A stretch of DNA of 46,975 nt from positions 1 through 46,975 of the forward strand of contig JANLRV010000030.1 of NCBI GenBank assembly GCA_031361905.1, in the 5' to 3' direction. The position numbers and the translations under genes were made by a program. Position 1 is the first letter of the stretch. Every line of letters begins with the position of its first letter. Below the pieces are notes generated by a model, which did not search any database, had not been told where the DNA came from, and saw nothing but the letters and a program-made list of their open reading frames with translations. Source of the stretch: Actinomycetes bacterium (GTDB lineage Bacteria > Actinomycetota > Thermoleophilia > Gaiellales > JALYLC01). Positions 1 through 46,975 of this stretch are shown here, piece after piece.

Positions 1-48
1 GCCGACGGAGTCCAGTCACTCACGAATCATTCTGTTAGAGCTTCCAAC

Positions 49-749
<701 letters not shown>

Positions 750-753
<4 letters not shown>

Positions 754-1541
754 TTCGTCACCGCCGAGCTCGTGCCGAGGTAGGCCTCGATCACGCGGGG
801 ATCGGTCGCGACCTGCTCGAAGGTGCCCTCGACGATCTTGATGCCGTGGTCGAGCGCGACCACGCGATCCGAGATGCCCTCGACGACGTGCATGTCGTGC
901 TCGATCACGAGGATCGTGTAGCCGCCCTCGCTGCGCAGCCGGCCGATCAGCTCGGCGATCTCGTGCGTCTCGACGGGGTTCATGCCGGCGGCCGGCTCGT
1001 CCAAGAGCAGGATCCTCGGGCGGGTCGCCATCGCGCGCGCGATCTCGAGCCGGCGACGGTTCGCGTAGGAGAGGCTGTAGGCGGGCTGATCCCAGCGGTA
1101 GCCCTTCAGCCGCTCGCCGAAGAACGACAGCTGCTCCTCTGCGAGCTTGCGGATCTCGGCCTCCTCCCGCCGCATGCCGGGCGTGCGCAGCATCGAGCGC
1201 ACCACGCCCGCCTTGCTGTGTCCGTAGGCCGCTGCCATCACGTTCTCGCGGACCGACATGTTGAGGAACAGCCTGAGCGTCTGGAACGTGCGCGCGATCC
1301 CGCGCTGGTTGATCTGGTGCGGCTGCAGCCCGAGCAGGCTGCGGCCGTCGAGCGTGATCTCGCCCGCGTCGGGCTGGTAGATGCCCGTGATCAGGTTGAA
1401 GAGCGTCGTCTTGCCGGCGCCGTTTGGCCCGATCACGCTGACGATCTCGCCCTGGTTGACGTGGAGGTCGAGCTCGGACACGCACTTGAGCCCGCCGAAG
1501 GCGAGCGAGACGCCGCGCAGCTCGAGCAGCTTCTCGCCCAT
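750..1541 (-). CDS. livG: Branched-chain amino acid ABC transporter ATP-binding protein (LivG family)
   Basis: MGEKLLELRG start; GPNGAGKT, IARTFQ, LSYANRRRLEIARA, LDEPAAGMN, IEHDM, VIEAYLG. Confidence 0.93.
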
Positions 1542-3007
1542 CAGATGATCTCCACGCGGCGCTCGCCGAAGATGCCGTTCGGGCGGACCACCATCAGCGC
1601 GATCAGCATCGCGCCGAGGACGATGTAGCGCGTCGGCTCGGGCTGGACGAGCAGCACGTTCTCCCACACGAAGGCAGCGAGATAGAGCGTCGGCACGAGC
1701 AGGATGTAGCGCAGCGGACCGCGGATCAGCGTGAGCGTCAGCCCGATTCCGATCAGCGAGATGTAGGCGACCGGCCCGAGCCAGTCTCCCAGCGTGGTCG
1801 GGACGATCACCCAGCTCGAGACCGTGCTCGCGAGCCCGCCTTCGGTCGTGCCGGCGACCCAGTCGTGCTGGATCGCGCCGGCGATCGCATGCGCGGCGAA
1901 TCCGAACGCGAGCGTTCCGGCGAGCACCGCGCCGAGCGCGCGCGAGCGGCCGAGCGCGGCGATCACGGCGAGCACGGCGAACGCGTAGAACAGCACGCGC
2001 GCATTGCTCGGGTCTCGCAGCAGCTCGAGCAGCACGCTGATCAGGATCGCTCCGATGGCGACGCCGAACTGGCTGCCCTGGCCTCCGAGGATCACCATCG
2101 TGTAGATCGTGATCAAGAGCGGGAACGAGAACGTGAGCGGGAACGTGCTCGCGTTCAGCGATGCGAAGAGCGTGCCCGTCAGCGCTGCGACGCCGGCTCC
2201 GAAGCTGAACGCCATTAGCTTGAGCATGCTCACCGGCATCCCCATGGTCTCGGCCGCCAGCGGATCCTCGCGCAGCGATCGCCACGCGCGCCCGGTTCGG
2301 GACACGTTGACGAAGTGGAGCGCGACGTAGACGATCGCGAAGATCGCGACCCCGACGTACAGGTACGAGACGGCGAAGACGCCGGCGTGCTCGACGGTCA
2401 GGTCGTGTCCGAGGAAGTTGAGCGGATCGACGTTGAGGATGCCATTCGCGCCGTTCGTGATGTTCTTGCCGAGAATCTCGTCGCCGTTGGTCGTGACGGT
2501 CAAGAAGATCTGCAGGAAGAACAGCGTCACGATCGCTAGGTAGTCGCCCACGAGCCGCCGCGACGGCAGCCCGACGAGGAACCCGGCGAGCGCGCCGATC
2601 AGCACGATCAGCGGGATCGAGACGATCGACGGGAGGTGGATCCCGAACAGCTTGGAATCGAGCAGCGCGTAGGCGTACGCCCCGACGCCGTAGAACGCGA
2701 CGTATCCGAGGTCGAGCAGCCCGCCCCAGCCGACGACGATGTTGAGCCCGAGGGCGAGCAGCATGTAGACGGTCGTGTCGAAGGCGACTCGACGCACGTA
2801 GCCGCTCGGTGAGACGATCGGCAGCAAGGCGAAGGCCGCCACGAGCAGGATCAGCCAGCCCCACCAGGGGACGGTCCGCAGGCGTGCCTCGATCGTTCCC
2901 AGGGCCCCGGCGCGGGCAGAGCGGTTGTCGCCGTGCCGTGCGACCCATTCGTCCTGGCCGATCGCAGGGCCGGAAGGCGCGTCGTGGGGCTCTCTCGGCT
3001 CGCTCAT
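1541..3007 (-). CDS. livM: Branched-chain amino acid ABC transporter permease (LivM family) with extra C-terminal TM segments
   Basis: LALGLNIVVGWGGLLDLGYVAFYGVGAY, GDYLAIVTL, SRTGRAWRSLREDPLAAETMG, RPNGIFG. Confidence 0.92.
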   Translation of the reverse strand: MSEPREPHDAPSGPAIGQDEWVARHGDNRSARAGALGTIEARLRTVPWWGWLILLVAAFALLPIVSPSGYVRRVAFDTTVYMLLALGLNIVVGWGGLLDLGYVAFYGVGAYAYALLDSKLFGIHLPSIVSIPLIVLIGALAGFLVGLPSRRLVGDYLAIVTLFFLQIFLTVTTNGDEILGKNITNGANGILNVDPLNFLGHDLTVEHAGVFAVSYLYVGVAIFAIVYVALHFVNVSRTGRAWRSLREDPLAAETMGMPVSMLKLMAFSFGAGVAALTGTLFASLNASTFPLTFSFPLLITIYTMVILGGQGSQFGVAIGAILISVLLELLRDPSNARVLFYAFAVLAVIAALGRSRALGAVLAGTLAFGFAAHAIAGAIQHDWVAGTTEGGLASTVSSWVIVPTTLGDWLGPVAYISLIGIGLTLTLIRGPLRYILLVPTLYLAAFVWENVLLVQPEPTRYIVLGAMLIALMVVRPNGIFGERRVEII

Positions 3008-3927
3008 ACCTTGCTGACCCCGGCCCGTCCGAGCAGCCCGTTCGGTCGGAACAGCATGAACGTGATCAGCACGGTGAAGATCGCGAGATCAGACCAGCGT
3101 GTCGTGATGTACCCGGTCGTGAAGGACTCGGCGAAGCCGAGGATCATGCCGCCGGCGACGGCGCCGGGAATCGAGCCGATCCCGCCGATCACGGCGGCGG
3201 TGAAGCCCTTCAGACCGATCACGAAGCCGATCGACGCAGCGGTCGGAACGCGCAGCGCGAACATCACGCCGCCGGCGCCGGCGAGCGCCGATCCGAGCAC
3301 GAAGGTGAACACGATCACGCGGTCGATGTCGATGCCCATCATCGCTGCCGCCTCGCGGTCGAATGAGACCGCGCGCATCGCCTTTCCCGTGCGCGTGCGC
3401 GTGACGAGGAACCAGAGCACGACCATCAGCGCGAACGCGGCGACGATCGTGATGATGCGGATCAGCGGTACGTGCACGTTGCCGATCGAGAAGCCCTTGG
3501 TGAAGAGCTCCCCGTTGCCGAGCGCGAACGTTCCGTAGTTGCGCTGGTCCGCGCCGAACATCAGCTGCATCGAGTTTGCCAGGAAGAACGAGACGCCGAG
3601 CGCGCTGATCAGCGGGGCGATCCGCGGTGCATCTCTCAGCGGCCGGTAGGCGAACCGCTCGATCGCGACTCCGAGGATCGCGCAGCCCGCCATGCCGGCG
3701 AGGACCATGAGGATCAGCAGGAGCCACACGGGAACCACCGGGTCGCTCGTTCCGCCGAGCGCTTGCAGCGTTCCGAAACCGATGAACGAGCCGACCATGA
3801 AGACGTCGCCGTGGGCGAAGTTGAGAAGCTTGAGCACGCCGTAGATCAGCGTGTAGCCGAGCGCAATCAGCGCATAGGTGCTGCCGGCCGTGAGGCCGTT
3901 CAGCGTGACTTGAACAAAGGTGTCCAT
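3004..3927 (-). CDS. livH: Branched-chain amino acid ABC transporter permease (LivH family)
   Basis: NGLTAGSTYALIALGYTLIYGVLKLLNFAHGD, TRTGKAMRAV, LKGFTAAVIGGIGSIPGA; ATG 3927 chosen, alternative GTG 3954. Confidence 0.92.
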   Translation of the reverse strand: MDTFVQVTLNGLTAGSTYALIALGYTLIYGVLKLLNFAHGDVFMVGSFIGFGTLQALGGTSDPVVPVWLLLILMVLAGMAGCAILGVAIERFAYRPLRDAPRIAPLISALGVSFFLANSMQLMFGADQRNYGTFALGNGELFTKGFSIGNVHVPLIRIITIVAAFALMVVLWFLVTRTRTGKAMRAVSFDREAAAMMGIDIDRVIVFTFVLGSALAGAGGVMFALRVPTAASIGFVIGLKGFTAAVIGGIGSIPGAVAGGMILGFAESFTTGYITTRWSDLAIFTVLITFMLFRPNGLLGRAGVSKV

Positions 3928-3994
3928 CTCATTCGACCGAGGGTGGCCCGCCACACGGGCGGGCCACCCTCGGATCTCGCTCAGATCAGCTCAG

Positions 3995-5200
3995 CTATCC
4001 GACGCGCTTGTACGAGCCGTCGGACTGGATCTCATAGAGGTAGAACTTGGTGACGTCCGGGTCCCTGGTGTTGACCTTCGACCAGTTGAACTTTCCGCCG
4101 AGGATCCACCCCGTGTTGATCGAGACCTTGCGGGTGGCCGCGATCACCGCCGAGCGCTTGGCGATCGAGCCCTTGCCGGCGACGCAGGCGGCCTTGATCG
4201 CCTGCAGCAGCACCTGGACGGCGCCGTAGGTCGGCGGGCCGAAGGAGCCTGCCGTCTTGCCGGGATTGGCCTTCTGCCAGCCTGCCACGATCGCCTTGCT
4301 GCTGGCGATGGTCGTCACGTCCGGGGCGAAGATCGAGGCGAACGAGCCGGGGGCCTTGAAGGAGCCCGGGCCGAAGCCTCCGTCGCCGACGAAGACCTTG
4401 GCCTTCTTCCCCTGCTCGACGAGCTGGCCTGCGAACGCCTGGGCGGCCGCGGGCGACTGGGTGGGGAAGAACACGATGTCGGCCGCGGTCGGCACCTTCG
4501 TCACGTACGCCGAGTAGTCCGTCACCGTGTTGGCGATGGACTGATGCGATGTCGTCACGCCGGCCTTCTGCAGCGTGCTCTCGACCTCTCCGCCGAGCCC
4601 CTGCGAGTACGGCTCCTGGAAGTCGATCACGACGACGTTCTTGACCTTGAGCGTGTCGATCATGTAGTTCGCGTCGGTCGGTCCCTGCAGATCGTCGGCC
4701 GGGACGACGCGGAAGAAGGCCTTCGTGGCCTCCTGGTTGTCGCCCTTGGTCAGCGTCGTGCGCGTCGCCGACGGTGAGATTTGCACGATGCCGGCCTGCG
4801 CGTACGTCTTGCTCGAAGCCGCGACTGCGCCTGAGGTCGACGGCCCGATCACGCCGACGACGGACTTGTCGGCGACGTACTTCTGCGCCAGCGTCTGGGC
4901 CGGGGCAGGTCCCTGCTCGACGGGCGTGTCACCGGGCACGAGCTTGATCTTCAGCCCGAGCTTCGCCGGCAGCGTGGCAACCGCGTACTTCGCCCACGTG
5001 AGCTGCTCCTGGCCCAGGAAGGCGGCGACGCCCGTGAGCGGCGTGACGAACCCGATCTTGAGGGTGCTCGAGCAGCTCAGCCCGGCCGAGGCCTTGGCGG
5101 GCGCAGCGGTGGCGGGCACGACGGTGATCGCCGCCATCCCGGCCAGCGCCGCGGCCGCGGCCACCGCGGTGACCCGCGGGTACGACATCGAGATTTTCAT
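3995..5200 (-). CDS. Branched-chain amino acid ABC transporter substrate-binding protein (LivK/LivJ family)
   Basis: AGGAG 5 nt before ATG 5200; Ala-rich signal peptide; LKIGFVTPLTG, VIGPSTSG, QISPSATRTTLT, FFRVVPADDLQG. Confidence 0.9.
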   Translation of the reverse strand: MKISMSYPRVTAVAAAAALAGMAAITVVPATAAPAKASAGLSCSSTLKIGFVTPLTGVAAFLGQEQLTWAKYAVATLPAKLGLKIKLVPGDTPVEQGPAPAQTLAQKYVADKSVVGVIGPSTSGAVAASSKTYAQAGIVQISPSATRTTLTKGDNQEATKAFFRVVPADDLQGPTDANYMIDTLKVKNVVVIDFQEPYSQGLGGEVESTLQKAGVTTSHQSIANTVTDYSAYVTKVPTAADIVFFPTQSPAAAQAFAGQLVEQGKKAKVFVGDGGFGPGSFKAPGSFASIFAPDVTTIASSKAIVAGWQKANPGKTAGSFGPPTYGAVQVLLQAIKAACVAGKGSIAKRSAVIAATRKVSINTGWILGGKFNWSKVNTRDPDVTKFYLYEIQSDGSYKRVG

Positions 5201-5301
5201 AGACACTCCTTGGTGGTAGGGCGGTTGGGGATACTACGGATCGAGCGATAGGACCGTCGGATGCCCGGATTAGTTGGCTCCGGGCCGGTCGCGAGAGAGC
5301 G

Positions 5302-5703
5302 TCACGGCACCGCGAGCGCGTCGACCCAGCCGCGCGTGTCGGTGAACTGGTGGAAGCGCACGGCCTTGCCGTCGCGGAACTTCCAGAGGTGGGCGAAGGG
5401 GATGTCGAGCGGGCGGCCGCTGGCCTTCGCCTTGCCGGTGTAGCGGCCGAGCACGACGACGTGGTCGTCGCCGCCGATGATCTCGGAGGGGGTCGCGTCG
5501 AAGTCGTCCCACCACTGGTCGTCGAGCGGATCGAAGACCGCGGCGCGCACGGCGGGAAGGCCGTCGTAGACGCCGCCGTGCGGCAGCCCCTGCGCCTGGT
5601 GCCAGACGATTCCGAGGTCCATCATCTCGAGCGCGCCGTCGAGATCGCCGCGCGAGAACGCCTCGTATGACCGCGTCACGGCTGCGAGGTTGCCGGTGCT
5701 CAC
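5302..5703 (-). CDS. SnoaL/NTF2-like protein
   Basis: GTG 5703 coupled to upstream TGA; YEAFSRGD, GLPHGGVYDG, VVVLGRYTG, FAHLWKFRDGK..F.QFTDT. Confidence 0.85.
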   Translation of the reverse strand: MSTGNLAAVTRSYEAFSRGDLDGALEMMDLGIVWHQAQGLPHGGVYDGLPAVRAAVFDPLDDQWWDDFDATPSEIIGGDDHVVVLGRYTGKAKASGRPLDIPFAHLWKFRDGKAVRFHQFTDTRGWVDALAVP

Positions 5704-6884
5704 GCGCTCGCCGCCATCGCTCGATCGACGAGCAGCTCGCGGTGGCTGCGAAGGCTTGCGAGCACGGCCTCGATGTCGGAGACGGTGTTGTAGGCGTGCG
5801 CGGAGATGCGCAGGTTGCCGTCGCGGCACGACGCGATCACGCCATCTGCGTCGAGCGCGGCGACGAGCGCGTGGTCGTCGGTCGAGCGGATCGCGACCAT
5901 CGCGCCACGCTGCGCGTGCGTGCGCGGCGTCACGACGATGCCGCCGAGCTCGTCGACGCCCTCCACGAGCAGGTCGTTCAGCGCCTGCACGTGCGCGCGC
6001 GTGGCCGGGATGCCGATCTCCTGCATCAGGCCGATGCCCGCGATGCCGGCGTAGAGGCTCGGGACGGGCGGCGTGCCCGACTGGAAGCGGCGCGCGTCGC
6101 TCGCGGGAGAGTAGTCATGGATGTCCATCGCGAACACGTCTGCGTCGGCGAACCAGCCGGTCTGCGTCGGCAGGAGCCGCTCGGCGAGCCCGTCGCGGCA
6201 GTAGAGGAATCCGAGACCGGCCGAGCCGAGCAGGTACTTGAGCACGCCGGTCGCGAGCAGGTCGACGCCGAGCTGATCGACGTCGATCGGCACGTGCCCG
6301 GCGGCCTGGTAGGAGTCGAGCAGCACGAGCGCGCCGCGCTCGTGGGCGAGCTTCGTGATCGCCTCGACGTCGAGAAGACTGCCGTTGCGATAGCACACCT
6401 GCGTGATTGAGACGAGCGCCGTGCGCTCGTCGATCGCCTGCGCGAAGGCCTCGAGCGGGATCGTCGCGCCGTCCTCCGCGGGCGGCACGTGCACGATCTC
6501 GGCGCCGCGCAGCTCCTGCGCGTGCCAGATCTGCCCGATCGTGGGGAACTCCAGGTCGGTCGTGACGATGCGCCGCCGCGCGGGGTCGAGCGGCAGCGCG
6601 CTCGCGATCGCCGAGACGCCGGCCGAGACCGAGGTGGTGACCGCGACCTCAGACGGCCGTGCGCCGACGAGGCCGGCGAACGCCGCCCGCGCCGTCTCCA
6701 TGCGCTCCATCCAGTACTCCCACGGCGCGCCGTACTCGTCCCAGTCACGCAGGTAGGCGTCGTAGGCGGCGCGGACCGAGTCGGAGAGCGCTCCCTGCGA
6801 GCAGGCGTTGACGTAGACCTTGCGCTCGAGCAGCGGGAAGCGGTGCCGGATGCGGTCCGGCAGGTCGTCGTTCGCGACGGCCAC
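5700..6884 (-). CDS. Class V PLP-dependent enzyme (kynureninase/cysteine desulfurase-like)
   Basis: YVNACSQG, DLEFPT, LLDSYQAAG, PLP lysine in GVLKYLLG, GWF, RFQSGTP, RISAHAYN. Confidence 0.85.
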   Translation of the reverse strand: MAVANDDLPDRIRHRFPLLERKVYVNACSQGALSDSVRAAYDAYLRDWDEYGAPWEYWMERMETARAAFAGLVGARPSEVAVTTSVSAGVSAIASALPLDPARRRIVTTDLEFPTIGQIWHAQELRGAEIVHVPPAEDGATIPLEAFAQAIDERTALVSITQVCYRNGSLLDVEAITKLAHERGALVLLDSYQAAGHVPIDVDQLGVDLLATGVLKYLLGSAGLGFLYCRDGLAERLLPTQTGWFADADVFAMDIHDYSPASDARRFQSGTPPVPSLYAGIAGIGLMQEIGIPATRAHVQALNDLLVEGVDELGGIVVTPRTHAQRGAMVAIRSTDDHALVAALDADGVIASCRDGNLRISAHAYNTVSDIEAVLASLRSHRELLVDRAMAASA

Positions 6885-6886
6885 GA

Positions 6887-7612
6887 TCAGCTCTCGCCCT
6901 CGGTGTACACGCGCGAGGCGGGATCGCCGGCGGGATGGAACACGCCGAGCACGCGCATGAAGCCGTCGCCCGTGTTCTCGACGCAGTGCAGGGTCAGCGG
7001 CGGCAGGTGGAAGCACGACCCCGCGCTGATTGGCCGCGACTGGTCGTCGAGGTGCAGCACGCCCTCGCCCGCGAGCACGTAGACGACCTCGTCGTAGGTG
7101 TGGTTGTGCTCGGGCGCGCGGCCCGGCGGGATCTCGCCGACGAACTGCGTGAAGCCGCAGCGCCCGCCGGTCTTCGGGTCGATCATGTAGCGGAAGGTGC
7201 GCCCTGCGGTGGCGGGCAGGAACTCCTGCTCGTCCAGACGGACGGTCGCCGGTGGCGCGCTCGCGCTCTCGGTGATGCCCGTGGGCGGCGGCGCGTCGAC
7301 CGCCACCACGACGAGATCGTCAGGGCCCGCCACGTCGATCTCGCCGACTGCGCCGGGCGCCAGGTAGACCCCGGTGTCGGGCTCGAGCGCGTGCTCGACA
7401 CCGTCGAGCGTGATCGATCCGCGACCCGACGAGACGTACAGGGAACGCTCCCTGCCGGCCTCGGCCTCGAGCGTCGAGCGACCCGGTGCGAACGCGATCA
7501 CGGCCTGCTTCAGCGCCGGGCAGCCGCAGCTCTCGTCGATCGCGACGCGCCATGCGGCCGCCCCCCGCTGCTCGGCGGCCACGTCGGCAGAGTGCACGAG
7601 GTAGCCGGGCAT
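6887..7612 (-). CDS. Bicupin-domain protein
   Basis: Second cupin has HNHTYDEVVYVL...H (LHCVEN) metal motif; first cupin lacks His ligands; coupled to both neighbours. Confidence 0.8.
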   Translation of the reverse strand: MPGYLVHSADVAAEQRGAAAWRVAIDESCGCPALKQAVIAFAPGRSTLEAEAGRERSLYVSSGRGSITLDGVEHALEPDTGVYLAPGAVGEIDVAGPDDLVVVAVDAPPPTGITESASAPPATVRLDEQEFLPATAGRTFRYMIDPKTGGRCGFTQFVGEIPPGRAPEHNHTYDEVVYVLAGEGVLHLDDQSRPISAGSCFHLPPLTLHCVENTGDGFMRVLGVFHPAGDPASRVYTEGES

Positions 7613-8079
7613 CAGTCGTCCAGGTGGCTCGCGGCGTCGAGCGTCTCCGCGGCGTGGCTCGCCATGTCCTTGGGCTCCCAGACCTGACGGATCGTGCGAT
7701 CGCGATCGACGAGGTACGTGACTCGGCGGGAGAGAATGCCGTCGTCGCCGGCGTCCTTGGCGATGCCGAGCGCGTCGATTAGCTTCCGCTCGGGGTCCGC
7801 GACGAGCGGGAACGCGAGCTCGTGGTCGTCGGCGAAGCAGCGGTGGCTCTCGTCGTCGTCCGCGCTGACGCCGACGAGCGTCACGCCGGCCTCGCGAAAC
7901 CTCGGCGCGAGCCGGTTGAACTCGACCGCCTGGAGCGTGCACGTCGAGGTGCCGTTGAGCGGGTAGAAGTAGATCACGGCCGGCCCGTCGAGCGCGGTCA
8001 GGTCGAGCACCTCGCCGCCCGTCGTCTTCAGCTGCTCGGCCGGGAAGGTCGAGCCGATCGATCCGGGTTGCTCCGTCAT
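7612..8079 (-). CDS. Peroxiredoxin, BCP/PrxQ type
   Basis: PxxxTxxC in YFYPLNGTSTCT, GVSAD, HRCF (possible resolving Cys), RRVTYLVD; GGAGG upstream of ATG 8079. Confidence 0.88.
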   Translation of the reverse strand: MTEQPGSIGSTFPAEQLKTTGGEVLDLTALDGPAVIYFYPLNGTSTCTLQAVEFNRLAPRFREAGVTLVGVSADDDESHRCFADDHELAFPLVADPERKLIDALGIAKDAGDDGILSRRVTYLVDRDRTIRQVWEPKDMASHAAETLDAASHLDD

Positions 8080-8151
8080 GCGTCCATCTCCTCCGTCATC
8101 GCGCGCAGATTCTTTCACATTTGATCAAACGAGTGCCAGCCGGTTCGAAGC

Positions 8152-9102
8152 TCAAGGCGTCTCGCCGCGCAGGCACGCGGCGAGCTTGTCGCTGTCGATG
8201 TTCCCGCCCGAGACGATGCAGACGACCTTGCGCCCCTCGCCGGCGCGGCCCGAGAGGGCGGCGGCCAGCGCGAGGGCGCCGGCGCCCTCCGAGACGACGC
8301 GGGCGCGCTCGGCGAGCAGGCGCACGGCCTGCGCGGTCTCGGCGACCGAGACGGTCACGGCGCCGTCGATGATCCCGCGCACCGTCGGCCACATCGACTC
8401 GAGCACGCCGCGCGAGCCAGACCCGTCGACGAACGAGGGGGTGTACTCGACGGTCACGGGCCGGCCGGCGGCGAGCGCGCCGTTCAGCCCGGCGCCGGTC
8501 TCGGGCTCGACGGCGATCACGCGCGTCTCGGGCCGGCGGGCCTTGAGCACGCTGCCGATCCCCGAGACGAGCCCCCCGCCGCCGTAGGGCACCAACACGA
8601 GGTCGGGATCGGGAAGGTCCTCGAGCAGCTCGAGGCCGATCGTGCCGTTCCCGGCCATCACCGCCGGATCCTGCACGGGGTGGATGAAGGGGCCGGGTGC
8701 GAGGTCGGTGCGGCACTCGACGATCGTCTGCCACCACCGGTCGTAGGGCACGCGGATCACGCGACCGCCGAGCCGGGCGATCGCCGCGAGCTTCGTCTCG
8801 GGCGCGTGGTCGGGCACGATCACGGTGCAGGGCACTCCGCGCTCGCGCGCCGCCCAGGCGACGCCCTGCGCCATGTTGCCCGCGCTTGCCGTGACGACGC
8901 CGTCGGCCAGCTCGGCGTCTGAGAGCAGCGCGATCGCGTTGCCCGCGCCACGCAGCTTGAACGAGGCGATCGGCTGCAGGCACTCGAGCTTGAGGTAGAG
9001 CTCGAGCGGCGACTCGGGCAGGTGCAGGCGCACGAGCGGCGTGCGCACGGCGGTGCCCCTGATGCGCTCGCGCGCCGCCTCGATCTCGGCGAGCGGGATC
9101 AC
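8152..9102 (-). CDS. PLP-dependent Ser/Thr dehydratase family (fold type II, no regulatory domain)
   Basis: LKLECLQPIASFKLRGA, SAGNMAQG, PYGGGGL, EGAGA, VSGGN. Confidence 0.9.
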   Translation of the reverse strand: MIPLAEIEAARERIRGTAVRTPLVRLHLPESPLELYLKLECLQPIASFKLRGAGNAIALLSDAELADGVVTASAGNMAQGVAWAARERGVPCTVIVPDHAPETKLAAIARLGGRVIRVPYDRWWQTIVECRTDLAPGPFIHPVQDPAVMAGNGTIGLELLEDLPDPDLVLVPYGGGGLVSGIGSVLKARRPETRVIAVEPETGAGLNGALAAGRPVTVEYTPSFVDGSGSRGVLESMWPTVRGIIDGAVTVSVAETAQAVRLLAERARVVSEGAGALALAAALSGRAGEGRKVVCIVSGGNIDSDKLAACLRGETP

Positions 9103-10079
9103 CAGGCCACCACGGTGCCGCGTCCGGCGGCCTCGGCGTTGCGCACCGCGAGCTCGGTGGCGGCGAGGTCCTCGACGGCGATTCCGAGCGATTTGAAGAC
9201 GGTGATCTCGCGGTCGTCCCGCCGACCCTCGGCCTGGCCGGCCAGGACATCGCCGAGCTCGGCGCGGATGCTCTCGGGCGTGACGGCGCCGTCTACCTGC
9301 GCGAAGAGGAAGTCTCCCGACTCGTTGAGCGTGGACTCGCGCCGGTCGACGAACAGGGCGGCATCGCGCATCGTCGCGGAGTCGAGCTCGCGCGTAGTCG
9401 GGATCGACGAGCCCACGGCGTTTAGGTGCGTGCCCTCGCGCAGCCATCCGCGCTCGATGATCGGCTCGCGCGCCGAGGTCGTCGTGCAGATCACGTCGGC
9501 CTCGGCGACGGCCGCGCGGAGGCTCTCGGCGATCTCGATCGGGGCGCCGAGGCTCGTGCCGTAGCGCTCGGCGAGCGCGCGTGCCTGCTCGGGCCGCCGT
9601 GCCCACAGCACGATGCGCTCCGGCCGCATGCCGACGGCCAGCGCGTCGAGATGCGTGATCGCCTGGGTGCCGGCGCCGATCACCGCCAGCGCGCGCGCGT
9701 CGGCGCGTGCGAGCGCCTTCGTCGCGACGGCGCTGACCGCTGCGGTGCGGATGCCCGTGATCGCCGAGGCGTCGACCACGGCGATCAGCTCGCCGGTGTC
9801 GCCGGTCGAGAGCAGCACCACGCCCTGGTGCGCATCGAGCCCGCGGGTCGGGTTGTCGGGCATCACGCAGACGGCCTTGAGAGAGTAGAGCGGGCTCGCG
9901 CCGCTTCGGTGCGCGGGCATCAGTCCCATCAGACCGGTCGCGTTCGGCGGCCGCACGACCGAGCGCAGCGGGTTGTGCAGCTCGCCGCGCGCGAGCGCCG
10001 CGAGCACGTCCTCCATCGCCGCGGCGCACTCGGCGGGGGTGAGCGACGCGACGACGTCGTCGTGGGTGAGGATGCGCAT
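9099..10079 (-). CDS. Ornithine cyclodeaminase / mu-crystallin family protein
   Basis: GLMPA, ITGIRTAAVS, IGAGTQA, HLNAVGS, VFKSLGIAVEDL. Confidence 0.92.
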   Translation of the reverse strand: MRILTHDDVVASLTPAECAAAMEDVLAALARGELHNPLRSVVRPPNATGLMGLMPAHRSGASPLYSLKAVCVMPDNPTRGLDAHQGVVLLSTGDTGELIAVVDASAITGIRTAAVSAVATKALARADARALAVIGAGTQAITHLDALAVGMRPERIVLWARRPEQARALAERYGTSLGAPIEIAESLRAAVAEADVICTTTSAREPIIERGWLREGTHLNAVGSSIPTTRELDSATMRDAALFVDRRESTLNESGDFLFAQVDGAVTPESIRAELGDVLAGQAEGRRDDREITVFKSLGIAVEDLAATELAVRNAEAAGRGTVVAW

Positions 10080-11068
10080 CAGCGGAGCTCCGGGTCGAAG
10101 GCGGCGGCGAGCGAGGCGCGCTCGGTGGCAGCGAGCGTGATGCCCAGGGCCTCGTCGACCGGTGTCAGGTGGTCGGGGCGGCGCGGTCCGACCACGGCGA
10201 ACGGGATCAGCGGGTGCTCGATCGTCCAGGCCAGCGCGAGGCCGGCCATGCTCACGCGGCGCTCGGCGGCCGCGGCCTCGAGCGCCGCGAGGCCCCGCCA
10301 TGTGCTCTCGCGATCGAGGTGCGCGTAGGGCTCGGGTCGCAGGGTCATGCGCGAGCCGGCCGGGGCCGGTGCGCCGCGCCGGTACTTGCCCGTGAGCCAG
10401 CCGCCGGCGAGCGGCGAGAACGGCGTGAACGAGAGGCCCCGGTCCTCGCAGAGCGGCAGCACCTCGCTCTCGGCGCTGCGATCGAGCAGGGAGTAGGACG
10501 ACTGCACCCAGCCGAAGCTCGCGAGGCCGCTGCGGTCGGAGACCCAGAGCGCCCGGCAGAGGCGCCAGGCCTCGATGTTGCTGGCGCCGATGTAGTGCAG
10601 CTTGCCGGCACGCCGCAGGTCGGTGAGCGCCGCGAGCGTCTCCTCGAGCGGGGTCAGCGGGTCGGGCTCGTGGATCAGGAAGAGATCGAGGCGCTCGGCG
10701 CCGAGCCGCGTCAGGCTGGCCTCGACCTGCCGCACGAGGTGACGGCGCGAGAGGCCGCGGTCGTTCGGCCCGGGCCCGACGGGGTTGAACGCCTTCGTCG
10801 AGAGCAGCACCTGGTCGCGCACGGCCGAGCCGCGCAGCGCGAGCCAGCGGCCGATCGAGGCCTCGCTGCGGCCCCCACCGTAGGCGTCGGCGGTGTCGAA
10901 CAGCGTGATCCCGCGCTCGTAGGCTGCGTCCATCAGGGCGAAGGCCGCGTCGTCGTCCTCGCCCTGGCCGAAGAAGCGGGGATCCGAGCCGATCCCTCCG
11001 AAGTTGCCGCAGCCGAGCGCGATGCGAGGAACCATGAGGCCGGTCGAGCCGAGGCGGCGATGCTCCAT
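10079..11068 (-). CDS. Aldo/keto reductase
   Basis: FDTADAYGGGRSE, STK, LDLFLIHEPD, IGASN, FSPLAGGWLTGKY; TAGGAT 6 nt before ATG suggests a leaderless transcript. Confidence 0.93.
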   Translation of the reverse strand: MEHRRLGSTGLMVPRIALGCGNFGGIGSDPRFFGQGEDDDAAFALMDAAYERGITLFDTADAYGGGRSEASIGRWLALRGSAVRDQVLLSTKAFNPVGPGPNDRGLSRRHLVRQVEASLTRLGAERLDLFLIHEPDPLTPLEETLAALTDLRRAGKLHYIGASNIEAWRLCRALWVSDRSGLASFGWVQSSYSLLDRSAESEVLPLCEDRGLSFTPFSPLAGGWLTGKYRRGAPAPAGSRMTLRPEPYAHLDRESTWRGLAALEAAAAERRVSMAGLALAWTIEHPLIPFAVVGPRRPDHLTPVDEALGITLAATERASLAAAFDPELR

Positions 11069-11175
11069 GCGGGGATCCTACCGCCTCAATTTGACATTTG
11101 ACACAGCCACGGCCGGGCCGCGCTGCGCAGCCCGCTCCCGCGGCAACGCCCGGCTCGACCCGGCATGATCCGGGC

Positions 11176-12309
11176 GTGAGCATGCTTGCCGACTTCAAGC
11201 TCGAGGTGTTCTTCTCGCAGTGGGAGTTCCGCGCGCGGCACCACCTGACGGCGTCCGATGCGCAGACGCTCCCGGTCGCGGAGCTGCTCGCCCTGGCCGA
11301 TCCCGAGCAGCTTGGCGCGTGGGGGAGCCTCGAGCTCGGCTATCGCGAGACGTACGGCTCCCCCGCCATCCGGCGCGCGATCGCCGACACCTACGAGGGG
11401 GCCGAGCCTGCCGACGTGCTTTGCTTCGCGGGAGCCCAGGAGGGCATCGCCTGTGCCGTCCGCGCTCTGCTGGAGCCCGGCGACCACGCCGTCGTGGTCA
11501 CGCCGAGCTACCAGGCCGTGGAGTCGATCGCGCTCTCGATCGGCAGCGCGACCGGCGTCGCGCTCGATCGCGATCGGGAGTGGGCGCTCGACCTCGAGGC
11601 CGTCGCTGCCGCGATCACCCCGGCGACGCGGCTGATCGCCGTCAACTTCCCCAACAACCCGACGGGAGCCGTCTGCGACCAGGCGACGTTCCGCGGGCTC
11701 GCGCAGATCGCAGACGACCACGGGATCGTGCTGCTGAGCGACGAGGTCTACCGCGGCATCGAGGTCGAGCCGGCGCGGACCCTGGCACAGGCGGCGGATC
11801 TGTCGCCGCGCGCGATCAGCCTCGGCGTGCTCTCGAAGGCCTACGGCCTGCCGGGCCTGCGCGTCGGCTGGATCGTCTGCCGCGACCACGCCCTGCTCGA
11901 GCGGATGGAGCGGCTCAAGCACTACGGCTCGATCTGCAATCCCGGACCGAGCGAGGTGCTCGGGACGATCGCCCTGCGCGCCGGCGAGCAGATCCTCGCG
12001 CGCAATCGCGAGCGCGTGCGCGCGAACCTCGTGCTCTTCGACCGCTTCTTCGCCGCGCACCCCGAGCGGTTCGAGTGGCGGCACCCGCAGGGCGGCTGCG
12101 TCGCCTTCCCGCGCTACCTCGGCGACGAGGGGGCGGAGCGCTTCTGCGCAGAGCTGCTCGAGGAGACCGGCGTGCTGCTCTTGCCGCCCTCGGTCTACGA
12201 CTCCGAGATCGCGGCGCCGTTCTCCGATCGCTTCCGGATCGGGGTGGGGCGGGACGATCCGGGTCCGGCGCTCGCGGCGCTCGACGGCTGGCTCGCGACG
12301 CGCGGGTAG
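11176..12309 (+). CDS. Class I/II PLP-dependent aminotransferase
   Basis: NFPNNPTG, SDEVY, SKAYGLPGLRVGW, FRIG; CATGAT 6 nt before GTG 11176 (alternative ATG 11182). Confidence 0.92.
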   Translation: MSMLADFKLEVFFSQWEFRARHHLTASDAQTLPVAELLALADPEQLGAWGSLELGYRETYGSPAIRRAIADTYEGAEPADVLCFAGAQEGIACAVRALLEPGDHAVVVTPSYQAVESIALSIGSATGVALDRDREWALDLEAVAAAITPATRLIAVNFPNNPTGAVCDQATFRGLAQIADDHGIVLLSDEVYRGIEVEPARTLAQAADLSPRAISLGVLSKAYGLPGLRVGWIVCRDHALLERMERLKHYGSICNPGPSEVLGTIALRAGEQILARNRERVRANLVLFDRFFAAHPERFEWRHPQGGCVAFPRYLGDEGAERFCAELLEETGVLLLPPSVYDSEIAAPFSDRFRIGVGRDDPGPALAALDGWLATRG

Positions 12310-12340
12310 GGAACGGGAGGGCGAGCGCGAAGGACCGGTG

Positions 12341-12574
12341 ATGACTCCCGTGCTGCTCTCCCGTCCCGTGTCCGCCGTCGAAGCGCGAGATCTGCGCATC
12401 GGCGATGCCCTCGACGAGGGGCGCGACGACCTGCTGCAGGTCGTGCGGCTCGAGATCGGCGAGTCGGTCGTCCGCCTGCTCGCGGCTCACGCCGGCGAGG
12501 TCGTCTCGCGCACGCTCTCGCCCCGCGAGCTCGTGCTCTGCGTCGCGCGCGAGCAGCTCGCCGCCTCCGCGTAA
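12341..12574 (+). CDS. Small hypothetical protein (~77 aa)
   Basis: AAGGA before GTG/ATG, host-like GC3 codons, fills the gap between two + strand genes; no family recognised. Confidence 0.6.
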   Translation: MTPVLLSRPVSAVEARDLRIGDALDEGRDDLLQVVRLEIGESVVRLLAAHAGEVVSRTLSPRELVLCVAREQLAASA

Positions 12575-12608
12575 GCAGCGAAGACGAACCGGCTCGTAGG
12601 CTGCGGGC

Positions 12609-13685
12609 ATGGGTGGACCCGACGCCGATCCCCTGCGACAGGCCGAGGCGCGCGTCTACGCGCGGGCGCAGCGCCGCATCGGGCTGGCGGAATCCGCGGT
12701 CGGGCTCGCAGGGCTGATCGCGATCGTCGCTTCAGCGCGGCGCCTGGGCGGGACCGGCTCGCTGGCGGCCCTGGCGATCGTCCCGGCGGCGATCTCGCTC
12801 CCCTTCGGGCTCGCCAGCCACCGCGTCTCCCGTGCCCACGGCCTCTCACGCCAGACGCGCCCGGGCTGGCTCGTGGATCGTGGCAAGGGAGCCGCGATCG
12901 GGCTCGTGCTCGGTGGAGTCGCCGCCGCCGCGGTGATCGCCGCCCAGCGGCTCGACGACCGGCTCTGGCCGGTGCTCGTCGGGCTCGGCGCGCTCGCGCT
13001 GTCCGCGCTGCTCGCCGTGCTCTTCCCGATCCTGCTCCTGCCCGTCTTCCTCAAGAGCGAGCCGCTCCCGGCGGGCCTGCTCGCGGACGCGCTGTGGCAG
13101 ATGGTCGAGCGCTCCGGCGTGGCGGTTCGCGAGCTGCGCGTGCTGCACCTCGGCGAGAAGACCTCCGCGGGCAACGCGATGGTCGCCGGGCTCGGTCCCA
13201 CGCGCCGCATCTACGTCGGCGACACGCTCTCTGCCGAGGCGCCCGAGGGCGACCGCGTGGCCGAGACGTGCGTCGTGCTCGCCCACGAGCTCGGCCACCA
13301 CGCGTCCGGCGACCCGTGGCGGCTGCTCGCGTTCTCGGCGCTGCCGATCGCGGCGGGCGCTGCAGGTGCCGCGGTGGCGGTCGATCGCCTCGCCCCCCAC
13401 GGCGCGGGACGCCTCGACGCGTTGCCGGCGCTCGTGCTCGGCTTCACCCTCGCCTCTGCCGTCGTCGGCCCGCTCGGCGCGTGGTACTCGCGCAAGCGCG
13501 AGCGCGCGGCCGATGCCTACGCGATCCGCGTCAGCGGGCAGGGCGACGTCTTCGCGAGCGCGCTCGAGCGCCTCGCCGCCCAGAACCTCGGCGAGCTCTG
13601 GCCGCCACGGCTCCACCACCTGCTGACCGCGTCGCATCCGCGGCTCGGCGAGCGCATCGCGAGCGCGCGCGGCGGCGGAGGCTGA
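12609..13685 (+). CDS. M48 (Ste24/HtpX-like) membrane zinc peptidase
   Basis: Several TM helices, NAMVAGLG..RRI...DTL, HELGH, ERAADAYA, SHP; TAGGCT 6 nt before ATG. Confidence 0.9.
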   Translation: MGGPDADPLRQAEARVYARAQRRIGLAESAVGLAGLIAIVASARRLGGTGSLAALAIVPAAISLPFGLASHRVSRAHGLSRQTRPGWLVDRGKGAAIGLVLGGVAAAAVIAAQRLDDRLWPVLVGLGALALSALLAVLFPILLLPVFLKSEPLPAGLLADALWQMVERSGVAVRELRVLHLGEKTSAGNAMVAGLGPTRRIYVGDTLSAEAPEGDRVAETCVVLAHELGHHASGDPWRLLAFSALPIAAGAAGAAVAVDRLAPHGAGRLDALPALVLGFTLASAVVGPLGAWYSRKRERAADAYAIRVSGQGDVFASALERLAAQNLGELWPPRLHHLLTASHPRLGERIASARGGGG

Positions 13686-13687
13686 GC

Positions 13688-14107
13688 ATGGCTGCGCCCT
13701 CCAAGACCGTGAAGGAGATCATCGACGCCTGGCAGGCGGCCGGATGCACGGTGCGCCCCGGCGGGTCCGGGCACTTCGCCGTGCTCGATCGTGACGGCAA
13801 GCGCGTGGCCACGATCCCCTCGAGCCCGAGCGACCGTCGCGTGCTCGCGATGGCGCGGTCCGAGCTTCGCCGCTACGAGCGGGCCCGCTCGGCGCCCGTG
13901 CGGCTCGGCGAGCTCGCCCAGCGGCTGCGCGACGCGCGCGCGGCGATCATCGCCTCGGCCGACGCGCTGCCGCCCGGGATCGAGGGCGGCGAGGCACAGC
14001 GCGCGGCGCTCGTCGAGCGACTCCGGGAGGTGCTCGACGAGGCGGCAGCCGTCGCGGCCGAGCTCGAGCCGCTGCGCACGGCCGTGCAGCGGCGCACCGG
14101 TCGGTGA
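13688..14107 (+). CDS. HicA-like domain protein with C-terminal helical extension
   Basis: N-terminal ~65 aa KEIIDAW..AGCTV..GGSGHF......VATIPSSPSD.R matches the HicA-like pattern (G-H, PSD). Confidence 0.62.
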   Translation: MAAPSKTVKEIIDAWQAAGCTVRPGGSGHFAVLDRDGKRVATIPSSPSDRRVLAMARSELRRYERARSAPVRLGELAQRLRDARAAIIASADALPPGIEGGEAQRAALVERLREVLDEAAAVAAELEPLRTAVQRRTGR

Positions 14108-14129
14108 CGAGCTGTCACCATCTCATTCG

Positions 14130-14657
14130 ATGGCGGGCGAGAACCTCAACCCCGAGCACGTCGAGCGCGCCGCGCGCGAGCTCGGGAAAAGCGTGCGCTG
14201 CGCCTGCGTGACGATCTCCGACTCGCGCACGCGCGAGAACGATACGGGCGGCGACATCATCGAGCAGCTGCTGGGCGAGGCCGGCCACGAGCTCGTCCAT
14301 CGCGAGCTGGTGCGCGACGAGCCCGACGAGATCGCCGCGTGCGTCGAGCGCGCGCGGGCAGCGGGCGCGTCCGTGCTGGTGACGACGGGCGGCACGGGGA
14401 TCGCGAGGCGGGATTCCACGTTCGACGCGATCGATGCCCTGCTCGAGAAGCGCCTGCCGGGCTTCGGCGAGCTGTTCCGCGCGCTCAGCTTTCCCGAGAT
14501 CGGCGCGGCCGCGATGCTCTCGCGCGCGACCGCGGGCACCGTCGGCGAGCTGCTCGTGTTCTGCCTGCCGGGATCGCCGCATGCCGTCCGGCTCGGGCTC
14601 GAGCGCCTGATCATCCCCGACCTCGCGCACCTCGCGTGGGAGACGGTGCGTCGCTGA
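14130..14657 (+). CDS. moaB: Molybdenum cofactor biosynthesis protein MoaB/MogA
   Basis: TISDSR, TTGGTGIARRD, LPGFGELFR, AMLSRA, FCLPGS. Confidence 0.92.
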   Translation: MAGENLNPEHVERAARELGKSVRCACVTISDSRTRENDTGGDIIEQLLGEAGHELVHRELVRDEPDEIAACVERARAAGASVLVTTGGTGIARRDSTFDAIDALLEKRLPGFGELFRALSFPEIGAAAMLSRATAGTVGELLVFCLPGSPHAVRLGLERLIIPDLAHLAWETVRR

Positions 14658-15451
14658 TGGCGCTCGCCGAGCTGGTCGACCTCGACCGCTATCCGATCGA
14701 CGACCTCGAGTCCGAGGCCGGCCGCCGGCTCGTCGGCGACTGCCGGGCCTCGCTCGCCGAGCTGGGTGCCTGCGATCTGCCCGGCTTCGTGCGCGCGGCC
14801 ATCGCGGGCGTCGTGGCCCAGGAGGCGGAGGCGCTGCGTGGCCGGGCCTACCGCACCGAGACCGTCCATGACATCGACTTCTCGGGCCACAGCCCCGCCG
14901 ATCTCTCGCCCACCGACCCGCAGCGCACGCAGATCCGCTCGGCCAAGCTCGGCGTGGCGCTCGACTGCATCCCGGCGACGTCGCGGCTTCGCGAGCTCTA
15001 CGAGGCGCCCGAGCTGACGGCCTTCGTCGGAGCCGCGCTCGAGCTCGAGCCGATCTACCGGCACGCGGACGAACTCGGGGCGCTCAACCTGATGCTCTAC
15101 GACGAGGGCGACGAGCTCGGCTGGCACTTCGACAACGCCGACTTCGTCGTCACGCTGCTCTTGCAGGAGCCGAGCGGCGGCGGCGCGTTCGAGTACGTCC
15201 CCGCGCTGCGCACGCCCGGCGATCGCAACGACGACGGCGTCCGCCGCCTGCTCGCCGGCGAGCGCGACGGCGTGCGCTCGGCGAGCGGCCGGCCTGGCAC
15301 CCTCGCGCTCTTCCGCGGGCACCTCAGCCCGCATCGCGTGACGCCCGTGATCGGGCCGCGACCGCGCATCAACGCCGTGCTCTCGTATGCCTCGAAGCCC
15401 GATGCGCGGCTGTCCGAGAGCGTGCACCGCATCTTCTACGGGCGCAGCTAA
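14657..15451 (+). CDS. Fe(II)/2-oxoglutarate-dependent oxygenase
   Basis: TGATG coupling with moaB; GWHFD (HxD), GGAFEY, HRVTPV...R (distal His and 2OG Arg). Confidence 0.82.
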   Translation: MALAELVDLDRYPIDDLESEAGRRLVGDCRASLAELGACDLPGFVRAAIAGVVAQEAEALRGRAYRTETVHDIDFSGHSPADLSPTDPQRTQIRSAKLGVALDCIPATSRLRELYEAPELTAFVGAALELEPIYRHADELGALNLMLYDEGDELGWHFDNADFVVTLLLQEPSGGGAFEYVPALRTPGDRNDDGVRRLLAGERDGVRSASGRPGTLALFRGHLSPHRVTPVIGPRPRINAVLSYASKPDARLSESVHRIFYGRS

Positions 15452-15456
15452 CGCGG

Positions 15457-16104
15457 TCAGTGGATGATGTTGACCGCGCGTGCGGTCACGAGCACGATCG
15501 TCGCGAGCGAGGGCAGCGACTGCGCGAGCATCAAGAGCTTCGCCGGGTGGGTCAGCGGCATCGTGTCGGTCGGGCTGAACGCGCTCGCGTTCGTGAACGA
15601 GATGTAGAGGTAGTCGATGAAGGTCGGGCGCCACCCCGGCGGCGCGACCGAGGTCACGTCGAACTGCGGGAAGAGGAAGTCGCGGCGGACGTCGCCGCCC
15701 GCTGCGCGCAGGTGCGGCCCGCCGCCGTCGAGCTCCCAGTAGACGACCGCGAAGACGATCACGTTCTGGAACCAGATGATCAGCGCCGCACGCAAGAGCG
15801 AGGTGCCGGATGCGCTCCCGGTCACGAGGTGGTCGATCAGGTAGCCCAGCGAGGTCGCGTTCGAGAGCGCGATCACGCCGAGCAGCACGAGCGCGGCGGC
15901 GCGCAGCCAGCCCGCTTCCTGAACGGCGCGGCGCGGCGCGTGCAGCGTCAGGGGAATCAGGATCGCTCCGACCACGAGCGGCGTCATGATCGACGGGCCG
16001 AGCGTCAGATCTTCCGGCAGCAGCAGGCCGAGCAGCACGCTCAGGCCGATCGCGAACGAGGCCGGGAGGCGGTGCTCGCCATCCGACTGGTCGCTGCCTG
16101 CCAT
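15457..16104 (-). CDS. Membrane protein, DUF1345-like
   Basis: YWELDGGG, DFLFPQ, W.PTFIDYLYISFTNASAFSPTDTMPL. Confidence 0.8.
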   Translation of the reverse strand: MAGSDQSDGEHRLPASFAIGLSVLLGLLLPEDLTLGPSIMTPLVVGAILIPLTLHAPRRAVQEAGWLRAAALVLLGVIALSNATSLGYLIDHLVTGSASGTSLLRAALIIWFQNVIVFAVVYWELDGGGPHLRAAGGDVRRDFLFPQFDVTSVAPPGWRPTFIDYLYISFTNASAFSPTDTMPLTHPAKLLMLAQSLPSLATIVLVTARAVNIIH

Positions 16105-16188
16105 GCCGCCAGCATCCTATGCGCACGGGTATCCTCGAACGGCGCCGCCCGCTGCCATCCCGGCACCACCGAGCGCAGGAGCGATCTC

Positions 16189-17247
16189 GTGATCGACTGT
16201 GACATCCACGTGCAGATCGGCGACCCCGAGGAGTTCTGCGCCTACGTCGAGCCCGCCCAGCGCGAGTGGTTCCGCTCGCAGGGCGAGCTGCTCGGCCTGC
16301 CGTCGTACAACTGGTCGCACCCCGGGGGCTGGTTCAGGCACGACCTCGAGTCCACGGGTCCTCGAAGCTATCCGGGCACGTCGATCGAGCGCGTGATCGC
16401 CGAGGTGCTCGATCCGATGGGTACCGACATCGGCATGCTCACGGCCGATGACGGCGTGCTCGCCGGCGTGATGGCGAACCCCTATCGAGCGCGGGCCTAC
16501 GCGCGCGCCCACAACGACTGGATGGCCGACCGCTGGCTGGGCGCCGACCCGCGCGTGCGGGGCTCGATCATCGTTCCCACGCAGGAGCCGCTCGAGGCCG
16601 CGCGCGAGATCAACCGGATGGCGGTCGACCGGCGCTTCACGCAGGTCCTGCTCGTGGGCGGATCCGAGCGGCCGTACGGCGACCCCCGCTATCTGCCGAT
16701 CCTCGAGGCGTGCGTCGCGAACGACCTCGTGCTGACGATTCACTCGGGCGGGGAGGGCATGGGCGTGGCCGCGATGCCGGGCGGTGCCGGCCCGCCGAAC
16801 TTCTACATCGAGTGGCACACGCTCGGCTCGGCGTGCTCGATCATGGCGCACCTCGTCTCGCTCGTCGTCAACGGCTGCTTCGACCGGCTCCCCGCGCTGC
16901 GCGTGCTGTTGATGGAGGGCGGGCTCGCGTGGCTGCCGGGCATCCTCTGGCGGCTCGACACGAACTGGCGCGGCCTGCGGGGCGAGACGCCGTGGCTCGA
17001 CCGCCGCCCGAGCGAGATCGTGCGCGAGCACATCCGCTTCACGACACAGCCGCTCGAGCACACGGACGGCCACGACGCGCTGCTCTTCGAGATGCTCGAG
17101 GCGGCGGGCGCGCCGGACATCCTCTGCTTCTCCTCCGACTATCCGCACTGGGACGGCGACGACCAGCAGACGATGCTCAAGCGCCTGCCCGAGTCGTGGC
17201 GCGCGAAGGTGATGCACGACACCGCCGCCGCGTTGTTCCGCCTATGA
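16189..17247 (+). CDS. Amidohydrolase_2-fold protein (DxH type, possible dinuclear oxygenase)
   Basis: AGGAG then GTG; IDCDIH, AHNDW, IHSG, MEGG..W, FTTQP, FSSDYPHWD. Confidence 0.85.
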   Translation: MIDCDIHVQIGDPEEFCAYVEPAQREWFRSQGELLGLPSYNWSHPGGWFRHDLESTGPRSYPGTSIERVIAEVLDPMGTDIGMLTADDGVLAGVMANPYRARAYARAHNDWMADRWLGADPRVRGSIIVPTQEPLEAAREINRMAVDRRFTQVLLVGGSERPYGDPRYLPILEACVANDLVLTIHSGGEGMGVAAMPGGAGPPNFYIEWHTLGSACSIMAHLVSLVVNGCFDRLPALRVLLMEGGLAWLPGILWRLDTNWRGLRGETPWLDRRPSEIVREHIRFTTQPLEHTDGHDALLFEMLEAAGAPDILCFSSDYPHWDGDDQQTMLKRLPESWRAKVMHDTAAALFRL

Positions 17248-17603
17248 GCGAGCGGAGCTGGCACGACGTCTGCTCGCTCGACGAGCTGGAGGGGCGCGGC
17301 CACGCGGTGGCGCGCATCGGCGGACGCGAGATCGGCGTGCTGCGCGCCGGCGACGGGACGCCCTACGCCGTGCGCAACCGCTGCCCCCACCACGGCGCGC
17401 CGATGTGCCGCGGCGAGGTGCGCGAGCGCTTCGAGAGCGAGCTAGCGGGAACGTACGGCGACGCGAGCGGGCTCGTCATCCGTTGCCCATGGCATGGCTG
17501 GGAGTTCCGCGTCGAGGATGGTCGCTGTCCCGATGACCCCCGCATGCGGGTAGCCGTCTACGACGTGCGCGTCAGCGATGGCCGCGTGCTCGTGCACGCG
17601 TGA
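17244..17603 (+). CDS. Rieske [2Fe-2S] ferredoxin
   Basis: ATGA overlap; NRCPHHGAP ... RCPWHGWEF. Confidence 0.92.
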   Translation: MSERSWHDVCSLDELEGRGHAVARIGGREIGVLRAGDGTPYAVRNRCPHHGAPMCRGEVRERFESELAGTYGDASGLVIRCPWHGWEFRVEDGRCPDDPRMRVAVYDVRVSDGRVLVHA

Positions 17604-18773
17604 GGCGCGCAGCTCGCGCACGCCGAACGCCAGCATCACGGTCGCGACGAGCATGCTGACGCCGGTCGCGCCGTAGGCGAAGCGCGGCCCGAAGGCATCG
17701 GTGAGCGGGCCTCCGGCGGCCATCGAGAGGCCGAGCGCGGCGAGCATGATCGCCTCGTTCGCGGCGAACACGCGGCTGCGCAGGATGTCGGGGGTGCGCT
17801 CCTGCGTGACCGTCTGCTCGGCGACGTTGACGTGCGAGTCGGCGAACCCGCCGATCAGCTGCGTCGCGCAGATCATCACGAACCACGGCGCGATCGCGAC
17901 GCTGCCGAGCATCACGGCCATCACGGCCATGCCCGCGACGAGCGCCCAATAGGCGCTGCGCGGCACGAGCCGCTCGGCGGCGAGCGTGCCGACGAGCGTG
18001 CCGGCCCCCCAGGTCCCGATCAGCAGGCCATAGCCGAAGGAGCCCGTCCCGAAGACCTCGGCGAGCGGGTACTCGGCGACGAGCAGCGTGCCCACGCCGA
18101 GCAGGCAGACAAACCACGCGGCGACCAGCATGCGCAGCACGCGATCTGCCCAGACGAAGCCGAAGCCGGCCGTCATGCCGTGGCGGTCGGCGCCGTCGCG
18201 CTGCTCGTTGAACGTCCCGTGGATCGTGCTCGTGAGCGCCGCCGAGGCGAGCAGCGCGACGGCGTTGACGATGAACACGAGCGTCGTGCCGGAGGTCGCG
18301 ATCAGCAGGCCGCCGAGCACCGGCCCGAGCATGAAGCCGATGCTGTTCGCCCGCGTGCGCACGGCGTTCGCCCAGATCACGCGATCGGCCGGGACGAGGT
18401 TCGGGATCGCGGCCTGGCTCGCCGCGAACAGGGGTGCCTGCGCGATCGCGCCGAAGGCGGCGATCACGACCACCTCGATGGGCGCCTGGAAGAAGACGAG
18501 CGCGAGCGTCGTCACGGCGGTGGCGAGCTCGGAGACGATGATCACGCGCTTGCGGTCGAGCCGATCGCCGAGCGTGCCCGCGATCGGCGCGAACAGGCCG
18601 CCCGTGGTGATCGCGGCGATCAGCACGGCCGAGCCCCAGGTGGCCGACCCGGTGCGCTGGAACATCGCCGCGACGAGCGCGACGAAGCCGGCCTCGGCAC
18701 CCGTCACGGCGACGAGGCGGGCGATCGAGAGCCGGTGAACGGCGGTGCGATATGGGGTGAGCGATGCGGTCAT
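17442..18773 (-). CDS. MFS transporter (DHA3/H+ antiporter-like)
   Basis: ~12 TM, GTLGDRLDRKRV motif A, QERTPD.LRSRV; 3' tail overlaps the Rieske gene. Confidence 0.88.
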   Translation of the reverse strand: MTASLTPYRTAVHRLSIARLVAVTGAEAGFVALVAAMFQRTGSATWGSAVLIAAITTGGLFAPIAGTLGDRLDRKRVIIVSELATAVTTLALVFFQAPIEVVVIAAFGAIAQAPLFAASQAAIPNLVPADRVIWANAVRTRANSIGFMLGPVLGGLLIATSGTTLVFIVNAVALLASAALTSTIHGTFNEQRDGADRHGMTAGFGFVWADRVLRMLVAAWFVCLLGVGTLLVAEYPLAEVFGTGSFGYGLLIGTWGAGTLVGTLAAERLVPRSAYWALVAGMAVMAVMLGSVAIAPWFVMICATQLIGGFADSHVNVAEQTVTQERTPDILRSRVFAANEAIMLAALGLSMAAGGPLTDAFGPRFAYGATGVSMLVATVMLAFGVRELRASRVHEHAAIADAHVVDGYPHAGVIGTATILDAELPAMPWATDDEPARVAVRSR

Positions 18774-18850
18774 GGCAAGGGTGGCGGGCAGACAGGGTTC
18801 GAGGACGGCCGCGAGTGCGGCGGGCCGTCCGAGCTGCGTCTGCGCGCGGG

Positions 18851-18928
18851 TCAGTCGACGACGGATCCGGCACACGCAGACACAGCCGTACGGCTGGTGT
18901 CGGGGCGAGTGGGTGCCGGAGTCTTCAT
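18851..18928 (-). CDS. Putative 25-aa leader peptide MKTPAPTRPDTSRTAVSACAGSVVD
   Basis: GGAG at 18941-18938, GTG/ATG, TGA at 18853-18851; lies within alternative hairpins upstream of the MFS gene. Confidence 0.45.
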   Translation of the reverse strand: MKTPAPTRPDTSRTAVSACAGSVVD

Positions 18929-18970
18929 CACGTCGTTCTCCAGCCGCAGTCACGCGGCCGTTCTCTCAGG

Positions 18971-20218
18971 CTAGCACGAGGTACGGCCCGCGCGCCACAG
19001 CGGTGTCTCAGCGTCGCGCGAGAGCAGGAACGCGCCGAGGCCTGTGGCGGCGAAGCACGCGACGCTGCCGAGCAGGAGCCCCGCGCGCCCGCCGGCATGC
19101 TCGGCGACGAATCCCACGATGGGTCCGCCGATCGGCGTCGAGCCGAGGAACGCGACGGCCCACAGGCTCATCACGCGACCGCGCATCTCCGGCAGCGAGG
19201 CGAGCTGCAGCGTGCTGTTCCCCGCGGCGAGGAAGCGCACGCTGCCGGCGCCCACGATCACGAGCGTGGCGAGCTCGAATGGCAGCGTGGGGGCCACGGA
19301 TGCGAGCAGGATCGCGACCCCGAAGGCGAAGCCCGAGGTGATCACGGCGCGCGTGCCGACCCGGCCGTTCGTGGCGGCCACGAGGCCTCCGACGACGGCG
19401 CCGACCCCCATCGCGGCGGTCATCAGGCCGTACACCTCGGGGCCGCCGCCGAACGTCTCGCGGGCCACCACGGGCAGGACAACCTGGAACTCGTAGGCGA
19501 GCGCGCCGATCAGGGCCATCATCACGAGCGGCACGGCGAGCTCGGGCGTGCCCGCGACGTAGGCGATGCCCGCACGCACCTGGCCGCGCTCGCGCGGCGC
19601 GGGAGTGCTGGGCCGCAGCGCCGAGCGGTCGAGCAAGAGCAGCGAGGCGAGCACGGCGAGGTAGCTCGAGGCGTTGATCAGGAAGCAGGCCGACACGCCC
19701 ACCGTCGCGATCAGGATGCCCGCGATCGCCGGGCCGATCGCGCGGGCCGCGTTGACGAGGACGCTGTTGAGCGTGACGGCGTTGCGCAGGTTGTCCGGTC
19801 CGACGAGCTCGGTCACGAACGACTGGCGTGTGGGGTTGTCGAAGGCGGTCGCGATGCCGAGCAGGCCGGCGAGCAGGTAGACGTGCCAGAGGCGCACGGC
19901 GCCGCTCGCCGTGAGGAGTCCGAGGGCGAGCGCGAGCACGGCCATCCACGACTGCACGGCGATCATCAGCCGGCGCTTGTCGAGCCGGTCGGCGACGAGG
20001 CCACCGTAGGGCGCGAGCAGCAGCACGGGCAGCATCTGGAGCGCGACGAGCAGGCCGATCGCGGTGCCAGATCCGGTCAGCGAGTAGACGAGCCAGCCCT
20101 GCGCGATCGTCTGCATCCAGGTGCCGATCAGCGAGATCCCCTGGCCGGCGAAGTAGCGCCGGTAGTTCGGGCTCGCGAGAGAGGCGAAGGTGCGGCGGCC
20201 GATCGCGCCGGCGTTCAC
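18971..20218 (-). CDS. MFS transporter (MFS_3 type)
   Basis: NYRRYFAGQ.IS.IGTWMQ, GGLVADRLDKRR, FDNPTRQSFV, RGRVMS. Confidence 0.92.
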   Translation of the reverse strand: MNAGAIGRRTFASLASPNYRRYFAGQGISLIGTWMQTIAQGWLVYSLTGSGTAIGLLVALQMLPVLLLAPYGGLVADRLDKRRLMIAVQSWMAVLALALGLLTASGAVRLWHVYLLAGLLGIATAFDNPTRQSFVTELVGPDNLRNAVTLNSVLVNAARAIGPAIAGILIATVGVSACFLINASSYLAVLASLLLLDRSALRPSTPAPRERGQVRAGIAYVAGTPELAVPLVMMALIGALAYEFQVVLPVVARETFGGGPEVYGLMTAAMGVGAVVGGLVAATNGRVGTRAVITSGFAFGVAILLASVAPTLPFELATLVIVGAGSVRFLAAGNSTLQLASLPEMRGRVMSLWAVAFLGSTPIGGPIVGFVAEHAGGRAGLLLGSVACFAATGLGAFLLSRDAETPLWRAGRTSC

Positions 20219-20685
20219 GCGCGCACGCTTGCTGGTGCCACGCGGATGCGCTCGGCGAGCGCCTCGAGCGCGGGCAGCGAGCTCAGGATCGAGTCGACCT
20301 CCGCCTCGCTGAGCTCGGCGAGGTGCTCGCGCAGGCTCGCCAGGCGCTCGGCGCGGATGCGCCGTTGCATCGCCCGCCCGGCCGCCGTCGGCTCGAGCCG
20401 GGCCGAGCGCCGGTCGACCGGATCGGTCTCGCGCCGCAGCAGCCCGGCGTCGCAGAGCCTCACGGTGATGCGCGAGAGCATCGTCGGGTTGATCCGCTCG
20501 GCATCGGCGAGCTCGCCGATGCGCGTCGCGCCGCCGCGGACGACGGTCGCGAGCACCGACAGCTCCGTCGGCGTCAGGCCGGCCCCGGCCGATGTCACGC
20601 GCAGGGAGCGGCTGAGGATCGCGAGCGCCACGCGGAGGCGCTCGACGGTCTCAGTCTCGACCTCCACGCTCGCCGTGCCCGCCAT
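20215..20685 (-). CDS. MarR-family transcriptional regulator
   Basis: LTPTELSVL, IGELADAE.I.P..LSR, D..DRRS; coupled to the MFS gene. Confidence 0.9.
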   Translation of the reverse strand: MAGTASVEVETETVERLRVALAILSRSLRVTSAGAGLTPTELSVLATVVRGGATRIGELADAERINPTMLSRITVRLCDAGLLRRETDPVDRRSARLEPTAAGRAMQRRIRAERLASLREHLAELSEAEVDSILSSLPALEALAERIRVAPASVRA

Positions 20686-20702
20686 GCCTGCTCCAAAGTA
20701 GT

Positions 20703-20723
20703 TGCTTGCTGATAAGCATCATA
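20703..20723 (-). promoter_or_regulatory. Putative marR promoter -10 and autoregulatory operator
   Basis: TATGAT (minus, 20723-20718) next to inverted repeat TGCTT-N6-AAGCA (20703-20718). Confidence 0.5.
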
Positions 20724-20782
20724 GCGCATCTCGGCAGCTCGTCTCGCGGTCGAAGGCGCCGTCGTCGCGCCCGCCAGTGAGA

Positions 20783-21277
20783 TCACGTGCGCGTGAGCGC
20801 GCGGATCAGCTTCGCGCGACCGGGCCAGCGGGCGATCAGCTCGGCGGCGGTCACGTCCTCGAAGTCGCTGAGGACGAAGCCCGGCGCCATCGTGTTGCCG
20901 TAGACGCCGTACTCGCCGCCCGGCCGAAGCCTCGCTCCCAGGTAGCAACCGGCGGGCGCGAGCGCCTGCACGCGCTCGCCGGCGAGCACGTCGTGACCGA
21001 GGATCACGAGCTCGTCGCTGCCGTCCTGCTTGAGCAGCAGCAGCTCGATCGGATCTCCCAGGTAGAAGTGCCACAGCTCGTCCGTCGGCATCCGGTGCAT
21101 GTCTGAGAAGACGGCCGGGTCGTCAACGAGCAGCGCGACGATCGCGGAGCACAGGGGCTTGCCGTCCGGGCCGGTCTTCGCGTCGACGTATGACTGCGTG
21201 AACTGGACGTTTTCGGTCGGCATCGTGCTCAGGCCCCACAGGTCGGCGAGCTGGAGCACGGTCGGACGCGCGGTCAT
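20783..21277 (-). CDS. Cupin_5 (DUF985) protein
   Basis: SAI..LL, FSDMHR...DELWHFYLGDP, G.TMAPGF..SDFE. Confidence 0.85.
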   Translation of the reverse strand: MTARPTVLQLADLWGLSTMPTENVQFTQSYVDAKTGPDGKPLCSAIVALLVDDPAVFSDMHRMPTDELWHFYLGDPIELLLLKQDGSDELVILGHDVLAGERVQALAPAGCYLGARLRPGGEYGVYGNTMAPGFVLSDFEDVTAAELIARWPGRAKLIRALTRT

Positions 21278-21293
21278 CCGAGCTGCGGCCGCA

Positions 21294-21383
21294 CGGAGAA
21301 GGAGGGATTCGAACCCTCGACAGAGGTTGACCCCCTGTAACGCCTTAGCAGGGCGCCGCTTTCAGCCACTCAGCCACTTCTCC
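21294..21383 (-). tRNA. tRNA-Ser(GCT)
   Basis: GGAGAAG/CTTCTCC acceptor stem, anticodon loop CTGCTAA, long variable arm, GGTTCGAATCC; CCA not encoded. Confidence 0.97.
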
Positions 21384-21459
21384 CACCGCCACAATCGTAG
21401 CGGGATCGCCAGAACGCAGCACATCCGGCGATCGGGACCGCCGACTATAGGATGACTGA

Positions 21460-22776
21460 ATGGAGGGCCGCGAGGGGGAGACCAGTGCCCACTCGCCCGT
21501 CAACATCGCCGCTGGCTCGAGCGTGCTGTTTGCGGCGAAGCTGCTCTCCAGCCTCGGCTTCCTCTTCACGACGCTCCTGATCGCCAAGGCCGTCGGCGTC
21601 GCCGGCTCCGGTGCCTACCGTTTTCTCAGCGTGGCGGCCCTGATCGCCGGGCAGTTCGCGCAGATCGGGCTGCCGCTCGTCGCCCCGCTGCTCGTCGCGC
21701 GCCATCACGGTCGTGAGCGCGACCTGCTCACGACCCTCGTCGGCACGAGCTTCGTCTTCGGGCTCGGCTCGGCGCTCGTCACGATCGTCGCCCTGATCGT
21801 CTACGGGACGAGTGCCGTCTCGCTCGCGGTCGTCGCGGTCTCGGCGGTGATGATCGGCATTGGCGAGACCGTGCAGGGGTTCGGGCAGGGCCTCGGGCGC
21901 TTCCGCGAGTACTCGATCGTGACCGTGATCTCACCGTGGCTGTACGGCCTGCTCCTGACGATCTTCTGGTATTTCGACTCGCTCACCCTGCGCGTCGCGC
22001 TCGTCCTCTACGCCGTCGAGTGGGCGGGCTGGGCGCTCGGCCAGCTGTTCGTCGCGTCCCGCATGACGGGCTTCGGGCGGTTCGACCGCGTGCTCGCGCG
22101 CGAGGCCCTCGCGCTGGGCTGGCGCGCGCTCGTCGGCAGCCTCTCGCTGTTCCTCAACAACCGCGTCGACCAGATCCTGCTGAACCTGTTCAAGGGCAAC
22201 CGCGCAGGCGGCATCTACGGCCTCGCGGTCAACGTCGCCGAGATCCTGCTGTACCTGCCGCGCGTCGTCGGGATCGTGCTCGTGCCCGCGATCGCGCGAG
22301 CCGACGCCGAGCATCGCCGGACGACGGCTGTGCGCCTCTTCCGCGTGATCCTCGTGATGACCACGATCGGCTGCGCCGGCGCGCTGATCGTGGGCCCGCC
22401 GCTGATCCCGTTCCTGCTCCCCGACTTCCGTCCTTCGGTCGAGCCGTTCATCTGGCTCGTGCCGGGCGCGCTCGGCTTCGTCGCGATGAACGTCTTCTCG
22501 GGCGCACTGATCGCCGAGCGCCGCCCCGTGGACGCGTCCTACGCGGCGATCGTCGCGCTCGTCGCCGGCGTGCTGCTCGACCTCGCGCTGATCCCGCTCT
22601 ACGGCGCCACCGGCGCCGCCGTCGCCGCGACGCTCGCGTTCTTCGCCGGCGGCGTGGCATCGATCGCGCTCTACCGGCGCGTCGCGCACTTCCCGCTCGC
22701 CGAGCTGGTGCCGAGACCGGCGGATTTCAGCGAGCTGATCGCGCTCGCGAACCGGCTCCGGGCGCGCGTCTCCTGA
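21460..22776 (+). CDS. Wzx-like polysaccharide flippase (MOP superfamily)
   Basis: ~12 TM, NNRVDQILL, GIYGLAV..AE, LIPLYGATGAAVA; TAGGAT 6 nt before ATG. Confidence 0.85.
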   Translation: MEGREGETSAHSPVNIAAGSSVLFAAKLLSSLGFLFTTLLIAKAVGVAGSGAYRFLSVAALIAGQFAQIGLPLVAPLLVARHHGRERDLLTTLVGTSFVFGLGSALVTIVALIVYGTSAVSLAVVAVSAVMIGIGETVQGFGQGLGRFREYSIVTVISPWLYGLLLTIFWYFDSLTLRVALVLYAVEWAGWALGQLFVASRMTGFGRFDRVLAREALALGWRALVGSLSLFLNNRVDQILLNLFKGNRAGGIYGLAVNVAEILLYLPRVVGIVLVPAIARADAEHRRTTAVRLFRVILVMTTIGCAGALIVGPPLIPFLLPDFRPSVEPFIWLVPGALGFVAMNVFSGALIAERRPVDASYAAIVALVAGVLLDLALIPLYGATGAAVAATLAFFAGGVASIALYRRVAHFPLAELVPRPADFSELIALANRLRARVS

Positions 22777-22785
22777 CGATCACGA

Positions 22786-23575
22786 TCAGTCGCGAGGCGC
22801 GACGAGCAGCGCCTGGGCGCCGCGCGCGACGGGACCCCGCGCGTCGGAGATGAGCGAGGACGCGAGGCCCGCGCCGCCCGCCGGAGTGATCGTGCTCGCG
22901 TCCAGGCAGATCCATTCGCCGACCGGCGGCCGCAGGTGGTGCACCGTCAGCTCGGGGTTGATGAACAGCCAGCGCTCGACATCGAGCTCGGCGCTCGCGC
23001 CGTTCCCGCTGTCGGCGATCACGATCACGCGGGTGAGGCTGTCCGGCTCCTCGCCGGGGAAGAGCGGGTGACGCAGGCGCGTCCACACCGCCGCCGGGCC
23101 CGGCTCGCCGAAGCTCCCGCGCGCGAAGCGCCACTCGATGCTGCGCACGTACCCCGACTCGGACCACGGCAGCGGGATCTCGGCCGCGTGCGCGGGCAGA
23201 GCGGGCACGGGCGGAGCGCTGCCGAGCGGGCGCCTGGGAGCCCCGCACGCTCCAGGCGCGCGCTCGCATCACCTCGCGGCCGTCGGCGCGCATCGTCGCC
23301 TCTCGCAGCTCGACGCTGCGACCCGGCCGCGCGACTGCCGCCTCGACCTCGAGCTCGCCGACCGGCACGGGACCGAGCAGCTCGAACGTCGAGCGGGCGA
23401 GCACGCGGCCGTCGTCCGGTGCGACGTCGCGCATCGCCCGCGCGAGCAGCGCAGAGGGCGGCCCGCCGTGCTGGTGCCGCGCGTCCCACGGTCCCTCCGT
23501 GTGCGATGTCGCGCGATACCGCCCGCCGCCGAGCGGCACGAAGTACGCGTCGTCAGCGCCCGTCGTCAGAGGCAA
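22786..23575 (-). pseudogene. Double hot-dog thioesterase family gene with a frameshift near 23225 (pseudogene or sequencing error)
   Basis: N-half (GPW..QHGGPPSALL, RPGRSVEL) in ORF 22727..23575; C-half (ADSGNG, FINPELTVH.LRPP.GEW) in ORF 22786..23208, a different frame. Confidence 0.75.
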
Positions 23576-23585
23576 GCACTCCCGG

Positions 23586-24686
23586 TCAGATCAGCGAGCG
23601 GAAGAGCGCATCGTAGCGACCGAGCATCCGCTCGAGCGAGAACGTGCGGGAGGCCCGGCGGAAGCCTGCCTCGCCGAGCTCGCGTGCGCGTGCGGGATCC
23701 GCGGCGAGCTCGGCCAGCGCGCCTGCGAGCGCCCCGGGATCGCGGGGCGGGATCAGCCTTCCCGTGACGCCCTCGACGATCAGGTCGGGGATCCCGCCGA
23801 CGCGCGTCGCGATCACCGGAAGCTGCGCGGCCATCGCCTCGAGGATCGAGTACGGCAGGCCTTCCCAGTCGGAGATCAGCGAGAACGCGTCGCAGTCCGC
23901 GAGCTGCGCGGGGACGTCGTCGCGGCTGCCGAGGAAGGTCGCACGCCCCTCGAGCCCGAGCTCGGCACGCAGCCCTTCGAGCTGCTCGCGGTCGGGCCCC
24001 TCGCCGAACACGCGCAGCGTCCACGGCGCGGTCTCGGGCAGCGCCAGCGCGCGCAGCATCGTGTCGATGTCCTTGGGCGGCGCAAGCCGGGCGGTGCAGC
24101 CGAGCACGAGCTCGCGCCCCGCGGGGCGCCGTGCCGGGGTGCCCGGGTCAACTGTGACGCCGTTGTGGATCAGATGAAGCTTGCCGGCAGGCGCGATCCG
24201 GCGCTCGCGGGCGAGCTTGAGATCCCAGCTCGAGACGCACACGATCGCCTGGCAGAGCGGGGCGCAGGCGCGCTCGGCGTTCGTGTAGAACGCGCCGGCC
24301 TTGCCGCCGCGGCCCGAGAAGGCCCAGCCGTGGGCCGTGAACACGACCGGGATGTGCAGCCCCGCGAGCGCGACGCGCGCGAGCACGCCGGCCTTCGACG
24401 AGTTGAGCTGCACGAGCTCGGGGCGAACGGTGCGGACGAGCGCGCGCAGCTCCCGCACCGCCGCCGCGTCGCTGCGCGGCTCGAGGTCGCGCGCGAGGTA
24501 CTCGACGTGGTGGAACGGCAGCCCCCCCGCGGCGCAGGCGTCGACGAGCGCTCCCTCGGGCCCGTGGGCGGCGACGTGCACGTCGTAGCGATCGGCAAGG
24601 CCACGGGCGAGCGCGCCGACGAACGTCTGGGCGCCGCCCGCCTCGGCGAGCGTGACGACGAGCAGGATGCGAGGCCGAGCGGTCAG
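23586..24686 (-). CDS. GT4 family glycosyltransferase
   Basis: ILLVVT.AEAGGAQ, SSKAG, FTAHGW, IHNGV, EGLPYSILEAMA; start uncertain, in-frame CTG at 24686 overlaps the upstream TGA. Confidence 0.9.
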   Translation of the reverse strand: MTARPRILLVVTLAEAGGAQTFVGALARGLADRYDVHVAAHGPEGALVDACAAGGLPFHHVEYLARDLEPRSDAAAVRELRALVRTVRPELVQLNSSKAGVLARVALAGLHIPVVFTAHGWAFSGRGGKAGAFYTNAERACAPLCQAIVCVSSWDLKLARERRIAPAGKLHLIHNGVTVDPGTPARRPAGRELVLGCTARLAPPKDIDTMLRALALPETAPWTLRVFGEGPDREQLEGLRAELGLEGRATFLGSRDDVPAQLADCDAFSLISDWEGLPYSILEAMAAQLPVIATRVGGIPDLIVEGVTGRLIPPRDPGALAGALAELAADPARARELGEAGFRRASRTFSLERMLGRYDALFRSLI

Positions 24687-25537
24687 AGGCTCGCTTCGAC
24701 CCGTCGACTGCGCCGGCCGAGCGGCGCGCGGTCGGTTGCTCCGTCGAGCCGTCCCGCGAACACCCACAGCGGATCGCTCGCCTCGACGATGGTCCGGCGC
24801 AGCTCGAAGGGCTCCGCGAACGGAATCCGATTCGCCCCGAACTCGCACGTCAGCGCCGCGCTGAAACCCGCCTCGCGCACGAGCTGCACGTCGCGCGTCG
24901 AGTGATAGCCGGCCGGATAGCAGAACAGCCGGGCCTCGCGTCCGAGCTCGTGCTCGACCACGCGCTTCGACTCGCGGATCTCGTGCTCGGCCTGCTCCCG
25001 GCTCACGCGCGGGAGGATCGGGTGGGTCATCGTGTGCGGCTCGAAGCGGATCGCGCTGCGGGCCTCCACGGATCGCATGTCGTCCCAGCCGATCAGCGGA
25101 GGCATCTCGCCCGCGGGGTACCAGTCGAAGTGCACGTCGCCCGCGATCGCGCCGGGCACCACGAACACCATGGCCGGCCAGCCTCGCCGCTCGAGCTCGG
25201 GGATCGCCATCTCGAGCACATCCTGGTAGCCGTCGTCGAACGTCAGCGCGATGCCCGCCGCATCTGCGCCGAGCTCGGCGTCGGGCAGGTCGTAGAGGTC
25301 GATCACGGGCAGCCCCGAGGCCTCGATCGCATCGAGCTGGCGCAGGAAGGCACGCGGCGAGATCGCCAGCGGATCGGTCGACTCGGCGATCCGATGCCAG
25401 TAGAGGATGCGCAACCCGGCGGCCCGGTGGCGCGTGCGCACGCGGTGCACGGCGACCTGGCCGGCGACGAGCGTCGCCTTGGCGAGGCCGATGCCGGGAC
25501 GTCGACGCGGAACGCGCGACAGGTCAGAGCTCGCCAT
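24683..25537 (-). CDS. Polysaccharide deacetylase (CE4/NodB, IcaB-like)
   Basis: ILYWHRI, LTFDDG, HTMTH, FCYPAG. Confidence 0.9.
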   Translation of the reverse strand: MASSDLSRVPRRRPGIGLAKATLVAGQVAVHRVRTRHRAAGLRILYWHRIAESTDPLAISPRAFLRQLDAIEASGLPVIDLYDLPDAELGADAAGIALTFDDGYQDVLEMAIPELERRGWPAMVFVVPGAIAGDVHFDWYPAGEMPPLIGWDDMRSVEARSAIRFEPHTMTHPILPRVSREQAEHEIRESKRVVEHELGREARLFCYPAGYHSTRDVQLVREAGFSAALTCEFGANRIPFAEPFELRRTIVEASDPLWVFAGRLDGATDRAPLGRRSRRVEASL

Positions 25538-27000
25538 CAACCGACTCTAACCCGGGTCCCGGGTCGCGTGGAAGCCCCCATCGGCCGCCGGCCGTCCGGC
25601 TGTTTCGCGTCGAGCAGCGCGCAGCACCAGATCAACGGCGCGAGCACCCAGAGGTGTCGCCAGTGCAGCGTGTCGACGAAGATCCCGTTGAGCGACAGGC
25701 CCGCCCAGGCGCTCACGAGCGCGGCCGAGCCGATGCCGTGCAGATCGGCATCGCGCATCGCGGCGGAGGCGCCGATCACGAGCGTGCCGACGATCAGCAC
25801 GATCAAGAGGCCCGCGCCGATCAGGCCCTGCTCGAAGATCACGCGCACGTAGGTCGAGTGGGTCGAGTAGGCCAGCTCGACCTCGGCCGAGCCCGGGCCG
25901 TGCCCGAGCGTCTTCTCGGTCATCCGGTGAAGCGCCTCGTCCTGGGCGCCGAAGCGGTGGGTGTCGTAGCGCTGCTCGGCCTTCGCGCGCTGGCCGAGGA
26001 AGCCGAGCGAGTCGGTGGCGGCGAGCAGGCCGAAGGCGAGCGCGCCGCTGACGACGAGCACGGCGATCGCCCGCAGCATCGGGCCGATGCCCTGGTGGCG
26101 CCACAGGTAGATGAAGACGATGCCGAGCAAGGTGACCACGAGGTTGCCCCAGGCGGCGCGTGAGAACGAGAACACGACGCCGCTCGAGCACGCGGCGAGC
26201 AGCACGAAGAGGCGTCGCGTCGAGTAGCCGAGCAAGCGTGGGCGCGCGATCTCCTCGAGCAGGATCGCGGCTGCCGGCACGAGGAACGGCCCGAACACGT
26301 TGGGGTCCTTGAAGAGGCCCTGCGCGCGCGAGTTCTGGTAGATCATGAAGCCGAGGCCCGGCAGGTGCGCTTTCAGCGCGAGCACCGCGATCACCGCGGA
26401 GCCCGCCGCCGCGAGGATGTAGGCCTTGATCATCAGCTGCGTCAGGCGCTCGCTCGCGAACATGCCCGAGAGCCAGACCGCGGAGAGGATCAGGAAGAGG
26501 CTCACCCCCGCGAAGCGGAACGAGCCGGCCGGGGTCTTCGAGTTGATCATCGAGATCATCGTGATCAGGGCCAGACCCCAGAGCGCGATCTGCGAGCTCG
26601 GCGGCACGTGCAGCTTCGCGAACGGTCGGCGGACGCTGCCGAGCGCCATCAGGGCGAGCAGCAGGATGTCGTAGGGCGCCGGCTCGACGCGGACGACCGG
26701 CAGCAGCGCGAACGCGCAGACCAAGACCCAGGCCGGCCGGTACGCGACGAGCGGGAGCAGCACGAACGCCACGGCGAAGACGAACGGCAGCGCCGTGACG
26801 ACGATCGGAGGCACGCGGGGGAGCGCGACGGCGAGCACGCCGCCGAGCACCACGGCGACGACGAGCCACGCGGCGAACAGGAGCCTGCCGCTGCTCGCGG
26901 GCCGGCCGAGCTGGCTGCGGACGGTTGCCATTGCTATCGGATCGTCGAAGGCGGTCGCTGCGGGGCCACTGTTACGCGGTGGACCCGTAGCCGTAGCCAT
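25537..27000 (-). CDS. Wzy polymerase / O-antigen ligase family membrane protein
   Basis: RAQGLFKDPNVFG, FSFSRAAW, LGHGPG, HSTYV...EQG..G. Confidence 0.85.
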   Translation of the reverse strand: MATATGPPRNSGPAATAFDDPIAMATVRSQLGRPASSGRLLFAAWLVVAVVLGGVLAVALPRVPPIVVTALPFVFAVAFVLLPLVAYRPAWVLVCAFALLPVVRVEPAPYDILLLALMALGSVRRPFAKLHVPPSSQIALWGLALITMISMINSKTPAGSFRFAGVSLFLILSAVWLSGMFASERLTQLMIKAYILAAAGSAVIAVLALKAHLPGLGFMIYQNSRAQGLFKDPNVFGPFLVPAAAILLEEIARPRLLGYSTRRLFVLLAACSSGVVFSFSRAAWGNLVVTLLGIVFIYLWRHQGIGPMLRAIAVLVVSGALAFGLLAATDSLGFLGQRAKAEQRYDTHRFGAQDEALHRMTEKTLGHGPGSAEVELAYSTHSTYVRVIFEQGLIGAGLLIVLIVGTLVIGASAAMRDADLHGIGSAALVSAWAGLSLNGIFVDTLHWRHLWVLAPLIWCCALLDAKQPDGRRPMGASTRPGTRVRVG

Positions 27001-28591
27001 AGCCGAACCCGTGCTCGGCGGACGAGCTCGGCGGGTTCGTCACGATCAGGCCGATCGGCGTGATCTCGGCGCCCTCGAGGACGTTCATCGCGCGCCGGGC
27101 GGCGTCCCTGTTCGCGACCTCGAGGTTCGTCACGACGATCGTCGCGTCGGCGGCGCGTGCGAGCAGCGGCGTCTCGCCTGCAGAGAGCACGGGCGGCGTG
27201 TCGATGATCACGACGTCGTAGCGGCGACGCGCCTCGACGAGCAGCTTCGCCATCGCGGGCGAGCCGTAGAGCACGGCCGGGTCCGGGAAGCGCTTGTCGT
27301 TCGCGAGCAGGTGCAGCACGCCCTCGCGGTTTCCGAGCGAGGCGCTCGGCTCGATCGTGCGGACCGCGGCGCTGAGGCGGAGCTCACCGCTCAGCACGTC
27401 GACCAGGCTGTCGCCGAAAGCCTCGTCGAAGTACTGGTGCAGGGCCGGCGCGCGCAGGTCGGCCGAGATCGCGAGCACGCGCAGGCCGGCGGCGGCGAAC
27501 GCGGATGCGATGTTCGCGACGGCGCCGCTCTTGCCCTCGGCTGCGAGGGCGGAGGTCACGATCACGACGCGGTGCTCGCCGCGCTCGATGCCGTAGAGCG
27601 TCAGGTTCGTGCGGATCGTCCGGTAGGCGTCGGCGGCTCGAGATGAGTCCGAGAAGTCGATCATCCCCGCGCGGCGCTGGCCACGCGACGCTTCGACGTT
27701 CTTCGGCACGACGCCGAGCACCGGCAGGTGGAACGCGCCCTCGACGTCCTCCATCGTGCGCAGACGGCGGTCGAGGCGGTCGCGGGTGACGGCAGCGGCG
27801 CAGCCGAAGAGCAGGCCCGCGAGCAGGCCGATCAGCGCGTTGCGCACCGGCTGGGGCGCGACGGGCGACTCGGGCAGGTCGGCCCGGCGGACGATGTCGA
27901 GCTCGCTCGGGCCGTAGTTCCCGCCCTTCGCGTTCGCCGCGTCGAGCTGGCTCTGCACGTCGGCCCGCTCGATCACGAGCGCCGCCTTCTGATCGTCGGT
28001 GACGCCGTTCGCGTCGGCCTTGTTGAGCTGGGCGTTGAGCAGTCTCAGCCGCTGCTTGAGGTCTTCCAGCAGACGGCTCCCGTCCCATCGGTCGGCCGCC
28101 AGCGCGACGGTCTGCGCGATCTCCCGCGCGCGCGCCGCGGTCGAGGCGGTGGCGGTGATCTGCAGCAGGTACTGGTCGCTCGACGGCGTCACCGTGATCT
28201 TCTTCTCGATGTTCTCGGACGACATCTTGAGCGGGGTCTCGGCCAGGTTGAGCACGACCGGCGAGTCGATCTTGGTCGCCAGCGTGATCAGGCCGGGCGA
28301 GTCGAACTGGCCGGGGTTCTGGCTCACGGGCGGCGTCCAGGTGAGGCGCGCTGTCGACTCGAACCGCTCCGGCTGGATCAGCGAGAAGACGTAGACGGCG
28401 AGCGTGATCGCGAGCGCCGTGGCTGCGATGATGAGCCACTGCTCGCGCAGCAGGCCGACGTAGCGGCGAAGGTCGTTGTCATCCGGCATGGGTGGCCTCA
28501 GGCCGCCCTGCGGCCTGCGGCCCACTGTAGACGGCAGGTGGCCGCCACCGTTCAGTCCGGCCGTGGTCTCGATCTGGTCGATCTCGGTCAT
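26972..28591 (-). CDS. Wzc-like polysaccharide copolymerase / BY-kinase
   Basis: AGGAG then ATG 28591; TM-coiled coil-PxxPxxP-TM, AYRTIRTNL, Walker A AEGKS, ADLR.P, IIDTPP, C-terminal GFGYGYGYG tyrosine cluster. Confidence 0.92.
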   Translation of the reverse strand: MTEIDQIETTAGLNGGGHLPSTVGRRPQGGLRPPMPDDNDLRRYVGLLREQWLIIAATALAITLAVYVFSLIQPERFESTARLTWTPPVSQNPGQFDSPGLITLATKIDSPVVLNLAETPLKMSSENIEKKITVTPSSDQYLLQITATASTAARAREIAQTVALAADRWDGSRLLEDLKQRLRLLNAQLNKADANGVTDDQKAALVIERADVQSQLDAANAKGGNYGPSELDIVRRADLPESPVAPQPVRNALIGLLAGLLFGCAAAVTRDRLDRRLRTMEDVEGAFHLPVLGVVPKNVEASRGQRRAGMIDFSDSSRAADAYRTIRTNLTLYGIERGEHRVVIVTSALAAEGKSGAVANIASAFAAAGLRVLAISADLRAPALHQYFDEAFGDSLVDVLSGELRLSAAVRTIEPSASLGNREGVLHLLANDKRFPDPAVLYGSPAMAKLLVEARRRYDVVIIDTPPVLSAGETPLLARAADATIVVTNLEVANRDAARRAMNVLEGAEITPIGLIVTNPPSSSAEHGFGYGYGYGSTA

Positions 28592-30429
28592 GCTGCTCCT
28601 TGGGGGCACGCTGCGAGGCGGGGATTGGCTCTCCGCGCACGCGCGCAGGCCTCCGCGTGGGTGGTCGGATCGGGGGCGAACGAGGCCGCGAGGGCCCAGC
28701 CCGTCCAGTCGTTCGGTGCGCGCCGGGTGGCCGCCAGCGCGTTGCGGTAGGCGCCTTCGAGGTCGCCCCGGCCCGCCTGGATGCGGGCCTGCGCCCGCTC
28801 GGGCGCCGGGTCGAACGGGTTGAGCGCGGCGGCCAGCTCGGCGCTGTCGGCGTCGCCGGTGCGGAGCGCGCGGTCGGTCAGGCGCGCCGACCAGAACACC
28901 GGGAGCACCCACAGCACGGCCGCTGCGGCGAGCACGATCGCGGCGGCACGCTGCGGCCGCCGGGCGACGGCGCGGCCGTGCGCCGCGAGGCCGGCGCCGA
29001 TGCCGAGCAGAATCACCGTGGGGATCGCGGCCGAGGGGACCTGCCACTGCCAGTCGACCTGCGAGTGTGCGAGCGCGCCGGCGGCGCCGACGAACCCGCC
29101 GGCGACGATCGGGCTGCGCGCGCGCTCGGCGCGGCGAACGAGGCCGAGCAGGCCGATCGCCGCGATCACGAGGCCGAGCGCGAGGCCTGGGATGCCGAGC
29201 GTCGAGGCGAGCTCGAAGCCCTCGCCGTGCGCCTGGGCCGGCAGCTCGTCGCTGCGGCCGCGCTGCTGGTAGGTGGGCCCGAAGCTGCCGGCCCCGACCC
29301 CGCTCAGCGGGTGCGCCCCGAGGTCGCGCACGGCGACGCGCCAGAAGTCGTAGCGGTTCGACGTCGACGAGTCGAACAGGTGCAGGTCGCCGTCGTTGGC
29401 GCCGTTCACCTGCTGGAAGCGATCCCAGCCGCGCGCGATGCGCGACGGCGCGTCGTGCGCCAGGGCGATCCCGCCGCCGACGCCGATCAGCCCGACGACG
29501 AGGCCGAGCATGCCCAGCGCGGCAACCCGGTGCGCGCGCGGAGAGAGCACGAGCCGCCCGTCGACGAGCGCATAGACGAGGCCCAGCGCGGCGGCCGCGG
29601 CCATCGCGAGCAGCACCTCTTTGGCGGCCTCGCTGGTTTTCGCCGAGGCCCCGGTCTCGAGGCTCGCGTGCAGCGTGCGGAGGGTCGGTGCGATGCACGC
29701 GGCGGCGAGCGCGACCGGCGCGAGCAGGCGCAGCCGCTCGGGGGCGAGCGCGAGCGCGATCGGCCCGGCGACCGCCAGCGCGATCAGCGCGCCGCGGCTC
29801 TCGGTCAGGGCCGCGAGCCCGGCACAGCCGACGGCCGCCGCCAGGGCGAGCGCGCGCAGCGGGGCCAGCAGGCGACGCTCGGCCGCGATCCCGAGCAGGG
29901 GAAAGAGCGGGACGAGCGCATATGCCGCCGTGGCGTTCGGATAGCCGCCGGGCCAGTCGAGGCGTCCCTCCGCGAACCAATCGGGATTCGGCGATGAGGC
30001 GAGCTGGAAGAGCGCGTAGGTCACGATCAGCGCGCCGCTCGACGCGACCGCCGCGATCGCGATCTCGGCGTCGCGCAGGCGGCGGACGACGACGAATGCG
30101 AACGTGAAGACCGCGGCGTAGAAGAGCGCGCGCGATGCCTCGACCGTCGCCTCGCCGGGCAGCACGGCCCAGCTCGCCGAGGCCGCGCTCCAGGCGGCGA
30201 GCAGCATGAACGCGCCGCACGCCCAGAGTCCGGGCCCGCGCCGCACGCCCGATGGCGCGAGCGCGACGATGCCGGCGGCGAGCGCGCAGGTGCCGAGCGC
30301 GAACGGCATCCACTCGTCCGTGCCCGTCGCGCCTCCCTTGGCGGCGAGCACAAGAGAGAGGGCGGCGGGCGCGAGCAGGAGGGACGCCTGCGCTGCTGCG
30401 GGCAGCGAGGCTATGCGGAGCGCCGTCAC
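28588..30429 (-). CDS. O-antigen ligase family protein with C-terminal TPR-like helices
   Basis: R...P.GYPNA, TESRGA, R..FW.VA, P..GVGAGSF, AH......LG..GL, HS.VDW.W; CAAGAT 6 nt before GTG. Confidence 0.85.
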   Translation of the reverse strand: MTALRIASLPAAAQASLLLAPAALSLVLAAKGGATGTDEWMPFALGTCALAAGIVALAPSGVRRGPGLWACGAFMLLAAWSAASASWAVLPGEATVEASRALFYAAVFTFAFVVVRRLRDAEIAIAAVASSGALIVTYALFQLASSPNPDWFAEGRLDWPGGYPNATAAYALVPLFPLLGIAAERRLLAPLRALALAAAVGCAGLAALTESRGALIALAVAGPIALALAPERLRLLAPVALAAACIAPTLRTLHASLETGASAKTSEAAKEVLLAMAAAAALGLVYALVDGRLVLSPRAHRVAALGMLGLVVGLIGVGGGIALAHDAPSRIARGWDRFQQVNGANDGDLHLFDSSTSNRYDFWRVAVRDLGAHPLSGVGAGSFGPTYQQRGRSDELPAQAHGEGFELASTLGIPGLALGLVIAAIGLLGLVRRAERARSPIVAGGFVGAAGALAHSQVDWQWQVPSAAIPTVILLGIGAGLAAHGRAVARRPQRAAAIVLAAAAVLWVLPVFWSARLTDRALRTGDADSAELAAALNPFDPAPERAQARIQAGRGDLEGAYRNALAATRRAPNDWTGWALAASFAPDPTTHAEACARARRANPRLAACPQGAA

Positions 30430-30530
30430 TACGCCATCTTGGGGGCAACCCACTGAGGGGTCAATACCACCCCAGTGATTTCCATCGGTCCTCCGCAAAT
30501 CGGCAGGGTCCCATTGTTCTAATATAAAGC

Positions 30531-31433
30531 TCAACTTGAGGTTGATGGTAGCGCTTCGATCGGATACCAGCACGCGGCCAGCTGAAGAGCGCTGCCGGCC
30601 GGTCCGAGCGACGGGCTCTCGGCCTGGCAGCGCTCGCGCGCCCGGTCGCAGCCGCCGGCGTAGATGCAGCCGGGGCCCGGCCGTGTGAGCGGTGGCGGCC
30701 AGCTTGCGGGCGGCTCCGGCGCACGCTCGGCCGCGCCGGCCGTGCGCACGAGATCGCGCGTGGCCGGGTGCGCGGGCGCGAGCAGCACGTTCGCGGTGGG
30801 ACCGAGCTCGACGAGGCGCCCCTTGACGAGCACGGCGACGCGGTCGGCGAGTGCCCACGCGAGGGCCGGCGAGCGCGTCAGCAGAAGCAGGCCGCGGCCG
30901 TGCTGGCGGTGCTCGCGCGCGACCGCCCCGAGCAGGCTCCAGCGATCGGCCGCCGCGAGCCGTGCGAACGGCTCGGCCAGCACGATGCCCTCCGGCTCGC
31001 CGACGAGCACGCACGCGAGCGCCGCGCGGGTGCGCTCCGGCAGCGTCAGCGTCGAGGCGCGGCGTGCGCGATGCGCGTGCGCGAGGCCGACGCGGTCGAG
31101 CGCCCGGTCGACCGCCGACTCGTCGGGGGCGCGCAGCGACTGCTCGACGAGGTCGGAGACGAGGCTGCGGTCGTCGAGCATCGCCGACGCGTCCTCGGGA
31201 AGCACGCGCAGGCGCCCGCGTCGCTCACGCCCCGCGCAGACCGCCCCGGCGATCGCGATCGAGCCGGCGACGGGCTCGCGCAGGCCGATCAGCAGGTCGA
31301 GGATCGGTGCCGGGTCGGCGTCGACCACGAGCGCGAGCGACTCGCCGGCGTGCCAGGCGAGGTCGACGTCGGCGAGGCCCTCCGCCGTCACGCGCCGGAG
31401 CTCGAGCGAGGGACGGTCGGCGCGGACCGTCAT
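30531..31433 (-). CDS. Degenerate OppF/DppF-like ABC protein (pseudo-ATPase) with oligo-HPY Cys4 tail
   Basis: ADRVAVLVKGRLVELG, PAHPATRDL, GCIYAGGC..A.ERC...AAC; no Walker A, signature reads LTLPE, Walker B reads LAEP. Confidence 0.75.
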   Translation of the reverse strand: MTVRADRPSLELRRVTAEGLADVDLAWHAGESLALVVDADPAPILDLLIGLREPVAGSIAIAGAVCAGRERRGRLRVLPEDASAMLDDRSLVSDLVEQSLRAPDESAVDRALDRVGLAHAHRARRASTLTLPERTRAALACVLVGEPEGIVLAEPFARLAAADRWSLLGAVAREHRQHGRGLLLLTRSPALAWALADRVAVLVKGRLVELGPTANVLLAPAHPATRDLVRTAGAAERAPEPPASWPPPLTRPGPGCIYAGGCDRARERCQAESPSLGPAGSALQLAACWYPIEALPSTSS

Positions 31434-32212
31434 GCGCCCCTGCGCCCGCGTGGAGGCGCGGTCAGGCGACCCGGCTGCCACGGCGCGAGCACGCACGCGC
31501 TGAGGTGATCGCCCGAGACATCGACGAGCGCCGGGGTGCCGCCCCGGCAGAGCTCGCGCGCGTAGGCGCAGCGCCGGTGATAGGCGCACCCGCGGGCGGC
31601 GCGCTCGGGGAGCGGGCGGGGCGAGGCCGCGATCCCCGCGTCTCGCGGGCCGCCGATCGTGATCGCGGTCGTCAGCAGCTCGGCCGTCGCCGGGTGCTCG
31701 GGCGCCTCTGCGATCGCGGCCGCCTCCGCGAGCTCGACGATGCGCCCGGCATAGAGCACGGCGATCCGCGTGCACCCCTGGATCGCCGCGTGCAGATCCG
31801 GAGTCGCGATCAGCACGCCGCAGCCGCTCTCGGCTGTGCGGCGCGCGAGCCCGAAGACCCACGCCCGCTCGCCGGGCAGCGCCGCGTGGCCCGGATCGCG
31901 GCCGACGGCGACGGTCGTCGGCTGCCGGGCCGGGTCGAGGGCGCCGATCTCGTCGCGCAGCGCGCGCATCCCGCGCGCAGTCCGCCGCTGCAGCGAGAAC
32001 GGGGCCGTCTCGGTGACGAGCTCGAGCTCGCCCGCGCCGATCACCTCGTCGGGCCCGAGCTCGCCGAGCAGGGCGGCGACGAGCGTGTCGGCGCCCGATC
32101 GCGGATCGCCGACGAGGCCGATGATCTCGCCCGGCTCGACCGTCAGCGAGATCCCGTGCAGCGCGCCCCGCGCGCTCGAGATCTCGAGGTCGGCGATGCG
32201 GAGGACGCTCAC
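31430..32212 (-). CDS. Degenerate OppD/DppD-like ABC protein (pseudo-ATPase) with oligo-HPY Cys4 tail
   Basis: GISL.VEPGEIIGLVG, Walker A reads GDPRSGADT, no signature or Walker B, ATPDL for THDL, RIAVLYAGRIVE, PEHPAT, GCAYHRRC..A.ELC...SAC. Confidence 0.75.
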   Translation of the reverse strand: MSVLRIADLEISSARGALHGISLTVEPGEIIGLVGDPRSGADTLVAALLGELGPDEVIGAGELELVTETAPFSLQRRTARGMRALRDEIGALDPARQPTTVAVGRDPGHAALPGERAWVFGLARRTAESGCGVLIATPDLHAAIQGCTRIAVLYAGRIVELAEAAAIAEAPEHPATAELLTTAITIGGPRDAGIAASPRPLPERAARGCAYHRRCAYARELCRGGTPALVDVSGDHLSACVLAPWQPGRLTAPPRGRRGA

Positions 32213-33525
32213 GCGAGCCGCTCCGCCCGTGCGAGCACGAGCACGCTCGTCGCGAGCGCCGCGGCCCACGCGCCGGCGACGCCGCCGTACCACCAGTTGC
32301 CGGCCGGCAGCGCACCCGCGCCGACCGCATCGGCCAGGACTCCGCCGAGCGTCGACCGGTCTCCGGTCACGAGCGCGACGCTCGATTCCGCGATCAGCGC
32401 GGCGCCGAGCGCAGCGAATCCGCCCGCGATCGCAGGCGGCACGACCGCCGGCAGCACGTGCCGGCGTGCGATCTCGAGGGCCGAGCCCCCGAGCGAGCGC
32501 GTGCGCCACACGGTCGCGGCCGCCAGCGTCCGCTCGGCGCAGGGCCGGATCCGGCCGGCGGCGATCGCCCATGCGAGCACCGCCAGGAGCATCGCCGTGC
32601 CGAGCGACGGGCTGCCGTTGGCGACCGAGACCGAGCCGGTCACGAGCGGAATCAGCGGAAGCAGCAGGACGGCCCGTTCGAGACGCCCGTGCACGCGTAG
32701 CCCCGCAGATCCGAGTGCCGACGCGGCGAGCGTCGAGGCGGTCGCCACGAGCGAGCCAAGCACGGCCGCGGCGCCTCCCAGAAGCAGCGAGGAGCGGGTC
32801 GCGTCGCAGAGGCGGGCGAGCAGATCGCGGCCGAGCTGATCGGTGCCGAGCCAGTGCAGCGAGGACGGCGGCTGCATGCGCTCGAACGGGATCGGGCTCT
32901 CGAGCACGAGCGACGCCGACCCGGCCAGCGTGGGACCGAGCGAGGCGACGAGCAGGCCCGTCGCCGCGACGCCCACGGCGATCCGAAGCGGCAGCGCGTG
33001 TGGCGCCAGCGTCGCCGCACCGCCCGCTCGCCCGAGCCGTGACGCTGCGAGGTCGGCGAGCCAGGCGAGGGCCAAGAGCAGGCAGAACGCGCCGAGCAGC
33101 GTCGCGTGGTCGCCGCTGCGCGCGGCTCGTCCGGCGACCTGGCCGAGTCCCTCGCGCCCGAGCGCGAGCTCGATCGCGGGCAGCGCGGCGACCGCGAGGC
33201 CGAGCTGTCCGCGTGCGATCAGAGGGGCCACGGCGATCGCGAGCGCTGCGATCGCGAGCGGGGTCGAGTCGCTCACCCGCGCGGGCGGCCACAGGAGCAG
33301 CGCGAGCAGCGCTAGCGAGGAGAGCGCGGGGATCGCGAGCGAGAGACGGGCGAGGCGCGAGCGCGCGAGCGCGAAGCCGATCGCACCCGCCGGCAGCGCG
33401 AGGGCGAGGCTGTCAGGAAGCGCGTCCAGCGCGGCCGTGAACGAGGGGCGCGCGCGCAGCGCTGCGCCGCCGATCGCGAGCGCGATGCCGAGGCTCGCGA
33501 GCGAGCCGAGCGCACGTCGGATCAC
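32209..33525 (-). CDS. Divergent fused OppB/OppC-like permease
   Basis: N-half with GLGQ.......D (OppB-like C-terminus); C-half PPS..HWLGTDQLGRDLLARL, RSLGGS..EIARRHVLP, ESS. Confidence 0.72.
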   Translation of the reverse strand: MIRRALGSLASLGIALAIGGAALRARPSFTAALDALPDSLALALPAGAIGFALARSRLARLSLAIPALSSLALLALLLWPPARVSDSTPLAIAALAIAVAPLIARGQLGLAVAALPAIELALGREGLGQVAGRAARSGDHATLLGAFCLLLALAWLADLAASRLGRAGGAATLAPHALPLRIAVGVAATGLLVASLGPTLAGSASLVLESPIPFERMQPPSSLHWLGTDQLGRDLLARLCDATRSSLLLGGAAAVLGSLVATASTLAASALGSAGLRVHGRLERAVLLLPLIPLVTGSVSVANGSPSLGTAMLLAVLAWAIAAGRIRPCAERTLAAATVWRTRSLGGSALEIARRHVLPAVVPPAIAGGFAALGAALIAESSVALVTGDRSTLGGVLADAVGAGALPAGNWWYGGVAGAWAAALATSVLVLARAERLA

Positions 33526-35036
33526 GCCGGTGCCCGCTCGATCGGCTCGCTCCGTGCACGCAGCCACGGTCCCAGCGCGACTGCGACCGCGACGAGCGCG
33601 ATCACGCTCGCGAGGATCCAGCCCGACCACGAGACCGGCTGGCCGCGCACGGCCTCGAGCTCGGAGATGCCGCGTGAGGAGCCCACGCTGAGAATGCCGG
33701 CGCCGCTCGCGGGGATCGCCCAGCGCGCGCGTGAGACGGCGGTGATCGTGGTGGGCTCGGCGAGCGGGATCGCGCGGGACTCGCTGGCGGCGCGCTCCTG
33801 CAGTCGCGCGTACACGCGCGCGAGGGCGGCGGTCGACTCCTCACCACGGGCCTTCGAGAGCAGCGCGGCGATCGCCCGGCTCCCGGTCGCGAGCGGCGCG
33901 AGCAGCGAGTCGGGGGAGGGACCGCCCGAGAGCAGCGAGAGCCGCGCGGTCGCGTTCTCGTCGAAGATCACATCGATGCCGATCGCGCGGGCATCTCGCC
34001 GGACCAGGGCGGCCGCGAGGCGCGCCTCGGTCGAGTGGTCGACCGCGATCCGCATCTCCGCGCGCAGCTTCCCGCGCGAGCGAATCCCGCTCGCCCCGAC
34101 CTGCCAGCCCTCGTGCTCGAGCAGCGCGCGCGCCTCGTTCGCGTCGAAAGCGGGCTGCAGTCGCGGGGCTCGATGCCAGGCGAGATAGCCGACGGGGATC
34201 ACCGAGCTCGCGACGAGACCGTGGCCGTCGAAGACGTGCGCGACGATCCCCTCTCGATCGATGCCGGTAGTGAGGGCCGCGCGCAGCGCGAAGGGAATCG
34301 CGGCGCCCTCGAGGTCGAGGCGCAGGGAGGCGAGCGATGGGCGCTCGACGAGCGTGATCGCAGGCGAGGGGGCGAGGCGCGCAGACTCGCCCGGTGCGAT
34401 CTCGAGCGCGTCGAGCTTGCGGGAGAGCAGCGATTCGAGCTGTCCTGCCCGATCGGGCCGATAGCTGAAGATGATGCCGTCGGGCCCCGAGGCGGGGCGT
34501 CCAGAGAGCGGGTTGCGCGCGAGGATCACCGTGCTCCGCGAGGTTCCGGCGATCCGGTAGGGTCCCGAGCCGAGCGTGCGAGCGCTCGAGACCCCGACGG
34601 CGAGCAGCGCGAACTCCTGGCTCGCGTGGGGCAGGCGCACGACGACGGTGGCGGTGTCGAGCGCCGTGATCGAGGTCGGTGCGACAGGCAGCAGCGAGCG
34701 GCGCAGCGAGCGAACGACGTCGGCGGCGTGCAGCGGGCTGCCGTCGCTGAAGCGCACGAGCGGCCGCAGGCGGTAGGTCCAGGTCCGCCCTCGCTCGCTC
34801 GAGCGCACGGAGATCGCAAGCGATCGGGCGAGGTCCGGCCCGAGCGTGGCGGGGTCGATCGAGACGAGCGGCTCGAACACGAGCGAGGTGATCTCGCGCT
34901 CCTGCTCGGTCTGCGCGGCGTCCGGTTCGAGCTGGACGATCGGGGAGGATAGCCCGATCCGGAACTCGCGCCGGGGTGCCGCCTCGACACCGCTTGCGAT
35001 CAGCGAAATCGCGCTGAGCAGGGCTGGAAGAACCAA
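33522..35036 (-). CDS. Divergent family-5 (OppA/DppA-like) solute-binding protein with C-terminal TM anchor
   Basis: VFEPLV, TWTYRLR..VRFSDG.PL.AADV, GSGPY, IDREGIV, A.ALL..EGW; signal ending VEA-A; C-terminal WILASVIALVAVAVALG; start uncertain (TTG 35036, ORF open to 35153). Confidence 0.78.
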   Translation of the reverse strand: MVLPALLSAISLIASGVEAAPRREFRIGLSSPIVQLEPDAAQTEQEREITSLVFEPLVSIDPATLGPDLARSLAISVRSSERGRTWTYRLRPLVRFSDGSPLHAADVVRSLRRSLLPVAPTSITALDTATVVVRLPHASQEFALLAVGVSSARTLGSGPYRIAGTSRSTVILARNPLSGRPASGPDGIIFSYRPDRAGQLESLLSRKLDALEIAPGESARLAPSPAITLVERPSLASLRLDLEGAAIPFALRAALTTGIDREGIVAHVFDGHGLVASSVIPVGYLAWHRAPRLQPAFDANEARALLEHEGWQVGASGIRSRGKLRAEMRIAVDHSTEARLAAALVRRDARAIGIDVIFDENATARLSLLSGGPSPDSLLAPLATGSRAIAALLSKARGEESTAALARVYARLQERAASESRAIPLAEPTTITAVSRARWAIPASGAGILSVGSSRGISELEAVRGQPVSWSGWILASVIALVAVAVALGPWLRARSEPIERAPA

Positions 35037-35089
35037 CCACGAACCGATCCGTATGGGTGGGAAACGCGTATCGGTTGTGTTTTTAGGGG

Positions 35090-35117
35090 TTGTCACGTCA
35101 AGGGGAAGGGGTATGCT
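35090..35117 (+). promoter_or_regulatory. Putative sigma70-type promoter for the sugar transferase operon
   Basis: TTGTCA-N16-TATGCT in the AT-richer divergent intergenic region. Confidence 0.5.
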
Positions 35118-35251
35118 AGATCCGAGGTTTCGGTAGGAACCAGAGGAGTTCACAGGGCTTCTACCGCTTTATGCAGGTTAGGGTGGGAATTGCAACCCGT
35201 ACGAACCTCACATTCACCCATCACACCGCGAGACGGAATCACCCACACCAG

Positions 35252-36640
35252 ATGAGCATCACAGAACAGCAGACGAGCACCCTGGCACCCGTGACCTCCG
35301 GTCTCGCGATGCCGCTGAGGCCGCGCCGCGCCGCGCGCAAGCGCATGGTCTCCGGGAGCTGGCTGCTGCTGGGCCTCGTCGCGACGGGTCTCTGGGCCGT
35401 CGCCGGCGGAACGTCGCCCCGCGCGTTCGGCTTCGGGGTCGCGTTCGCCGCGCTGACGCTCTCGATCAACGCCGCGCTGATGCGGGACCGCGGCGACTAC
35501 CACGCGGCCCTGAGCGTGCGGATGGTGCGCCACGCGCAGTCCACCGCGTTCGCCACGATGGTCGTGCTCGCCGCCTCCGCCGTTCTCGATCTCGGCATGT
35601 CGCCGGCTCGCGTCGCGGTCGCCGGCCTCGCGCTCTGGCTCTTCAGCGTCGCCGTCGACTTCCACTGGCATCGCCTCCGCTCCACCTCGCGCCCGCTTCG
35701 CGTGCTCGGGCTCGGCAGCGGTGAGGCTGCGCTTCGCCTCAAGACGGTCGCGGCCGTGGACAAGCCGAAGGGCATGGAGCTGATCGGCTTCGTCGACGAT
35801 GGCGCCGGCGCGGTCTCGACGGTCGGCGGTCTCGCCGACCTCGACGTGATCGTCGCCGAGCACGAGGTCGACGCCGTCGTCTTGACCTCGCAGGACCGCC
35901 GTCTGGAGCTGCTCGAGCACGTGCTCGCGCTGCCGGGCCGCACGCCGTCCGTGCTCGAGCTCAGCGACTTCTACGAGCGCGCCTACGGCCGCGTCCCGAT
36001 CGCCGACATCAACGCGGCCTGGTTCCTCGAGGCGCTCGCGCTGCAGCGACGCTCGGTCGCCAGCATCCCGCGGCGCGCCGTCGAGCTGATGGTGACGCTC
36101 GTGCTCGCAGTCGTCGCGCTCCCCGTGATGGCGCTCGTTGCGATCGCGATCAAGCTCGACTCGCCGGGCACCGTCTTCTACCGCCAGCGCCGCGTCGGCG
36201 AGGGCGGCAGGACGTTCACGATCGTCAAGTTCCGCTCGATGCGGAGCGACGCCGAGAGCAACGGCGTGCAGTGGGCCAGCGAGCGCGACCCGCGCGTCAC
36301 GCGCGTCGGCGCCTTCCTGCGCCGCTGCCGGCTCGACGAGCTTCCGCAAGTGTGGAACGTGCTCAAGGGCGAGATGGCGCTGGTCGGCCCGCGTCCCGAG
36401 CGCCCCGAGCTCGTCGCCGAGCTCGTCCGCCACGTCCCCTTCTACGAGCCGCGGCATCTGGTCCGCCCGGGCGTGACCGGCTGGGCACAGGTCTACGCCC
36501 CCTACGCGTCCTCCGTGCAGGAGAGCGTCGACAAGCTTTCTTACGATCTCTACTACGTCAAGCATCAATCATTCGCCACCGACGTCGGCATCATGCTCAG
36601 CACGCTCGGCGTGATGGCTGGCGGAAAGGGCGCTCGGTAA
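35252..36640 (+). CDS. Priming phosphoglycosyl transferase (WcaJ/WbaP-like sugar transferase)
   Basis: N-terminal TMs, [57 protein letters not shown]. Confidence 0.95.
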
Positions 36641-36654
36641 CAAGGATGGACTCC

Positions 36655-37062
36655 ATGCGAAAACGACTCACCATGCTGGTCGCCGTGATGGCGATCGCCA
36701 TCACGGTACCCGTCTCGGCGTTCGCCGCCGATGCAACCCCCGTGATCAAGGACGTCGCCAAGGACGGGCGCGTCGACGGCACCTACACGAAGGCACAGCT
36801 CGACGCCGCTCTCAAGAGCCCGTTGCTCAAGCAGTACGCGGGGACCGGTGCCGTCGAGGCCGTCACGTCCAAGAAGGCCGCTCCGGCCAAGAGCACGTCC
36901 GGCCAGAAGCAGGTCAGCTCGGTGGCGCCGCCGGCAACCGGCACGACGAGCAAGCTTCCGTTCACGGGCCTCGAGGCGCTGCTCTTCGGCGGCATCGGTC
37001 TCGGTCTCGCGGGCGCCGGTGGAATCCTCCGCCGCCTCGGCCGGGACTCCGACGCCTCGTAG
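36655..37062 (+). CDS. Small secreted LPXTG (LPFTG) cell-wall-anchored protein
   Basis: MRKR signal peptide ending AFA-A, small domain, S/T/K/A/P-rich linker, LPFTG + hydrophobic helix + RRLGR; alternative ATG 36646. Confidence 0.85.
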   Translation: MRKRLTMLVAVMAIAITVPVSAFAADATPVIKDVAKDGRVDGTYTKAQLDAALKSPLLKQYAGTGAVEAVTSKKAAPAKSTSGQKQVSSVAPPATGTTSKLPFTGLEALLFGGIGLGLAGAGGILRRLGRDSDAS

Positions 37063-37089
37063 CACCTGCACAGCTGAACATGGGGGAAC

Positions 37090-37123
37090 CACGGGGCCCG
37101 TTCGCGGGCCTCGTGCCATTTTT
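37090..37123 (+). terminator. Intrinsic terminator
   Basis: CACGGGGCCCG-TTCG-CGGGCCTCGTG hairpin followed by CCATTTTT, between convergent genes. Confidence 0.7.
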
Positions 37124-37174
37124 CCTGCGATCCCGCGGGGCGGATCCCGGCTGGTAGCTGGGTCGCGCCGGGCG

Positions 37175-37789
37175 CTAGAGCTTCGCGCGGTAGCGCGCCA
37201 TCTCGGCGTGGTTGAAGTCGGCGTGCGTCTGCGAGCGCAGGCGCGCGACGAGCTCGTGGTGATACGGGCTCGAGAGGCTCTCGGCGTGGCCGATCACGTT
37301 GCGGCGCGCGATCGAGAAGCGCTGCTGCAGCCAGCGCGTGAGGCGCAGCGAGGCCGCCAGCTGGCGCGGGTTGCCGAGCACCTGCTCGGCCGATGAGCCG
37401 ACGTGCTCGATGCCGATCGCGGTCCAGTTGAGACCGACGGTGTGCCGGCAGCGGGTCGTCAGCGAGACGAGCTGGTAGATCGTCCCGTCGCGATCGACCA
37501 CGAAGTGCGCGCAGACACCGGGCAGCTCGTGCAGCTCGGGGTCGGCCCGGTCGGGCGCGAAGGTCGCGAACGTCGCCGCGAACGTCGTCGTGACGGTGTA
37601 GTGCTCGACGATCACGTGCGGCGTCGTCAGGCGCCACTCCGCCTGCCCGTAGTGCCGCTTCGAGTAGGCGGCCATCTCGGCTCGCCGCTTCGGGCCGAAC
37701 GGGATCGGACGCAAGACGATCGCCGGCCTCGCGATGGCTCCCTGGCTCGGAGCGAGCAGCGCGAAGCTGGCGAGCGTGGCGGCGAGCAT
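37175..37789 (-). CDS. Secreted N-acetylmuramoyl-L-alanine amidase (Amidase_2/PGRP-like)
   Basis: IVEHYT, AHFVVDRDG.IYQLV, HT.G.N..AIGIE, VIGHAE, H.D; TACGCT 6 nt before ATG. Confidence 0.85.
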   Translation of the reverse strand: MLAATLASFALLAPSQGAIARPAIVLRPIPFGPKRRAEMAAYSKRHYGQAEWRLTTPHVIVEHYTVTTTFAATFATFAPDRADPELHELPGVCAHFVVDRDGTIYQLVSLTTRCRHTVGLNWTAIGIEHVGSSAEQVLGNPRQLAASLRLTRWLQQRFSIARRNVIGHAESLSSPYHHELVARLRSQTHADFNHAEMARYRAKL

Positions 37790-37802
37790 GCCGTCAGCGT
37801 AG

Positions 37803-38822
37803 TCAGGCCCCGCCGAACCCGCTCCGCGCGGTGGGCGGCGCGAGCGGGCTGCGCGGCAGGCCGGCGACGGGCTCGGGGGCGTTGTACGCGATCGGCGCGA
37901 CGTCGTTCGCCGTTGCGGGATAGAACAGCGAGGCGAGCTCCTGGATCTGGCTGCGGCCGACGCCGAGCTCGAACTGGCCGCCGCCGTACATCGAGATGCC
38001 TCGCTCGTGGCACGCGTCGATGCACTCGAAGAGGCGCGCGAGCGTGCCGAAACGCGACGGCTTGATGTTGAGGTGCATGACCCGGAGCGGCAGCGCATCG
38101 ACGTCGGCGAGCGCGTGGATCGGAGCGTCGAAGCTGATCCGATCCCAGCAGTCGGCGAGCGCCGCGAGCGCGTCGTCGGCGATCGAGGGATCCTCCAGCA
38201 CCGCGTCCGGGAAGGTCTCGGCGATCAGCCGGTAGAAGCCGTGGTCGAACGGGTTGTCGACCGCCGTGCCGACGTAGAACGCCTTGAAGTCGAGCACGCG
38301 CACGCGTCCGGTGGCTGCGAGCGCCTCGACGTACGAGCGATCCCAGTCGCCGACTGGATCGACCTTGAACTCGAGCGACGGATCGATCGCGAGCCAGTCG
38401 CGGGCGTCGAGGCGCGTCGAGACGCAGAAGCGCACGGGAGCGGCCTCGAGCGCGAGGACTCCGCCGAGGTCGGTGCCCGCCTGCCGCAAGGCCAGGTCGA
38501 GCGCCGAGCTCTCGATCGCCCAGCGCCGATAGTCGTGCGACGCGGGCATGGCGGGCTCAGCGGTGAAGAGCTCGGTCTCATCGAGCAGCCGCGAGAGCGA
38601 GTCGATCGTGTGAGAGCCGGCGAGGGCGTCGAGCGCGGGGTAGAGGTCGTGGTCGGTGGCGGTGTAGCAGACGTCCTCGCCCCGACCGGTCTCGCCGCGT
38701 CCCCGCAGCACGATCTCGGTGCTGACGCGCGTGAAGCCGCTCGAGACGGACTGCTCCTGGCGCGGCAGCTCGACCGACTCGATCTCGAGAGGCAGGTCGG
38801 CGATCTGCGCGTAGGTGCTCAT
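37803..38822 (-). CDS. Enolase-superfamily-like protein of unknown function
   Basis: G.GED, A.ESSALDL, FKVD, LEDP, SFDAP, NIKPSRFG, YGGG.FE. Confidence 0.7.
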   Translation of the reverse strand: MSTYAQIADLPLEIESVELPRQEQSVSSGFTRVSTEIVLRGRGETGRGEDVCYTATDHDLYPALDALAGSHTIDSLSRLLDETELFTAEPAMPASHDYRRWAIESSALDLALRQAGTDLGGVLALEAAPVRFCVSTRLDARDWLAIDPSLEFKVDPVGDWDRSYVEALAATGRVRVLDFKAFYVGTAVDNPFDHGFYRLIAETFPDAVLEDPSIADDALAALADCWDRISFDAPIHALADVDALPLRVMHLNIKPSRFGTLARLFECIDACHERGISMYGGGQFELGVGRSQIQELASLFYPATANDVAPIAYNAPEPVAGLPRSPLAPPTARSGFGGA

Positions 38823-38860
38823 GCGCTGGAACCTAGTGCACCAGAGCTTCAGAAGGGGCG

Positions 38861-40204
38861 CTAGCGCGATCCGCCGTCGCGCGCGAGAGGGGCGGTGGAG
38901 TCGCCGGCGGGATCGTCGAGACCGGCCTGGCGCAGCGTGATCGTGCGCTCGCCGCGCCCGCGCGAGAGGAACGTGATCGTCCACTGCAGCAGCGTCGAGA
39001 AGCGGTTCTTGAACCCGGTCAGGAACGTGAGGTGCACGACGAGCCAGAGCATCCAGCCCACGCGGCCGCCGAGGCGCAGGCGCCTGTACTCGACGACCCC
39101 GCTCGTGCGTGAGACCGCGGCCATGCTGCCGAGGTCGTGGTAGCGGAACGGGCCTCGCGGGGGCGAGCTCGTGACGCGCGCCGCGATCACGCGCGCAGCA
39201 TGCCTGCCCGATTGCATCGCGACCTCGGCGAGCCCGGGGAGGCCGTCGAGCGCCATCGCGTCACCGACGACGAAGATCTCCGGCCGGCCGGGCAACGAGC
39301 AGTCGGGCGTCACACGGAGGCGCCCGCGCGCATCGACCGGCGCACCGGTCACCTCGGCGAGCAAGGCTGCGAGCGGTGCTGCCTGCACGCCCGACGCCCA
39401 GATCTTCGTGATCGCCTCGATGCGGGTCTCGTTGCCCTCGGCGTCGTGGACGGTGATGCCCAGCTCGTCGAGGTCGGTGACGGTCGTGCGCAGCCGGATG
39501 TCGACGCCGAGGCGCGTGAGGTCGCGCGCGGCCCGCGTCGAGAGCCGTTCGTGAAACGACGGCAGGATGCGATCGCCGGCGTCGAACAGCAGGATCCGCG
39601 CCTCGCGCGGGTCGAGGCGGCGGAAATTGTGCGCGAGCGCGCGACGCGAGAGCTCGCCGAGCTGGCCTGCCAGCTCGACGCCAGTCGGTCCTGCACCCAC
39701 GATGGCGAACGTCAGCAAGCGCGCGCGAGCCGCGGGATCGGCCTCCCACTCGGCCAGCTCGAACGCGCCGAAGATGCGTGCCCGCAGGGCCAGCGCGTCG
39801 TCGATCGTCTTCATGCCCGGAGCCCATTGCGCGAACCTGTCGTTGCCGAAGTACGACTGCGTCACGCCGCTCGCGACGATCAGGCTGTCGTACCCGATCG
39901 TCGTGCGGTTGCGCGATGGGTGTCGAACCTCGAGCTGCCGCAGCTCGGGGTCGATCGCGCTGACCTCTCCGAGTTGCACCGTCACGTTCCGCTGGCGGCG
40001 CAGCACGTCTCGCGTCGCCGGCGCGATGTCTCCCGGGGAGAGGATGCCCGTCGCGACCTGGTAGAGCAGCGGCTGGAAGAGATGGTGGTTCGTGCGGTCG
40101 AGCAGCGTCACGCGCACCGGCGCGAGACGCAGAGCCTTCGCCGCGAAGAGGCCGCCGAAGCCGGATCCGACGATGACGACGTGGTGTTCGGGCTGGGACG
40201 ACAT
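38861..40204 (-). CDS. ndh: Type II NADH dehydrogenase family FAD oxidoreductase
   Basis: GSGFGG, HLFQPLLYQVATG, GAGPTGVELAG, FVVGD, AEVAMQ, F.Y.DLGSMA, W..VHL. Confidence 0.92.
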   Translation of the reverse strand: MSSQPEHHVVIVGSGFGGLFAAKALRLAPVRVTLLDRTNHHLFQPLLYQVATGILSPGDIAPATRDVLRRQRNVTVQLGEVSAIDPELRQLEVRHPSRNRTTIGYDSLIVASGVTQSYFGNDRFAQWAPGMKTIDDALALRARIFGAFELAEWEADPAARARLLTFAIVGAGPTGVELAGQLGELSRRALAHNFRRLDPREARILLFDAGDRILPSFHERLSTRAARDLTRLGVDIRLRTTVTDLDELGITVHDAEGNETRIEAITKIWASGVQAAPLAALLAEVTGAPVDARGRLRVTPDCSLPGRPEIFVVGDAMALDGLPGLAEVAMQSGRHAARVIAARVTSSPPRGPFRYHDLGSMAAVSRTSGVVEYRRLRLGGRVGWMLWLVVHLTFLTGFKNRFSTLLQWTITFLSRGRGERTITLRQAGLDDPAGDSTAPLARDGGSR

Positions 40205-40234
40205 GCTGCGACTCCTCGGCGCGGGCGCGATCAG

Positions 40235-40326
40235 CGGCGGGGGTGGGATTCGAACCCACGAGACAATCTCAGCGATTGCCCAGCTGCTTTCAAGGCAGCC
40301 GCGTTCGACCGCTCCGCCACCCCGCC
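40235..40326 (-). tRNA. tRNA-Ser(TGA)
   Basis: GGCGGGG/CCCCGCC acceptor stem, GCTGC-CTTGAAA-GCAGC anticodon arm, 8-bp variable stem, GGTTCGAATCC. Confidence 0.96.
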
Positions 40327-40363
40327 AAGGTCTATTTCAAGCCAAATCGCATTTCGAAATCTT

Positions 40364-40387
40364 GCTGATCATACCGCTGATCATACC
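40364..40387. repeat. Tandem 12-bp direct repeat GCTGATCATACC x2 (possible integrase arm-type sites)
   Basis: Perfect tandem copy between the tRNA 5' end and the integrase. Confidence 0.6.
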
Positions 40388-40399
40388 GACTGCGCTAGA

Positions 40400-41668
40400 A
40401 TGGGTCGGGAAGGGAGCGTGCGCGCAGTGCCCGGACAGTGGAAAGAGCGACGAGCGGTCGGCATCTACAAGAACCATGCACGCCAGTGTGCCCGAAGCCA
40501 CGATCGAAGACCAGGGGGCCGCTGCTCCTGCCCGCTCGTGCTCCAAGCGGCGCGCGGCCAGTGGCGACAGTTGCCGGACGGCGCGAGCATGGACGAGGCA
40601 AAGCGCGCGCTCGCGAAGCTGCGCGCCGAGCGTCTGCCGCGTCCGGTGCAGCGCTCGGCCGGTCCGCTCACGATCGGCGAGCTCGCGGCGAGCTACTTCG
40701 AGTCGCGCATGCACCTGAAGCCGTCGACGCGCCGGGCCGATGCGCAGGTCTTCCTCTACCACGTCGCGCCCGTCTTCGGCGAGACGCCGCTCCGGCGAGT
40801 GCGTGCGGACGCGGTGCGCGAGTGGGAGAACGAGCTGCGCGCGCGCGGCGTCTCGCATCGCTCGGTCAGCAAGGCCGTCTGGCTGCTGCGCCGCTTGCTT
40901 GCCTGGGCGGTAGACGACGAGCGCGGCTGGATCGACCACTCGGTGCTGGCCGGCTACCGGCCGGCGCGCGCCCGCACGCCCCAGGGCGAGCAGATCAGGC
41001 GCGTGCTCAGCCTCGCCGAGATCGACGAGGTTCTCGACGCGGCGGGCTCGCTGGCGGATCGCACGCTGATCCGAGCCGGCCTCGAGCTGCTGATGCGGAA
41101 GGGCGAGCTGCTCGCGCTGACCTGGGAGGACCTCGATCTCGATCGCCGCCGTGTGCGCGTCGCTTGGACGCTCTGGCGACGATCGAGCGGCGCCACTGCC
41201 GAGCGCCAGATCGTCAAGGGTCACCTCGCGCAGACGCTGCCGCTCTCGCCGGCGCTCGCCGCAGAACTCGCGAACCTGCGATCGGTCCGCGGCGACCGTG
41301 CTGCCGCCGAGAGCTTCGTCTGGCACGGGCGCGAGGGGCCGCTCCGCCCGCTCGGCGACACGACCCCGAACGCGCGTCTGCGCGCGGCGATCGAGCGCGC
41401 CAACGAGCGGCGCGAGGCCGCCGGCGTTCGAGAGCGGATCCCGCAGATCGTCTTCCACGGCCTGAGGCACACGGGCGTGACGGTGCTGCTCGAGGCCGGC
41501 ATGCCGCTCGCGCGCGTCTCGCAGTTCGCCCGCCACAAGGATGCGAGCATCACCGCGACGCTCTACGCCCACCTCTCGCAGGAGGGGCTGGTCGAGATCG
41601 CCGACTACTTGCAAGAGCGCTCCTCGAGTCGCGGCACGCGAGCGTCGCTCACCGCGCCGTCGCTCTGA
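40400..41668 (+). CDS. Tyrosine recombinase / integrase
   Basis: LKPST, MRKGELLALTWEDLD (R), VKG (K), FHGLRHT (HxxR), ARH..ASIT..LYAH (H, Y); start may be GTG 40427 after GGGAG. Confidence 0.93.
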   Translation: MGREGSVRAVPGQWKERRAVGIYKNHARQCARSHDRRPGGRCSCPLVLQAARGQWRQLPDGASMDEAKRALAKLRAERLPRPVQRSAGPLTIGELAASYFESRMHLKPSTRRADAQVFLYHVAPVFGETPLRRVRADAVREWENELRARGVSHRSVSKAVWLLRRLLAWAVDDERGWIDHSVLAGYRPARARTPQGEQIRRVLSLAEIDEVLDAAGSLADRTLIRAGLELLMRKGELLALTWEDLDLDRRRVRVAWTLWRRSSGATAERQIVKGHLAQTLPLSPALAAELANLRSVRGDRAAAESFVWHGREGPLRPLGDTTPNARLRAAIERANERREAAGVRERIPQIVFHGLRHTGVTVLLEAGMPLARVSQFARHKDASITATLYAHLSQEGLVEIADYLQERSSSRGTRASLTAPSL

Positions 41669-41912
41669 TCCGCGCGCGCCAATCCGACTGACCTCGCTCG
41701 ACGCGAGCTCGCGGGGCGCGAGGACGCGCGGCTTCCCGGAAGCTCTCACCGTCGGCTTCCGCCTCACAGCACGCGATCCAGTCGAGCAGCACGCGGTGAC
41801 GGATCCGGTACTCGCGTCCGAGCCGGAAGCCACCGGCGATCCGCATGTACCGACGCGCCGTGCGAACGTCGCCGACACGCAGGATCGCCAACACCTCCGC
41901 GGGCCTTAGCAA
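41649..41912 (-). CDS. Excisionase-like winged HTH protein
   Basis: LLRPAEVLAILRV...TARRY.....GFRLGREYRIR...L.DWI; convergent with the integrase; start uncertain (ORF open to 42203). Confidence 0.68.
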   Translation of the reverse strand: MLRPAEVLAILRVGDVRTARRYMRIAGGFRLGREYRIRHRVLLDWIACCEAEADGESFREAARPRAPRARVERGQSDWRARIRATAR

Positions 41913-42740
41913 ATCGTCCGAGGGCTCTGATCTGTATCTCGGCAGTAGATCAGTTGCGGGACGATCGGCCGACTCGCTTGCAAAACGATTCGACCGTGCC
42001 GAGACTGCCTCTGTCAGTTCGCCAAGCGCGCGCACCGTCTTGCCGCGGTCAAAGCCGTCCTCTGCTGCGTCCCGTTTCCACAGCGGTCGTTCTCCGGCTT
42101 CGTACAGGGTGAGCTGAGCGAAGCGTGTATCGGGATCGGACGATGTTCGCCGAGCGAGACCAGAATGTACCTCGTATGCAGGACTTTCTGCAATCCCACC
42201 CATTGGGTGCTCTGCCTTCGCTCACCGCCAGTTGGCCCTAGTTCGAATTCACGACCTGTAAATCCGAGCATCGAGGTGGATTGCGTTCCGTCCTGAGGTG
42301 GACTCGGTGGCCTCGTGACCCGGTCCTCGATACGGTGTCGGTGGTATGAGGTTCGGACTTCCGGAAGTCGTTGCAGCCGCCGCTGTCACACACGGTGTGC
42401 TGCTCTACCTGAAGAAGTCGCGGCCGCGGGACATTTTTGGCTTCCCGACCGGTACTTCGCAGCTATTCCGGTCGCCGTAAGCCTCATTTGGATCGGATTC
42501 TTCGTGACGCTCGCGTTCGAAACGGGACTGATGGTTCTCGTCGGGATGCTCTTGGCGAGGAATGGCCAAGCCTCGGCCTCCGCTGTGGGCCTCGGCAATC
42601 CGCCGCGCGTTGGCGCGGTCCTCGGCCAGACGGTCGACGTTGTGGTCGAAAGCGAACAGCAATAGCAACGGAACCTTGGACGCGGCGGCGAGAGCGCCGT
42701 CCGCTTTCGCCACGGCGGCATGGTGGCGACCGGACGCGGC

Positions 42741-42755
42741 GAGGTGTATAACCTC
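42741..42755 (+). promoter_or_regulatory. Putative -10 (TATAAC) inside inverted repeat GAGGT-N5-ACCTC
   Basis: About 30 nt upstream of the M-subunit start; arrangement fits an operator overlapping a promoter. Confidence 0.45.
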
Positions 42756-42783
42756 CTACACTCCGACTCAGAGGGGCACTGCG

Positions 42784-43638
42784 CTGAAACCCGCGTCGTT
42801 CAGTTACGTCAAGGCCGAGACGCTCGAACAAGCGATTGACGCGCTCACCGAGCATGGCGACGAGGCGAAGGTGCTCGCGGGAGGCCAGAGTCTGGTTCCG
42901 CTCATGAACCTGCGCCTGGCGCTCCCGGCGGTACTCGTGGACGTGAACGGCATTCGCGAGCTCGACGGCGTCTCCGTGAACGGGAGCGTCGAGATCGGAG
43001 CGATCTCGCGGCAGCTCGCTGTCGAGAGCTCCGTCGGTGATGCCGCGCCGCTCGTCGCCGAGGCCCTCCGGCACGTCGGCCATCCTGCGATTCGCAGCCG
43101 CGGGACGTTCGGTGGGACCGTGGCGCATGGGGATCCCGCGGCCGAGATCCCCGCAGTGCTGCTCGCGCTCGGCGGTAGCGTCGTGGCGCGCGGGCCGGGC
43201 GGAGAGCGAGTCATCTCGGCGGACGACCTCTTCGTCACGCACTTCACGACGGCGCTCGAGCCCACGGAGATCCTGACGCGCGTTCGGATCCCGAGAGCGG
43301 GCGCCGGCCAGCGCTGGGGCTTCGCCGAAGTCGCCCGCCGGCAGGGCGACTTCGCGCTCGCAGGCGTCGCGGCGACCGCAGAGGTCGACCCTGACGGCGT
43401 CTGCCGCGCGGCGCGGATCGTGCTCTTCGGCGTCGCCGACCGGCCGCTTCGCGCCGCCGCGGCCGAGGCCGCCCTCCACGGACGCAAACTGGGTGACCCA
43501 GCCGCGCTCTACGACGCAGGGCAACTCGCGGCAGAAGGGCTCGAGCCGCGCGCCGACATTCATGCGTCCAGTCGCTATCGCAGGGAGGTCGCCGCGGTAC
43601 TCGTCCGGCGGGCTCTCGGACAGGCGGCGGCGCGATGA
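42784..43638 (+). CDS. Molybdenum hydroxylase FAD subunit (CoxM/QorM-like)
   Basis: GAGGGG then CTG-KPASFSY; LAGGQSLVP.MN.RL, IRSRGT.GG..AH.DP.AE, RRQGDFA, YR. Confidence 0.92.
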   Translation: MKPASFSYVKAETLEQAIDALTEHGDEAKVLAGGQSLVPLMNLRLALPAVLVDVNGIRELDGVSVNGSVEIGAISRQLAVESSVGDAAPLVAEALRHVGHPAIRSRGTFGGTVAHGDPAAEIPAVLLALGGSVVARGPGGERVISADDLFVTHFTTALEPTEILTRVRIPRAGAGQRWGFAEVARRQGDFALAGVAATAEVDPDGVCRAARIVLFGVADRPLRAAAAEAALHGRKLGDPAALYDAGQLAAEGLEPRADIHASSRYRREVAAVLVRRALGQAAAR

Positions 43639-44123
43639 TCGTCGACGGCGCCGCAGCCGTCCGCGTCACCGTCAACGGCGAGGCGCGGCAGGGGCTTGCC
43701 GAGCCGCGCACCCTCCTCGTCGACTTCCTGCGCCAGGAGCTCGGCCTGACCGGCACCCACGTCGGCTGCGAGCAGGGCGTCTGCGGCGCGTGCACGGTGC
43801 GCGTGAACGGCCAGCTCGTCCGCTCGTGCCTCATGTTCGCGGTCCAGGCCGAGCGCGCCTCGATCGAGACGGTCGAAGGCATGGCCCGCGGCGCCGAGCT
43901 CCACCCGATCCAGCAGGCCTTCCACGAAGAGCACGGGCTCCAGTGCGGCTTCTGCACGCCGGGACTCCTGCTCACGACGGCGGCCCTCCTCGAAACGGAC
44001 CCGGATCCGAGCGAAGCGGAGATCCGCCTGGCCCTCTCCGGGAACGTCTGCCGCTGCACGGGCTACGTCGGGGTCGTCGCCGCCGTGCAGGCGGCGGCCC
44101 GGAAGCTCCGGGAGGGGACCTGA
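43635..44123 (+). CDS. Molybdenum hydroxylase 2x[2Fe-2S] subunit (CoxS/QorS-like)
   Basis: GCEQGVCGAC, RSC, QCGFCTPG, GNVCRCTGY. Confidence 0.95.
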   Translation: MIVDGAAAVRVTVNGEARQGLAEPRTLLVDFLRQELGLTGTHVGCEQGVCGACTVRVNGQLVRSCLMFAVQAERASIETVEGMARGAELHPIQQAFHEEHGLQCGFCTPGLLLTTAALLETDPDPSEAEIRLALSGNVCRCTGYVGVVAAVQAAARKLREGT

Positions 44124-46495
44124 TGGCGCAGACCTCCGTCGAGGGTCGTCCTGACCGGTACGTCGGCGCCCGGCTTCCAAGGGTCGAGGACGCGCGCTTT
44201 CTGCGCGGCGTCGGCAAGTTCGTCGACGACATCCGCCTCCCCGGGATGCTCCACGCGGCGTTCTTCCGCAGCCCGCACGCGCACGCGCGCATCGTCTCGA
44301 TCGACGTCGAGCAGGCCCGGGCGCTCGAGGGCGTCGTCGCCGTCCTCACGGGCGCCGACCTCGCCGACTTTCCGCCCTTCGTCGCCGGCCTCCCGCGGCC
44401 GGAGGTGAAGGCGAACGAGCGCCACGTGCTCCCAGCGGACCGCGTCCGGTTCGTCGGCGAGGCCGTCGCCGTCGTCGCCGCGACCTCGCGCTACGTCGCC
44501 GAGGACGCCTGCGCGCTCATCGACGTGGAGTGGGAGCCGCTCCCCGTCCTCACCGATCCGCATGCGTCGCTCGCCCCTGGCGCACCGCTCCTTCACGAGG
44601 GCTCGGAGAGCAACAGCTTCGCTCACATCGAGTTCGAGCACGGCGAGGTCGAGAAGGCGTTCGCCGAGGCCGACCGCGTCTTCTCGAAGCGCTTCCACCA
44701 CGGCCGCATGCACGCCGCGCCGCTCGAGACGCGTGGGATCGTCGCCGAGCACGACCCCGGCAGCGGCGGCTTCACGATGTGGACGTCGAGCCAGGTCCCG
44801 CACCTCACGCGCTCGCTCCTCGCGCACATGCTCGGGCTCACCTACGAGAACCAGTTCCGCGTAATCGCTCCAGACGTCGGCGGCGGCTTCGGGCTCAAGA
44901 TCCACCTCTTCCCCGAGGACGCCGTCGTCCCCTACCTCGCACGGCACACCGGCAGGCCGGTGAAGTGGATCGAGGACCGTTACGAGAGCCTCGCGGCGAG
45001 CACCCACGCGAAGGAGATCGTGATGGATCTCGAGCTCGCGACGACGAGCGACGGGAAGTTCCTCGCCTTCCGCGGGCGCTACGTCGGCGACGCGGGCGCG
45101 TACGCGATCTACCCGTGGACGCCGCTCGTCGACTCGCTCGTGGCCGCCGTCCTGCTCCCGAGCCTCTACGACGTCCCCGCGGTTCGCTTCGAGGTGGACG
45201 CCGCCTACACGAACAAGTGCCCCACGGGTGCGTACCGCGGCGTCGGCTGGACGAGCGGCCAGACCGCCCGCGAGGTCCTGATCGACGAGGTCGCGCGCGC
45301 GCTCGAGCTCGATCCGATGGAGCTGCGCCTCCGGAACACGATCCCGAGCGAGCCGTACGTCTCGGCGACGGGCTGCCGCTACGACGGGGGCAGCTACGCC
45401 GAGTCGCAGCGCAAGGCGATGGAGGTCCTCGGCTACGACGCGCTCCGGGAGCGGCAGAAGAGCCTCCGGGAGGAGGGGCGCTATCTCGGCGTCGGGTTCA
45501 GCCCCTTCGTCGAGCCGGGCGGCTGGTCGGGAGAGATGGCCAAGCGGATGGGCTTCCCGTTTGACTACATGGACGCGGCGAGGGTCACGGTCGAGCCCGA
45601 CGGCACGGTGACGGTCACCCTCGGGCTCCATTCCCACGGCCAGGCTCACGAGACGACGTTCGCCCAGGTCGTCGCCGACCGCCTCGGCGTCAAGGTGGAG
45701 AGCGTCCGGATCTTGGAGGGCGATACCGCCGTGACGGCATACGGGACCGGCACGTGGGGAAGCCGCAGCGCCGTCATCGGCGGCGGCTCCATCATGCGTG
45801 CCGCCGACGAGGTGCGGGAGAAGCTCGTCGCGATCGCCGCCCACGCGTTCGAGGCGAGCCCTGGAGACATCGAGATCTACGACGGGAACGCCACCGTCAA
45901 GGGCTCGCCGGACAAGTCGATCTCGGTGACGATGATCGCCTACACAGCCTACTTCGGCGCCTTCGTCGGCGGCACGCGGCCCCCTGGGCTCGACCCGGCT
46001 CTGACCGCGACCCGCTCGTATGAGCCGCCGGAGAGCTACGCGAACGGCTGCATCGCCGCGGTCGTCGAGGTGGACGTCGAGACCGGGCAGGTCGAGCTCC
46101 AGCAGGTCGTCGTCGTGGACGACTGCGGCATCATGCTGAACCCCACGGTCGTCGAGGGTCAGATCGCGGGCGCGACGGCGCAGGGGATCGGCGGCGCTCT
46201 CTACGAGGACCTCGCCTACGACGCGAACGGCCAGTTCCTCGCGGGGAACCTGCTCGACTACCTCTACCCGACGACGATGGAGATCCCGGCGATCGAGATC
46301 CACCACATCGAGACGCCCTCCACGGTCACCGAGGGCGGGATCAAGGGCGTCGGCGAGGGCGGGACGATTGCGGCGCCCGCCGCAGTCGTGAACGCGGTCG
46401 CCGACGCGCTCAGCCCCTTCGGGGTGACGATCGACCGGACGCCGCTCTCACCCGACCGCGTTCTCTCCTTCATCCGTGCGGCCGAAGGTCGCTAG
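44123..46495 (+). CDS. Molybdenum hydroxylase large subunit, quinoline 2-oxidoreductase QorL-like
   Basis: R.ED.RFL.G.G.FVDD, SQ.PH, VGGGFG, PWTPLV, TNKCPTGAYRGVG, GQAHET, GSRS, KGVGE. Confidence 0.92.
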   Translation: MAQTSVEGRPDRYVGARLPRVEDARFLRGVGKFVDDIRLPGMLHAAFFRSPHAHARIVSIDVEQARALEGVVAVLTGADLADFPPFVAGLPRPEVKANERHVLPADRVRFVGEAVAVVAATSRYVAEDACALIDVEWEPLPVLTDPHASLAPGAPLLHEGSESNSFAHIEFEHGEVEKAFAEADRVFSKRFHHGRMHAAPLETRGIVAEHDPGSGGFTMWTSSQVPHLTRSLLAHMLGLTYENQFRVIAPDVGGGFGLKIHLFPEDAVVPYLARHTGRPVKWIEDRYESLAASTHAKEIVMDLELATTSDGKFLAFRGRYVGDAGAYAIYPWTPLVDSLVAAVLLPSLYDVPAVRFEVDAAYTNKCPTGAYRGVGWTSGQTAREVLIDEVARALELDPMELRLRNTIPSEPYVSATGCRYDGGSYAESQRKAMEVLGYDALRERQKSLREEGRYLGVGFSPFVEPGGWSGEMAKRMGFPFDYMDAARVTVEPDGTVTVTLGLHSHGQAHETTFAQVVADRLGVKVESVRILEGDTAVTAYGTGTWGSRSAVIGGGSIMRAADEVREKLVAIAAHAFEASPGDIEIYDGNATVKGSPDKSISVTMIAYTAYFGAFVGGTRPPGLDPALTATRSYEPPESYANGCIAAVVEVDVETGQVELQQVVVVDDCGIMLNPTVVEGQIAGATAQGIGGALYEDLAYDANGQFLAGNLLDYLYPTTMEIPAIEIHHIETPSTVTEGGIKGVGEGGTIAAPAAVVNAVADALSPFGVTIDRTPLSPDRVLSFIRAAEGR

Positions 46496-46721
46496 CTGTA
46501 AGTCCTTTCGGGTTTCGACGTGAACGCAGCGGCCTACACGCTCGGCGGTGTGGCCCTCGGCTTCGTCGGCCAGTCCACCCTCGCGCGGCAGCGCGAGGGG
46601 GCGGAGGCGAAGCGGGAGCTCGAAGCTCATCGACATTCGCCGTGATCACAATGACCACCTATGGAGCGGTCTTGAGCGCCCTTGAGCGGTTCGCAAGATC
46701 TAGAGCGAAAGCCCTCCTTCG

Positions 46722-46762
46722 GCGTGGCTCCCGCGTGGCTCCCGAGCCTCCGCGTGGCTCCC
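46722..46762. repeat. Three copies of GCGTGGCTCCC (att arm-like repeats)
   Basis: Copies at 46722-46732, 46733-46743 and 46752-46762. Confidence 0.65.
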
Positions 46763-46838
46763 AAATGGTCCGTGTTGCAGTTGTGTGCGGTCTCGTGCGG
46801 TTTGTGAAGCTCCTGCTAATAATCGTATTCTGTGACGC

Positions 46839-46894
46839 TGTCAAGGCCGGTTGAAAGCTGACCCCCCTTCTGCCGGTTGAATCTTGACCCCCCC
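46839..46894. mobile_element. IS21-family-like terminal inverted repeat end
   Basis: Begins TGTCAA, followed by two internal repeats GCCGGTTGAA-N3-TGACCCCC (46846-46866, 46872-46892). Confidence 0.62.
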
Positions 46895-46909
46895 GCCAAC
46901 GCGCGCGGC

Positions 46910-46975
46910 CTACTGGGTGGGGGTGGTGCGGCGGTCGGAGGTGACCCGGCCGTCTTCCAAGTGGATCACCCGGTC
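46910..46975 (-). CDS. C-terminal fragment of an ABC ATP-binding protein (LolD/MacB-like), truncated by the window edge
   Basis: Minus strand reads DRVIHLEDGRVTSDRRTTPTQ-stop. Confidence 0.6.
   Translation of the reverse strand, partial: DRVIHLEDGRVTSDRRTTPTQ

What the first reader, a model, noticed from the sequence alone, without database searches (positions are those of the whole stretch)
30531..35036. Intact Opp/Dpp-like ABC module with two apparently dead ATPases, inside a polysaccharide locus
Seen: four open genes coupled by 4-nt GTGA/ATGA overlaps: a family-5 SBP with a C-terminal TM anchor, a fused B/C permease, and D- and F-like subunits. The D subunit has Walker A GDPRSGADT (no Lys), lacks the signature and Walker B region, and has Pro at the H-switch. 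The F subunit has no P-loop, LTLPE for LSGGQ, AEP for DEP and Arg at the H-switch. Known: ABC importers need these motifs to hydrolyse ATP. Inference: about 4.5 kb with no stop or frameshift and preserved coupling suggests repurposing rather than decay, e.g. a non-transporting transmembrane sensor or scaffold. It lies ~100 bp upstream of the ligase-wzc-wzy-deacetylase-GT operon and is divergent from the priming transferase.
Basis: partly seen in the sequence, partly recalled or inferred. Interest (0 to 1): 0.85.

Follow-up and report, generated by a model that had tools for sequence, protein, structure and literature searches.

The report
Conserved ATPase-dead Opp-like membrane complex
A peptide-importer gene set inside a cell-envelope sugar-polymer locus has lost everything it needs to burn ATP, yet it is kept intact in related uncultured bacteria, so it probably now does something other than pumping.

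Summary
On the minus strand, 35036-30531, four genes are joined by GTGA, GTGA and ATGA overlaps. They encode a family-5 binding protein, a 438-aa permease and two Opp D/F-like subunits. Both ATP sites are destroyed.

It is not decay. Public metagenomes hold 4-5 orthologue clusters per subunit searched (58-96% identity). They share the same dead motifs and nearly the same lengths; the D-like subunit has no indel. Of 14 listed strain differences in the module, 12 are synonymous.

The new result is synteny. In the sister genus a fully canonical five-gene Opp operon fills the same slot, between the priming sugar transferase and a Wzy_C gene. Flanking proteins are 44-77% identical there; module proteins only 25-41%. 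So this is the remodelled positional orthologue of a real importer. The B-like half is cut down and fused to C, and D has lost its helical subdomain. Both 4-Cys Fe-S motifs and the C-half coupling region are kept.

Best reading: a complex that still assembles, cannot hydrolyse ATP, and is kept by selection. A receptor or scaffold role for the polysaccharide machinery is inference only. The family is one narrow lineage. No expression data or codon-level dN/dS could be obtained.

The parts
33522..35036 (-). Family-5 solute-binding protein (504 aa from the TTG at 35036). It has an N-terminal hydrophobic signal-like segment and a C-terminal membrane anchor with an R..EPIE tail.
   Evidence: PF00496 scores 125.8 bits. 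Hydrophobic segments at residues 1-19 and 467-494, and the same anchor and tail in the canonical relatives. Alternative in-frame GTG starts lie upstream. 7 of 7 listed strain differences are synonymous.
32209..33525 (-). Single-chain permease (438 aa): an N-half (about residues 1-214) that is a much reduced, weakly OppB-like membrane domain, fused to an OppC-like C-half with a conserved coupling (EAA-like) region.
   Evidence: NCBIfam Opp4C 1.6e-18 over residues 215-406. hhalign of the C-half against OppC gives 99.7%. The best weak hits of the N-half are OppB proteins; hhalign gives E 0.0088; Atlas score 0.88 to BPD_transp_1 clusters. Orthologues are 81, 80, 79 and 58% identical, 434-438 aa long.
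31430..32212 (-). OppD-like pseudo-ATPase (260 aa). It has no Walker A lysine, its helical subdomain, Q-loop and signature are deleted, it has Arg-Asp for the Walker B Asp-Glu and Pro at the H-switch. The 4-Cys C-terminal domain is kept.
   Evidence: AlphaFold model pLDDT 84. Best Foldseek match is M. tuberculosis OppD; E. coli DppD gives TM 0.76 on the query and 0.62 on the target. Six sequences align in 260 columns with no gap.
30531..31433 (-). OppF-like pseudo-ATPase (300 aa), full length. The P-loop is replaced and two residues shorter, with LTLPE, LAEP and Arg at the H-switch. The 4-Cys C-terminal domain is kept.
   Evidence: Profile search of 1.84 billion representatives: own cluster 594 bits, next best 175 bits.
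30430..30530 (-). Short spacer between the F-like stop and the Wzy_C gene. It has an AT-rich stretch right after the stop and a possible 18-codon upstream reading frame ending on the GTG at 30429. No terminator-like site was found.
   Evidence: Sequence read. No terminator-like site in 30200-35400.
28588..30429 (-). Wzy_C-family (O-antigen ligase/polymerase-like) membrane protein, the downstream flank of the slot.
   Evidence: PF04932 at 3.9e-13. 44-48% identical to the gene at the same position in the sister genus.
26972..28591 (-). Wzz + P-loop (BY-kinase, Wzc-like) protein. No match was found within the 20 kb fetched from the sister-genus loci.
   Evidence: PF02706 and PF13614. No hit in L104-L106.
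35246..36640 (+). Priming phosphoglycosyl transferase (Bac_transf), divergent from the module; the upstream flank of the slot.
   Evidence: PF02397 at 1.2e-64. 62-69% identical to the sister-genus gene.
37175..38852 (-). Amidase_2 (37175-37795) and a 349-aa protein of no known family (37803-38852). These are conserved synteny markers.
   Evidence: 73-77% and 66-69% identical to the sister-genus genes. The same arrangement is inferred in two further genomes from coordinates.

Best explanation
This is the remodelled positional orthologue of a genuine Opp-type ABC importer operon that sits inside a cell-envelope polysaccharide locus in this bacterial family.

In the window's lineage the operon went through a burst of change:
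- OppB was cut down and fused to OppC.
- OppD lost its helical subdomain.
- Every ATP-binding and catalytic motif in both composite sites was replaced.
After that burst the new form was held by purifying selection.

Shown:
- The four genes are intact and coupled.
- Both ATP sites are dead at sequence level.
- The dead state is shared by all orthologues found.
- Amino-acid-level constraint exists.
- The ancestral slot holds a canonical operon in the sister genus.

Inferred:
- The proteins still assemble like an Opp complex. The grounds are that the OppC-like coupling region, the full-length F-like fold and both four-cysteine [4Fe-4S] motifs are kept. In E. coli Dpp those cysteines are needed for complex assembly.
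- The complex cannot run an ATP-driven transport cycle.

Most likely mode of action (inference, about 0.35 on its own): the membrane-anchored binding protein still captures an extracellular ligand and docks on a conformationally restricted membrane core. The complex then acts as a receptor or scaffold for the co-oriented, probably co-transcribed Wzy/Wzc polysaccharide machinery, and not as a pump.
For: Intact, coupled genes with normal coding periodicity.

Dead motifs. All 16 other Opp-type NBD reading frames of the genome are canonical.

Orthologues:
- F-like: 5 of 77 hits at 96, 81, 78, 78 and 62% identity.
- D-like: 5 of 142 hits at 95, 80, 79, 79 and 59%.
- Permease: 4 of 12 hits at 81, 80, 79 and 58%.
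- The reported contig lengths coincide (6530, 11831, 13313), which suggests shared contigs.
- The degenerate motifs are invariant in their degenerate form.
- There are 0 gapped columns in D, 8 in F and 7 in the permease. Conservation is uneven along F (p = 0.0017) and along the permease (p = 0.00015).

DNA level:
- 12 of 14 listed differences in the module are synonymous, against about 0.29-0.34 expected (P between 3e-6 and 1.4e-4).
- 252 substitutions and 0 gaps in 4,928 aligned module bases from two runs holding strains about 95% identical.

Synteny:
- Flanking proteins are 44-77% identical to three sister-genus genomes; module proteins are 25-41%.
- Their D and F subunits carry all motifs in 3 of 3 genomes.
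- The same spacing is seen in two more genomes.

Trees: stems of 2.2-3.4 changes per site, with short crowns.

Fe-S motifs: the Cys spacing is CX5CX6CX17C in D and CX5CX6CX18C in F. This is the same as in E. coli DppD and one residue longer than in DppF in the last gap. There the clusters are required for assembly (PMC12136057, passages read).

The D-like model matches Opp/Dpp NBDs but covers only about 60% of them.
Against: - No expression data.
- No orthologue DNA, so there is no codon-model dN/dS. The 14 differences are the ones inside the module among the 40 that the tool showed of 598. They fall only in D and the SBP, and two lie in one codon.
- The module proteins are strongly enriched in Gly/Ala/Arg/Pro (0.41-0.47, against a median of 0.35) and almost free of Lys. 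Their nucleotide divergence between strains is about 1.4-1.6 times that of the flanks. Both show weaker constraint than in ordinary genes.
- The family is a single 50%-identity cluster and was found in no other species representative. Persistence is therefore shown only within a narrow lineage.
- Assembly, ligand binding and any link to Wzc are untested.
- The permease model was unusable.
- SBP orthologues were not retrieved.
- The D-like model was built with canonical homologues in its alignment, so it leans towards their fold.
Confidence: 0.6

Rival explanations
1. The module is a set of pseudogenes in slow decay. The frames stay open only because stop codons are rare at 76% G+C.
For: Every frame of the 4.5 kb holds only 8-14 stops. 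Long spurious open frames overlap the region. The composition is shifted towards Gly/Ala/Arg/Pro. All family scores lie far below curated cut-offs.
Against: Orthologues down to 58% identity keep their lengths; D has no indel at all. 12 of 14 listed differences are synonymous. There are no gaps in about 4.9 kb of diverged strain sequence. The overlapping start/stop junctions are intact.
Confidence: 0.06
2. The reading frames are kept open only to protect the downstream Wzy/Wzc genes from transcriptional polarity and to preserve translational coupling. The proteins themselves have no function.
For: The genes overlap by 4 nt and no terminator-like site was found before the Wzy_C gene.
Against: That pressure would forbid stops and frameshifts, but it would not favour synonymous over non-synonymous change. 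It also would not keep about half of all columns invariant, including the degenerate motifs and the four cysteines. An AT-rich stretch after the F-like stop could hold a separate promoter.
Confidence: 0.07
3. It still transports. Either it borrows canonical ATPases from a paralogous Opp system of the same genome, or it acts as a binding-protein-gated facilitator without ATP.
For: The genome holds several canonical Opp-type D/F pairs, including the closely related operon on contig C158. The OppC-like half keeps its coupling region. The SBP is the best preserved part.
Against: The dead D/F subunits are themselves conserved and translationally coupled to the permease, so they would be expected to occupy the docking sites. 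The OppB-like half lacks the region where a coupling helix would lie. No ABC importer working without ATP turned up in five literature searches, nor do I recall one.
Confidence: 0.12
4. Only the binding protein is functional, for example as a receptor that feeds the paralogous canonical translocator. The other three genes are relics.
For: The SBP passes its Pfam cut-off by a wide margin and 7 of 7 of its listed differences are synonymous.
Against: The permease, D-like and F-like orthologues are as conserved as one another (58-62% at the deepest node) and have almost no indels. 5 of 7 listed differences in D are synonymous.
Confidence: 0.08

Closest known systems
Canonical Opp/Dpp (PepT-type) ABC importers: the sister-genus operon in the same slot, M. 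tuberculosis OppABCD (8j5q), E. coli DppBCDF/OppBCDF (8z1v, 8z21)
   Same: Same gene order. Family-5 SBP, OppC-like membrane domain, D/F-type NBD fold with an oligo_HPY C-terminal domain and four cysteines at the spacing that binds [4Fe-4S] in E. coli Dpp. Same genomic slot as the canonical operon of the sister genus.
   Different: Both ATP sites are destroyed. D lacks the helical subdomain, Q-loop and signature. B is reduced and fused to C. The SBP is 60-100 aa shorter. All curated equivalog scores are missed by hundreds of bits.
ABC transporters with one degenerate nucleotide site (TAP1/2, CFTR, TM287/288, Pdr5; review PMC7756269, seen as a search listing and abstract only)
   Same: Catalytic motifs are replaced in a conserved, selected way while the fold and the complex persist.
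   Different: Those are exporters that keep one consensus site and still hydrolyse ATP. Here neither composite site keeps a Walker A lysine or a signature motif.
Transporter homologues turned receptors (E. coli UhpC; yeast Snf3/Rgt2 and Ssy1), recalled and not from any call
   Same: Proposed logic: a transporter paralogue or orthologue loses transport but keeps ligand recognition and passes the information on.
   Different: Those are secondary-carrier homologues with demonstrated signalling partners. No partner or output is known here, and no ABC-importer example turned up in five literature searches.
Degenerate-enzyme receptors in polysaccharide secretion (PelD, LapD), recalled and not from any call
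   Same: A catalytically dead domain retained next to exopolysaccharide machinery.
   Different: Different folds (GGDEF/EAL) with a known ligand (c-di-GMP). No nucleotide or second-messenger binding is shown or predicted here.

Membership tests
Opp/Dpp-type (PepT) ABC importer | Family-5 extracellular solute-binding protein | tested here: met
   PF00496 scores 125.8 bits against a 32.4 cut-off. The canonical sister-genus SBP scores 203.9 bits.
Opp/Dpp-type (PepT) ABC importer | Two membrane domains, OppB-like and OppC-like, each with a coupling (EAA) helix | tested here: inconclusive
   C-half: hhalign 99.7% to OppC, with the coupling region conserved, but Pfam BPD_transp_1 scores 24.3, below its 26.4 cut-off. 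N-half: only weak OppB-like signals, and it is about 100 aa too short to hold the central region.
Opp/Dpp-type (PepT) ABC importer | Two NBDs with Walker A (GxxGxGK[ST]), Q-loop, LSGGQ signature, Walker B (hhhhDE) and H-switch | tested here: not met
   None of these motifs is present in either subunit, nor in any of the orthologues found. The motif consensus itself is recalled.
Opp/Dpp-type (PepT) ABC importer | C-terminal oligo_HPY domain with four Cys ([4Fe-4S] site) | tested here: met
   PF08352 scores 38.1 and 27.9 bits against a 27.1 cut-off. Cys209/215/222/240 and Cys256/262/269/288 are invariant. The spacing matches DppD and is one residue longer than DppF in the last gap. Cluster binding itself was not tested.
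Opp/Dpp-type (PepT) ABC importer | Curated NCBIfam equivalog scores | tested here: not met
   The best scores are 41-67 bits, against cut-offs of 300-1000 bits.
Opp/Dpp-type (PepT) ABC importer | ATP-driven uptake of peptides | not testable with these tools
   Needs biochemistry. The sequence argues against ATP hydrolysis.
ABC transporters with a single degenerate site | One consensus, hydrolysing site retained beside the degenerate one | tested here: not met
   Site 1 (D Walker A + F signature) and site 2 (F Walker A + D signature) are both degenerate. The composition of the sites is recalled.
Transporter-derived receptors / pseudo-transporters | Loss of transport with retained ligand binding and a signalling output | not testable with these tools
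   Only the loss of the energising motifs and selection on the remainder are shown.

The most novel reading that the evidence does not exclude
This is a natural 'pseudo-transporter': an ABC importer complex converted into an ATP-independent transmembrane receptor or scaffold. Its anchored binding protein would sense an envelope-derived ligand, such as a peptide, muropeptide or glycan fragment. Its dead, Fe-S-bearing NBD pair would pass this on to the Wzx/Wzy/BY-kinase polysaccharide machinery, possibly with redox input. That machinery gained a Wzc-like kinase in the same lineage. It would be the ABC-importer counterpart of UhpC or Snf3/Rgt2.
Probability: 0.2. Interest if true: 0.85.

Novelty: new variant of a known kind. 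Interest (0 to 1): 0.62.

Why it matters
ABC importers are defined by ATP-driven transport. Degenerate sites are known mainly as single sites in exporters that still hydrolyse ATP.

Here a whole importer complex has lost both sites and is nevertheless held by selection. It also comes with a natural canonical counterpart in the same genomic slot of a sister genus. That pair offers a clean comparison for three questions:
- What do the non-catalytic parts of an ABC complex do: the binding protein, the coupling interface and the Fe-S domains?
- How does a transporter become a pseudo-enzyme?
- Why does an Opp system sit inside an envelope-polysaccharide locus at all?

The practical limit is that the lineage is known only from metagenomes.

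Tried and rejected
1. Orthologue DNA. The scan of genome contigs returned 3 loci, all 30-34% identical and unrelated. The scan of metagenome contigs kept 80 of 144 confirmed loci, all at 40% identity or less. So no orthologue DNA was obtained, no codon-model dN/dS, and no synteny for the 58-81% orthologues.

2. First reading, 'recent duplicate of the canonical C158 operon' (after): dropped once synteny with the sister-genus operon was seen. The F tree puts the degenerate clade with the syntenic operons only weakly (support 79/62). The alternative placement is not rejected (p-AU 0.27), so orthology rests on synteny.

3. Synteny beyond the sister genus. Homologues of the 349-aa marker in three further genera lie in unrelated contexts.

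4. The permease AlphaFold model had mean pLDDT 47.2, too poor to search with.

5. hhalign of the permease N-half against OppB gave probability 4.6% and E 0.0088. The Atlas score was 0.88. Both are leads only.

6. Complex prediction on permease + F + D, with D as the partner, returned 'no answer': score 0.67, control 0.65. This is no evidence either way.

7. The look-up of sequencing runs: no RNA holder listed. This is no evidence on expression.

8. Literature. Five searches found no description of an ABC importer with both sites degenerate. This is not proof of absence. Only PMC12136057 was read, as passages; the rest were seen as listings and abstracts. Supplementary files were not opened. 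The Cys-to-Ser result of PMC12136057 was seen in the main text and in the legend of its S5 figure only.

10. The terminator scan found none, and one promoter-like site on the plus strand. This is weak evidence only.


Full report
**What is there**

The window is 68-76% G+C, so open frames alone mean little; each of the six frames of the 4.5 kb holds only 8-14 stops. Third-position G+C picks out four minus-strand genes:
- SBP, 33522-35036
- permease, 32209-33525
- D-like, 31430-32212
- F-like, 30531-31433

They are joined by GTGA, GTGA and ATGA overlaps.

Pfam and NCBIfam place all four in the Opp/Dpp family, but far below the curated scores:
- SBP_bac_5 scores 125.8 bits.
- BPD_transp_1 scores 24.3 bits, below its cut-off.
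- oligo_HPY is present in both NBD-like proteins.
- ABC_tran scores only 20.5 bits (D, residues 18-56) and 27.8 bits (F).

Two ordinary ABC ATPases at 49-1544 in the same window score 101.6 and 113.3 bits.

**The dead sites**

Alignments with canonical relatives show the following.
- D-like: Ala for the Walker A lysine, and an acidic residue where the Mg-binding Ser/Thr should be. About 32 aa covering the Q-loop and about 24 aa covering the signature are deleted. Arg-Asp stands for the Walker B Asp-Glu, the D-loop Asp is lost, and Pro sits at the H-switch.
- F-like: a P-loop two residues shorter with no Gly-Lys-Ser/Thr. Glu stands for the Q-loop Gln, LTLPE for the signature, Ala for the Walker B Asp, and Arg at the H-switch.

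Each ATP site of an ABC dimer is built from the Walker A of one subunit and the signature of the other (recalled). Both sites are therefore dead. All 16 other Opp-type NBD reading frames of this genome keep Walker A and the signature.

An AlphaFold model of D (pLDDT 84; canonical homologues were in the alignment) matches M. tuberculosis OppD and E. coli DppD. TM-score is about 0.76 on the query but only about 0.6 on the target. A single helix stands where the helical subdomain should be.

**Not decay**

The 5.8-billion-protein search found true orthologues:
- F-like: 96, 81, 78, 78 and 62% identity (5 of 77 hits).
- D-like: 95, 80, 79, 79 and 59% (5 of 142 hits).
- Permease: 81, 80, 79 and 58% (4 of 12 hits, plus the window's own protein).

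All orthologues carry the same degenerate motifs, which are invariant in their degenerate form. The six D sequences align in 260 columns with no gap. F has 8 gapped columns, and the permease has 7.

At the DNA level, contigs from two runs hold strains about 95% identical:
- They show 252 substitutions and no gap in 4,928 module bases. Divergence is 4.9-5.4% in the module against 3.4-3.6% in the flanks.
- The tool listed only 40 of 598 differences. Of the 14 that fall in the module, 12 are synonymous. About 0.29-0.34 would be expected, giving P between 3e-6 and 1.4e-4.
- This sample is small and covers only D and the SBP.

This constraint on amino acids also argues against the idea that the frames are kept open merely to avoid polarity on the downstream genes.

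**Signs of a relaxed past**

The four proteins are 41-47% Gly/Ala/Arg/Pro, against a window median of 35% and 32-38% in the canonical paralogues. They hold 0-3 lysines. In the trees, the degenerate F and D clades sit on stems of 2.2-3.4 changes per site, above short crowns.

**Where it came from**

No orthologue exists in 40 relatives or in the species representatives scanned. An exhaustive profile search of 1.84 billion representatives gave one cluster at 594 bits, then nothing above 175 bits. The family is therefore one narrow lineage.

The nearest canonical relatives were five-gene operons (A, B, C, D, F) in the sister genus and on the genome's own contig C158.

The sister-genus operon lies in the same slot as the module. 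The order there is: a protein of about 340 aa with no family, Amidase_2, a small gene, Bac_transf, the Opp operon, Wzy_C, and further on a deacetylase and GT4. Identities between the window and three sister-genus genomes are:

| Protein | Identity |
|---|---|
| Unnamed protein (349 aa) | 66-69% |
| Amidase_2 | 73-77% |
| Small gene | 49-55% |
| Bac_transf | 62-69% |
| Wzy_C | 44-48% |
| Deacetylase | 59-60% |
| GT4 | 66-70% |
| Module SBP | 25-29% |
| Module OppC-like half | 29-33% |
| Module D-like (C-terminal ~120 aa only) | 37-41% |
| Module F-like | 37-38% |

Further points on origin:
- Two more sister-genus genomes show the same spacing between the marker and OppF.
- The D and F subunits at those loci have every motif, in 3 of 3 genomes.
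- C158 groups with second copies in the sister genus and in a third genus (support 94/99). The degenerate clade joins the syntenic operons only weakly (79/62), and the alternative placement is not rejected (p-AU 0.27).
- The module is thus best read as the positional orthologue of a real importer embedded in this locus.
- The sister-genus slot also holds an extra 364-aa gene and a creatininase-family gene. It shows no Wzc or second Wzy_C gene within the 20 kb fetched.
- The locus is not conserved in three further genera.

**What was kept**

- The SBP keeps its fold signature and a C-terminal membrane anchor with an R..EPIE tail. The canonical relatives have the same anchor and tail, so the anchor is ancestral.
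- The permease C-half is clearly OppC (hhalign 99.7%), including the coupling region.
- The N-half is about 100 aa shorter than OppB. Its best weak matches are OppB proteins, at co-linear positions that skip the central region. hhalign (E 0.0088) and the Atlas (score 0.88) are no more than leads.
- In E. coli Dpp, DppB contacts DppD and DppC contacts DppF (PMC12136057, figure legend read). The reduced B-like half and the D-like subunit without a helical subdomain would therefore be the two faces of one lost interface. This is inference.
- Both NBD-like proteins keep four invariant cysteines. The spacing is that of E. coli DppD, and one residue longer than DppF in the last gap. In E. coli these clusters are required for assembly, and oxidation dissociates the complex.

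**How it most likely works**

Shown:
- The genes are intact and coupled.
- Both ATP sites are dead.
- The dead state is shared by the orthologues.
- There is constraint on the amino-acid sequence.
- The ancestral slot holds a canonical operon.

Inferred:
- The proteins still form an Opp-like complex that cannot cycle with ATP.
- The anchored SBP can still bind something and dock.
- The complex serves the neighbouring polysaccharide machinery as a receptor or scaffold.

No terminator-like site separates the module from the Wzy_C gene, but an AT-rich stretch follows the F-like stop. Nothing here tests the output side.

**Limits**

- No RNA run was listed.
- The complex prediction gave no answer.
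- The permease model failed.
- SBP orthologues and orthologue DNA were not retrieved.

**Verdict**

'Retained, not decaying' is supported; 'sensor or scaffold' remains open. It is a new variant of a known kind, of real interest to ABC-transporter specialists, but confined to an uncultured lineage.

Noticed in passing
window 21294-21383, 40234-40326 and 40535-41668: Two tRNA-Ser genes (anticodons GCT and TGA) bracket the envelope-polysaccharide locus. A phage-type integrase gene lies about 200 bp beyond the second one, as at the edge of an integrated element.
   Followed up: no
window 30429-30485 (minus strand): A possible 18-codon upstream reading frame (ATG at 30485) ends with a TAG that overlaps the candidate GTG start (30429) of the Wzy_C gene. 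An AT-rich stretch follows the F-like stop directly.
   Followed up: no
window 49-5194 (minus strand): A complete, ordinary branched-chain-amino-acid-type ABC importer: two ATPases, two BPD_transp_2 permeases and a Peripla_BP_6 binding protein. It served as an internal control for normal ABC_tran scores.
   Followed up: partly
L104 (G005:C1) 4380-5474 and 11696-12502; window 25537-28591: The sister-genus slot carries an extra 364-aa gene of no known family and a creatininase-family gene beside the canonical Opp operon. The window instead has a Wzz/BY-kinase gene and a second Wzy_C gene that found no match in the 20 kb fetched.
   Followed up: partly
window 33522-33620; L104-L107 SBP C-termini: Binding proteins of this Opp subfamily, canonical and degenerate alike, end in a hydrophobic membrane anchor followed by a basic stretch and an EP(I/L)E motif.
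   Followed up: partly
window 28588-30429: The Wzy_C protein next to the module is also unusually rich in Gly/Ala/Arg/Pro (0.47) and is the least conserved flank (44-48% identity to the sister genus).
   Followed up: no
window 37803-38852 and 36667-37062: Two conserved genes with no Pfam family (349 aa and 131 aa) belong to the syntenic block shared with the sister genus.
   Followed up: no
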